DNA of 64,000 bases from Phyllobates terribilis. Taxonomy: Eukaryota. Position 1 is the stretch's first letter; the number at the start of each line of letters is the position of its first letter. The stretch covers positions 124,744,001-124,808,000 of the forward strand of contig NW_027362763.1 in NCBI RefSeq assembly GCF_046119375.1, in the 5' to 3' direction. This document shows positions 1 to 64,000 of this stretch, one piece after another. A model generated the notes under the pieces. That model had not been told where the DNA came from. It ran no database searches and saw nothing but the letters and a program-made list of their open reading frames with translations. The position numbers and the translations under genes were made by a program.

Positions 1-739
1 TTGCATTCACTGCATAGGCAAACACTATGGGAGACACACTTCCTAATAATGGGAACATTGTTTTTAGTAGGCTCTCTGACCTCTATGTCTCTTGCAAGGG
101 GCATTGGAGTTCCTCCAAATTTTTGGCAGCCCTTGTAGTCACTGCTAACGCAATAACAGTATAGGAGACCCACTCGTTAATGGGAACAACAAAGCATAGC
201 CGGCTGATGTCTCTCTAACAATAGCGAGGGCCGACTGCTGGCTCTTTAAGAACACTAAGGGCCGCCTGATAGCCCTATAAAAATAGGCTTTGCGACTTTT
301 AGAGTCCCTCCATCATAAATTAAACAGGATGTGTCTGATGATGTGTCACACACCACATGGCCAGATAAGGTTGTAAAATGTTAAAATTACATTTCACCGG
401 TGAATGCATTTGTCTTGGTTGAAAGCAATGCAAAAGTGCAAAAACGCATCAAAAATGCTACATATGAACATAGCCCAAGATGTGGAGGAGTATTTTTGGT
501 TTTGGTTATTTATTTTGCCTTATATACAAGTCATTACCCTGGAAAGGATGTTCCTTAACATATTTCCCAGGAAAATCCATTTTGATTTTGTTTTTGTATA
601 TTTTATTGTGAGTCCATAAAAGTGGCGTAATACCTCTGACCGCAGTTGTTGTTGACAGCAGTGACTTGGGAGTCAGAAATGCTTCCAGGGGTCTTCACCA
701 TGCTGTTCCTATGTCATTTGAGCACTGTTCCCATCGATT

Positions 740-895
740 TGGGCAAATTTTAGGCCCTCTGCAGACCGCCGGGGGGAGTCGCCGGAAAAATGCTCGAGTT
801 TCCCATAGACTTACATTGGGTCGAGCACCCAGGCATTCCAATTTGCTCGACCCGAGCAACAAGCACCTGAGCATTTTAGTGCTCGCCCATTACTA
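740..895. mobile_element. Right end of a hAT-type MITE/non-autonomous element
   Basis: Ends GTGCTCGCCCATTACTA, resembling the TAGTGATGAGCGAGCAC-type termini of abundant anuran MITEs; similar motifs recur at 5107-5291. Left boundary not resolved. Confidence 0.4.
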
Positions 896-3409
896 GTCTT
901 CAGACACACAGCTCCATATGCAACAAGCTACCAATGCAGTGTGTTCTCCCACCTGTCTATCTTGCCAAGCATTAAGCTTTTGCAATTTGTTCTAAGGTTC
1001 TCCTATTTGTTCTTCTGTTGCATAAGACTTGATGGCTAGTCCTGATCTTCATACATATCAATGCGTCTTAGAACTTGGTCCACTTTTGGTAGTCGTTTGT
1101 AAGGAGATGGACATACTGCCCACATTCCTACTTGAAGAACAAGTATATTGTTATGTTGTGTAATATGAATTGTGCGATACATTAATGGTATTACTAATGT
1201 GTGATGTTTGACAGTAGGGAAAGTAAGAGTTAATGGTTGGGTCTAGCCCAGAGTGAGAGGGGTTAATCTGAAGGGAAAGAGACAGTTTCCTGTGAGAATG
1301 TCAGTAAGGGCCCAGTATGCATAGAGAAAAAACTTAAGGTCTAGTGTGAGCAGTGCTACATGATGTGTCCCTACCGAGAGAGGAGATAGAGACAGAGGAT
1401 AGCGAGATCCTGAGCCGAGAAGTGATTGAAATAATAGAGTGATCAAACAAAGATGGGTCCTGGGTCAGGATGCTTAGTAGTAGGGCCTGGAGTTTTTAAC
1501 TCAGAGAGGAAACGGGTCTAAGTGGGACAGACTACGTAAGAGGAAGAGAATGTCCTCAGTGGGAGTTCCAGAGCATCAGAGACAGAAGAGATAAGTAACG
1601 GCCACAGTGGCAAAGTAGCTCTCCTAAAGGGAAAAAGACATGGGTTGCGCTTAGGACTCTGACAAACTGGACTGTAGTACTGAGCTGGGCTGTGGTGAAG
1701 AAAATAGGAAAGATGAAGATAGAGGACAAGTGAGAAAAGAGGAAGGAATTTGTGTGTGGAAAATTCTCCATATTGTAAAAGAAACATTCATTAAGGTATG
1801 TGCCTGCTATCTCCTGTATATAATCCCTTCCCAGTTATCGTTCAGTAAAAAGGTTTTTTTTGACTGGTGGTCTCCCTCATTGAACTGTCCAACCCCTAGT
1901 CCTAGCAAACCAGAGTCATCATTTATATGCGTCACTAGTTACACACCCAACCAGGACCTCCACTTTCATGTAACGTGCCAGGGAGCAAGAGATGGGTACC
2001 TCGCTCCATGGCTACCACCCTGTGCCACGTTGCATGCTAACCATTGCATACTGGGAACACTCCACAAGTCCTGCCATTTTAGAGATGCAACGAATAGCTG
2101 TCCACCCATGATAATTTGGCCCCTGTCAAAGACACTAACTCTTCTTTATATTTCACTCACCGTTGTGGAAGAGAAGAGCAGGTTAGGATGAATGCTATGA
2201 ATATATAGAATAGCAAAGCCCAACATTGAGTCAGGGTGGCAGTGAGTCAAGCAGTGGCATAGCTGCCGACTACCTGAATTCTCAGGCACTGTATTCTTGC
2301 CACGTGAGCCAGTCTAAATGACCTGGGAGAGTGATGTCACTGCAACGCGTTGGGTTGCCACACATTATCTTCAAGAACGGACCGATCATTTGCCATTGTA
2401 ACGAGATACTCAATGTTATTCACGTCACCTATTTTAATGGTATGACTGATCGGTATGTTTTTTTTCTGCTAAACAGTTAACATTTGACATTATCCAGACC
2501 TAAACCGTTATGATAAAAGCTTTTTTTAAAGTGGAGGAAAATAAAAATAATGAAAGAAGGAAAAAAAAAAGATTATTTTACATACATCAGTGAAGGACAA
2601 ACTAATAAAGGTTGGGGTCTGGAACATTTCTCTCCCTGAAGATTGACTTATCAGCAATTGTCATTGTAACAAATCTGGAAATTACATAATTGCCAGAAAC
2701 TGGAGCTATTTAACTTGGCAGTCGCAGAGGTAGAGGTGATTTATTTTTTAAAGCATTGAGCTTTCTAGAAGATGAAGTCTTGTTTAATGGCAGAATGGAA
2801 ATGGAAACAAGAACGGGTCCACTTTGAATGGCCTTATGTAACTAAATTGTCATTATAGTGATAAAGCAAATAAACTAGCGGGGCGCACATTGCTTTCATT
2901 TACATGGCTGTCTGTTCTTCAGCTGTCATTTGGGAGCTTTTTTCCCATATTTTTCCCAGGATTTACTCTATTGGTCTTCAATAACCACCACCGCCATCCA
3001 TCTCATGTGCAGATATTCCAAAATGTCACAAAATCTCTTATTATCAAGTAAAACTGTTTGGGGAATAGAGTCATTAGGCTTGAAGTGTTTGTTAAATTAT
3101 GGACCATTTAGAAGGTAATGCCGGCAATTACACCGAGCCAGTTATGATGATTGGATGAAATTAAGGGGAATTCAGTATGGTAAAATGTGAGATGGGAAAT
3201 CATGTGAAATTCCCTTGATATCATTTAGGCTGTAATCTTTTCTACTAGAATGTGTTTAAAGGCTCTTATACTGAGGTTCTACGAATACACTTCTAGGTTC
3301 TTCTGTTTACAATCTTGATAGCAAGCTTTCCATGAGAATCAGCTGATCTATGATAGAACCTGGCACGAAGTGATGGATTCCCATGCAGTATCACTGTAGG
3401 GAAAATTAA

Positions 3410-3678
3410 AGGGAAAGACTGCAGCCAGGTGTGATACTCTCTGAAACACTCCGGTGTTTGAGAGAAAATACTCTTTGAAGATTCGGCCCGGCCGGAGACC
3501 AGATACTCTTAGCAGTGTTGCAAGGGTTGATTGACACGTCTTCCCCTATGTGGGAGACGACGGAGAGACCTGGAGCGGTGCTGGGAGGAGCCGGATCATC
3601 AAAGTATCTTTTCTCTGAAACTCCGGAGCATTCCAGAGAATAATTTATGCTGTCTTAGCGTCAGATAACAGGTTCCCT
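3410..3678. mobile_element. T2/Kolobok-type MITE
   Basis: TTAA|AGGGAA ... TTCCCT|TTAA termini (TTAA at 3406-3409 and 3679-3682); internal inverted repeat (CTCTGAAACACTCCGG...TTCGGC vs GCCGGATC...CCAGAG). Confidence 0.75.
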
Positions 3679-3739
3679 TTAAGTATTACACTGTAGTTTC
3701 CAGTGAATTAAGAGGCTTTCTGTATTATGATGAACATAC

Positions 3740-3781
3740 CAGGTTCTCAAAAGCAAGAGATGTTCTTTTAGCCATTTTCAC
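3740..3781 (-). other. Candidate 42-nt coding exon (VKMAKRTSLAFENL), unverified
   Basis: TTTCTCCTCTATTATTCGAAG acceptor, CTG|GTATGT donor, open phase 0-0; splice signals only. Confidence 0.2.
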
Positions 3782-5106
3782 CTTCGAATAATAGAGGAGA
3801 AACTCATAATTATCTCCAAATTGTTTTTTTTCAAAACCAAATGATTTCCATGTCCAAGTTTATGAGTCTCATGTATACCAAAATTACAGGAGGCAAATGT
3901 ATCTCATGAACCTTTAAAAAAGTAACTTTAACCCTTTTACTCCTGAAGTGGTTTGCACGTTAATGAACAGGCCAATTTTTACAATTTTGACCACTTTCAC
4001 TTTATGAAGTAATAACTCTGGAACGTTTCAACGGATCCCACTGATTCTGAGACTGTTTGTTCGTGACATATTGCACTTCATGATTTGGTTAGGAAGTTAT
4101 AAGGGTTAAAAGTTGACCAACGATTTCTCATTTTTCCAAAAAAATTTACAAAACCATTTTTTAGGGACCACATCATATTTGAAGTCACTTTGAGGGGCAT
4201 TTATGACAGAAAATACCCAAAAGTGACACCATTCTAAAAATTGCATCCCTCAAGGTGCTCAAAACTACATTCAAGAAGTTTATTAACCCTTCAGGTGCTT
4301 CACAGGAATTTTTGAAAAGTGGAAGAAAAAAAATGAACATTTATTTTTTTTCACAAAAATGTTACTTTAGACACAAATTTATTTTATTTTTGAAAGGGTA
4401 ACAGGAAAAAATGGACCACAAAATATGTTGTGCAATTTCTCCTGAGTAAGCCGATACCCCATATGTGGGGGAAAACCATTGTTTGGGCACACGGCAGGGC
4501 TCAGAAGGGAAGGAGCGCCATTTAACTTTTTGAATGTAAAATTTGCTTGAATAATTAGCGGACACCATGTTGTGTTTGGGGAGCCCCTGATGTGCCTAAA
4601 CAGTGGAAACCCCCACAAGTGACCCGCTCAGGGAGCTTATATAGATGTGTAGTGATTACCTTGAACCCCCAGGTGCTTTACAGAAGTTTATAACATTCAG
4701 TCGTAAAAATAAAATTTTCACATTTTTCTCACAAAAATGTTTTCAGCCCCCAATTTTGCATTTTCATAAGGGTAACAGGAGAAATTGCACCATGCAAATT
4801 GTTGTGCAATTTCTCCTGAGTATGCCGATACCCCATATTTGGGGAAAAACCACTGTTTGATCGCTCGTCAGGGTTCAGAAAGGAAGGAGCACTGTGTGAC
4901 TTTTTGAACAGACAAATTTGTCTGGAATTGAGAGCGGATGCCATGTTGTGTTTGGAGAGCCCCTGATGCACCTAAACAGTGGAAACCCCCACAAGTGACC
5001 CCATTTTGGAAATGGATTTTATCAAGGGGTATAGTGAACATTTTGAACCCAGAGGTACGACACAGAATTTGATAACATTAAGTTATCATATTGAATAAGT
5101 TGTCAT

Positions 5107-5291
5107 TAGCCTTGAGCGCAAGTGCTCACTGCTTGAGTTTGCATCGGGTACTCTGGTATGCACCAAGTATCGCGGGTGCTCAAGTGACTTTCTGGAGTCC
5201 CCGCCCCAGATGTTTCACGGTTGTTAGACACAAAAAAAAAACATGCGGGGATTGCCTGTGCAAACTCAAGTAGCGAGCATTCAAGTAGCTA
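5107..5291. mobile_element. Nested hAT-type MITE
   Basis: Inverted ends GCTCACTGCTTGAGTTTGCA ... TGCAAACTCAAGTAGCGAGC; same family motif as 740-895. Confidence 0.45.
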
Positions 5292-5597
5292 GCACAATCC
5301 AACCCTAACCCTAAAACAACCCTAACCCTAGCACAACCCTAACCCTAGCACAACCCTAACCCTAGCACAACCCTAACCTTAGCACAACCCTAACCCTGAC
5401 CCTAGCACAATCCTAACCCTAGCACAACCCTAACCCTAGCACATTCCTAACCCTAGCACATCCCTGACTCTAATCCTAACACAATCCTAGCACAACACTA
5501 ACCCTAGCACACCCCTAACCCTAGCATAACCCAAACCCTAGCATAACCCTAACACAACTCTAACACAACCCTAACTCTAGCACAACCCTAAACCTAG
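5291..5597 (+). repeat. ~17-bp minisatellite built on telomere-like CCCTAA (unit CCCTAACCCTAGCACAA, ~18 copies)
   Basis: Tandem units read directly from sequence. Confidence 0.85.
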
Positions 5598-6711
5598 AGT
5601 TTATTTTTTACGCCATTCCTCATTCGGTATAAGTGATTAGATGACTTTATTCTTTGAATCAGTGCGATTACAGCAATGCCAGATTTATATCGGGTTTTTA
5701 TGATTGACAGCAAACCCTTTTTTTTGCAAAGACTAGTTGTTTTTTTTTTTGTTTTTTTTATGCCATTCCGCTTGTGGTGAAATTGATAAGGTTAATCTTC
5801 GGGTTGGTACGTTTACTGCGGTACCACATTCATATAGTTTTTTATGTTTTGGCTCTTTTACACAATAAAAACTATTTTATAAAAAAAATAATTTTTTTTG
5901 TATCGCTCTTTTCTGAGAGCTATAACTTTTTATTTTTAGGCTGATGCAGCTGTATGGCAGCTTGTTTTTTGTGGGACAAGATGATGTTTTCAGAGGTACC
6001 ATTTTTATTTACATTTGTCTTTTTGATCGCGTTTTATTCCATTTTTTCTTGGGCAGTAGGATGATAAAGCATCGTTTTTTGCTTCATTTTTTTTTTTACT
6101 GTATTCACTAAAGGGGTTAACTAGTGGGACCGTTTTATAGGTCAGATCGTTACGGACGTGACGATACCAAATATATGTACTTGTATTGTTTTTTTGTTTT
6201 TTTTCATTATAATATTTATTTATGGGTACAGTATATATATTTTTTTTTTATTATTCTTTCATTTTTTTAAAATATTTTTACAATTTTTTTTTCACTCTGA
6301 CACTTTTTTTTAACTTTTACACTTTGTCCCACTATGGGACTTTCATTATGTGCAGGCTGATCGCTTGCACAGCATAAAGATGAAGCATCATTCCCTATGC
6401 TGTGCAGGCTGCAGCCCCTGCTGCACACACAAGTTAGGTAGATTGTGCACTGAGCATGATCTACCTATCCTGCTGATGCAGGTCACCATACCAACTCTCT
6501 GGACCTGGCATACACAGCGCAAGATGCCGGATAGAAGGCGCACTCTTACCGATGCCTGCACTGGAAATGCTGCGATCAACTTCGATTGCAGCATTTCGGG
6601 TGTTAATGTGCTGGGAGCGATGGGGCACCGCTCCTAGCACATAGTACTGGGTGTCAGCTGTGACAATCAGCTGACACCCGGCGGCGATCTCGCCAGCACA
6701 GCCTCTGTGCC

Positions 6712-7206
6712 GCTGTACACAGAGGTAGACACGGAACACTGTCTCTTTAAGTTTCAAATTGGTTTATTAAAAATGTCATAAACCAACCAAAAGTTCATAA
6801 AGTAAACACAGTCCATTCGGCATAAAGGCAAAGCAACATAAAAAGATACAGCACAGTCCGTATATCGGCTGAGGTCCGGCCAGTCAGGGTTAACCACCCA
6901 CGGTTCAGTTTTAGCATAACACATGCAAGCTCCTTTCTGGAGCAAGCCTCTGCAGATACTGAACCACATCTGAGTCACAAGGCTGGCTATTTACAGCCCA
7001 GACCACACCCTGGGGTGTAGATATGGTGAATGGCCTCCCGCCCGCACTATAGCCATTCACAACAAAACATGTCCTTTTAAATATGGCTGATTAACCCTCT
7101 CTGTACCTACCATTCAGGAGAAGACTTACACATTTCACATCACTGAAGCTAATAGCCTCAGTGAAACATATTTCCCCTCCAGTATTCTGCCAGTGACTTT
7201 GTCCCA
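6712..7206 (-). repeat. 3' LTR of Gmr1-like element (outer ~20 bp missing)
   Basis: Roughly 85-90% identical by eye to 11318-11808; purine tract GGGCAGAGGGGCAGGATA adjacent on minus strand; AATAAA on minus strand. Confidence 0.85.
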
Positions 7207-7236
7207 TATCCTGCCCCTCTGCCCAAAGCCTGGGGT

Positions 7237-8512
7237 TTAGGCACCTTCACTTGCTAAACATGGAAGTCTGGACAGGGCATCTGTGTTACCATGTAGTTTC
7301 CCAGGCCTGTGCTTCACCGAAAAACTAAAGTTCTTGAGCGCTAGAAACCACCTAGTCACCCAGGCATTCTTCCCCATCCTTTTCCTCATCCATCTCAGGG
7401 GCGCATGGTCTGACACTAACCTGAACTTCACCTAAGGGTGTCAACTGCCCATTTGATGGCCAAGCACTGTTTTTCCAAAATAGCATAGTTTTTTCACAGG
7501 CAGAGAGTTTTCTGCTTAGATAGAATGGGATGTCCCTTCCCATCTACTTCTTGAGACAAGACAGCTCCTACCCCGACCTCTGAGGCATCTGTCTGGACTA
7601 TGAACTCCTTATTGTAGTCTGGTGCCATCAAAACTACCTGCTTACACAGAGCAAGCATCAATTCGTGAAACTACATCTCTGCCTCAGAAAACCATTTGGC
7701 CATTGCAGTCTTCGTACCTTTAAGCAGGTCGGTCAGGGGTGCGGATATCATTGAGAAATTTGGGATAAATCGCTGATAGTATCCCACAATTCCTAGAAAT
7801 GCTCGAACCTGTTTTTGGGAGGCCGATTGCGTACAATTTTGGATTGTTTCCACCTTCTGCACTTGCGTCTTTATTTCGCCTCTTCTGACAATGTAGCCCA
7901 AGTAGCCTCTTCTTTTCCCATAGCGCACTTCTTTGGGTTTATGGTAAAGCTGGCCTTCTTCAGCGCATCCTGTACCACCTGGACCTTTTGTAGGTGACTT
8001 TCCCAATCTGGGCTGAGAATCACGATGTTGTCTAGGTAAGCGGCAGCGTACTTCTTGTGTAAGGCTAGGTTCCGGTCCATGGTCCTCTGGAAGGTAGCTG
8101 GGGCTCCCTGCAGACCGAACGGCATCCTGGTGTACTGAAAACACCCGTCAGGTGTAGAGAAGAAAGTGTTCTTCTTGGCACTTGGAGACAGGAGAATTTG
8201 CCAGTATTCTTTTGTTAGATCCAGGGTGGTGATTTATCTGGCTGGCTCTAGCTATTCAAAAAGTTAATCTACCAGGGGCATCTTTCTGTAGTTGTTACAG
8301 ACTCGCCATTCTCCATCCACCTTCGGCACAAAAACAATGGGGCTGGACCAGCCGCTCTTTGATTCCTCGCTGATGCCCAGGTTCAACATTCTCCGCACCT
8401 CCTTGGAGATCATCCCGTGGCGGGCTTTGGGGATTTGATATAGCCTCTGGTTCACCAGTACATGTGGATCCGTCAAGATCTCATGTTCCACAATCTGCGT
8501 ACATCCTGGCAA
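7237..8512 (-). pseudogene. Reverse transcriptase and RNase H remnants
   Basis: WSSPIVFVPKVDGEWRVC, MPFGLQGAPATFQR, YLDN (YLDD), VRAFLGIVGYYQRFIPNFS, FRLVSDHAPL, HGNTDALSR across several frames. Confidence 0.9.
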
Positions 8513-8925
8513 CTCCGAAAACAGGTCTCGGTTTCGTTGAAGCAGTTCTCGGCACTAATGCTTTTGGGCCAGTGACAGTGTCTCTGCCACTGTGACATTC
8601 TTGACCCTGGCTTCAGCATTGACCCCCAGACAGGTAGCTTCCATCAGTTCCCTGTCTCACCATGGTTTAAGCAGGTTCATGTGGTATATTTGGTACGGCT
8701 TTCTTCTTCCTGGCTAGTGGACTTTATAGTTGACGTACTCAACTTCTCGACCACCTCATACGGCCCTTGCCACTTGGCCAGAAATTTACTTTCGACCATG
8801 GGTACCTATTGGTAGACCAATACCCGGTCACCAGGGCTGAATTGTCTCAGCTTTGCTGCCCGATTGTAGACCCTTGCCTGGGCTTCTTGTGCTTGGAGGA
8901 GGCTCTCCTTCACAATCGGCATCAC

Positions 8926-9981
8926 CTACTCAATCCGGTCCTGCATCTGGGTCACATGCTCGATGATGCTCTGGTGGGGTGTAATCTCTACTTCCCAGGT
9001 CTCCTTGTCTATATCCAAAAGTCCCCCATGGTGCCGTGCGTATAGCAGCTCAAATGGAGAGAATCCTAAAGAGCTCTGGGGAACTTCCCTGATGGAGAAC
9101 AGCAAGTACAGCAGTAGGCAATCCTTCTCCATGACCTTGTTCAGCATAGGTTTCAATGCCTTGTTGAATCTCTCCATTAGGCTGTCTGTCTGCAGATGGT
9201 ATACTGATGTCCAGAGCTGTGTAATCTGGAGAGCTTTACACAACTCCTTCATTCCCTTGGACATAAAAGGAGTTCCCTGTTCCTTCAGGATCTCCTTTGG
9301 CAGACACGTCCGAGAGAAGATATGAACTAGCTCTCTGGCTATACTCCTGGTGGAGGAGTTTCTCAGTGGTACCGCCTCCGGATACCGAGTTGCATAGTCT
9401 AGCACTACCAGGATGTATGGGTGCCCTCTGGCAGACTTAACTAAGGGCCCGACAAGCTCCAAGGCAATCCGGTCAAATGGGACCTCTATAACAGGCAATG
9501 GCATTAGAGGGCTACAGAAGTGGGACACTGGGGCAGTTAACTGACAGGTAGGGCAGGACAGGCAGTAATTTACAATCTCTCTGTGACATTCAGGCCAGTA
9601 GAACTTCTGCAGGACCCACTCTCGAGTTTTGTCTACTCCCAGATGCCCACCCAAGACATGAGAATGGGCCAGTCCTAATACCTTATGCCTATAGGGACCC
9701 GGCACCACCAACTGCTCTACCACTCCTGCTCTCGGTTTAGTGACCCAATAAAGGAGTTCCTCATCTACTGTAAAATATGGGAACCTAGTGCCAACCTCCG
9801 GCTCTTGAGCTACCCCATTTATTACAGACACATTATCAAAAGCATTTTTCAATGTGAGATCCTGCATCTGTGCAGTCCCAAAATTCACCCCCAACTCAGG
9901 AACCTCGACCTCTGGGGTCACCGTCTCATCCTCGTCACCAGAAAGGATACAGAGGGGGAATTCATCATTCTCCAACTGCAC
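8926..9981 (-). pseudogene. Integrase (located upstream of RT)
   Basis: H-H-C-C (AHSHVLGGHLG...CLSCPTC), PFDRIALELVGP, LVVLDYATRYPEA, EQGTPF, ERFNK; first two catalytic Asp positions read E here. Confidence 0.9.
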
Positions 9982-10068
9982 TGGGGATTCAACATGGTGG
10001 AATCGACTGTTTCCTGGGACGCGTGGTACACCTGATTTCCACCATAAGTCCCAGAACAGGCTAAACTC

Positions 10069-10287
10069 TCACACTATTATTACTGGGTGTAGCAGGTCCT
10101 TAACCATTCCGACCTCATGAGACTCAGCCCCACAGTTAGTTTCTATGGTCATCCTGGCCACAGGATAGTCCTTGGTGTCCCTGTGAATGTAGCGTACACC
10201 CACGGTTTTTCCGGGGATCAACTGGTGGGGAAGTGTGGCCCATACCAGAGTCACCAAACACCTTGAGTCCAAGAATCCTGCCACCAA
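10069..10287 (-). pseudogene. Aspartic protease remnant
   Basis: VAGFLDSRCLVTLV resembles the LDSG active-site motif (G to R). Confidence 0.7.
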
Positions 10288-10386
10288 TACCCCATTATGG
10301 TCACGGGACAGGACTGTGGCCCCTTACCAGGCTGATAGTCCACACTGCAGGTGGGGTAGGCATATTAAGAACACTGGTGTCCCAGA

Positions 10387-11127
10387 CTACAATCCATTTG
10401 CTCGGGGGTCAGGATACAGCGGGTGGCTATGTGGCCTGGGCCATGACATCTCCAACATATAATATCTCCTGCAGGGACCGGGCATTACCTCCCCCAACCC
10501 TTTGGACCTTGGATGCCCTACCCCTTTTAGGCCCTCCGCCCCCTGGTGAGTCCCCCAGTATGGAGTGGGCTGCTTTCTCAAGGAACCTTCAGCCCCCTGA
10601 TACCTCTTGACCAGACCAACCAGTTCATCAGCGTTCCAGGGATCACTCTGGGCAGTCTGTATTGGCCTTGGCAGGGAATGCACGAACCTGTCCATAACCA
10701 CTCACTCTACCATCTATGCAGGGGTAGAGGACTCCAACTGCAGCCATTTTTGGACCAGGTGCAGTAAGTCAAACATTTGGGAGTGAGGGGGTTATTCTCG
10801 TTAATACGCCTTGACAGTCATTGTCAACCCCAAGCGCACCAAAATTTCAGTTTTTAATTTTCCATATTCCTTGGCGTCTTGCAAGTCTAAGTTATAGTAA
10901 GCTTTCTGGGGCTCCCTAGTCAAGTATGGCGCAAGCACCTTTGCCCATTGCTCTGGCGGAAGCTTCTCCCTCTCAGCGACCCTGTCAAATACCGTCAGAA
11001 AGGCTTCTACGTCATCACCTGGGGTCATTTTCTGCAGAACTCCCCTTACTGCCTTCTGGATGGAAAAGTTGTTCACTGGCCTTAGCGTTGGAGCTGTCGC
11101 TGTGCCACAAATTGTCAAAGTGAGCAA
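10387..11127 (-). pseudogene. gag: gag remnant with SCAN-like domain
   Basis: LQKMTPGDDVEAFLTVFDRVAEREKLPPEQWAKVLAPYL, then LLHLVQKWLQLESSTPA*MVE*VVMDRFVHSLP...DPWNADELVGLV (SCAN-like); in-frame stops. Confidence 0.8.
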
Positions 11128-11276
11128 ATCAATCTGCGGCTGCTGTTGTCTGCGCTGGTCCTATTGCTGCTGCTGGATCTGGAGCTGCTGCATAAGCAGC
11201 TTAGTGGTCTCCTAGCAGACTTCACCCAGGACATGCAGCACCTCTTATAACAGTCATACGTGTTGGCTGGGAATGC

Positions 11277-11294
11277 TGCCCGCATTCTCCACCA
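11277..11294 (-). other. Primer-binding site, tRNA-Ala
   Basis: Plus strand TGCCCGCATTCTCCACCA equals the 3' 18 nt of vertebrate tRNA-Ala(AGC) including CCA; 2 nt from the LTR. Confidence 0.85.
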
Positions 11295-11296
11295 CC

Positions 11297-11808
11297 TGTG
11301 GTAAAGTAGCTTGCTTGGCTGTACATGGAGGTAGACACTGAACACTGTCTCTTTAAGTTTTAGGTTGGTTTATTAAAAACATCATAAACCAACCTAGAGT
11401 TCATAGCGTAAACACAGTCCATTCGGCATAATGGCAAAGCAAAATAAAAAGATACAGCACAGTCCGCATATCGTCCGGGGTCCGGACACTCAGGATTAAC
11501 CACACATTGTTCAGCTTTAGCACAACACATGCAAGCTTCTTTCTGGAGCAAGCCTCTCCAGATACTGAACCACACCTGAGTCACAAGGCTGGCTAATTAC
11601 AGCCAAGACCACACCCTGGGGTGGAGATATGGTGAATGGCCCCCCGCCAGTACTATAGCCATTCACAACAAAACATGCCCTTTTAAATATGGCTAATTAA
11701 CCCTCTTTGCACCTACCATTCAGGAGAAGACTTCCACGTTTCACATCACTGAAGTTAATAGTATCAGTGAAACTTATGTCCCCTCCAGTATTCTGCGACT
11801 TTGTCACA
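11297..11808 (-). repeat. 5' LTR of Gmr1-like element
   Basis: TG...CA ends (TGTGG at 11297, TCACA ending 11808); PBS immediately internal. Confidence 0.88.
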
Positions 11809-12025
11809 CTATGTTCTGATATTAATGCAGCTGAAAGCAGCCAAATAAAGTGGGGAACAGCAGGGGTCTGAAAGCTACTTACATGCAATTTTCTTTTACA
11901 GGAATGAAGACAAATTCCCTAAAAAAGTGATTTGCAAAATGTCATAACTTTACATGCTAGACAAAATTATATAAAAAAATTTCATTTTTGTTACTCTTCA
12001 ACCCAGGAACCTCAAGTGCGGTATG

Positions 12026-13764
12026 CAGTGGTGTGACTATTGGACCCAGTGCAATTTTTGGACTGGAGCCCCCACCAGCATGTTTGTCAGATGAATGGGC
12101 CCCTGTAATAATGTCCCTCATTCTGAAGTAATGTGCCACAATCTCTAAAAATGTCCACCATCCTATAATAATGCCCACCATCCTGTAATAATGTCTCTTA
12201 TACTGGCACCTATCCTGTAATAATGTGCCCCTGTCCTGTAATAATGTCCTCTGTCCAGGGCCACCTCTTGTAATAATGTCCTCCACCCTGGTCCATACTT
12301 GTCATAATGCCCACCATCCTGTAATAATGTCTCACATCCTGTAATAATGTCCATGTCCTGGGCCCCTTCCTGTAATAATGTCTTCCATCTTGGCCTCCAT
12401 ATTGTAATAATGTTCCCCACCTGTAATCTATTAAATACTTACCTTGCAATATCTTCACATCCTGTTTTGTCCAGATGTGTCCGGATCCAAGAATTCCAAG
12501 CGGCGGAAGTTCGTCGACCGCCATGTTGGGACACCCAAGTGATGGGTGTCTCAATATGGAAACCGCTGATGGTACCAGCCTCTTGCGTGCTATCACCAGC
12601 GGAACACCGTCGCGAACAGGCCGTATGCGCCGCACACGCCGCCACCAGGATCACCCGAATGATTCACTGACCAACGCCATCTTTTTACAGGAGGAGCGCA
12701 TGTGCAGTTTTAATGTGACAGCCGCTATCTGGCTGCACAAAGATGGCGACGGTCTGATTTACTGCGCGGGGAGACAGCTCAAACGAGAAAACACACGAGG
12801 GAAGAAGACAGCACAGGGGTGGAGAGAGAGCAGACAAGGGGGAGAGCACATGGGGTACACAGGTCAAAGAAGAGATCACATGAGAGGAGAAGACAGCAGA
12901 TGGGGGGAGAGAAAGCGCACAGGGGGAGAGAGACAGAGCACAGGGGGGAGACAGCTCAAACGGGACAGCGCATGAGGGGAGAACACAGCACAGGAAGGAG
13001 AGAGACAGCAGACAAGGGGGATAGCACATGGGGTAGACAGGTCACAGAAGAGAGCACAGACGGGAGAAGTCAGCACATGGGGGAAAGAGAGAGTGGATAG
13101 GTGGGTGAGTACATGGGGGGGAGAGATTCTCAACGCTGCAAAGCCTGCCCCCATCGTGACATTAGCACCCTCCCAATGTGATAGCATCGGGCCTCCATCT
13201 AGTTATAATAATAAAGAGGGAGAGGGAACAAGGGAGAGTAAGCTCAGCGCAATCTGAAACACCTTGTCAGCAGGATATACTGCATGGAGCTGCTCTAGTC
13301 CAGGCAGATATAAGCATGTAGAAAAAAGTGCTTCTCCAGCGATGATGGAAAAACATGAACTGTAAGTGTAAAACTTCACATATATTTAAGCCTATTAAAA
13401 GTCCAACATGTTGGCATAACACAGTGCAGTACTACAGAAAGAAAACAGAAAAAACTGTAGTGCTGCACTGTATCATGCCAACATGTTGGACTTTTAATAA
13501 GCTTAAATATATGTGAAGTTTTATTCTTACCTGTTTTTCCATCATCGCTGGAGAACCACTTTTTTTCTACACCTGTACTAATGTACCGCATCCTGACCCC
13601 TTCCTGTATTAGTGTCCCCTGTCATTTAATAATGTCTTCCATTCCTTAATAATGGTCCCCATAATGAGAATGCACATTCAGCTGAAAACGGGTCTGCCGA
13701 TGGTGGGCCCCCTGATACCATGGGCCGGGGCATGGCCCCACCCTCTACGTCTGCTACGCCACTG
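12026..13764. mobile_element. hAT-type MITE with internal minisatellites
   Basis: CAGTGGTGTG...CTACGCCACTG termini; 8-bp TSD GCGGTATG/GCTGTATG (one mismatch); CTGTAATAATGT repeats ~12100-12430, GA-rich repeats ~12770-13110. Confidence 0.75.
13317..13571. repeat. Fold-back inverted repeat (~120-bp arms, ~17-nt A-rich loop)
   Basis: TGTAGAAAAAAGTG...CTCCAGCGATGATGGAAAAACA pairs with TGTTTTTCCATCATCGCTGGAG...TTTTTTCTACA; inner CAGTGCAGTACTACAG / CTGTAGTGCTGCACTG. Confidence 0.85.
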
Positions 13765-14235
13765 GCTGTATGTCTAGAATGCGACATAGTCTTGGCCAGG
13801 GTGCTTAGATATAAGGCTAGGGCAGGTAACTGAACGTGTGCCCCAAGAGAAGGAGAACCTAGATACAACCCTCTTCCTATAACAAACTCATTCAGAGCAC
13901 AGTCCCATAATCATGACTGATGCTGTTTATCATCTTTTTGAATCAAAGCTGTAGAAAACTTGAGCTTTACTGCATATCCACATCATGGCATGGGTCGCCT
14001 TTTTGGGCTGTGCATTTAGCTTCTATATCTTTCCCTAAGCAGATGTTTAAACAGTCCTGCTCTGCCCACATCTACTGAGTCCGGCTGGCAAATAAAGAGG
14101 TTATACTTTAGAGGATAGGACTGTCTCTATTAGGGTACACCTTATCGCGGTGGGATGGCTTGTAAACTTTTTGATCAAAAGATTGTCAACTAAGTTCCCT
14201 ATGTTTTTTACATGTACAATTTACTATTTTACTTA

Positions 14236-15099
14236 TGTGGCGCCCCATGGGCCGGTTGCCACAGTAGTGTTGCCTCTTTCATCGGAGGTGATGTTACGCT
14301 TGGAATCAGGAGGAGCTTCCCACGTCAGGTAAACCCCACATGCACACACAGGTTCTGATCCCTGACCTGAAGGGGGAGCTCTACACCCTATTTTGCGGAG
14401 CTGCCTTTTCTGGCTGGGGGGAGGAGTTAGTCAGTGAGGGTTAGAGGGAAGGGAGAGGGGGAGAAAGCAGCAGAGGGAGAAGGAGAAAGTTCTGGGGAGC
14501 AGAGCAAGTGAAGAGCTCATCCCAAGCAGCGGAGCAGAGGGCGCCAGAGTCCTGGGTTGTACAGGCATTGCACGTCCGGGCAACCGAATCTGGGGGACAG
14601 GAGACTGCAAGTTTTTTGGTCACAAGCAGAAGCCCGGCAGCACAGCGATATAATTAGAGCCCAGAGCTGCACCCAAGATGGCAGTACCCGTTATAGGTTC
14701 GCACTGCCTGCTAGTGCATTCCTCATGTCTGTCTTCTTCTTCTGCGCCTCCCCGCAGCTGTGCTACCACCGTGACTATCATCACTGCTGCCGCCCTGCTC
14801 TCTGCACCCTGTTTCCCCCGCCGCCATCCTTCACATAAGTTTTATCAATCCCTGGGGGCCCGCTTCACCTGTGGGAAGTGTTTCATCCCAGCTGCTATAC
14901 CATCTATCTTTCTACACTGCAGCGCTGGTCATCCCTGACCAGGGACCACAGGTGGCATCACGTAAAGACTACGAATCCCCTGTAAATACTCCCTTCATCT
15001 GCTCGGCTAGGGCCACGGAGCTGGGCCACTGCCACCGTGACCTCTCTGGAAGACTGCCGGCCCGGCTACCGAGTACCCTAGGCCCTTACGGCCGCTGCA
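14236..15099 (+). mobile_element. Solo LTR (Gypsy, TGTGGCGCCCC family)
   Basis: TGTGGCGCCCC ... GGCCGCTGCA with 4-bp TSD CTTA on both sides (14232-14235, 15100-15103); start resembles the LTRs at 22592 and 58849. Confidence 0.75.
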
Positions 15100-15675
15100 C
15101 TTACTGCAGGGTATTGGTTCATTTTATTTTTATTCTAGGTTATGTCACAACTAAGGCATATTTTTATGGCCATTTTGGCAAACATTTGTACAATTTTTCT
15201 CCGATGTTGCTGCATCAGCAAACGTGATTGCTCCACTGTATTGGGTTTGTTCCTCAGGACCCTTTGATTCACCTTCATCAGCAAGTGCCTCTGCAGGTTG
15301 CTCAAGGGCTATCCTCTACTACATTGTTCCCCAACTCCTGTCCTCAAGAACAACCAACTGGTCATGTTTTCGGGATGTCCTTAATATTGCACCGGTGACG
15401 GAATTCTTGCCTGTCGAGGTGATACAATTAAAACCTGGGCAATTCTAAGGAATTCCTGAAAACATGACCTGTTGATGGCTCTTGAAGACCAGAGTTGAGG
15501 AACACTGCTCTACTACATAGCCTAATATAGTGGAACTGAGCTGCAATACACAACACAACCTATGTACTAGTGTGGTACTGTTTTTGGAAGAAAAGAGACA
15601 TGCTTCTCTAATCCAGAACAAACCCTGTAATTTGCCCTTTTTGTCTGAACTGCCAGTAAAACATCTGGCGAACAG

Positions 15676-16012
15676 TAAAGGCGGCCATACACATTAGCCG
15701 AACAATGCTTCGGTCAATCATTCAGCCAACAGCCATCTCAACTGTCTCAACCATACACAGAAGTGCTTGTTTGGCCAAGGACTTTTGTGTTCTCTATGAG
15801 AGAGAAAGCCGCCTACTGACACGTTGACCGGCGATTTACTGCATCGCATGAAGAACAATGAGAGCGGTAGTCTGAAATCGGACACACAATTAACATCTCT
15901 CCGGACCATCAGTCAGCTGGTGACCCCGAACACATTAGACCGTTGGCTTGGACCTGTCGATATAAGTGAGTTGGTTTGGCAAACACTAGTCTAATAGGCA
16001 TGGGGACCTTTA
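15676..16012. mobile_element. Harbinger-like MITE
   Basis: Imperfect inverted ends TAAAGGCGGCCATACACATTAG / CTAATAGGCATGGGGACCTTTA. Confidence 0.5.
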
Positions 16013-16949
16013 TATTCTTTAACCTCTTATCATATCTCACCAAGCTCCATCTTGACCATTTCTTCATGATTCTCCACATCCAATATCACACAATAACTCT
16101 CTATTCCCTAGATGGACAATCTTCTATTGAGAAACCTTAGCTGAAGGAGTCAAGAGGTCTTATGATATGAAATGCAAGATATACAAACTTACAAAACAGA
16201 TTTTAAAGTCAGGCCGAGACGAATCATAAGAGACAGCCTTGATTAAATTGATGGAAAAAAAAAACTTCAGATAGTCCAATATTGTACATAAGTGTCCACA
16301 AATCGTGTAGAAAAATTGTGTAATGATAATATTTAACTATGCAAAAAAGACAAAATAATAATAAATGTTGGACGGATCTATTACCATACATCACAACATC
16401 AGAACCACTGTCACAGGATTTGGCTCCAGAAAACAAAAACAAAACAATTGAGAATGAAAAGAAAGTCAAACAGACTCTAAGGAATACATTGGCTCATAAA
16501 GTCAGAGTTCTTATCTATGTGCTGGAAACACTTATTCCTAATTTATTATAACATGTATAATGCACTATTAGTGCCATGATGCAATCTGTATTAAACATGG
16601 CCAGAATGACGAGGTCATCTCACCAGACTAATGCCGCAATCTACAGTTAAAGGCCAAGTTTATATAGTAAATGAACTGTAGATGTCCACAATTGCATTGT
16701 AGCTGATTTGGGGGTTCCTAGACATTATATTTCACCTGGTGAGATGGATCCTGGATACCCTTGGTTATTATGCAGCAAGGGCAGATGACGTTGGTGCGGA
16801 GGAGAGATCTAGATGAAACAATGGATGTTGTTACAGAATGGCAACAGGAGGAGAAAACTGAAATCACAGGATCTCAGAGATGTAACATAATTGTAATCAA
16901 CAAGGAGAGGGGAGCTCAATGAGGAGTATCCAATGGAGCAGGGCTGACT

Positions 16950-17400
16950 TGCAACAGGGTTGACTTGGCAATATAGCAGAGCTGAGTTTGTCCTAGAGTC
17001 TAATGCCGAGTTGTCAGCAGTATGTCCAAGTTGATTCAGTGATATAGAAGAGCCAAGTTTATCACAGGTCCAAGGCAGAGTTGGCAGTGGTGTGGCAATA
17101 TAACTTAATGATATAGCAGTTCTAAGTATGCCACAGATACCAAGGCATAACTGGCAGGGGTGTGATAGAGTTGACACAGCAATACAGCAAAGATGGGTTT
17201 GTCACAGAGTCCAAAATAGAACTGACCAGCAGTATATGACAGTTCATATGCAAAGTAGCAGAGCTGAGTTCATCACAAGGTACAACACAGAACTGGCCAG
17301 TGGAATAGCAGAGTTACCCATCAATATAGCAAAGCTATATTTGTCACAGAGTCCAAAGCAGAGAAGGAAAGAAGTTCACAGTAGCAGTGTGGAAAACAGC
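16950..17400 (+). repeat. Old degenerate tandem repeat
   Basis: Recurrent AATATAGCAGAGCTGAGTTTGTCACAGAGTCCAA-like motifs. Confidence 0.45.
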
Positions 17401-18334
17401 TACCTGAATACTTAGGCATTGACATGCCACGTGAGCCAGCCTATATGGACTGGGAGAGTGATATTAGTGATGCAAGCCAGGCTGCATTGGCAACCAGATG
17501 TAATGAGAAACAAATATCTGGCAGAAAGAGGAGGATACCTCCAGAAGAGATGAGTAACACTAGAGAAAGGCTCAGACCAGATTGGCTACATCCCTTATTT
17601 CAATGAGTGGGTTATTTCTCCCGAGGTTCCACAAACAAGAATCTAAGGAATTTGCCCAAGAAACATAGAAAGAAAATGGATCCTGTCCTCCTAATGTAGT
17701 TCCTAGATATATTTTGCCTTTATTACAGCTCTATAGTTTGATATTGTGAGAGAAGTCAAAGTTGTCAACGCTCTAGTGGGGAAAGATTGATGTATCACGA
17801 TGATGAAATAGCAACAAAACTTTTACTCCAAAATTGGGGCACAATGCAATATATACTGCTCACAAAACATAGTCCATGGAACACAACGCTTGATGGTTTT
17901 GCTATTTATGGCATAGTTCTTAATTAACAAGTAACGGTAGTAGCAGAACTCTGTGATAACATTTTTTGAAAACTCTTATTAGACTATGGCTAATTTTACC
18001 AAAGGAGGTTCATCATACCCCACAGTCTCTGTCAGCACTGAGTGGTCCAAATTGACTTTTTTCTCCTTTAGAGTTACCACTGGTATCCCTCTTCAGGGCT
18101 ACTAGTTTTAGTAATTAACCTATTGCTTTCTATCTTAACCACCGACCCGACTTCTTTCAACAGGAATCACAATAATTGCTTCTGGATTGATCAACTAAGC
18201 CAGACCAACTAAAACTGAGTCTGCCACACACAGCCTTTGGAATAAATCCCTACTTTTAAAAAAGTATATTTGGAACCAGTCCTTGTCTTATAAAAGGTAT
18301 ATTAACATTATTAACATAACATATGCTATATATA

Positions 18335-19961
18335 CAGTACAGACCAAAAGTTTGGACACATCTTCTCATTTAAAGATTTTTCTGTATTTTCATGACTATG
18401 AAAATTGTACATTCACATTGAAGGCATCAAAACTATGAATTAACACATGTGGAATTATATACTTAACAAAAAAGTGTGAAATAATTGAAAATATGTCTTA
18501 TATTCTAGGTTCTTCAAAGTAGCCACCATTTGCTTTGATGACTGCTTTGCACACTCTTGGCATTCTCTTGATGAGCTTCAAGAGGTAGTCACCAGAAATG
18601 GTTTTCACTTCACAGGTGTGCCCTGTCAGGTTTAATAAGTGGGATTTCTTGCCTTATAAATGGGGTTGGGACCATCAGTTGTGTTGTGCAGAAGTCTGGT
18701 GGATACACAGCTGATAGTCCTACTGAATAGACTGTTAGAACTTGTATTATGGCAGGAAAAAAGCAGATAAGTAAAGAAAAACGAGTGGCCATCATTACTT
18801 TAAGAAATGAAGGTCAGTCAGTCCGAAAAATTGGGCAAACTTTGAAAGTGTCCCCAAGTGCAGTTGCAAAAACCATCAAGCGCTACAAAGAAACTGGCTC
18901 ACATGAGGACCGCCCCAGGAAAGGAAGACCAAGAGTCACCTCTGCTTCTGAGGATAAGTTTATCCGAGTCACCAGCCTCAGAAATGGCAGGTTAACAGCA
19001 GCTCAGATTAGAGACCAGGTCAATGCCACACAGAGTTCTAGCAGCAGACACATCTCTACAACAACTGTTAAGTGGAGACTTTGTGCAGCAGGCCTTCATG
19101 GTAAAATAGCTGCTAGGAAACCACTGCTAAGGACAGGCAACAAGCAGAAGAGACTTGTTTGGGCTAAAGAACACAAGGAATGGACATTAGACCAGTGGAA
19201 ATCTGTGCTTTGGTCTGATGAGTCCAAATTTGAGATCTTTGGTTCCAACCACTGTGTCTTTGTGCGACGCAGAAAAGGTGAACGGATGGACTCTACATGC
19301 CTGGTTCCCACCGTGAAGCATGGAGGAGGAGGTGTGATGGTGTGGGCATGCTTTGCTGGTGACACTGTTGGGGATTTATTCAAAATTGAAGGCATACTGA
19401 ACCAGCATGGCTACCACAGCATCTTGCAGCGGCATGCTATTCCATCCGGTTTGCGTTTAGTTGGACCATCATTTATTTTTCAAAAGGACAATGATCCCAA
19501 ACACATCTCCAGGCTGTGTAAGGGCTATTTGACCAAGAAGGAGAGTGATGGGGTGCTACGCCAGATGACCTGGCCTCCACAGTCACCAGACCTGAACCCA
19601 TTCTAGATGGTTTGGGATGAGCTGGACCGCAGAGTGAAGGCAAAAGGGCCAACAAGTGCTAAGCATCTCTGGGAACTCCTTCAAGATTGTTGGAAGACCA
19701 TTTCCGGTGACTACCTCTTGAAGCTCATCAAGAGAATGCCAAGAGTGTGCAAAGCAGTCATCAAAGCAAAAGGTGGCTACTCTAAAGAACCTAGAATATA
19801 AGACATATTTTCAGTTGTTTCACAGTTTTTTGTTAAGTATATAATTCCACATGTGTTAATTCATAGTTTTGATGCCTTCAATGTGAATGTACAATTTTCA
19901 TAGTCATAAAAATACAGAAAAATCTTTAAATGAGAAGGTGTGTCCAAACTTTTGGTCTGTA

Positions 19962-19964
<3 letters not shown>
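18335..19964 (+). mobile_element. Tc1/mariner DNA transposon, full length (1630 bp), DD38E type
   Basis: TA|CAGTACAGACCAAAAGTTTGGACAC ... GTCCAAACTTTTGGTCTGTACTG|TA; ~268-bp TIRs (18335-18602, 19697-19964); transposase ORF inside. Confidence 0.96.
18749..19801 (+). pseudogene. Tc1-like transposase (350 codons) with one in-frame TAG
   Basis: Paired-like HTH with GRPR; WSDESKF; FQKDNDPKH...WPPQSPDLNPF*MVWDEL; stop at 19604-19606, same frame continues to 19801. Confidence 0.93.
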
Positions 19965-20004
<40 letters not shown>

Positions 20005-20030
20005 CACACACACACACACACACATACACC
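19965..20030. repeat. (TA)n(CA)n microsatellite at the Tc1 target site
   Basis: Read directly; begins at the TA TSD. Confidence 0.9.
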
Positions 20031-20170
20031 TTATATATTGGGAACTGAATCACTGCATAGTACTTAACATCCCTACTTGAGGTCATGATACCTTATATCT
20101 ATGAGATGAGACACAGCATTACAATTATAGTCTCTAAAACTCATTGGTCCAATTTACTTTTTTCTATTAA

Positions 20171-20515
20171 AGGGAATCTGTCAGCACGTTTTTGCCATTT
20201 AATTTGAGAGCAGCATAATGTAAGGGAAGAGAGCCTGATTCCAGGGATGTGCCACTTGCTCAGCAGTTTGCTGTAGTTTCTATACAATCAGTATTTTATC
20301 AGCAGGAGATTATCATGAAGGACTAAGTGTCGCGTGCCAGCAGTCCAACTAATCTGTGTAACCCCGCCCCCACCACTGATTGGCAGCTTTCTGATAATAT
20401 AAGCAGAAAGCAGCCAATCAGGGATTTGGACAGGGTTATACAGAGCTCGGGTTTCTGACCACTGCTGAATCTATAGTGGATAAAACATGGATTTTATCAA
20501 AACTGCACCAAGCAA
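20171..20515. mobile_element. T2/Kolobok-type MITE, truncated
   Basis: TTAA|AGGGAATCTGTCAGC start; same family as the MITE split at 50863/59163 (GAGAGCAGCAT(A/G)ATGTA, TAACYCCGCCC, TTTATCAAAACT). Confidence 0.65.
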
Positions 20516-21876
20516 CATTTCCACATTTTTAAACAATATTAACAACAGTTCTGTCCTCCTTGAAAGAAGCTTTGTTTAAAGTCCTCAGATCATGATTGCA
20601 TGACACGGTCTCTGGTAACAAAACATTAGAGTAATATAAAAAGAGATAAAATTCTGAAGACATCACAGTATGTCCAAACAATGGTAGATACCTTGCTGTA
20701 GATGATACTTTGCTGATAGTCCACTTTGATCGCCAATTTGCCTTTTGCACTTTATTACCTTTTACAAAAATCAGTAATTTTTCAAAATAAAAAAAAACGT
20801 GAATAAAAAAAACAAATTGACAATATAAAAAAAGTGTTTACTTTCCAGAGGATGAAGAAGCGTGGGGGTGGTGGTGGGGTCATATTATTCTAAAAGCTTG
20901 TGTAGCAATTCTGAGAACATGATTTGTCCTCTTTATAGAGAGGCCCTCCAGATCCAGGTAGAGACTTTCCGAGAGAATGAATGAGCCAAAAAAGCATATT
21001 AAATCACTTACAAAAACAAATTATATTGTTGAGTAGGAATGATAAAAGACCCAACATAAACCATGAATTATGATATCTTAGAAGCTATGCAAAAGCTCTC
21101 TTATACCAAGCCGTTAGTGCGAAGGCTGAAGTTCCTGGGCCACTATGGGACTCTATCGAGATAAAGTTAAGTGGCTTCAATTTGTCAAGCCCTCTTATGA
21201 GCTATGAGGCAAGGTCCTTGGCATGTTTTCTTCACCCTGTACTAAAATAAATCTTCTGATTTGGAAATGGGAGAAGCAAGTGATAAACTTCTTTAAGCCA
21301 ACATTAGGTCATCCTAACGTGACCAAAGCCAATGTTAAAACGACAGATGGATTCCATTGGGGAGGTTATGGGTGTCTTAAACTTTTGACTCGTGGAGAAC
21401 TTGGTGGAAAATCAAAATTTGACCGGGTCCCAAAATATGTGAATATGTTTTTAATACTAAAATGTAATAGCAAATGAGAGTGGTTGAGTGCATCAGAAAA
21501 ATGTATCAGGCAATTTCGCTTGGACAGTGTGGTTGAGTTTATGGAACACAACAGGGCACTGTAGGTACTATATCTGTTATCACTATAGGGCACTAAGGTG
21601 TTATCTGCATGGCATAATGGGGTTTTATGGCTGCAGGCACTGTGCTTATAAACTCTATATCGGGTAATAGGGGGCGTTATGGTCAGTATTATAAGGCACT
21701 TTGGCTGTAAGACTTATGGTCCTAGCCATAAAGTTGACATTACATGACCACTGTGGCCACAAGTACTATGGTCAGGGACAGACACGTAGCCTGTGCAGCC
21801 TAACCCAATACACAGGAGCCCAGAGAAAGGAGGGGGCCCAAACTGGACACAGAGGGTTGTAAATAGGTATCCTTTG

Positions 21877-22044
21877 GGGCGCAGTCAGACGGCTGTATAA
21901 ATCGGACCGAGATCGGACTGGCCGGCTCTGCCGATCTGAGCGTGACAGCTGCATAAAAATATATGACGGTCAGGACAGCAGCCGACCAGTCTATGCATTG
22001 CGGTCCGATCTCGGTCTGATTTATACTGCAGTCTGATTGCGCCC
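21877..22044. mobile_element. Palindromic Harbinger-like MITE
   Basis: GGGCGCAGTCAGACGGCTGTATAAATCGGACCGAGATCGGAC pairs with GTCCGATCTCGGTCTGATTTATACTGCAGTCTGATTGCGCCC; followed by TTA. Confidence 0.7.
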
Positions 22045-22591
22045 TTAGTGATAAGTAAATCTAGCAAAATTTAAAATCAGCAGTTCTCTCGAAATTTGGC
22101 CAGAAAATTTGATTCGCAAACAAATGTACATTATTATGATCTCCAGACACCAGAGCATAATAAACATATGTAAAAAATATATACACATGCTCACTTGGCT
22201 TTCAACTCAGGACACAGCCCCGCTTTGGTCCGGTCATCGATGCGGTCTTCACTGGATCATCTTCAGCATCTTCTGCGTTGATTTGACTGTGTTAGAGGAT
22301 GTGACAAGAACCATGAAAATCCCCAGTGCTGTGCATCATTGGTGCAAGAAGACTGCCGCCTACCGTCCAAACGGGACCATGCAGAACCAACCGGAAGAGG
22401 AAGAGTTTCAAGGGGGGTGAGTTTGGATGAAGCACTGAGCTAGGCGACATTGATGACGAGGTTACTGGATGTAAAAGATTTGTGTGCCAAACAGGAGGTG
22501 GATTTGGCGCCAAGAAAGGGAGGGGTCCACATGTGAACTGGGTAAGACACTGGAGCCAAATTGACAGGCGGCAGTAAGAAGTGTGCACCAG

Positions 22592-23465
22592 TGTGGCGCC
22601 CCAGAGGGTTCGACCGCCACAGGAATGCTGCACTTCTTTAATGGAGTGTGGTGTTCCTCCTCTGAGGTAAGGCCGGTGTGATGGTAGTTACCTAGCCTCT
22701 TGCATCCAACACCACATCTCCACCAGAGGGAGCTAGTATGCACTAGGTGCTGCTCCCCTGGTTACAGGGAGCCTGGGGAACACAAAGTGGTAGGAACCAG
22801 TTAGTGGGTGTGGGTGGAGGAACAGTTAGTTAGTTACACTTCTAGTTTCATATTTAATAGAATGCCATCTTTGATCTTGGTCTTCCTGCTGGTTCAAACC
22901 TGATCCTGTGTGGACCTGTCCTTCTTAGTGGTCTTTTTGGTTGCTGTAAAACTACTGTGTGTAATGTGACTCCCGCCTGGGAGTGCAGATCCTGTGTGGG
23001 CCTGCACCGGCATGGGACACAGCCCTCATACCCTGGCCTTGGGACGAGAGGTAGGTTGCAGACAAGGAATGTCTCAACCCGGCCAAGGACCAGGATCAAG
23101 AAGGCCCGGTAGCTTTAGAGTGTGGCTCCCTAGCAAATGGGTCCCGGGGAGGATGCAGACGGAGCGGAGCACGCCACCTGTCCTCGCCTACCTGATCTAT
23201 TCAGAGGGATTCCGGCTGCAAGAGGGGTACCGGCCACCGACACCCGACCTTGTACTCTACTCCAGGACGGGAAAGCCCGGTTAGGCCCTGAGGATTCCGC
23301 CGGGCTTCGGATGGAGAGGAATTGCCACCCGAGCCCTAACATCATTTTCAATGTGACGGCCCTGGGCACGGAACGGGTCCGGGCCACGACTGCATCCCCG
23401 TTCTCAACATCTGACCCGGCCCCGAGTACCCCATCTTCCCAGGGCAGGGCTTGAGAGGCGTCACA
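22592..23465 (+). repeat. 5' LTR of CSD element
   Basis: About 16 substitutions and one 1-bp indel versus 25523-26397 by eye (~98%). Confidence 0.95.
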
Positions 23466-23469
23466 TCAC

Positions 23470-23488
23470 TGGCGTAGTCGGCAGGATT
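23470..23488 (+). other. Primer-binding site, tRNA-Ser
   Basis: TGGCGTAGTCGGCAGGATT is complementary to the 3' 19 nt of vertebrate tRNA-Ser(AGA) (AATCCTGCCGACTACG-CCA). Confidence 0.9.
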
Positions 23489-23852
23489 GCGTGCCCGCAG
23501 CAACGGAAGAAGATTGCCCATTGCTACCGGGTACTGCGCGTCTTTTTCAATAGACTGTCGTTTTTCACTTAAAATGGCGCCCGCCCAAGAAGAACGGACG
23601 CCATAATGTGCAGAAAAGACTGACTTTGTACACCTCCCATCGTGGGCTGGGCTCCCGCTTGGCGCCAAAAATGTGGACTGCCCCTTCCATCAGAGACTGT
23701 CCGTGGGTTAATGCCCGTCAAACTGGATGGGCTGAACGAAGGCGGGCCTGTCAGCATGCCGCCCAGGAACCGCCCCGAAAGAGGAGGAAGAAGAAGCAAA
23801 GCAACAAGGTGCGGCCATTGCAGTTGGAGTTTGGCAGCGAACGGAGAAGGTC

Positions 23853-24947
23853 ATGGATGACCCTGGAGAACCAAGCCATGCGACTGCTGCACCCAGTCCA
23901 GGCCCTTCACCCGGAGGAGAGTCTAGCGGCAGTGTGTTGACACCGGGAGACTTCGAGTTTCTTAACAGGGAGGCTCCAGAGCTTGCAAGGAGGCAGAAGA
24001 AGGCCCAGGAGGCGGCGACGGCTGTGTGGAAAGCAGAGATGCTGCAGCGGATCCGAGACCGCCGCCGAGGAGAGGAGGCTCCGGAAGCAGTCGGCCCGGA
24101 GGTCGAGGTGGAAACCGACCTGACGGCAGGTGAGGAGGCAACCCCTGCCCCGGCTGCGGAGCCCTCGGAGCTGATCCTGGACCTCATGGCGGAGTATGTA
24201 CATCCCCAAACTGTCACCTGGGAGCAGGCGCTGGCTCCTGAGCTGCAAGCGGCGGCTATCGGTGGGAATTTGCACTGCCCCAAAAGCTCTCTAATGGAGG
24301 TGCCTGGAGTTGCGGAGGAGACTACTGCCTCCAACCCGGACTGGTCCGCTCTACTAGAGGACACTCAGCAGCCCGTTCTGACCCCGCTACCTGCCCCGGC
24401 GGTGACCTGGCCCAAGGCCGAAGAGTGGGCCTGGGAAAACCAGGGGGGTGACCTGATGGGCTTCCCGTGGGAGACCGCAGCTGAAGCGCAGAGGAGGAGC
24501 CAATGGTGCAGTGATCAGGTCCTCCAGCTGGCACGGGAGTGACGTCGGCGGGAGCAAAGCTGCGAGCGCCTCGAAGTCCGGACCAAGGCTTCCAAGACTC
24601 GGGCACGACAGGAGGAGGCTACCCATCCCGGTCCCCGGTATGAGGGCAAGGTTGTGCGATTTCACCATGAGGCGGGGTGGGGGTTTATCCGGTGTCCCAT
24701 GTTCCAGGACGATGTGTTCGTCAGCAGGAGGGACGTCGAGCCGCGCCTTAAGAAAGGACACCCCGGCCGGAACATCTTCCCGGGCGACACAGTGACTTTC
24801 ACTCGCCACCAGGGGGAGCGTGGGTGGTACGCCCTGGACGTCTGCAAAGTGTCTGGGAGTGACGCCACCCCCTCCTCAGCCTCAGGTGACCGGCTAGCCT
24901 CTGTCGGGAGGAATGAGCTCTTCCCTCCACGTGAGCCCCAAGTCTAA
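23853..24947 (+). pseudogene. 364-codon ORF: acidic/Pro-Ala-rich N-terminus plus C-terminal cold-shock domain; one in-frame TGA at 24540-24542
   Basis: Track ORFs 23853-24542 and 24654-24947 share a frame and are separated only by TGA. The C-terminal YEGKVVRF..GWGFI..DDVFVS..GDTVTF..GWYALDV matches the CSD pattern. Confidence 0.75.
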
Positions 24948-25522
24948 AGCAGCCCCCCCCCGGCTGCTGTTGTAGTTGTTTGAAGTTTAATTAAATGCTG
25001 CTATTTTATGTTTACCTTTTCTTATAGAGACTTTGGTCCCTGCGGACTATGGCAGGAGGCGGACTGCATTGTAAATAGTTATGCATCTATTTAGGTGCTC
25101 CCTATTGGTTTTATACAAAACCGTGCCTACTTTCTACCTCAGACCTCAGAAGCAAAACCTGTCTGGAGTGGCTTTTGTGGGGGTCCAACTCTGGATCTTC
25201 ATGCCCTGCAGCCACCCCAGGGCCCACGTAGAGGGTTTAGGGCAGGTCCCTCTTGCTACTGAACTGACCGTCGTCACCTTTAAGCAGTCCGCTGTCTTGA
25301 TCAAAAAGTCTCTTGTCTTAATTTATAATTTTGCACTTTTATGCCTTTGTACTTTTATAATTTTATACTTTGCACTTTTGTACTTTTATAACTGTTATGC
25401 AACGTTACAAGAAATGTGCCTCCCATGAAGGGATGATAGTTTTACTTGTTATATAAAAAGGAATTTTCCTGGGTGCTATTCCTTTGCAGCTCGCGGACGT
25501 GCTGTGTTTTACCAGGGGGGAA

Positions 25523-26397
25523 TGTGGCGCCCCTGAGGGTTCGACCGCCACAGGAATGCTGCACTTCTTTAATGGAGTGTGGTGTTCCTCCTCTGAGGTA
25601 AGGCCGGTATGATGGTAGTTACCTAGCCTCTTGCATCCAACACCACATCTCCACCAGAGGGAGCTAGTATGCACTAGGTGCTGCTCCCCTGGTTACAGGG
25701 AGCCTGGGGAACACAAAGTGGTAGGAACCAGTTAGTGGGTGTGGGTGGAGGAACAGTTAGTTAGTTACACTTCTAATTTCATATTTAATAGAATGCCATC
25801 TTTGATCTTGGTCTTTCTGCTGGTTCAAACCTGGTCCTGTGTGGACCTGTCCTTCTTAGTGGTCTTTTTGGTTGCTGTAAAACTACTGTGTGTAATGTGA
25901 CTCCCGTCTGGGAGTGCAGATCCTGTGTGGGCCTGCACCGGCAAGGGACACAGCCCTCGTACCCTGGCCTTGGGACGAGAGGTAGGTTGCAGACAAGGAA
26001 TGTCTCAACCCGGCCAAGGACCAGGATCAAGAAGGCCCGGGAGCTTTAGAGTGTGGCTCCCTAGCAAATGGGTCCCGGGGAGGATGCAGACGGAGCGGAG
26101 CATGCCACCTGTCCTCGCCTACCTGATCTATTCAGAGGGATTCCGGCTGCAAGAGGGGTACCGGCCCCCGACACCCGACCTTGTACTCTACGTCCAGGAC
26201 GGGAAAGCTTGGTTAGGCCCTGAGGATCCCGCCGGGCTTCGGATGGAGAGGAATTGCCACCCGAGCCCTAACATCATTTTCAATGTGACGGCCCTGGGCA
26301 CGGAACGGGTCCAGGCCACGACTGCATCCCCGTTCTCAACATCTGACCCGGCTCCGAGTACCCCATCTTCCCAGGGCAGGGCTTGAGAGGCGTCACA
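25523..26397 (+). repeat. 3' LTR of CSD element
   Basis: Direct repeat of 22592-23465, preceded by PPT. Confidence 0.95.
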
Positions 26398-26459
26398 CCA
26401 GTAGGTTGCGGAACACTTGGAAACAGGACCCAGACCAGTACTTGAGTACAGACTACGCC

Positions 26460-26560
26460 CGTCAAGGTCCAAATCCCAGACTTCTGCCAGTCAAGACCCG
26501 AATCCCAGACTTGTGCCGGTCAAGATCCAGAGCCCAGACGATGCCTGTCAAGAGTTGGAG
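26460..26560 (+). repeat. Short ~29-bp tandem repeat (3-4 copies)
   Basis: GTCAAGGTCCAAATCCCAGACTTCTGCCA / GTCAAGACCCGAATCCCAGACTTGTGCCG / GTCAAGATCCAGAGCCCAGACGATGCCT. Confidence 0.6.
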
Positions 26561-27442
26561 CTCAGTCCTCATCTCTTCAGACTGAGGAGACACCCGCCGT
26601 AGGTCAATCACTGAAGATCCGTGAGTAGACCCCACCCGGTAGAGGACGCCTGCGGTGGTGAATGGAAGACGCAAGTGAGCCAGGCTGTCGCTTCCAGCAC
26701 TGACATACGGTACAGGGGTGGACCTAAGCTAGGACAGCAGACAACGAGGGGGGTCAGTTGAAGCGAAGGAGGACCAACGTGCTTTGGTAGACTTTGTCAG
26801 GAGGACTTGCAGCCTAGTGAGAATAACCAGTGATCCCCGCTAGGGCGATTAACACAGGAGGAGCCAGTAAGTTAGCTCCCACGTTAACGAGTGTACAACC
26901 GCTGTCAGACGGTTATGACAGTAAGTAGTCAGAGACTTCCATAATGCATGAGTTGCCAAAGATGATGAAAAATGACAAAGATGGCCCCCTGACCGAATGA
27001 AGATATCAGGTGAGGACAGAGTGAGTATTTTTTCATTTGTTTAACCCCTACTAGACATGCATAAATCCAGAAAAAAGGCCATTGGCTGGAATAAGATTTT
27101 GCTATTCTTATACAAATTGAAACACAAAAAAAATTACAATTCTGGCAAATATGATTTTTTGTGTGAAATTCGATGCAAATTAGATTCACCTCGATGCGAT
27201 TCTTTAATCCGTTTTATCTTGCTTTTCTTGCTGGCCAGCCCTTATCAATCTCTACACTGCTCTTATTGATTATACAGAATCCATATTATTTTAGTCAGCA
27301 AATCACAAAGACGCTTTCATTGACTGAGCTGCTATGATGATGATGGCGTATACTGAGCAGTCTGCTGTCACAGATGGTGGAGCCATTATAGTGGGTCTTG
27401 CAGTTTTCAGCCCTCGTATTCAAATCACAAAACGTTAAGCAC

Positions 27443-30400
27443 TTCACTACCCCAGCCCATCAGGTATGTTACCATTACCCCTTCACTGCCCTAGCCCATC
27501 AGGAATGTTACCATTACCCCTTCACTGCCTCAGCCCATCAGGGATGTTACCATTACCCCTTCACTGCCTAAGCCCATCAGGAATGTTACCATTACCCCTT
27601 CACTGCCTCAGCCCATCAGGGATGTTACCATTACCCCTTCACTGCTCCAGCCCATCAGGGATGTTACCATTACCCCTTCACTGCTCCAGCCCATCAGGGA
27701 TGTTACCATTACCCCTTCCCTGCCCCAGCCCATCAGGTATGTTACCATTACCCTTTCACTGCCTCAGCCCATCAGGAATGTTACCATTACCCCTTCACTG
27801 CCTCAGCCCATCAGGTATGTTACCATTACCCCTTCACTGCCCAAGCCCATCAGGAATGTTACCATTACCCCTTCACTGCCTCAGCCCATCAGGGATGTTA
27901 CCATCACCCCTTCACTGCTCCAGCCCATCAGGGATGTTACCATTACCCCTTCACTGCTCCAGCCCATCAGGGATGTTACCATTACCCCTTCACTGCCTCA
28001 GCCCATCAGGAATGTTACCATTACCCCTTCACTGCCCCAGCCCATCAGGGATGTTACCATTACCCCTTCACTGCCCCAGCCCATCAGGGATGTTACCATT
28101 ACCCCTTCACTGCTCCAGTCCATCGGAGATGTTACCAGTACCCCTTCACTTCCCCAGCCCATCAAGAATGTTACCATTACCCCTTCACTGCCCCAGTCCA
28201 TCAGGGATGTTACCATTAACCCTTCACTGCCCCAGCCTATCAGGGATGTTACCATTACCCCTTCACTGCCCCAGTCCATCAGAGATGTTACCAGTACCCC
28301 TTCACTTCCCCAGCCCATCAGGAATATTACCATTACCCCTTCACTGCCCCAGTCCATCAGGGATGTTACCATTAACCCTTCCCTGCCCCAGCACATCAGG
28401 GATGTTACCATTACCCCTTCACTTCCCCAGCCCATCAGGAATGTTACCATCACCCCTTCACTGCTCCAGCCCATCAGGGATGTTACCATTACCCCTTCAC
28501 TGCTCCAGCCCATCAGGGATGTTACCATTACCCCTTCACTGCCTCAGCCCATCAGGAATGTTACCATTACCCCTTCACTGCCCCAGTCCATCAGGAATGT
28601 TACCATCACCCCTTCACTGCTCCAGCCCATCAGGGATGTTACCATTACCCCTTCACTGCTCCAGCCCATCAGGGATGTTACCATTACCCCTTCACTGCCT
28701 CAGCCCATCAGGAATGTTACCATTACCCCTTCACTGCCCCAGCCCATCAGGGATGTTACCATTACCCCTTCACTGCCCCAGCCCATCAGGGATGTTACCA
28801 TTACCCCTTCACTGCCCCAGCCCATCAGGGATGTTACCATTACCCCTTCACTGCTCCAGTCCATCGGAGATGTTACCAGTACCCCTTCACTTCCCCAGCC
28901 CATCAAGAATGTTACCATTACCCCTTCACTGCCCCAGTCCATCAGGGTTGTTACCATTAACCCTTCACTGCCCCAGCCTATCAGGGATGTTACCATTACC
29001 CCTTCACTGCCCCAGTCCATCAGAGATGTTACCAGTACCCCTTCACTTCCCCAGCCCATCAGGAATATTACCATTACCCCTTCACTGCCCCAGTCCATCA
29101 GGGATATTACCATTAACCCTTCCCTGCCCCAGCACATCAGGGATGTTACCATTACCCCTTCACTTCCCCAGCCCATCAGGAATGTTACCATTACCCCTTC
29201 ACTGCCCCTGCCCATCAAGAATGTTACCATTACCCCTTCACTGCCCCTGCCCATCAAGAATGTTACCATTACCCCTTCACTGCCTCAGCCCATCAGGGAT
29301 GTTACCATTACCCCTTCACTGCCCCAGCACATCAGGAATGTTATAATTACCCCTTCACTGCCTCAGCCCATCAGGAATGTTACCATTACCCCTTCACTGT
29401 CTCAGCCCATCAGGGATGTTACCATTACCCCTTCACAGCCTCATCCCATCAGGGATGTTACCATTACCCCTTCACTGCCCCAGCACATCAGGAATGTTAT
29501 AATTACCCCTTCACTGCCTCAGCCCATCAGGAATGTTACCATTACCCCTTCACTGTCTCAGCCCATCAGGGATGTTACCATTACCCCTTCACTGCCTCAG
29601 CCCATCAGGGATGTTACCATTACCCCTTCACTGCACCAGCACATCAGGAATGTTATAATTACCCCTTTACTATCTCAACCCATCAGGAATGTTACCATTA
29701 CCCCTTCACTGTCTCAGCCCATCAGGGATGTTACCATTACTCCTTCACTGCCCCAGCACATCAGGAATGTTATAATTACCCCTTCACTGCCTCAGCCCAT
29801 CAGGAATGTTATAATTACCCCTTCACTGTCTCAGCCCATCAGGGATGTTACCATTACCCCTTCATTGCCCCAGCCCATCAGGGAAGTTACCATTACCCCT
29901 TCACTGCCTTAGCCCATCAGGAATGTTACCATTACCCCTTCACTGCTCCAGCCCATCAGGGAAGTTACCATTTCACCTTCACTGCCTTAGCCCATCAGGA
30001 ATGTTACCATTACCCCTTCACTGCCTCAGCCTATCAGGAATGTTACCATTACCCCTTCACTGCCCCAGCCCATCAGGGAAGTTACCATTACCCCTTCACT
30101 GCCTTAGCCCATCAGGAATGTTACCATTACCCCTTCACTGTCGCAGCCCATCAGGGATGTTACCATTACTCCTTCACTGCCTCAGCCCATCAGGGATGTT
30201 ACCATTACCTCTTTACTGCACCAGCACATCAGGAATGTTACCATTACCCCTTCCCTGCCCCAGCCCATCAGGAATGTTACCATTACCCCTTCACTGCCCC
30301 CCCAGCCCATCAGGGATGTTAGCATTACCCCTTCACTTCCCCAGCCCATCAGGAATGTTACCATTCTCCTTCATTGCCCCAGCCCATCAGGGATGTTACC

Positions 30401-33400
30401 ATTACCCCTTCACTGCCCCAGTCTATCAGGAATGTTACCATTCTCCTTCACTGCCCCAGCCCATCAGCGATGTTACCATTATCCCCTTCACTGCCCCAGC
30501 CCATCAGGAATGTTGCCATTACCCCTTCACTGCCCCAGCCCATCAGGGATGTTACCATTACCCCTTCACTGCCCTAGCCCATCAGGAATGTTACCATTAC
30601 CCCTTCACTGCCCCAGCCCATCAGGAATGTTACCATTACCCCTTCACTGCCTCAGTCCATCAGGGATGTTACCATTACCCCTTCATTGCCCCAGCCCATC
30701 AGGGATGTTACCATTACCCCTTCACTGCCCCAGCCCATTAGGGATGTTACCATTACCCCTTTACATCCCCAGTCCATCAGAAATGTTACCATTAACCCTT
30801 CGCTGCCCCAGTCCATCAGAAATAATACCTTTACCCCTTCTCTGCCCCAGCCCATCAGGGAGGTTACCATTACCCCTTCACTGCCCCAGCCCATCAGAAA
30901 TGTTACCATTACCCCTTCACAGCCTCAGCCCATCAGGAATGTTACCATTACCCCTTCACTGCTCCAGCCCATCAGGGATGTTTCCATTACTCCTTCACTG
31001 CCTCAGCCCATCAGGGATGTTACGATTACCTTTTTACTGCCCCAGCACATCAGGAATGTTACCATTACCCCTTCCCTGCCCCAGTCCATCAGGGATGTTA
31101 CCATTACCCCTTCACTGCCCCAGCCCATCAGGAATGTTACCATTACCCCTTCACTGCCCCAGCCCATCAAGAATGTTACCATTACCCCTTCACTGCTTCA
31201 GCCCATCAGGGATGTTAGCATTACCCCTTCACTTCCCCAGCCCATCAGGAATGTTACCATTCTCCTTCATTGCCCCAGCCCATCAGGGATGTTACCAATA
31301 CCCCTTCACTGCCCCAGCCCATCAGGGATGTTACCAATACCCCTTCACTGCCCCAGCCCATCAGGAATGTTACCATTACCCCTTCACTGCCCCAGCCCAT
31401 CAAGAATGTTACCATTACCCCTTCACTGCTTCAGCCCATCAGGGATGTTAGCATTACCCCTTTACTTCCCCAGCCCATCAGGAATGTTAAAATTCTCCTT
31501 CAATGCCCCAGCCCATCAGGAATGTTACCATTACCCCTTCACTGCCCCAGCCCATCAGGGAAGTTACCATTACCCCTTCACTGCCTTAGCCCATCAGGAA
31601 TGTTACCATTACCCCTTCACTGTCGCAGCCCATCAGGGATGTTACCATTACTCCTTCACTGCCTCAGCCCATCAGGGATGTTACCATTACCTCTTTACTG
31701 CCCCAGCACATCAGGAATGTTACCATTACCCCTTCCCTGCCCCAGCCCATCAGGAATGTTACCATTACCCCTTCACTGCCCCCCCAGCCCATCAGGGATG
31801 TTAGCATTACCCCTTCACTTCCCCAGCCCATCAGGAATGTTACCATTCTCCTTCATTGCCCCAGCCCATCAGGGATGTTACCATCACCCCTTCACTGCAA
31901 CAGTCTATCAGGAATGTTACCATTCTCCTTCACTGCCCCAGCCCATCAGCGATGTTACCATTATCCCCTTCACTGCCCCAGCCCATCAGGAATGTTGCCA
32001 TTACCCCTTCACTGTCCCAGCCCATCAGGGATGTTACCATTACCCCTTCACTGCCCTAGCCCATCAGGAATGTTACCATTACCCCTTCACTGCCCCAGCC
32101 CATCAGGAATGTTACCATTACCCCTTCACTGCCTCAGTCCATCAGGGATGTTACCATTACCCCTTCATTGCCCCAGCCCATCAGGGATGTTACCATTACC
32201 CCTTCACTGCCCCAGCCCATTAGGGATGTTACCATTACCCCTTTACTTCCCCAGTCCATCAGAAATGTTACCATTAACCCTTCGCTGCCCCAGTCCATCA
32301 GAAATAATACCTTTACCCCTTCTCTGCCCCAGCCCATCAGGGAGGTTACCATTACCCCTTCACTGCCCCAGCCCATCAGAAATGTTACCATTACCCCTTC
32401 ACAGCCTCAGCCCATCAGGAATGTTACCATTACCCCTTCACTGCTCCAGCCCATCAGGGATGTTTCCATTACTCCTTCACTGCCTCAGCCCATCAGGGAT
32501 GTTACGATTACCTTTTTACTGCCCCAGCACATCAGGAATGTTACCATTACCCCTTCCCTGCCCCAGTCCATCAGGGATGTTACCATTACCCCTTCACTGC
32601 CCCAGCCCATCAGGAATGTTACCATTACCCCTTCACTGCCCCAGCCCATCAAGAATGTTACCATTACCCCTTCACTGCTTCAGCCCATCAGGGATGTTAG
32701 CATTACCCCTTCACTTCCCCAGCCCATCAGGAATGTTACCATTCTCCTTCATTGCCCCAGCCCATCAGGGATGTTACCAATACCCCTTCACTGCCCCAGC
32801 CCATCAGGGATGTTACCAATACCCCTTCACTGCCCCAGCCCATCAGGAATGTTACCATTACCCCTTCACTGCCCCAGCCCATCAAGAATGTTACCATTAC
32901 CCCTTCACTGCTTCAGCCCATCAGGGATGTTAGCATTACCCCTTTACTTCCCCAGCCCATCAGGAATGTTAAAATTCTCATTCAATGCCCCAGCCCATCA
33001 GGGATGTTACCATTACCCCTTCACTGCCCCAGCCCATCAGGAATGTTGCCATTACCCCTTCACTGCCCCAGCCCATCAGGAATGTTACCATTGCCTCTTT
33101 ACTGCCCCAGCACATGAGGAATGTTATCATTACCCCTTCACTAGCCCAGTCCATCAGCAGTGTTACCATTACCCCTTCACTGCCCCAGCCCATCAGGAAT
33201 GTTACCATTACACCTTCATTGCCCCAGTTCATCAGGAATGTTACCATTACCCCTTCACTGCCCCAGTCCACCAGGAATGTTACCAATACCCCTTCAATGC
33301 CTCAGCCCATCAGGGATGTTACCATTACCCCTTCATTGCCCCAGTTCATCAGGAATGTTACCATTACCCCTTCACTGTATCAGCCCATCAGGAATGTTAC

Positions 33401-36400
33401 CATTACCCCTTCACTGCGTCAGCCCATCAGGGATGTTACCATTACACCTTCACTGCCCCAGTCCATCAGGGATGTTACCATTACCCCTTCACTGCCTCAG
33501 CCCATCAGGAATGTTACCATTACCCCTTCACTGCCCCAGTCCATCAGGGATGTTACCATTACCCCTTCACTGTCCCAGTCCATCAGGGATGTTACCATTA
33601 CATCTTTGCTGCCCCAGCACATCAGGAATGTTATCATTACCCCTTCACTAGCCCAGTCCATCAGGAATGTTACCATTACCCCTTCACTAGCCCAGTCCAT
33701 CAGGAATGTTACCATTACCCCTTCACTGCCCCAGCCCATCAGGAATGTTACCATTGCCCCTTCACTGCCCCAGTCCATCAGGGATGTTACCATTACCCCT
33801 TTACTGCCCCAGCCCATCAGGGATGTTAGTATTAACCCTTCACTGCCCCCAGTCCATCAGGAATGTTACCATTACCCCGTCACTGCCCCAGCCCATCAGG
33901 AATGTTACCATTACCCCGTCACTGCCCCAGCCCATAAGGGATGTTACCTTTACGCCTTTACTGCCTCAGCTCATCAGGGATGCTACTATTACCCCTTCAC
34001 TGCCCCAGCCCATCAGGAATGTTACCATTACCCCTTCACTGCCTCAGACCATCAGGAATGTTACCATTACCCCTTCACTGCCCCAGCCCATCAGGGAAGT
34101 TACCATTACCCCTTCACTGCCCCAGCACATCAGGAATGTTACCATTACCCCTTCACTGCCTCAGCCCATCAGGAATGTTACCATTACCCCTTCACTACCT
34201 CAGCTCATCAGGGATGTTACCATTACCCCATTCACTGCCCCAGCCCATCAGGGATGTTACCATTACCCCTTCACTGCCCCAGCCCATCAGGAATGTTACC
34301 ATTACCCCTTCACTGGCCCAGCCCATCTGCAATGTTACCATTACTCCTTCACTGCCCCAGCCCATCAGGGATGTTACCATTACCCCTTCACTGCCTCATC
34401 TCATCAGGGATGTTACCATTACCCCATTCACTGCTCTAGCCCATCAGGGATGTTACCATTACCCCTTTACTGCCTCAGTCTATCAGGAATGTTACCATTA
34501 CCCCTTCACTGACCCAGCCCATCAGGGATGTTACCATTACCCCTTCACTGCCCCAATCCATCAGGAATGTTACCATTACCCCTTCACTGCCTCAGCCCAT
34601 CAGGAATGTTACCATTACCCCTTCACTGACCCAGCCCATCAGGAATGATACTATTTCCCTTCACTGCACCAGCCCATCAGGGATGTTACCATTACCCCTT
34701 CACTGCCCCAGTCCATCAGGGAAGTTACCATTACCCCTTCACTGCCTCAGCCCATCAGGAATGTTACCATTACCCCTTCACTGCCTCAGCCCATCAGGAA
34801 TGTTACCATTACCCCTTCACTGCCTCAGCCCATCAGGAATGTTACCATTACCCCTTCACTGATCCAGCCCATTAGGGATGTTACCATTACCCGTTTACTT
34901 CCCCAGTCCATCAGAAATGTTACCATTAAACCTTCAGTGCCCCAGTCCATCAGAAATGTTACCTTTACCCCTTCACTGCCCCAGCCCATCAGGTATGTTA
35001 CCATTACCCCTTCACGGCCTCAGCCCATCAGGAATGTTACCATTACCCCTTCACTGCTCCAGCCCATCAGGGATGTTACCATTACTCCATCACTGCCTCA
35101 GCCCATCAGGGATGTTACCATTACCTCTTTACTGCCCCAGCCCACCAGGAATGTTACCAATACCCCTTCACTGCCCCAGTCCATCAGGGATGTTAGCATT
35201 ACCCCTTCACTGCCCCAGCCCATCAGGGATGTTACTATTACGCCTTCACTGCGCCAGTCCATCAGGAATGTTACCATTACCCCTTCACTACCCCAGTCCA
35301 TCAGCAGTGTTACCATTACCCCTTCACTGCCCCAGCCCATCAGGAATGTTACCATTACCCCTTCTCTGCCTCAGACCATCAGGAATGTTACCATTACCCC
35401 TTCTCTGCCTCAGACCATCAGGAATGGTACCATTACCCCTTCACTGCCCCAGCCCATCAGGGATGTTAGCATTACCCCTTCACTGCCCCAGCACATCAGG
35501 GATGTTATCATTACCCCTTCACTGCCCCAGTCCATCAGGAATGTTACCATTACCCCTTCACTACCCCAGACCATCAAGGATGTTACCATTACGCCTTCAC
35601 TGCCCTAACCCATCAGGAATGTTACCATTACCCCTTCACTGCCCCAGTCCATCAGGGATGTTACCATTAACCCTACACTACCTCAGCCCATCAGGGATGT
35701 TACCATTACCCCTTCACTGCCCCAGCCCATCAGGGATGTTACCATTACCCCTTCACTGCCCCAGTCCATCAGGGATGTTACCATTACCCCTTCACTGCCC
35801 CAGCCCATCAGGGATGTTAGCATTACCCCTTCACTGCCCCAGCCCATCAGGAATGTTACCATTACCCCGTCACTGCCCCAGCCCATCAGGAATGTTACCA
35901 TTACCCCTTCACTGCTACAGCCCATCAGGGATGTTAGCTTTACCACTTCACTGCCTCAGCTCATCAGGGATGTTACTATTACCCTTTCACTGCCCCAGCC
36001 CATCAGGAATGTTACCATTACCCCTTCTCTGCCTCAGACCATCAGGAATGTTACCATTATGCCTTCACTGCCCCAGCTCATCTGCAATGTTACCATTACC
36101 CCTTCACTGCCCCAGCCCATCAGGGATGTTACCATTACCCCTTCACAGCCTCAGCTCATCAGGGATGTTACCATTACCCCTTCACTGCCCCAGCCCATGA
36201 GGGATGTTACCATTATCCCTTCACTGCCCCAGCCCATGAGGGATGTTACCATTACCCCTTTACTTCCCCAGTCCATCAGAAATGTTACCATTAACCCTTC
36301 ACTGCCCCAGTCCATCAGAAATGTTACCTTTACCCCTTCACTGCCCCAGCCCATCAGGGATGTTACCATTACCCCTTCACTGCCTCAGCCCATCAGGAAT

Positions 36401-39400
36401 GTTACAATTACACCTTCACTGCCTCAGCCCATCAGGAATGTTACCATTACCCCTTCACTGCCTCAGCCCATCAGGGATGTTACCATTACTCCTTCACTGC
36501 CTCAACCCATCAGGGATGTTACCATTACCCCTTCACTGCCCCAGTCCATCAGGGATGTTACCATTACCTCTTTACTGCCCCAGCACATCAGGAATGTTAC
36601 CATCACCCCTTCCCTGCCCCAGTCCATCAGGGATGTTACCAATACCTCTTCACTGCCTCAGCCAATCAGGAATGTTACCATTACCCCTTCACTGCCCCAG
36701 TCCATCAGGGATGTTAGCATTACCTCTTCACTTCCCCAGCCCATCAGGAATGTTACCATTCTCCTTCACTGCCCCAGCCCATCAGGGATGTTACCATTAC
36801 CCCTTCACTGCCTCATCCCATCTGGAATGTTTCCATTACCGCTTCACTGCCCCAGCCCATCAGGAATGTTACCATTACCTCTTTACTGCCCCAGCACATG
36901 AGGAATGTTATCATTATCCCTTCACTGCCCCAGCCCATCAGGGATGTTACCATTACCCCTTCACTACCCCAGTCCATCAGCAGTGTTACCATTACCCCTT
37001 CACTGCCCCAGCCCATCAGGAATGTTACCATTACCCCTTCACTGCCCCAGTCCATCAGGGATGTTACCATTACCTCCTTACTGCCCCATCCCATCAGGAA
37101 TGTTTCCATTACCCCTTCCCTGCCTCAGCCCATCAGGGATGTTACCATTGCCTCTTTACTACCCCAGCCCATCAGGAATGTTGCCATTACCCCTTCACTG
37201 CCTCAGCCCATCAGGAATGTTACCATTACCCCTTCACTGCCTCAGCCCATCAGGGATGTTACCATTACCTCTTTACTACCCCAGCCCATCAGGAATGTTG
37301 CCATTACCCCTTCACTGCCTCAGCCCATCAGGGATGTTACCGTTACCCTTTCACTGCCTCAGCACATCAGGGATGTTACCATTACCCCTTCACTGCCCTA
37401 GTCCATCAGGAATGTTACCATTACCCCTTCACTGCCCCAGTCCATCAGGGATGTTACCATTACCCCTTCACTGCCCCAGTCCATCAGGGATGTTACCATT
37501 ACCCATTCACTGCTCCAGCCCATCAGGAATGTTACCATTACCCCTTCATTGCCCCAGCCCATCAGGGATGTTACCATTACCCCTTCACTGACCCAGCCCA
37601 TCTGGAATGTTGCCATTACCCCTTCACTGCCCCAGCCCATCAGGAATGTTACCATTACCCCTTCAATACCCCAGTCCATCAGCAGTGTTACCATTACCCC
37701 TTCTCTGCCTCAGACCATGAGGGATGTTACCATTACCCATTCACTGCTCCAGCCCATCAGGAATGTTACCATTACCCCTTCATTGCCCCAGCCCATCAGG
37801 GATGTTACCATTACCCCTTCACTGACCCAGCCCATCTGGAATGTTACCATTACCCCTTCACTGCCTCAGCCCATGAGGGATGTTACCATTACCCATTCAC
37901 TGCTCCAGCCCATCAGGAATGTTACCATTACCCCTTCATTGCCCCAGCCCATCAGGGATGTTACCATTACCCCTTCACTGACCCAGCCCATCTGGAATGT
38001 TACCATTACCCCTTCACTGCCCCAGCCCATCAGGAATGTTACCATTACCCCTTCTCTGCCTCAGACCATCAGGAATGTTACCATTACCCCTTGTATGCCT
38101 CAGACCATCAGGAATGTTACCATTACCCCTTCACTGCCCCAGCCCATCAGGGATGTTAGCATTACCCCTTCACTGCCCCAACCCATCAGGAATGTTACCA
38201 TTACCCCTTCACTGCCCCAGTCCATCAGGGATGTTACCATTAACCCTACACTACCTCAGCCCATTAGGGATGTTACCATTACCCCTTCACTGCCCCAGCC
38301 CATCAGGGATGTTACCATTACCCCTTCACTGCCCCAGTCCATCAGGGATGTTACCATTACCCCTTCACTGCCCCAGCCCATCAGGGATGTTAGCATTACC
38401 CCTTTACTGCCCCAGCCCATCAGGAATGTTACCATTACCCCGTCACTGCCCCAGCCCATCAGGAATGTTACCATTACCCCTTCACTGCTACAGCCCATCA
38501 GGGATGTTAGCTTTACCCCTTCACTGCCTCAGCTCATCAGGGATGTTACTATTAGCCTTCACTGCCCCAGCCCATCTGCAATGTTACCATTACCCCTTCA
38601 CTGCCCCAGCCCATCAGGGATGTTACCATTACCCCTTCACAGCCTCAGCTCATCAGGGATGTTACCATTACCCCTTCACTGCCCCAGCCCATGAGGGATG
38701 TTACCATTACCCCTTCACTGCCCCAGCCCATGAGGGATGTTACCATTACCCCTTCACTGCCTCAGCCAATCAGAAATGTTACCATTCTCCTTCACTGCCC
38801 CAGCCCAACAGGGATGTTACCATTACCCCTTCACTGCCCCAGCCCATCAGGGATGTTACCATTACCCCTTTACTTCCCCAGTCCATCAGAAATGTTACCA
38901 TTAACCCTTCTCTGCCCCAGTCCATCAGAAATGTTACCTTTACCCCTTCACTGCCCCAGCCCATCAGGGATGTTACCATTACCCCTTCACTGCCTCAGCC
39001 CATCAGGAATGTTACAATTACACTTTCACTGCCTCAGCCCATCAGGAATGTTACCATTACCCCTTCACTGCCTCAGCCCATCAGGGATGTTACCATTACT
39101 CCTTCACTGCCTCAGCCCATCAGGGATGTTACCATTACCCCTTCACTGCCCCAGTCCATCAGGGATGTTACCATTACCTCTTTACTGCCCCAGCACATCA
39201 GGAATGTTACCATTTCCCCTTCCCTGCCCCAGTCCATCAGGGATGTTACCAATACCTCTTCACTGCCTCAGCCAATCAGGAATGTTACCATTACCCCTTC
39301 ACTGCCCCAGTCCATCAGGGATGTTAGCATTGCCCCTTCACTGCCCCAGTCCATCAGGGATGTTACCAATACCTCTTCACTTCCTCAGCCCATCAGGAAT

Positions 39401-42400
39401 GTTACCATTCTCCTTCACTGCCCCAGCCCCTCAGGGATGTTACCATTACCCCATCACTGCCTCATCCCATCTGGAATGTTTCCATTAGCCATTCACTGCC
39501 CCAGCCCATCAGGAATGTTACCATTACCTCTTTACTGCCCCAGCACATGAGGAATGTTATCATTACCCCTTCACTGCCTCAGCCCATCAGGGATGTTACC
39601 ATTTCCCCTTCACTGCCCCAGCCCATCAGGAATGTTACCATTACCCCTTCACTACCCCAGTCCATCAGCAGTGTTACCATTACCCCTTCACTGCCCCAGC
39701 CCATCAGGAATGTTACCATTACCCCTTCACTGCCCCAGTCCATCAGGGATGTTACCATTACCTCCTTACTGCCCCAGCCCATCAGGAATGTTTCCATTAC
39801 CCCTTCCCTGCCTCAGCCCATCAGGGATGTTACCATTACCTCTTTACTACCCCAGCCCATCAGCAGTGTTACCATTACCCCTTCACTGCCTCAGCCCATC
39901 AGGAATGTTGCCATTACCCCTTCACTGCCTCAGCCCATCAGGAATGTTACCATTACCCCTTCACTGCCTCAGCCCATCAGGAATGTTACCATTACCCCTT
40001 CACTGCCCCAGTCCATCAGGGATGTTACCATTACCCCTTCACTGCCTCAGCCCATCAGGAATGTTGCCATTACCCCTTCACTGCCTCAGCCCATCAGGAA
40101 TGTTACCATTACCCCTTCACTGCCTCAGCCCATCAGGAATGTTACCATTACCCCTTCACTGCCTCAGCACATCAGGAATGTTACCATTACCCCTTCACTG
40201 CCCCAGTCCATCAGGGATGTTACCATTACCCCTTCATTTCCCGAGCCCATCAGGAATGTTACCATTACCCATTCACTGCTCCAGCCCATCAGGAATGTTA
40301 TCATTACCCCTTCACTGCCCCAGCCCATCAGGGATGTTACCATTACCCCTTCACTGCCCCAGCCCATCAGGAATGTTACCATTACCCCTTCACTGCCCCA
40401 GCCCATCAGGAATGTTACCATTACCCCTTCACTGCATCAGCCCATCAGGAATGTTGCCATTACCCCTTCACTGCCTCAGCCCATCAGGAATGTTACCGTT
40501 ACCCGTTCACTGCCCCAGCCCATCAGGAATGTTGCCATTACCCTTTCACTGCCTCAGCCCATCAGGAATGTTGCCATTACCCCTTCACTGCCTCAGCCCA
40601 TGAGGAATGTTACCGTTACCCGTTCACTGCTCCAGCACATCACGGATGTTACCATTACCCCTTCACTGCCTCAGCCCATCAGGAATGTTACCGTTACCCG
40701 TTCACTGCCCCAGCCCATCAGAAATGTTACCATTACCCCTTCACTGCCCCAGTCCATCAGGGATGTTACCATTACCTCTTTACTGCCCCAGCCCATCAGG
40801 AATGTTTCCATTACCCCTTCACTGCCTCAGCCCATCAGGGATGTTACCATTACCTCTTTACTACCCCAGCCCATCAGGAATGTTGCCATTACCCCTTCAC
40901 TGCCTCAGCCCATCAGGAATGTTGCCATTACCCCTTCACTGCCTCAGCCCATCAGGAATGTTACCGTTACCCGTTCACTGCCTCAGCACATCAGGGATGT
41001 TACCATTACCCCTTCACTGCCCCAGCCCATCAGGAATGTTACCATTACCCCTTCACTGCCCCAGTCCATCAGGAATGTTACCATTACCCCTTCACTGCCC
41101 CAGCCCATCAGGAATGTTGCCATTACCCCTTCACTGCCTCTGCCCATCAGGAATGTTACCGTTACCCGTTCACTGCTCCAGCACATCAGGGATGTTACCA
41201 TTACCCCTTCACTGCCCCAGCCCATCAGGGATGTTACCATTACCCCTTTACTTCCCCAGTCCATCAGAAATGTTACCATTAACCCTTCTCTGCCCCAGTC
41301 CATCAGAAATGTTACCTTTACCCCTTCACTGCCCCAGCCCATCAGGGATGTTACCATTACCCCTTCACTGCCTCAGCCCATCAGGAATGTTACCATTACT
41401 CCTTCACTGCCTCAGCCCATCAGGGATGTTACCATTACCCCTTCACTGCCCCAGTCCATCAGGGATGTTACCATTACCTCTTTACTGCCCCAGCACATCA
41501 GGAATGTTACCATTTCCCCTTCCCTGCCCCAGTCCATCAGGGATGTTACCAATACCTCTTCACTGCCTCAGCCAATCAGGAATGTTACCATTACCCCTTC
41601 ACTGCCCCAGTCCATCAGGGATGTTAGCATTACCTCTTCACTTCCTCAGCCCATCAGGAATGTTACCATTCTCCTTCACTGCCCCAGCCCATCAGGGATG
41701 TTACCATTACCCCATCACTGCCTCATCCCATCTGGAATGTTTCCGTTACCCATTCACTGCCCCAGCCCATCAGGGATGATTCCAAGACCCCTTCACTGCC
41801 CCAGCCCATCAGGAATGTTACCATTACCTCTTTACTGCCCCAGCACATGAGGAATGTTATCATTACCCCTTCACTGCCTCAGCCCATCAGGGATGTTACC
41901 ATTTCCCCTTCACTGCCCCAGCCCATCAGGAATGTTACCATTACCCCTTCACTACCCCAGTCCATCAGCAGTGTTACCATTACCCCTTCACTGCCCCAGC
42001 CCATCAGGAATGTTACCATTACCCCTTCACTGCCCCAGTCCATCAGGGATGTTACCATTACCTCCTTACTGCCCCAGCCCATCAGGAATGTTTCCATTAC
42101 CCCTTCCCTGCCTCAGCCCATCAGGGATGTTACCATTACCTCTTTACTACCCCAGCCCATCAGGAATGTTGCCATTACCCCTTCACTGCCTCAGCCCATC
42201 AGGAATGTTACCATTACCCCTTCACTGCCTCAGCCCATCAGGAATGTTACCATTACCCTTTCACTGCCTCAGCACATCAGGGATGTTACCATTACCGCTT
42301 CACTGCCCCAGTCCATCAGGAATGTTACCATTACCCCTTCACTGCCCCAGTCCATCAGGGATGTTACCATTACCCCTTCATTTCCCGAGCCCATCAGGAA

Positions 42401-45400
42401 TATTACCATTACCCCTTCACTGCCTCAGCCCATGAGGGATGTTACCATTACCCATTCACTGCTCCAGCCCATCAGGAATGTTACCATTACCCCTTCACTG
42501 TCCCAGCCCATCAGGGATGTTACCATTACCCCTTCACTGCCCCAGCCCATCTGGAATGTTGCCATTTCCCCTTCACTGCCCCAGCCCATCAGGAATGTTA
42601 CCATTACCTCTTTACTGCCCCAGCACATGAGGAATGTTATCACTACCCCTTCACTGCCTCAGCCCATCAGGGATGTTACCATTTCCCCTTCACTGCCCCA
42701 GCCCATCAGGGATGTTACCATTACCCCTTCACTGCCCCAGTCCATCAGGGATGTTACCATTACCTCTTTACTGCCCCAGCCCATCAGGAATGTTTCCATT
42801 ACCCCTTCACTACCTCAGCCCATCAGTGATGTTACCATTACCTCTTTACTACCCCAGCCCATCAGGAATGTTACCATTACCCCTTCACTGCCTCAGCCCA
42901 TCAGGAATGTTACCGTTACCCGTTCACTGCCTCAGCCCATCAGGAATGTTACCATTACCCCTTCACTGCCCCAGTCCATCAGGGATGTTACCATTACCTC
43001 TTTACTGCCCCAGCCCATCAGGAATGTTTCCATTATCCCTTCACTGCCTCAGCCCATCAGGGATGATACCATTACCTCTTTACTACCCCAGCCCATCAGG
43101 AACGTTGCCATTACCCCTTCACTGCCTCAGCCCATCAGGAATGTTGCCATTACCCCTTCACTGCCTCAGCCCATCAGGAATGTTACCGTTACCCGTTCAC
43201 TGCCTCAGCACATCAGGAATGTTACCATTACCCCTTCACTGCCCCAGTCCATCAGGAATGTTAACATTACCCCTTCACTGCATCAGCCAATCAGGAATGT
43301 TACCATTACCCCTTCACTGCCTCAGCCCATCAGGAATGTTACCGTTACCCGTTCACTGCCCCAGCCCATCAGGAATGTTGCCATTACCCCTTCACTGCCT
43401 CAGCCCATCAGGAATGTTGCCATTACCCCTTCACTGCCTCAGCCCATGAGGAATGTTACCGTTACCCGTTCACTGCTCCAGCACATCACGGATGTTACCA
43501 TTACCCCTTCCCTGCCTCAGCCCATCAGGAATGTTACCGTTACCCGTTCACTGCCCCAGCCCATCAGAAATGTTACCATTACCCCTTCACTGCCCCAGTC
43601 CATCAGGGATGTTACCATTACCTCTTTACTGCCCCAGCCCATCAGGAATGTTTCCATTACCCCTTCACTGCCTCAGCCCATCAGGGATGTTACCATTACC
43701 TCTTTACTACCTCAGCCCATCAGGAATGTTGCCATTACCCCTTCACTGCCTCAGCCCATCAGGAATGTTGCCATTACCTCTTCACTGCCTCAGCCCATCA
43801 GGAATGTTGCCATTACCCCTTCACTGCCTCAGCCCATCAGGAATGTTACCGTTACCCGTTCACTGCCTCAGCACATCAGGGATGTTACCATTACCCCTTC
43901 ACTGCCCCAGCCCATCAGGAATGTTACCATTACCCCTTCACTGCCCCAGTCCATCAGGAATGTTACCATTACCCCTTCACTGCCCCAGCCCATCAGGAAT
44001 GTTACCATTACCCCTTCACTGCCTCAGCCCATCAGGAATGTTACCGTTACCCGTTCACTGCCCCAGCCCATCAGGAATGTTGCCATTACCCCTTCACTGC
44101 CTCTGCCCATCAGGAATGTTACCGTTACCCGTTCACTGCCTCAGCACATCAGGGATGTTACCATTACCCCTTCCCTGCCCCAGCCCATCAGGAATGTTAC
44201 CATTACCCCTTCACTGCCCCAGTCCATCAGGAATGTTACCATTACCCCTTCACTGCCCCAGCCCATCAGGAATGTTACCATTACCCCTTCACTGCATCAG
44301 CCCATCAGGAATGTTGCCATTACCCCTTCACTGCCTCAGCCCATCAGGAATGTTGCCATTACCCCTTCACTGCCTCAGCCCATCAGGAATGTTGCAATTA
44401 CCTCTTTACTACCCCAGCCCATCAGGAATGTTGCCATTACCCCTTCACTGCCTCAGCCCATGAGGAATGTTACCGTTACCCGTTCACTGCTCCAGCACAT
44501 CACGGATGTTACCATTACCCCTTCACTGCCTCAGCCCATCAGGAATGTTACCGTTACCCGTTCACTGCCCCAGCCCATCAGAAATGTTACCATTACCCCT
44601 TCACTGCCCCATTCCATCAGGGATGTTACCATTACCTCTTTACTGCCCCAGCCCATCAGGAATGTTTCCATTACCCCTTCACTGCCTCAGCCCATCAGGG
44701 ATGTTACCATTACCTCTTTACTACCCCAGCCCATCAGGAATGTTGCCATTACCCCTTCACTGCCTCAGCCCATCAGGAATGTTACCGTTACCCGTTCACT
44801 GCCTCAGCACATCAGGGATGTTACCATTACCCCTTCACTGCCCCAGCCCATCAGGAATGTTACCATTACCCCTTCACTGCCCCAGTCCATCAGGAATGTT
44901 ACCATTACCCCTTCACTGCCCCAGCCCATCAGGAATGTTACCATTACCCCTTCACTGCCTCAGCCCATCAGGAATGTTACCGTTACCCGTTCACTGCCCC
45001 AGCCCATCAGGAATATTGCCATTACCCCTCCACTGCCTCTGCCCATCAGGAATGTTACCGTTACCCGTTCACTGCTCCAGCACATAAGGGATGTTACCAT
45101 TACCCCTTCACTGCCCCAGCCCATCAGGAATGTTACCATTACCCCTTCACTGCCCCAGTCCATCAGGGATGTTACCATTACCCCTTCCCTTCCCGAGCCC
45201 ATCAGGAATGTTACCATTACCCCTTCACTGCCTCAGCCCATTAGGGATGTTACCATTACCCATTCACTGCTCCAGCCCATCAGGAATGTTACCATTACCC
45301 CTTCACTGCCCCAGCACATCTGGAATGTTACCATTACACATTCACTGCCCCAGTCCATCAGGAATGTTACCGTTACCCCTTCACTGCCTCAGCCCATCAG

Positions 45401-47421
45401 GAATGTTACCATTACCCCTTCACTGTCTCAGCCCATCACGGATGTTACCATTACACCTTCACTGCCCCAGCCCATCAGGAATGTTACCATTACCCCTTCT
45501 CTACCTCAGCCCATCAGGGATGTTACCATTACGCCCTTCATTGCCCCAGCCCATCAGGGATGTTACCATTACCCCTTCACTGCCTCATCCCATCAGGGAT
45601 GTTACCATTACCCCTTCACTGCCTCAGCCCATCAGGAATGTTACCATTACCCCTTCACTGCCTCATCCCATCAGGGATGTTACCAAGACCCCTTCACTGC
45701 CTCAGCCCATCAGGGATGTTACCATTACCCCTTCACTGCCCCAGCCCATCAGGAATGTTACCATTCCCCTTCACTGCCCCAGCCCATCAGGGATGTTACC
45801 ATTACCCCTTCACTGCCCCAGTCCATCAGGGATGTTACCATTACCCCTTCACTGCCCCAGCCCATCAGGAATGTTACCATTCCCCTTCACTGACCCAGCC
45901 CATCAGGGATGTTACCAAGACCCCTTCACTGCCTCAGCCCATCAGGGATGTTACCATTACCCCTTCATTGCCCCAGCCCATCAGGGAAGTTACCATTTCC
46001 CCTTCACTGCCTCATCCCATCAGGGATGATTCCAAGACCCCTTCACTGCCCCAGCCCATCAGGGATGTTACCATTACCCCTACACTGCCCCAGCCCATCA
46101 GGAATGTTACCATTCCCCTTCACTGCCTCTGCCCATCAGGAATGTTACCATTCCCCTTCACTGCTCCAGCCCATCAGGAATGTTACCATTACCCCTTCCA
46201 TGCCTCAGCCCATCAGGAATGTTACCATTCCCCTTCACTGCCTCAGCCCATCAGGAATGTTACCATTACCCCTTCACTGCCGCAGCCCATCAGGAATGTT
46301 ACCATTACCCCTTCCATGCCTCAGCCCATCAGGGGTGTTACCATTACCCCTTCACTGCTACAGCCCATCAGGGATGTTACCTTTACCCCTTCACTGCCTC
46401 AGCTCATCAGGGATGTTACTATTACCCCTTCACTGCCCCAGCCCATTAGGAATGTTACCATTACCCCTTCACTGCCCCAGCCCATCAGCAGTGTTACCAT
46501 TACCCCTTCACTGTCCCAGCCCATCAGGAATGTTACCATTAACCCTACACTACCTCAGCCCATTAGGGATGTTACCATTACCCCTTCACTGCCCCAGTCC
46601 ATCAGGGATATTACCATTACTCCTTCACTGCCCCAGCCCATCAGGGATGTTACCATTACCCCTTCACTGCCCCAGACCATCAGGAATGTTACCATTACCC
46701 CTTCACTGCCCCAGCCCATCAGGGATGTTACCATTACCCCTTCACTGCCCCAGCCCATCAGGAATGTTACTATTCCCCTTCACTGCCTCAGCCCATCAGG
46801 GATGTTACCATTACCCCTTCACTGCCTCAGCCCATCAGGAATGTTACCATTACCCCTTCCATGCCTCAGCCCATCAGGGATGTTACCATTACCCCTTCAC
46901 TGCCCCAGCCCATCAGGTATGTTACCATTACCCCTTCACTGCTACAGCCCATCAGGCATGTTACCTTTACCCCTTCACTGCCTCAGCTCATCAGGGATGT
47001 TACTATTACCCCTTCACTGCCCTAGCCCATCAGGAATGTTACCATTACGCCTTCACTGCCTCAGCCCATCAGGAATGTTACCATTACCCCTTCACTGCCT
47101 CAGCTCATCAGGCATGTTACCATTACCCCTTCACTGCCTCAGCTCATCAGGCATGTTACTATTACACCTTCATTGCCCCACCCATCAGGGATTTTACCAT
47201 TACCATTCACTGCCCCAGCACATCAGGAATGTTGCCATTACCCCTTCACTGCCTCAGTCCATAAGGAATGTTGCCATTACCCCTTCACTGCCCCAGTCCA
47301 TCAGGGATGTTACCATTACCCCTTCACTGCCTTAGCCCATCAAGGATGGTATCATTTCCCCTTCACTGCCCCAGTACATCTGGGATGTTACCATTATCTC
47401 TATTTTCCCCAGCCCACCAAG
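27443..47421 (+). repeat. 39-bp minisatellite/satellite array, ~510 units (CCCCAGCCCATCAGG[G/A]ATGTTACCATTACCCCTTCACTG)
   Basis: Read directly; diagnostic variants recur at 741, 780, 1482, ~2300 and ~2649-bp offsets. Confidence 0.97.
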
Positions 47422-48842
47422 CAGGGGCGGAACTACCGCCCATGCAGCTGGTTCATTGAACGGGGGCCACGAGGGAGAGGGGGCCCCTCCAGCCTCCAGC
47501 AGGGCCGCCATCAGGGCATGACTGCCCTGACTCCAGTATGGGGCCCGGCCGGTAGGAGCCCCCTCGGAGCCCCCCTCTTGTGCGTCTCTCTCTTCATGGG
47601 GCCCCTGGCCCCATGCAAAGCGCCGGGTCCAGGACATCTCATAATTCCTCTGACTTCCGGTCATGTGACGGCGCCGTCACATGACCGGAAGGCAGGAGAA
47701 CCTGGTGTCAGCGATTTGGACGAGCGCCAGGATTCTGCAGGGATCGCATGGGGGTAAGTATAACAAGTTTTATTATTTTTTAAATACAATTAACTAGGAG
47801 TGGGGGGAATGGGAGATGCACATGGGGGAGGGGAGAGATGAGAGATGCACATGGGGGAGGGGAGAGATGAGAGATCCACATGGGGGGGAGGGGAGAGATG
47901 AGAGATGCACATGGGGGGGAGGGGAGAGATGAGAGATGCACATGGGGGGGAGAGGAGAGATGAGAGATGCACATGGGGGGGAGAGGAGAGATGAGAGATG
48001 CACATGGGGGGGAGATGAGAGATGCACATGGGGAGGGGAGAGATGAGAGATGCACATGGGGGAGGGGAGAGATGAGAGATGCACACGGGGGGGAGGGGAG
48101 AGATGAGAGATGCACATGGGGGGGAGGGGAGAGATGAGAGATGCACATGGGGGGAGGGGAGAGATGAGAGATGCACATGGGGGGCAGGGGAGAGATGCAC
48201 ATGGGGGGGAGGGGAGATATGAGAGATGCACATGGGGGGGAGGGGAGAGATGAGAGATGCACATGGGGGGCAGGGGAGAGATGCACATGGGGGGCAGGGG
48301 AGAGATGCACATGGGGGGGAGGGGAGATATGAGAGATGCACATGGGGGGGAGGGGAGAGATGAGAGATGCACATGGGGGGAGGGGAGAGATGAGAGATGC
48401 ACATGGGGGGGAGGGGAGAGATGAGAGATGCACGGGGGGGTGAGAGATGCATGGGGGGGATGAGAGATGCACGGGGGGGATGAGAGATGCACGGGGGGGA
48501 TGAGAGATGCACGGGGGGGATGAGAGATGCACGGGGGGATGAGAGATGCACGGAGGGGATGAGAGATGCACGGGGGGTGGATGAGAGATGCACGGGGGGT
48601 GGATGAGAGATGCACAGGGGGGGTGGATGAGAGATGCACAGGGGGGGTGAGAGATGCACGGAGGGGGATGAGAGATGCACGGAGGGGGATGAGAGATGCA
48701 CGGGGGGTGAGCTGCACATGGGGGGGTGAGAGATGCACATGGGGGGGGTTATGTTTACATAACTTTGTTTCCTTATGAAGGGCGGGGGGGGACCCCAAAA
48801 ATTTCTTGCACAGGGGCCCACTACAGTCTGTGTCCGCCCCTG
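47422..48842. mobile_element. hAT-type MITE inserted in the array
   Basis: TIR CAGGGGCGGA ... TCCGCCCCTG; perfect 8-bp TSD CCACCAAG (47414-47421, 48843-48850). Confidence 0.9.
47795..48750 (+). repeat. G/A-rich minisatellite (~20-31-bp units, GAGATGAGAGATGCAC[A/G]TGGGGGG) inside the MITE
   Basis: Read directly. Confidence 0.9.
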
Positions 48843-48850
48843 CCACCAAG

Positions 48851-50548
48851 GATGTTACCATTATCCCTCCACTGCCTCCACCCCAACAGGGATGTTACCA
48901 TTATCCCTCCATTGCCTCCACCCCAACAGGGATGTTACCATTATCCCTCCACTGCCTCCACCCCAACAGGGATGTTACCATTATCCCTCCACTGCCTCCA
49001 CCCCAACAGGGATGTTACCATTTTCCCTCCACTGCCTGCACCCCAACAGGGATGTTACCATTTTCCCTCCACTGCCTCCACCCCAACAGGGATGTTACCA
49101 TTTTCCCCTCACCCCATCAGGGATGTTATCATAATGCCTTCACTGCCCCAGCCCATCAGAGATGCTATCATTATCCCTTCACTGCTTGAGGCCATCAGGG
49201 ATGTTATGATTTCCCCTTCACTGCTTGAGGCCATCAGGGATGTTACCACTTCCTCTTCATTGCTTGAGGCCATCGGGGATGTTACCATTACCCCCTCACC
49301 CCATCAGGGATGTTACCATAATGCCTTCACTGCCCATCAGAGATGCTATCATTATCTCTTCACTGCCTCAGCCCATCAGGGATGTTACCATTATCCCTCC
49401 ACTGCCTCCACCCCAACAGGGATGTTACCATTATCCCTCCATTGCCTCCACCCCAACAGGGATGTTACCATTATCCCTCCACTGCCTCCACCCCAACAGG
49501 GATGTTACCATTTTCCCTCCACTGCCTGCACCCCAACAGGGATGTTACCATTTTCCCTCCACTGCCTCCACCCCAACAGGGATGTTACGATTTTCCCCTC
49601 ACCCCATCAGGGATGTTATCATAATGCCTTCACTGCCCCAGCCCATCAGAGATGCTATCATTATCCCTTCACTGCTTGAGGCCATCAGGGATGTTATGAT
49701 TTCCCCTTCACTGCTTGAGGCCATCAGGGATGTTACCATTTCCTCTTCATTGCTTGAGGCCATCGGGGATGTTACCATTACCCCCTCACCCCATCAGGGA
49801 TGTTACCATAATGCCTTCACTGCCCATCAGAGAAGCTATCATTATCTCTTCACTGCCTCAGCCCATCAGGGATGTTACCATTATCCCTCCACTGCCTCCA
49901 CCCCAACAGGAATGTTACCATTATCCCTCCATTGCCTCCACCCCAACAGGGATGTTACCATTATCCCTCCACTGCCTCCACTCCAACAGGGATGTTACCA
50001 TTTTCCCTCCACTGCCTGCACCCCAACAGGGATGTTACCATTTTCCCTCCACTGCCTCCACCCCAACAGGGATGTTACCATTTTCCCCTCACCCCATCAG
50101 GGATGTTATCATAATGTCTTCACTGCCGCAGCCCATCAGAGATGCTATCATTATCCCTTCACTGCTTGAGGCCATCAGGGATGTTATGATTTCCCCTTCA
50201 CTGCTTGAGGCCATCGGGGATGTTACCATTTCCTCTTCATTGCTTGAGGCCATCAGGGATGTTACCATTATCCCCTCACCCCATCAGGGATGTTACCATA
50301 ATGCCTTCACTGCCTCAGCCCATCAGAGATGCTATCATTATCTCTTCACTGCCTCAGCCCATCAGAGATGCTGTCATTATCTCTTCACTGCCTCAGCCCA
50401 TCAGAGATGCTGTCATTATCTCTTCACTGCCTCAGCCCATCAGAGATGCTGTCATTATCTTTTCACTGCCTCAACCCATCAGGGATGTTACCATTATGCC
50501 TTGAGTATCCCAGCCCATCAAGTTTATCATTATCCCTTAATTGCCCCA
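48851..50548 (+). repeat. Variant 39-bp array with 490-bp higher-order repeat
   Basis: Unit CCTCCACCCCAACAGGGATGTTACCATT[A/T]TCCCTCCACTG; marker TTTTCCCCTCACCCCATCAG at 49101, 49591, 50081. Confidence 0.92.
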
Positions 50549-50944
50549 TTGAGTGTTTTTTAGTGGATTTTCTCCTCTAAAGCTGCTTTAAAAACTCTAG
50601 GAAACCCTTTTGTTGATTTATTGTTATGGTAAATCCAATTAGCTGTTCTTTTAGGAAGTTTTTTTGATCATTTTTTTTTTGCCTGAAGAGCTCTTAAAAA
50701 AGGCCTGGAGGGAAAAAGGTGCATGTCAGTTCTCTGAAGTGGATTCTGGTGTAATTTGTTCCAAACTAGACACTGGAAAATCAAAAGGCTGCAAAGAATG
50801 ATGCAGGCAAAAAAAAAAAAAAAACTTTTCCAAAATGTTTCAAAAACTCCACTAAAATTTAAAGGTAATCTGTCACCAGGTTTTTGCCAGCTCATATGAG
50901 AGCAGCATGATGTAGGGTCAGAGACTCTGATTCCAGTGATGTAT

Positions 50945-51948
50945 TGACGCGCCCCTGGGCCTGCTGTGTCGCGCAGCGTCTCGCGCACGGGGGCTTACCC
51001 GGAACCGGATCAGATGAGGGTTGTAGTCTCCGAGTGGCGGGGACCCGGTCCGTGCCCAGGGAGTCAAACTCAGTGTGTGGCAGTCTTGATAGATGTTATT
51101 TGAGTGTCGACTACGCCACCCGTTGATTTGCAGCTATGGAGCTGCCGCTGCAGGGCAGACCGCTGAGGCCGGTGTAGAATTGTGCAGCGTGATAGTATAA
51201 CCCCCAACGGGAGGGGTATGGCCTCAGGGCAGCCGACGTGGAAGATGGGGGTAGCAGGAACCACTCAGAGACGGTGCGGTGTAATTCAGGGTCTTTACTG
51301 GTAACAACGATAGACCCTCCCGGAGTACTTGCTAGCGAACGGGGCCTGGTCAGTCCTTGAGCAGATGGGATCTCCCCTGGCCAGGCGGAGTTGTAGGCCT
51401 CCCAAACTGACTGTACTCTTCTGGCTACCTTGCTAGAAGCGGATATAAGTAGCCCACGTCCCTGAGTGTACCGTGTGGTGCTCACCCGTATGGCCGGTGA
51501 CTCGGGGCCTTCTAATGGCTTCCGCTCCACGATGGCGGTGCTGGTCCCACGCGTGTGACCGTGCCTTCGGGTTTCTGGGCCTGAGGACCTGAAATCCCCT
51601 GCCGGTCGGCTTCTGCTGCTGGGTAAGAGTTAGTCCCCACAGCCTCGGACGCCGGGTCCGGTAAGAAAGCTTCTCAGTCAGGGCGAGCTCTGCAGCTGCC
51701 AGCCCCTGACTCGTAGTAATATTGCTCCCACTGAGCTTCTGCTGTTTCTTCCTATGACTGTTTCTCGTCTCTACTTCTTCTCTACTCCTAACCCTGCCTC
51801 AGCCCCGGGTTTATATAGGGGAAGTTTTTCCCCTCCCAAGACTGGGCAGGAGGTGTGGCATGCACAGGATCCCTGACCAAAGGACCTCCCACCTGCTCTC
51901 AGACATAACATTACATTACTGTGGAAACCAGACCCCTGGGGTGCCACA
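50945..51948 (-). repeat. 3' LTR
   Basis: 99.6% identical to 57846-58849. Confidence 0.97.
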
Positions 51949-52310
51949 TTCCCCCCTAGTGAAATTTAGTACTCCGGGACTAAACATATTTTAGAAAAAC
52001 ATAACAAGATATAACAACAATAATAGTACAATAAGAAGAAACACATAAAGGTGGTCACGGCATGTCCGTAACCGGGTGCAGTCTTTGAAGAAAAGCAAGG
52101 TGTCCATTTCACCAAAACAGGGAGACGTAACCAGGTAGGGGTTTGTCCTGCCCCGAGTCCTTAACAGTCTTTAGTCCGTCCTGGGTTACGCTCCAACTAT
52201 GTACAAAGGATTCCCGGTAAATCCACCAAAGACTCCTATAAATAACTCGAAACATAAAATTACACACAAGCAACTATAAACAGGTAAACATTATAAAATA
52301 ATTTAAACAT

Positions 52311-55300
52311 TTAGATCCTCCAACGTGCGGGTAACTGGCCTCTAGTGGCCCTAGTGGACCTACAGAGCTGACTGTCTGGCCCTGAACTACAGGGTGTAGG
52401 AGCTGTCAAGGGTAAACTGGGCAGCTGTCTACGGGCCCTTTGGCTCACTAGGGGTATGGCAGGCTCACTATAAGCAGAGGGTTGATTTTCCGGGTCTGCT
52501 TGTGTAGAGTCTTCTGCCTCCTGGACCGGCTGTTCTTCCAGCTCTACCGGTTGCTCCGTAGGTACTTGGGATGATGGTTGGAGGAAGGTGAGTACGGATA
52601 CCACAACTGCACCATTGACTTGAGTCCAAGACCGAGGGAAGTCTCCGAGCACAGTACTAACCATATCTTCCCTTTCCTCTACGGGTCGATGGTCTTCTTG
52701 TTCCTCTTCAGGGTTCCGTAGCTGCTCAGGACACTTTTTCAGGTGATCCCGGGATACAATGGCTATGGTTTCCCCTCCGTCTTTACTGATGGTACAGACC
52801 TTCGGGTTCTCGTGGCTTGAGGGCAGCACGGTGTACGGGTCCTTCTCCCACTGGTCGTCCAACTTGTGGAGCCGTCTTTTCCTCTTCAAGACCTGCTCTC
52901 CGGGTACCAGGGGAACAGCGGGAGCATACTGGTTATAAGTTTTCTCTTGTCTTTCCCTAGCTTGACAGAGACTTCGCTCCACACTCTCCTGTACTTTCCG
53001 GTACTGCTGCTGCCTCTCTGTGTCCCAGTCTGCTTCTGGTGAAGTGTCCTCGGGTGTCAGGACTCCCATTTCCAGGTCAACAGGTAACTTACCAGGTCTC
53101 GCCCTCATTAGGTAAGCCGGGGTACAGTTGGTGGAACCTACCGGGATGTGGTTGTATAGGTCCACCAGATCGGGCAGCTTCTTAGGCCACAGACTGCGTT
53201 CTTCCAGGGGCAACGTTTTCAGAAGATCCATTACCACCTGGTTCATTTTCTCACAAAGTCCATTAGTTTGCGGATGATAGGGTGTCGTCCTTATCTTCCG
53301 GCAGCCATACAGATTGCAGAATTCCTGGAAGATCTCTGCTTCAAAGGCAGGTCCCTGGTCCGTCAGCACTTGGTCCGGGTACCCGTGTGGACGGCAGAAG
53401 TGCTGCTGGAAGGCTCTAGCTGCTGTTTGAGCCGTTAAGTCCTTGACGGGGACGACTACCAAGAACCGGGAGTAATGATCCACGATGGTTAGCGCGTAGA
53501 CGTAGCCACTTCTGCTTGGGGTCAGTTTTACATGATCCAAGGCTACCAGTTCCAACGGCTGCCGGGTGACGATGGACTGCAGGGGAGTTTTCTGGCTGGC
53601 ACGGTCCTTCCTTCTTAGGTTGCACGGGCCACAGTCTCTGCACCACCTCTCGATGGTTCCCCTCATGCCTACCCAGTGGAACCGCCCGCGCAGTAGGAAC
53701 TCCAGCTTCTTCCATCCGAAGTGTCCAGCCCCGTCGTGGTATGCCTCCATCACCATGGCTGCGTCTCTTCGTGGCACCACTACTTGCCAGATTAGGTCAT
53801 GCGTCCGGGAGTTAACCATTCGGCGGCACAACTTCCCCTTATAAAGGAACAGTCGACTCTTCTCAGCCCACAGTTGCTTGGCTTCTTCCGGAGCGTCTGG
53901 GTCAAGGCGAGCCTCTGGCCGAGTCAGCATCTCCTTTACCAGCCGGACGGCAGGGTCGCTGTCTTGCGTTTCCGCCCAGTTGTAGTGAGGCAAGGGGTTA
54001 AACGTAGCGGCTTGCTTACTCCCTACCCGGTGGGAACACTGGATAGTCCCATGACGGTGGAACGCAGGGAGTTCGACTTCTTCCAGTTCCTCTGGATCTT
54101 CTCCTATGTCCAGTAGATTTGGCATCCTGGACAGGGCGTCCGCGTTGGTATTGGAGCGTCCTACCCGGTATTTGATTGTGAACTCGTAGTTGGACAGACG
54201 AGCCATCCATCTCTGCTCTAGGGCACCGAGTCTTGCTGTGTCCAGGTGTGTCAACGGGTTGTTATTCGTGTACACGATGAACCGGGAAGAAGCGAGGTAG
54301 TGCTTAAAGCGTTCGGTGACTGCCCACACCACTGCCAGGAACTCTAGCTTAAAGGAGCTGTAATTCTCCGGGTTTCTCTCGGTGGGTCGCAGTTTTCGGC
54401 TGGCGTAAGCGATTACTCGTTCTTTCCCCTGCTGGATCTGGGACAGCACAGCTCCTAGCCCGATGTTACTTGCGTCAGTGTAGAGGATAAAGGGCTGGCT
54501 GTAATCGGGGTACGCCAGGATTTCATCCCCCGTGAGGGCCATCTTCAGCTGGCGGAAGGACTCTTCTTCTAACTTCTCCCATCTGAAGGGCGGCTTCTGG
54601 TTCTTGGCCTTCCAGGACTGGCCTATCAGGAGGTCCTGCATAGGAGCTGCCTTTTTGGTGAAACCGGGGATGAATCTGCGGTAATAGCCTACCAACCCAA
54701 GGAACTGCCGCACTTCCTTTATACTGGAGGGACTTGGCCATTCCTTAATTGCGGTGATCTTATCAGGGTCGGGAGCCACTCTGTCAGCGCTCACCACGTG
54801 TCCCAGGTACTGCACCTTTGGCTTCAGGAGGTGACACTTAGAGGGTTTCACCTTCAGGCCGTAACTTGCCAGGGCTTCGAACACTTCCGCCAGATGTTTC
54901 AGGTGGTCCTCATAAGTCTTGGAATATACGATGACATCGTCCAGGTACAACAGGACCGTCTCGAAGTTTTTGTGTCCCAGACAGCACTCCATTAATCGTT
55001 GGAAGGTTCCGGGTGCGTTACAAAGTCCAAACGGCATACAGGTAAACTCGCTAAGTCCCATCGGGGTGGTGAATGCGGTCTTCTCCCGGTCCGCCTCTGC
55101 TACAGGAACCTGCCAGTACCCGCTAGTGAGATCCAAGGTAGAGAAGAAGTTAGCAGATCTTAAAGCAGCCAAAGACTCCTCTATCCTTGGTAAAGGGTAC
55201 GCATCCTTGTGTGTGATACGATTGATTTTCCGGTAATCTACACACATCCTCATAGTGTTGTCTTTCTTTTTGACTAAAACTAGTGGGGCTGCCCAGGGGC

Positions 55301-55346
55301 TACAGCTATCCCGGATTACCCCAGCCTCCTTCATGTCTCTAAGCAT
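52311..55346 (-). CDS. pol: Pol (RT-RNase H-integrase), 1011 aa from internal Met; frame is open back to ~55435
   Basis: MPFGLCNAPGTFQR, LYLDDV, LYTDAS, FKLEFLAV, NADALSR, H...H...CRDCGPC, LVALDH, LTDQG, NGLCEKMN; no internal stops. Confidence 0.95.
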   Translation of the reverse strand: MLRDMKEAGVIRDSCSPWAAPLVLVKKKDNTMRMCVDYRKINRITHKDAYPLPRIEESLAALRSANFFSTLDLTSGYWQVPVAEADREKTAFTTPMGLSEFTCMPFGLCNAPGTFQRLMECCLGHKNFETVLLYLDDVIVYSKTYEDHLKHLAEVFEALASYGLKVKPSKCHLLKPKVQYLGHVVSADRVAPDPDKITAIKEWPSPSSIKEVRQFLGLVGYYRRFIPGFTKKAAPMQDLLIGQSWKAKNQKPPFRWEKLEEESFRQLKMALTGDEILAYPDYSQPFILYTDASNIGLGAVLSQIQQGKERVIAYASRKLRPTERNPENYSSFKLEFLAVVWAVTERFKHYLASSRFIVYTNNNPLTHLDTARLGALEQRWMARLSNYEFTIKYRVGRSNTNADALSRMPNLLDIGEDPEELEEVELPAFHRHGTIQCSHRVGSKQAATFNPLPHYNWAETQDSDPAVRLVKEMLTRPEARLDPDAPEEAKQLWAEKSRLFLYKGKLCRRMVNSRTHDLIWQVVVPRRDAAMVMEAYHDGAGHFGWKKLEFLLRGRFHWVGMRGTIERWCRDCGPCNLRRKDRASQKTPLQSIVTRQPLELVALDHVKLTPSRSGYVYALTIVDHYSRFLVVVPVKDLTAQTAARAFQQHFCRPHGYPDQVLTDQGPAFEAEIFQEFCNLYGCRKIRTTPYHPQTNGLCEKMNQVVMDLLKTLPLEERSLWPKKLPDLVDLYNHIPVGSTNCTPAYLMRARPGKLPVDLEMGVLTPEDTSPEADWDTERQQQYRKVQESVERSLCQARERQEKTYNQYAPAVPLVPGEQVLKRKRRLHKLDDQWEKDPYTVLPSSHENPKVCTISKDGGETIAIVSRDHLKKCPEQLRNPEEEQEDHRPVEEREDMVSTVLGDFPRSWTQVNGAVVVSVLTFLQPSSQVPTEQPVELEEQPVQEAEDSTQADPENQPSAYSEPAIPLVSQRARRQLPSLPLTAPTPCSSGPDSQLCRSTRATRGQLPARWRI

Positions 55347-55432
55347 CCCCTTGGCGTGTTGGTAATGTGCAGGGGGTACGGGTCGATACCTCTCTTTTAT
55401 GGGAGGATGATCTCCCGTGGGGATGCGGTGTT

Positions 55433-57403
55433 CTACCCCTTAACTCGCCCGAAGTCTAACGGGTGTTTACTAAACACTCTCTCATACTCTTGAACCACCC
55501 GGTAGACTCCCTGTTTCTGGTGGGAGGGAGTGGAGTCAGTTCCCAAGTGTAGTTGCTGACACCAATCCTCCATTACTTTCTTAGAGCCGTTACCTTCCTC
55601 CGGGTGAGATGGAGGCAAGGGTTCCACAGACTGTATAGAGTTTTGGTTGATGGTATATAATTTGGCTAGCGTGGCATACCGGGGTAGGTATACTTCCCTC
55701 TTCCCGATATTTATTAGGCGAACGGGCACCCTCCCATGGCGTACATTAACCACCCCCCGTGCTGTCAAAATGGTGGGCCTACTGTCTGAGTAAACTGGTT
55801 CTACCATTGCCTGGTAATCCCTACCTCTCGGACCAATAGCTGCCCGGCACCAAATCATCATTTCACTTTTTGGGGGCATGGCAATAGGGAAAGGGTCACA
55901 CATTCTTACGCTACCAATCTCACCGCCGGAGAGTTCCACCTGTTGCCGTCGCATCAGTGCCCGGATCTCTTTCTGGAGCACTCGCTGCTCGCCGGAGCTG
56001 GCGTTCTTGGCAACCTGTTGTAAAAGGAAAATCACCTCTGCAAGACAATTTTCAATTACATTAGTTCCTAGCGTTATCTTTGGGTGACTCTCGTGTTTGT
56101 CAATGTCTACAATAATCAGTCCCTGTGCTGCCAGTTCGACTCTACCAATTTTAATGGTCGCCTCTTTAAATCCGATCTGTGGCACGGGCTGACCATTGCT
56201 GGCGATGATACTCAAGTCGTCGTCAGGGTAGCGGGTTATATCCGAGTCATTCCAGTACTGCTTGAAGAGCACGTACGGGATGGTGGTGACCTGTGACCCG
56301 GTGTCCAGTAGGGCACTCATAGGGATGCCATCCAGTACCACAGGCAAGACTGGATGTCCTCCGACATATTTGTCGCGCCAGTTCGATGGGCCTGGTGATC
56401 TTTTTCCTGGGGGTTGGCCCTCTACCCCCAGGTTGTGCCAGTTTAAAGGACAGTACCTTGCCATATGTCCGGGTTGATTGCAGCGGCGGCAGATGGGTCG
56501 TCCGTCCTCGTTGTACCGGTCACTGGGTCTTCCTCTGGCCGGTGGGGTCCTCCTTGGTCGACGCCACGGGATGTCCTCCGGTCCGGATGCCAGCTGGATC
56601 TTCCCTGGAGTGGAAGCCTGTAAAGACTGCACAGTTCGGGTTAACGCAGCAACGCTTTTAGCTAGCTCTTGGACCTGATGGTGCAGGTCTGGAGCCGGGT
56701 CATTGTTCAAAGCCTGCGCATCAGCCCCTACAGGCCCTGCCGACAAGGGCGCCGCCTCCTGGTGGTAAGTGATAGCTGGGCGCCTGTGGGTCACAACACC
56801 ATCCGGTGCCGGTTCTCGGAGCACCCGGATGGCTCTGTCCTTGAACTGTGCAAATCCCAGATGAGGGTCCTGTAGGGCCATTGCCCGCAACTGGGTTCGG
56901 TGGGCATTGCAATATAAACCCTCTATAAATTGTTGAGTCAACAGCCTGTCCTTGTCTCCCACGCCGTCAGGGTCGGTCTGCTTAACGGCTCTCAGGGCCT
57001 CTTGTAGGTTCAGGGCATAGTCCCTTATACTCTCATGGGCCCGCTGTTTGCACCCGTAGAATCTAAGCTTGATCTCGGCTGAGGTGCGGGTATCAAAGGT
57101 GTCCCTCAGCCGGGTTAGTATCCCTGCGACAGTCCTCCCCCCAGGTGGCCAGGACTTTACCTCCCTTCGGGCTGCTCCGGTTAATTGGGCCACCAGGATG
57201 CTCACTTTTTGCTCTTCTGTGAGGGGGTACACCTGGAAGAGGCTATCCAGCCTTTCTCTAAAGTCCTGCAGGGTATGTGACTCCCCTGAGTACTGGGGTA
57301 GCCAGGCTGCCCCCGGGATATAGGGCATGGTGAAAGGCATGACCGCGACAGCGGTGGCGCTGGCGGGGGTTGAAGCGGTGAAGCTCTCCTCCGTATCCGA
57401 CAT
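55433..57403 (-). CDS. gag: Gag-protease (656 aa), ends early by a 1-bp frameshift at start of RT
   Basis: Capsid-like WLPQYSGE...LRDTF, CCHC knuckle CRRCNQPGHMARYC, protease LLDTGSQVTTI, then FSKHPLDFG (pre-RT). Confidence 0.9.
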   Translation of the reverse strand: MSDTEESFTASTPASATAVAVMPFTMPYIPGAAWLPQYSGESHTLQDFRERLDSLFQVYPLTEEQKVSILVAQLTGAARREVKSWPPGGRTVAGILTRLRDTFDTRTSAEIKLRFYGCKQRAHESIRDYALNLQEALRAVKQTDPDGVGDKDRLLTQQFIEGLYCNAHRTQLRAMALQDPHLGFAQFKDRAIRVLREPAPDGVVTHRRPAITYHQEAAPLSAGPVGADAQALNNDPAPDLHHQVQELAKSVAALTRTVQSLQASTPGKIQLASGPEDIPWRRPRRTPPARGRPSDRYNEDGRPICRRCNQPGHMARYCPLNWHNLGVEGQPPGKRSPGPSNWRDKYVGGHPVLPVVLDGIPMSALLDTGSQVTTIPYVLFKQYWNDSDITRYPDDDLSIIASNGQPVPQIGFKEATIKIGRVELAAQGLIIVDIDKHESHPKITLGTNVIENCLAEVIFLLQQVAKNASSGEQRVLQKEIRALMRRQQVELSGGEIGSVRMCDPFPIAMPPKSEMMIWCRAAIGPRGRDYQAMVEPVYSDSRPTILTARGVVNVRHGRVPVRLINIGKREVYLPRYATLAKLYTINQNSIQSVEPLPPSHPEEGNGSKKVMEDWCQQLHLGTDSTPSHQKQGVYRVVQEYERVFSKHPLDFGRVKG

Positions 57404-57821
57404 CCTTCTCCCCCCTAGTGGACCGTGGCCTACCTTGCGATGATCCTCTTCCGTAGGCCGCGGCTCCGCAGTGGATCGTCAGGGTTGAGGACCTTCCGTT
57501 GCGCTCCGGTGACGTCGGCGTCTGCTGGGCTCCTTCCAGGACCTTACGCAACGTCCGGACGTGAGGCGGGGCTTCAGTTCTCGCGGGCTTTTCGGAGTCC
57601 ACGCTTCTCTTCTTCCCGCGCAGCGTCCTCAAGATGGCGTCCAACGGCGGGAAAACTCCACGGATGGCGGGAAGAAGGCTGAAGATGGCGCCGGATGGCG
57701 GGAATCTTCACAGATGGCGGGAAGAAGGCTGAAAATGGCGCCGGATGGCGGGAATCTTCACCACAGGTGAGTTTGAAAGTCTCTTTTTCAGGCACGCAGT
57801 ACCCGGTGGTTGTGGGCACGA

Positions 57822-57840
57822 AATCCTGCCGACTACGCCA
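57822..57840 (-). other. Primer-binding site, tRNA-Ser
   Basis: Plus strand AATCCTGCCGACTACGCCA equals the tRNA-Ser 3' end; identical to the PBS at 23470-23488. Confidence 0.9.
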
Positions 57841-57845
57841 AAAGT

Positions 57846-58849
57846 TGACGCGCCCCTGGGCCTGCTGTGTCGCGCAGCGTCTCGCGCACGGGGGCTTACC
57901 CGGAACCGGATCAGATGAGGGTTGTAGTCTCCGAGTGGCGGGGACCCGGTCCGTGCCCAGGGAGTCAAACTCAGTGTGTGGCAGTCTTGATAGATGTTAT
58001 TTGAGTGTTGACTACGCCACCCGTTGATTTGCAGCTATGGAGCTGCCGCTGCAGGGCAGACCGCTGAGGCCGGTGTAGAATTGTGCAGCGTGATAGTATA
58101 ACCCCCAACGGGAGGGGTATGGCCTCAGGGCAGCCGACGTGGAAGATGGGGGTAGCAGGAACCACTCAGAGACGGTGCGGTGTAATTCAGGGTCTTTACT
58201 GGTAACAACGATAGACCCTCCCGGAGTACTTGCTAGCGAACGGGGCCTGGTCAGTCCTTGAGCAGATGGGATCTCCCCTGGCCAGGCGGAGTTGTAGGCC
58301 TCCCAAACTGACTGTACTCTTCTGGCTACCTTGCTAGAAGCGGATATAAGTAGCCCACGTCCCTGAGTGTACCGTGTGGTGCTCACCCGTATGGCCGGTG
58401 ACTCGGGGCCTTCTAATGGCTTCCGCTCCACGATGGCGGTGCTGGTCCCACGCGTGTGACCGTGCCTTCGGGTTTCTGGGCCTGAGGACCTGAAATCCCC
58501 TGCCGGTCGGCTTCTGCTGCTGGGTAAGAGTTAGTCCCCACAGCCTCGGACGCCGGGTCCGGTAAGAAAGCTTCTCAGTCAGGGCGAGCTCTGCAGCTGC
58601 CAGCCCCTGACTCGTAGTAATATTGCTCCCACTGAGCTTCTGCTGTTTCTTCCTATGACTGTTTCTCGTCTCTACTTCTTCTCTACTCCTAACCCTGCCT
58701 CAAACCCGGGTTTATATAGGGGAAGTTCTTCCCCTCCCAAGACTGGGCAGGAGGTGTGGCATGCACAGGATCCCTGACCAAAGGACCTCCCACCTGCTCT
58801 CAGACATAACATTACATTACTGTGGAAACCAGACCCCTGGGGTGCCACA
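57846..58849 (-). repeat. 5' LTR
   Basis: Minus strand starts TGTGGCACCCC and ends GGCGCGTCA; PBS follows. Confidence 0.97.
58711..58718 (-). promoter_or_regulatory. TATA box of 5' LTR
   Basis: TATATAAA on minus strand ~130 bp into the LTR; candidate AGTAAA poly(A) signal downstream (plus TTTACT ~58195-58200). Confidence 0.55.
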
Positions 58850-59343
58850 GTATCACTTAATTGGCTACCTGCTGTCATTTTTATAAAATCCCTGTTTTCT
58901 CTGCTGCAGATCTAGTAGTTCTCTAAATGCTGAGCTCTGTATAACTCCGCCCACACCACAGACTGGCAGCTTTCTGTGTACACTGTGCATAGGCAGCAGG
59001 TTTACTAGTCCTCCATTGAAAATGCCCTACTGCTAAAACAGTGACTTTATCAAAACTACAGTAAGAAGCACAGCAAGTGACACATAGCTGAAATCAGGGC
59101 CTTTGTCCCTACATTATGCTGCTCTCAGATTAAGTGTTAAAGCCTTTGTGATGGATTCTCATTTGGGGGAGGTGTGTGCGGTCTGGATTTATTTAAGGGA
59201 TAAAGTCCGTATTACGGTAGTTTATGGGAGTCTGGTCTGTCATCTTCATTAATTTTGAGGTTAGATAAAGGGGGTCATATATACTCTTTGTGATTCAAAT
59301 GCCATAGGACCGAACCCCCATTCTACCAAGGTGGGATGCATAC

Positions 59344-59372
59344 CTGTCAGGAAGTTATGGCGCATACTGTCA
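59344..59372 (-). other. Candidate 29-nt micro-exon (xDSMRHNFLT), unverified
   Basis: Strong acceptor TTTTTCCATTTTTTTTCTGTATAG, CAG|GTATGC donor, one open frame; splice signals only. Confidence 0.25.
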
Positions 59373-59689
59373 CTATACAGAAAAAAAATGGAAAAAGCTT
59401 GTATTGGTAGAAGCTTTTTAGCCAAATTCAGAAGTGCAATTATAAGGAATGGGAAATAAAATAAAAGATGAATTCTTCTCCTTCCTGCTGAATCCACATC
59501 TGAGATAACTATGGGTCTGAATGTCACATTTCCATTTAGATATATTTAGCCATGATGGGAACATAAAAAAATACTTTCCATCTTGGCAAAATAAACTATT
59601 GCTGTTTCCATGATTGTTTTCAGAAACATGTAGCAGCGCTGGGCTTGTTAGAAGTAATGGAGCTGAAAATGTCATGTAGCGCAAATTAA

Positions 59690-61590
59690 CCCTTCTCCAC
59701 CATATTAAGTAACATTGCAAAAAAAACGCAATTCTGTCAGTACAATTACGGTGATAGCAAACGTGCCCAGTTTTTTTGATTATTATTTAAATTGCAAAAA
59801 AAAAAAAATTATATCACCTGTTTATTTTTTTGGCTATCAACCTGTGTGAAGGCTTGTATTTTTCCGCTCTGAACTGATGTTTTTATCTATACCATATTGT
59901 GGTAAATATGGCCTTTTGATCATTTTTTTTTTGTTATTTTTTGGGAAGTTCAATGACCGAAAAATGTCAGTTCTGTCCTAATAATTTTTTTTTGCCATCT
60001 AATATACAGTTTAAATAATTTTATGTTTTGGCAGACTTTTTTGGACAAGACGATATGAAGCTTTATATTTGCTTTATATTTATTTATTTATATTATGTAT
60101 TATATATTATAATATTATATATTATATTATATTAAGTAATATTATTCATTAATTATTAATATTATGATATAGTGATATTATTGTATACTAATATTAAATA
60201 TTGTATTGATATTAGCTATTACTATTATTCTTATATATGTATATATGTATATATTACGGTATATATTATTTAATATATTTATTTTTATTATATATTATAT
60301 ATATTATATATATATATATTAATTAATATGATTCATTAACTATTAATATTATAACATATTAATATTATTGTATTCTAATATTAAATATTGTATTGATATT
60401 AGTTCTTAGTATTATTTATATATCTATATATATATATATATATATTTATATATTATTTAATATATATTTATTTATATTATTATACTATATTTATTTAGCT
60501 TTATATTTGCTTTACATTTCTTTATTTTTTCTTTATTTTTAATGGGGGTGAATAGAATTTTGTATGAATTTTCAGCAATTTTTTTCTCATTTTTACTTTA
60601 TTTTTTGTCTCCTTAGGAGACTTGAACCTGCAAACGTTTGATGTCTTATGCTATATACTGTATTACCACGATATTTCAGTATATAGAGAAATTGCGGTTA
60701 TCCTATGAAGCTCAGCCTGTGGCTGTACTTCAGCAGAGGACCAATATGGCAGCATTTGTGCAGTGCAGAGTGTTGGACATCTTGAAGGATCTTTTTGCAG
60801 CACTCCTTTATTCTGTGCGTCCCTTGATGCTCCATATTTCCAGTCCCTTATTCGTTACTATTGTGTATATGTATTATTTGGCGGCCATCCACCACTCTTT
60901 GGTTTATGATTTGTTTAGGTTCTCCACTGTGCCTGGCGGACTCTCTCAGCCATAAGCGCTGGGCAAGGGACAGCTGCTGTTACTAAGCAACCGGCAGCAG
61001 AGAAACCGGGTGGTAGACACCTAGCAGGATTGGTAGAGTGTGCACAGTGCTGATTGGTAGAGCAGAAGTCAGCAAGATCTCCTCCACCAATCAGAGAGCT
61101 GGATGTTCACCGATAGAAGAGCGCTCAGTACCGCACAGGAAGGAGGAAGCTCCATTGCTGCCCGCCTAACGTCACCCTGCCGCCCGCCTGCAATCTCCGA
61201 TGGGACACGCTGGCAGTAAGTAGAGAACATACAATATGTAAAGGACATGATCTGTTTTTTTTTTTACACTTGATAAAGATGGTGGCACTTTTTTGTGCGG
61301 GGCAAGGTGACATTTTTATTGATACAATTTTGAGATGGATGTGACATTTTGATCGCTGGGTACAGCATTTTTTGTGGAAAAACACTTTTGGCATTCTTGA
61401 TTTTATTTCTGCTGACAGTGCTTATCGATCGGGTTAATCATTTTTATATTTAGACAGATTGGACTTTTCAGAATACCACTTATGGGTATTTTTTAATTTT
61501 TTTTTAATATCTTTGTTTTTAATGGAAAAGGGAAGTGATTTGAACTTTATGTATTTTTTCATATTTTTAAAACATTTTTTTTTACTTTTC
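59690..61590. mobile_element. Fragments of piggyBac-type non-autonomous element(s)
   Basis: TTAA|CCCTTCTC start; T-rich segments resembling 5640-6370; boundaries uncertain. Confidence 0.4.
60070..60500. repeat. AT-rich low-complexity tract with one internal ~190-bp duplication
   Basis: CTAATATTAAATATTGTATTGATATTAG occurs twice (~60187, ~60376). Confidence 0.8.
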
Positions 61591-61594
61591 ACTG

Positions 61595-62640
61595 CTAGTA
61601 TTACACGGTATTTGCATGGTGGTATTATGTGATGGTATGGTGATATTATTCATTCTCTGTATGATGTTGTATTATTGAGTCATGGTATACAGGTATTACT
61701 CAGTGTATGATGGTATTATAATGTGATGGTATAATGGTTTTATTCATTCTCTGTAAGATGTTCTATTATTGAGTCATGGTATACAGGTATTACTCAGTGT
61801 ATGATGGTATTATAATGTGATGGTATTATGCAGTCTCTGTATGATGTTGTATTATTGAGTCATGGTATACAGGTATTACTCAGTGTATGATTGTATTATA
61901 ATGTGATGGTATAATGGTATTATTCAATCTCTGTATGATGTGGTATTATTATGTCATGGTATACAGGTATTACTCAGTCTTTGCATGGTGGTATTATAAT
62001 GTGATGGTATAATGGTTTTATTCATTCTCTGTACGATGTTGTATTATTGAGTCATGGTATACAGGTATTACTCAGTGTATGATTGTATTATAATGTGATG
62101 GTATAATGGTATTATTCAATCTCTGTATCATGTGGTATTATTATGTCATGGTATACAGGTATTACTCAGTCTTTGCATGGTGGTATTATAATGTGATGGT
62201 ATAATGGTTTTATTCATTCTCTGTAAGATGTTCTATTATTGAGTCATGGTATACAGGTATTACTCAGTGTATGATGGTATTATAATATGATGGTATTATG
62301 CAGTCTCTGTATGATGTTGTATTATTGAGTCATGGTATACAGGTATTACTCAGTCTTTGCATGGTGGTATTATAATGTGATGGTATAATGGTTTTATTCA
62401 TTCTCTGTACGATGTTGTATTATTGAGTCATGGTATACAGGTATTACTCAGTGTATGATGGTATTATAATGTGATGGTATAGTGGTATTATTCAGTCTCT
62501 GTATGATGTTGTATTATTAGGTCATGGTATATCGGTATTACTCAGCCTTTGCCTGGTGGTATTATTAGATCTTGGTGTAGTGGCTTTATTCAGTCTGTGT
62601 ATGGTAGTAGTATTTAGCAACAGTATGGTGCTATTATTTG
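61595..62640 (+). repeat. ~92-98-bp minisatellite (two ~47-bp halves)
   Basis: GTATTATAATGTGATGGTAT...GTCATGGTATACAGGTATTACTCAGT repeats at 61991, 62085, 62183, etc. Confidence 0.88.
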
Positions 62641-62722
62641 GAGTAGTGATCATCTTTATACACAGATCCCAGACTTCATGCAGAATAAAGCACCCTATTT
62701 TCTCCAGAAGAGCTCATGATGG

Positions 62723-63884
62723 TGACTAGCCCAGGGTGATGGGGATGACTCGGTACCCGGGCCTTTGCCTGGCCTTGGGGATGTCGCGGTAATCGGCTCC
62801 CGGGCCCGTACCCTGGGGTCACTCTTTAAAAAGGGACTAATAGGTTTCTTAGTTTTATGAAAGTTCGTGACGCCACCTGTGGCTTCTGGTGAGAATCACC
62901 AGCACTGCGCAGTCCACTGATGCCGATGATAAGGCAGCTCGATGGTATAGCTCCCCACAGGTGGAGCTGGGCCTCAGGGCAGCGTACGGAGAGGGGGATG
63001 CAGGACAGGTGAGACCCAGCCGGGTCAGAGCAAGAACAGGGACAGACACGATAGTCACTTCAGTACGTTTTACTGATGGAAAATTCAGGCACGTCCCGGA
63101 GCACTGTAGGGTGAAGGGTGCATATCAGGATCCTCCCCAATGAGCAGGTGTAGGGCCTCCTGTTTCTTGCCTCTGCGTAGTAAGTTTCTGACCTGCCTGG
63201 AGCTAGGCCTAACTTTGTCTCTGTCCTGCGCTGGCTGACCTTGTGGTAGGGCCTTTTCTTGGAATACACGCTCCTCAGCTTGCGGGGCCTATGTGTTTCC
63301 TGGCTCTGTTACGTATCAGCACTTTAGCGATTCTGGGACTTTTAGTTCTCCAGGGATTCCGTTTATACCTTACTGGGTCATAGAGATCCCGGTAAGCTCG
63401 GACCCGGTGTCCGGTAACTTCTTCGGGGTGAGACGGTTAAGCTCCTCTGCCCCCTATGTACTAACTCTCCACTCGCCTTCGGCCTACTCGGGCCCTCACT
63501 AGGCTATACACACTAACGGCAGCTTGCCGCGCTTCACCGATCTTATGGCGCCGGCACACCTAAAGCTCACTATTCTGAGCTACAACTGAGTCTGGATTGT
63601 GCTCCACTGCAGCTGACTCTTCTCAGGCACGCTTACTGCAGGAACTCTCTCAACAGACTCGACTAGACTGAGCTCGACTCTGTATTCAGACCTGTCCTTG
63701 CTGAACTCTCCAGAGGAACTCAACTGCCTGGCTCCACCTTCCCTACTTATATCCCTAACGGGCTCCCTCTGCTGGTCTGTGGTGGAAGGTGGAGATGTGT
63801 GAATGTTTATGGGGGCTTCTTGTGGAGGAATCCATCAATGCACTCTTCTAGGATCTGTGATACCAAGCGCAGCTGGGCGTCACA
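62723..63884 (-). mobile_element. Solo LTR related to the Gypsy at 50945
   Basis: TG...CA ends (minus start TGTGACGCCC), 4-bp TSD ATGG (62719-62722, 63885-63888); shares GTATARCYCCC...GGCCTCAGGGCAGC and ACGCCACC blocks with 50945-51948. Confidence 0.8.
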
Positions 63885-64000
63885 ATGGGACACACAGTCC
63901 ACACCACTGACACCAGAGTTTGGTAGATGTACTGATAACACTTATTTTTACAGCATCACAACTGGTAATCAGTTAGAAATGCAGTTGTCCTAAAATGAGT

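Follow-up and report, generated by a model that had tools for sequence, protein, structure and literature searches.

The 64,000-nucleotide stretch of the Phyllobates terribilis genome analyzed here (the window; contig NW_027362763.1, positions 124,744,001 to 124,808,000, forward strand) harbors an LTR retrotransposon insertion at positions 22592 to 26397. It displays everything required of such an insertion, namely, paired LTRs with TG...CA ends, a primer site, a purine tract, and a target-site duplication (Table 1). The LTRs were identical in 858 of 875 alignment columns (98%), and the differences comprised 16 substitutions, 12 of them transitions, and a single indel. Approximately 465 bp of the LTRs of sibling copies (about 1.3 kb) was absent from both LTRs of the window copy. 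The 3′ end of its 5′ LTR contains a U5 motif common to a Gypsy family, and its primer-binding site is one that we take to be complementary to tRNA-Ser. Pfam, BLAST, and profile-profile searches of the 2,057-bp interior revealed no gag, protease, reverse transcriptase (RT), RNase H, or integrase. A preliminary description made from the sequence alone had proposed a complete LTR unit flanked by CCAG, with LTRs about 98% identical and no recognizable protease, RT, or integrase. Every signal of this unit could be located, and none of the three enzymes was found in the interior or in sampled family members.

Table 1. Features of the insertion and of a Gypsy element in the same window
Feature	Position	Strand	Remark
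Target-site duplication CCAG, left	22588..22591	+	
5′ LTR, 874 bp	22592..23465	+	TG...CA ends
Primer-binding site	23470..23487	+	Identical to that of the Gypsy element at 50945-58849
Leader	23488..23852	+	Short blocks in common with sister CSD families and the Gypsy leader
Single ORF	23853..24947	+	364 aa in intact siblings; broken in window copy
Conserved N-terminal segment	23937..24068	+	Helical by inspection; purifying selection
W..xGxxLMGF motif and predicted 49-residue helix running into the CSD	24426..24638	+	Purifying selection
Premature stop	24540..24542	+	At that codon in window copy only, among 53 compared
Cold-shock domain (CSD; PF00313)	24639..24848	+	Five-strand barrel by prediction; other residues in place of canonical Trp and RNP2 His
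3′ untranslated region	24948..25513	+	Blocks common to CSD families
Polypurine tract	25514..25522	+	As in Gypsy family; abuts 3′ LTR
3′ LTR, 875 bp	25523..26397	+	
Target-site duplication CCAG, right	26398..26401	+	Matches left copy
Gypsy element, candidate helper family	50945..58849	-	gag, protease, RT, RNase H, integrase; no CSD

Sibling copies contain one uninterrupted frame of about 403 codons from stop to stop, and the start codon retained in most copies corresponds to position 23853 of the window. The 364-codon ORF encodes an N-terminal helix, an acidic and proline-containing linker, a conserved motif with a long charged helix, the CSD, and a tail. An ATG located 12 codons before position 23853 was rejected as the start because it was often ATT and was followed by recurrent stops. 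An upstream "PPIVG" segment was likewise rejected as part of the ORF; it is in frame in sister families but lies out of frame, behind a common stop, in most copies of the window family. No ATG occurs between the premature stop of the window copy and the beginning of the CSD, and simple initiation in this copy therefore cannot yield an intact CSD. It is a dead member of its family. The gene had initially been placed at positions 24543 to 24947, which represent merely the part downstream of the stop; the full gene spans positions 23853 to 24947. The upstream 268-amino-acid frame matched no Pfam family.

The CSD that the preliminary description had seen at the end of the ORF proved genuine. The window copy matched Pfam PF00313 with 33 bits (E value of 5.4e-8; curated cutoff of 27), and the same profile was matched by 13 of 13 members of the clade described below. 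For a sibling copy, the AlphaFold2 model (pLDDT of 85) predicted a long helix at residues 23 to 71, followed by the five strands of a CSD fold. Foldseek aligned this model with target-normalized TM scores of 0.90 to Escherichia coli CspA and 0.75 to the CSD of YBX1; bacterial proteins ranked first (0.89 to 0.90 for CspC and CspA). Canonical CSDs stack RNA on a surface formed by a Trp, the RNP1 Phe/Tyr and Phe, and the RNP2 Phe and His. In a 17-sequence alignment of this basic domain, the RNP1 W-G-F never varied and the RNP2 Phe hardly did, whereas none of 110 element CSDs has the Trp of the canonical K-W-F and none of 111 has the RNP2 His. Thus, the proposed agreement with the CSD pattern held for the RNP1 aromatics and the RNP2 Phe but not for the Trp and the RNP2 His; the aromatic stacking surface is incomplete, and the binding surface is altered by these losses. 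Family-specific residues (R-D, L, G-H, R-H, and G-x-Y) were retained across four frog species, and the CSD motif persisted between families, and from one frog genus to another, at an overall identity of 40 to 50%.

The best CSD profile matches were YBX1/2 (32.8 bits), followed by a small margin by bacterial CspA (31.3 bits). The fold and the RNP1 motif are the same in all of these proteins, and the 70-column alignment to YBX1 needed just one gap, one residue long. However, identity amounts to only about 30%, the Trp and RNP2 His are replaced in the element, and the long helix and the N-terminal helical segment in front of its CSD are not seen in YBX1/YBX2 or CspA. We propose that the domain was captured from a host gene, most plausibly of the Y-box type, a candidate donor that leads bacterial CspA by this small margin only, while bacterial proteins head the Foldseek ranking. 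CSDE1 was not supported as a donor: no tblastn match to the CSD of the element was obtained with CSDE1 retrocopies or exons of the host.

To assess selection, nonsynonymous and synonymous changes were counted for private variants and for variants present in three or more copies. A set of 80 loci was reduced to 59 by removing overlaps and to 53 by removing twins of more than 98.5% identity; the first 20 copies examined had been chosen for open frames. Over the whole ORF of the 53 copies, with CpG sites excluded, the counts were 301/118 for private and 68/111 for shared variants (P = 1.8e-14). The leader, the 3′ untranslated region (UTR), and the two alternative frames showed no comparable synonymous excess among shared variants, and no codon-level selection was detected in the leader. 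The CSD gave the same picture in 17 copies picked regardless of the protein (those of 30 junction-picked loci with more than 1,200 bp alignable; private 60/26 versus shared 6/27, P = 4e-7) and in the large sister families, for which 26 of 30 loci entered the comparison (36/33 versus 12/65, P = 3e-6). When copies were picked by their 3′ UTR (n = 14), the comparison over the whole ORF did not reach significance (P = 0.078), and its control in the 3′ UTR, which had few variants, yielded a P value of 0.0014. Since shared variants were mostly synonymous and private ones were not, replicating lineages kept the protein, which is under purifying selection along them. The constraint was strongest in the CSD and the helices. 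Between subfamilies, dN/dS was 0.08 to 0.20 for the CSD in all 10 pairs and 0.23 to 0.39 for the linker; within the three-member subgroup of the window copy itself, the CSD value was 0.65. A frame that was randomly broken in other copies, or neutral with a dN/dS near 1, had been named beforehand as evidence against a functional gene; the siblings instead share one frame, and the between-subfamily ratios are far from 1.

Exact junction matches numbered 914 for the window family, 26,657 for its sister families, and 13,866 for the Gypsy family, so that the CSD passengers outnumber their likely helper about two to one. All 30 elements picked by the LTR end and primer site of the window family contained a CSD-ORF interior, and none showed gag, as expected of the nonautonomous family originally suggested. 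Among 30 elements picked by the junction of purine tract and LTR, at least 26 carried the CSD upstream, and in none did pol lie directly upstream. The window family is one branch of a gag-less, pol-less clade of more than 20,000 copies. Junction counts correspond to about 24,000 CSD-bearing copies (26,657 × 26/30 + 914 × 26/30) and, at about 5 kb per copy, to roughly 1% of the 10.6-Gb genome by extrapolation from copies sampled at the beginning of a single contig. In each of two samples unbiased by the protein, 4 of 30 copies had no visible CSD; if these were mobilized after the deletion, free-riding occurs. Homologues are present in four poison-frog species and include those of Ranitomeya and Anomaloglossus. 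Alignment-based searches returned only frog proteins at strong E values, and a single-sequence search with the whole protein returned nothing. The ESM Atlas provided weak leads (best, 0.82; CSD clusters, 0.80 to 0.81), and a fold search of viral proteins at an E value of <0.001 yielded generic CSDs only. In contigs of four runs from one study (presumed to be RNA), the window element was thinly covered, and a young sister copy was covered in all 30 bins, including the CSD; with no silent control for comparison, this coverage weighs neither for nor against expression.

The Gypsy element in the window has LTRs of 1,004 bp (99.6% identical) and a 4-bp target-site duplication (ATAC). Its stop before the RT was absent from the five siblings compared. 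The CSD element and the Gypsy family have in common the primer site, the purine tract, the LTR start, the U5 motif, and the 4-bp length of the duplication. One U5-primer junction of 30 to 31 nucleotides occurs 42,850 times, and 30 interiors following it were of the CSD type (17), of a deleted CSD type (1), gag (11), or other (1). These shared signals suggest that the Gypsy family is likely the helper that supplies proteins to the CSD element. LTR sequence in common with Gypsy amounts to about 70 bp at 70% in the window family and about 260 to 370 bp at about 75% in the sister families; the exact partner of the window family may therefore be another Gypsy subfamily. A chimeric LTR arrangement (L191) fits mobilization in trans, but later recombination could also explain it.

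We propose that the insertion is a disabled copy of a nonautonomous LTR element in which a selected CSD gene replaces gag and pol, and that the likely role of the protein is to bind RNA of its own element and to aid the copying of this element by the related Gypsy, a reading to which we assign an even chance. The element RNA would be packaged, reverse transcribed, and integrated in trans by Gypsy proteins. The CSD protein would act chiefly in cis, on its encoding RNA, would protect or chaperone this RNA in the germ line, and would improve its access to helper particles. Amino acid constraint on many separate replicating lineages suggests that templates came preferentially from copies encoding a good protein. 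Such constraint would not be expected of a product available to all copies, and this argues for cis action. Our best guess is therefore a cis-acting RNA chaperone or packaging aid. A more far-reaching version, which we offer only tentatively, holds that a satellite lineage dropped gag and pol and built a captured Y-box-type host domain into a cis-acting RNP protein, with its RNA outcompeting that of the helper for particles.

Alternatively, the protein could work in trans as an antisilencing factor or host mimic, for example, by competing with Y-box proteins or soaking up small RNAs, to the benefit of passenger and helper alike. The profile similarity to YBX1/2, the very high copy numbers of both passenger and helper, and the abundance of Gypsy transcripts in ova that has been reported for a related poison frog (PMC6278860) would agree with this. 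With a freely shared product, however, broken copies should spread equally, yet shared variants were constrained in every lineage tested and 22 of the 26 sister copies sampled had an intact helix and CSD. With only a few copies active per cell, linkage could nevertheless come about, and we regard an action in trans as rather unlikely. We find it unlikely that the CSD has been converted to a module for protein contacts that, with the long helix, tethers the element RNP to Gag or Pol of the helper instead of binding RNA in the customary manner. In favor of this are the loss of two canonical stacking residues, the retention of family-specific residues across four species, and the direct attachment of a long charged helix to the barrel, but the retained RNP1 and RNP2 aromatics and the basic character of the domain speak against this function.

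The ORF occupies the place of gag directly after the shared leader and has helical parts, and it could be a strongly diverged gag in which the CSD has taken the place of the nucleocapsid, with the element forming its own or coassembled particles (Quinta- or bhikhari-like). This is very unlikely: derivation from Gag or Pol was rejected in the absence of a BLAST match to helper Gag or Pol below an E value of 0.05, profile-profile comparison gave a probability of 0.2% against a shallow three-sequence Gag alignment, a capsid Pfam domain was found in 0 of 13 members, and the region between the helices looks disordered and is too variable for a capsid fold. The element accordingly lacks the Gag-homologous ORF of the Gag-only nonautonomous class (Quinta type). 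That the ORF is kept only because translation of a long frame protects the RNA, or by recent descent from one master copy, is hardly credible and largely refuted: the linker is low complexity and variable in length between families and the first 20 copies were picked for open frames, but the constraint is on amino acids, is frame specific, is tighter in the CSD than in the linker, and holds in samples picked regardless of the protein, and the CSD motif persists between families and across genera.

Zebrafish bhikhari, Xenopus 1A11/Xretpos, and soybean SNRE are pol-less LTR elements with a single ORF; these ORFs have a Gag-like or unknown fold, and none is known to be a CSD. In wheat, nonautonomous RLG_Quinta has, like the frog element, kept an ORF and has had the primer site, purine tract, and LTR ends in common with its autonomous Gypsy partner RLG_Cereba for tens of millions of years, but it encodes Gag plus an unknown domain (PMC11302176). 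The frog element has a host-type nucleic acid-binding fold and no detectable Gag. The closest published case is the sporadic CSD capture by bird endogenous retroviruses (ERVs), likewise vertebrate LTR elements, 46 of which hold a CSD that was captured several times and varies in position (PMC12287698). These are retroviruses classified by their own RT, and two of their CSDs, with E values of 1e-24 to 1e-25, are near canonical (PMC12287698). The frog CSD is diverged (5e-8) and fused into a dedicated multipart protein; it is the sole gene of its element and the hallmark of a clade of more than 20,000 copies. It is also under purifying selection, while the section on bird CSD ERVs in that paper contains no selection test (PMC12287698). 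The preliminary description knew of no characterized vertebrate LTR family with this architecture and had missed the CSD capture in birds; on a CSD-only LTR family, our literature search found no paper. The main texts of two poison-frog genome papers contained no "cold shock" passage.

Nonautonomous LTR elements are usually noncoding or retain gag. A clade whose sole gene is a selected host-type nucleic acid-binding domain constitutes a third way to succeed as a passenger. It makes testable the old question of what lets passenger RNA beat helper RNA for packaging, as well as why coding sequence survives in an element able to free-ride, and it accounts for a set of "uncharacterized" gene models of poison frogs, which are probably proteins of such elements. 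If the satellite-lineage proposal is true, this would be an LTR element with an L1-ORF1-like strategy that outnumbers its likely helper, and the clade may be a measurable cause of poison-frog genome expansion.

Both LTRs of the LTR retroelement whose sole gene encodes a cold-shock-domain (CSD) protein (874 and 875 bp) have TG...CA ends and agree in 858 of 875 alignment columns. CCAG lies on either flank, and the 2,057-bp interior has a primer site starting at 23470 and a purine tract ending at 25522. With an LTR divergence of 1.8%, this copy is older than many copies of the sister families (other CSD-bearing LTR families of the same genome), in which LTRs are 99.7 to 100% identical. About 465 bp found in sibling LTRs is missing from both of its LTRs (the same block, near 23338 and 26270). 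Therefore, the element was copied with the deletion already present; either one round does not require the block in cis, or the donor had lost it. To the right of the element, part of the flank is similar to an LTR of L055, another CSD-family copy, which suggests that the element may have inserted into older repeat debris.

Features of the window and loci elsewhere in the genome (G000:C numbers, contigs of the searched genome; L numbers, fetched loci)
Feature	Location	Strand	Description
Integrase fragment	8926-10068	-	from a different Gypsy-type element
Transposase frame	18731-19606	+	Tc1-like by inspection
Inverted repeat	21868-22053		51 bp, left of the LTR element
LTR element	22592-26397	+	paired LTRs, primer site, purine tract, target duplication
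Direct repeats	26457-26543		three of 29 bp, right of the LTR element
Tandem repeat	27400-47400		~20 kb, short unit, strongly C-skewed, long plus-strand open frames
Minisatellites	47800-50500		others, after the C-skewed repeat
Gypsy element	50945-58849	-	Gag, protease, RT, RNase H, integrase
Chimera (L191)	G000:C1:2267500-2275499		Gypsy-type 5' LTR, CSD-family interior without CSD, CSD-family LTRs
Multi-CSD gene copies (L051/L052; L199/L200)	G000:C1:734.43-734.45 Mb; G000:C2:702.79-702.81 Mb		fragmented, intron-less, partly tandem-duplicated, with an apparent intron-containing parent; presumably CSDE1/UNR retrocopies
Copy series	G000:C9:122.4-131.5 Mb		~25 near-identical copies of the window element, spacing ~300 kb

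The CSD that the preliminary description had recognized at 24639-24848 proved genuine. Pfam scored it above the curated cutoff (33 bits, E 5.4e-8), and its best PDB sequence matches were YB-1 and CspB. An AlphaFold2 model of a sibling copy, based on 17 aligned sequences, showed a 49-residue helix followed by the expected five strands (pLDDT 85). In Foldseek, this model matched CspC and CspA at a target TM of 0.89-0.90 and the CSD of YBX1 at 0.75. Together, these matches establish that the CSD is real. The donor was probably a Y-box gene: YBX1 was the top-scoring candidate, with one gap in the alignment and a margin over CspA of only 1.5 bits. The gene had been placed at 24543-24947, which turned out to be only the part downstream of a premature stop (24540-24542). 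Siblings have an uninterrupted frame of about 403 codons from stop to stop. Most of 53 copies retain an ATG equivalent to 23853, from which the product would be 364 amino acids long; a start 12 codons upstream was rejected, being often ATT with recurrent stops behind it. Across families, the protein has a conserved N-terminal segment, followed by an acidic/proline linker that varies, the W..G..LMGF motif, the long helix and the CSD, and it ends in a tail that also varies. The window copy is best read as dead, because it has no ATG between the premature stop and the CSD and has lost the LTR blocks.

Searching the genome with the protein returned 36,565 first-look candidates, and the 150 of these that were scored were all 88 to 100% identical. 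Twenty copies selected by long open frames had one interior in common, complete in 18, truncated in one and interrupted in another, and contained no pol. Other samples were selected by junctions, blind to the protein. The LTR end with primer site (670 genome matches) led into the window-family interior in 30 of 30 cases, and the family's purine-tract junction (914 matches) had the CSD upstream in at least 26 of 30 and pol directly upstream in none. The family is thus non-autonomous, as first proposed. LTR elements that lack pol and carry a single ORF are already known. A Pfam CSD search revealed the sister families, which match the window family in primer site and purine tract and have 4-bp duplications and stop-to-stop frames of up to 816 amino acids; their junction occurs 26,657 times, with a CSD upstream in 26 of 30 sampled. 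Loci L044, L045 and L046 hold head-to-tail arrays of CSD elements with two or three interiors and middle LTRs in common. The copy series on contig C9 suggests a large tandem segmental duplication, and similar near-identical twins lie on small contigs C27, C76, C173 and C237.

Selection was assessed with private variants as the neutral baseline, since inserted copies mutate neutrally; variants in at least three copies have mostly arisen on replicating lineages. With CpG sites excluded, 53 copies gave nonsynonymous/synonymous counts of 301/118 private versus 68/111 shared for the whole ORF (p=1.8e-14), 45/27 versus 6/23 for the CSD, 64/23 versus 6/23 for the long helix and 37/6 versus 9/22 for the N-terminal segment. 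No comparable excess appeared in the other reading frames, leader or 3' UTR of these copies. Since CSD similarity had guided the choice of most of the 53, the test was rerun on other samples. The CSD gave 60/26 versus 6/27 (p=4e-7) in 17 junction-picked copies and 36/33 versus 12/65 (p=3e-6) in 26 sister-family copies. In fourteen copies chosen through their 3' UTR the results were weaker, at p=0.078 (ORF) and p=0.031 (CSD), and the UTR control itself produced an isolated p=0.0014. The dN/dS check proposed earlier yielded 0.08-0.20 for the CSD and 0.23-0.39 for the linker between five subgroups, so the frame is non-neutral; the three-member subgroup of the window copy had a CSD value of 0.65, also a weaker result. 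Overall, this constraint shows that replicating copies needed the CSD protein.

The Gypsy element in the window, a candidate helper, has a primer site, purine tract, LTR start, U5 motif and 4-bp duplication in common with the CSD element. There are 42,850 occurrences of one U5-primer junction, and 30 that were sampled led into CSD-type interiors (17), a deleted CSD type (1), gag (11) or other sequence (1). The Gypsy-type purine-tract junction (13,866 occurrences) had pol upstream in 18 of 20 sampled and a CSD in none, and five full-length Gypsy siblings contained no CSD. A CSD carried as an accessory gene of the autonomous Gypsy was thereby ruled out, and the CSD elements therefore form a separate passenger lineage. 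By the criteria applied to the wheat passenger-helper pair Quinta/Cereba (PMC11302176), they would be mobilized in trans by Gypsy proteins. LTR and leader sharing with the window Gypsy is greater in the sister families than in the window family; therefore, the exact partner of the latter need not be this Gypsy. The window Gypsy is young (LTRs 99.6% identical), with gag-protease in a single frame and a stop ahead of RT; the five siblings examined shift frame near Gag residues 351-369, with protease continuous with pol. The L191 chimera could be due to template switching or later recombination.

When 1.84 billion cluster representatives were searched by profile, the best 150 matches included five single-domain ones, full or partial, from Phyllobates terribilis, Ranitomeya variabilis, R. 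imitator and Anomaloglossus baeobatrachus (two); the others were multi-CSD proteins. All five are annotated as uncharacterized proteins and carry the CSD signature of the element family. The two frog families concerned diverged tens of millions of years ago. The claim that no vertebrate LTR family of this architecture had been described held in part: a search mostly outside subscription journals found no CSD-only LTR family, but CSD capture as such is published. The nearest likeness is that of 46 bird ERVs containing a CSD, with several captures (PMC12287698).

Given the CSD fold and the preceding long helix, which could serve in oligomerization, we favor, at about even chances, a protein that would bind the RNA of its own element and shield it or hand it to helper particles. 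A trans-acting anti-silencing role would suit the abundance of Gypsy RNA in ova of Oophaga pumilio (PMC6278860), but a freely shared product would let broken copies spread like intact ones, and we consider this role doubtful. RNP1 W-G-F is invariant, but the canonical Trp is missing in 110 of 110 element CSDs, and 111 of 111 lack the RNP2 His. These departures from plain CSD behavior leave room for a CSD of altered specificity or one that contacts proteins, which appears less probable still. That the ORF is a diverged gag is unlikely. The CSD element, absent from the literature searched, is real and selected; by inference, its protein would serve the RNA of its own element, and a preference in cis for its own template would be the simplest reading, because free sharing would favor broken copies equally.
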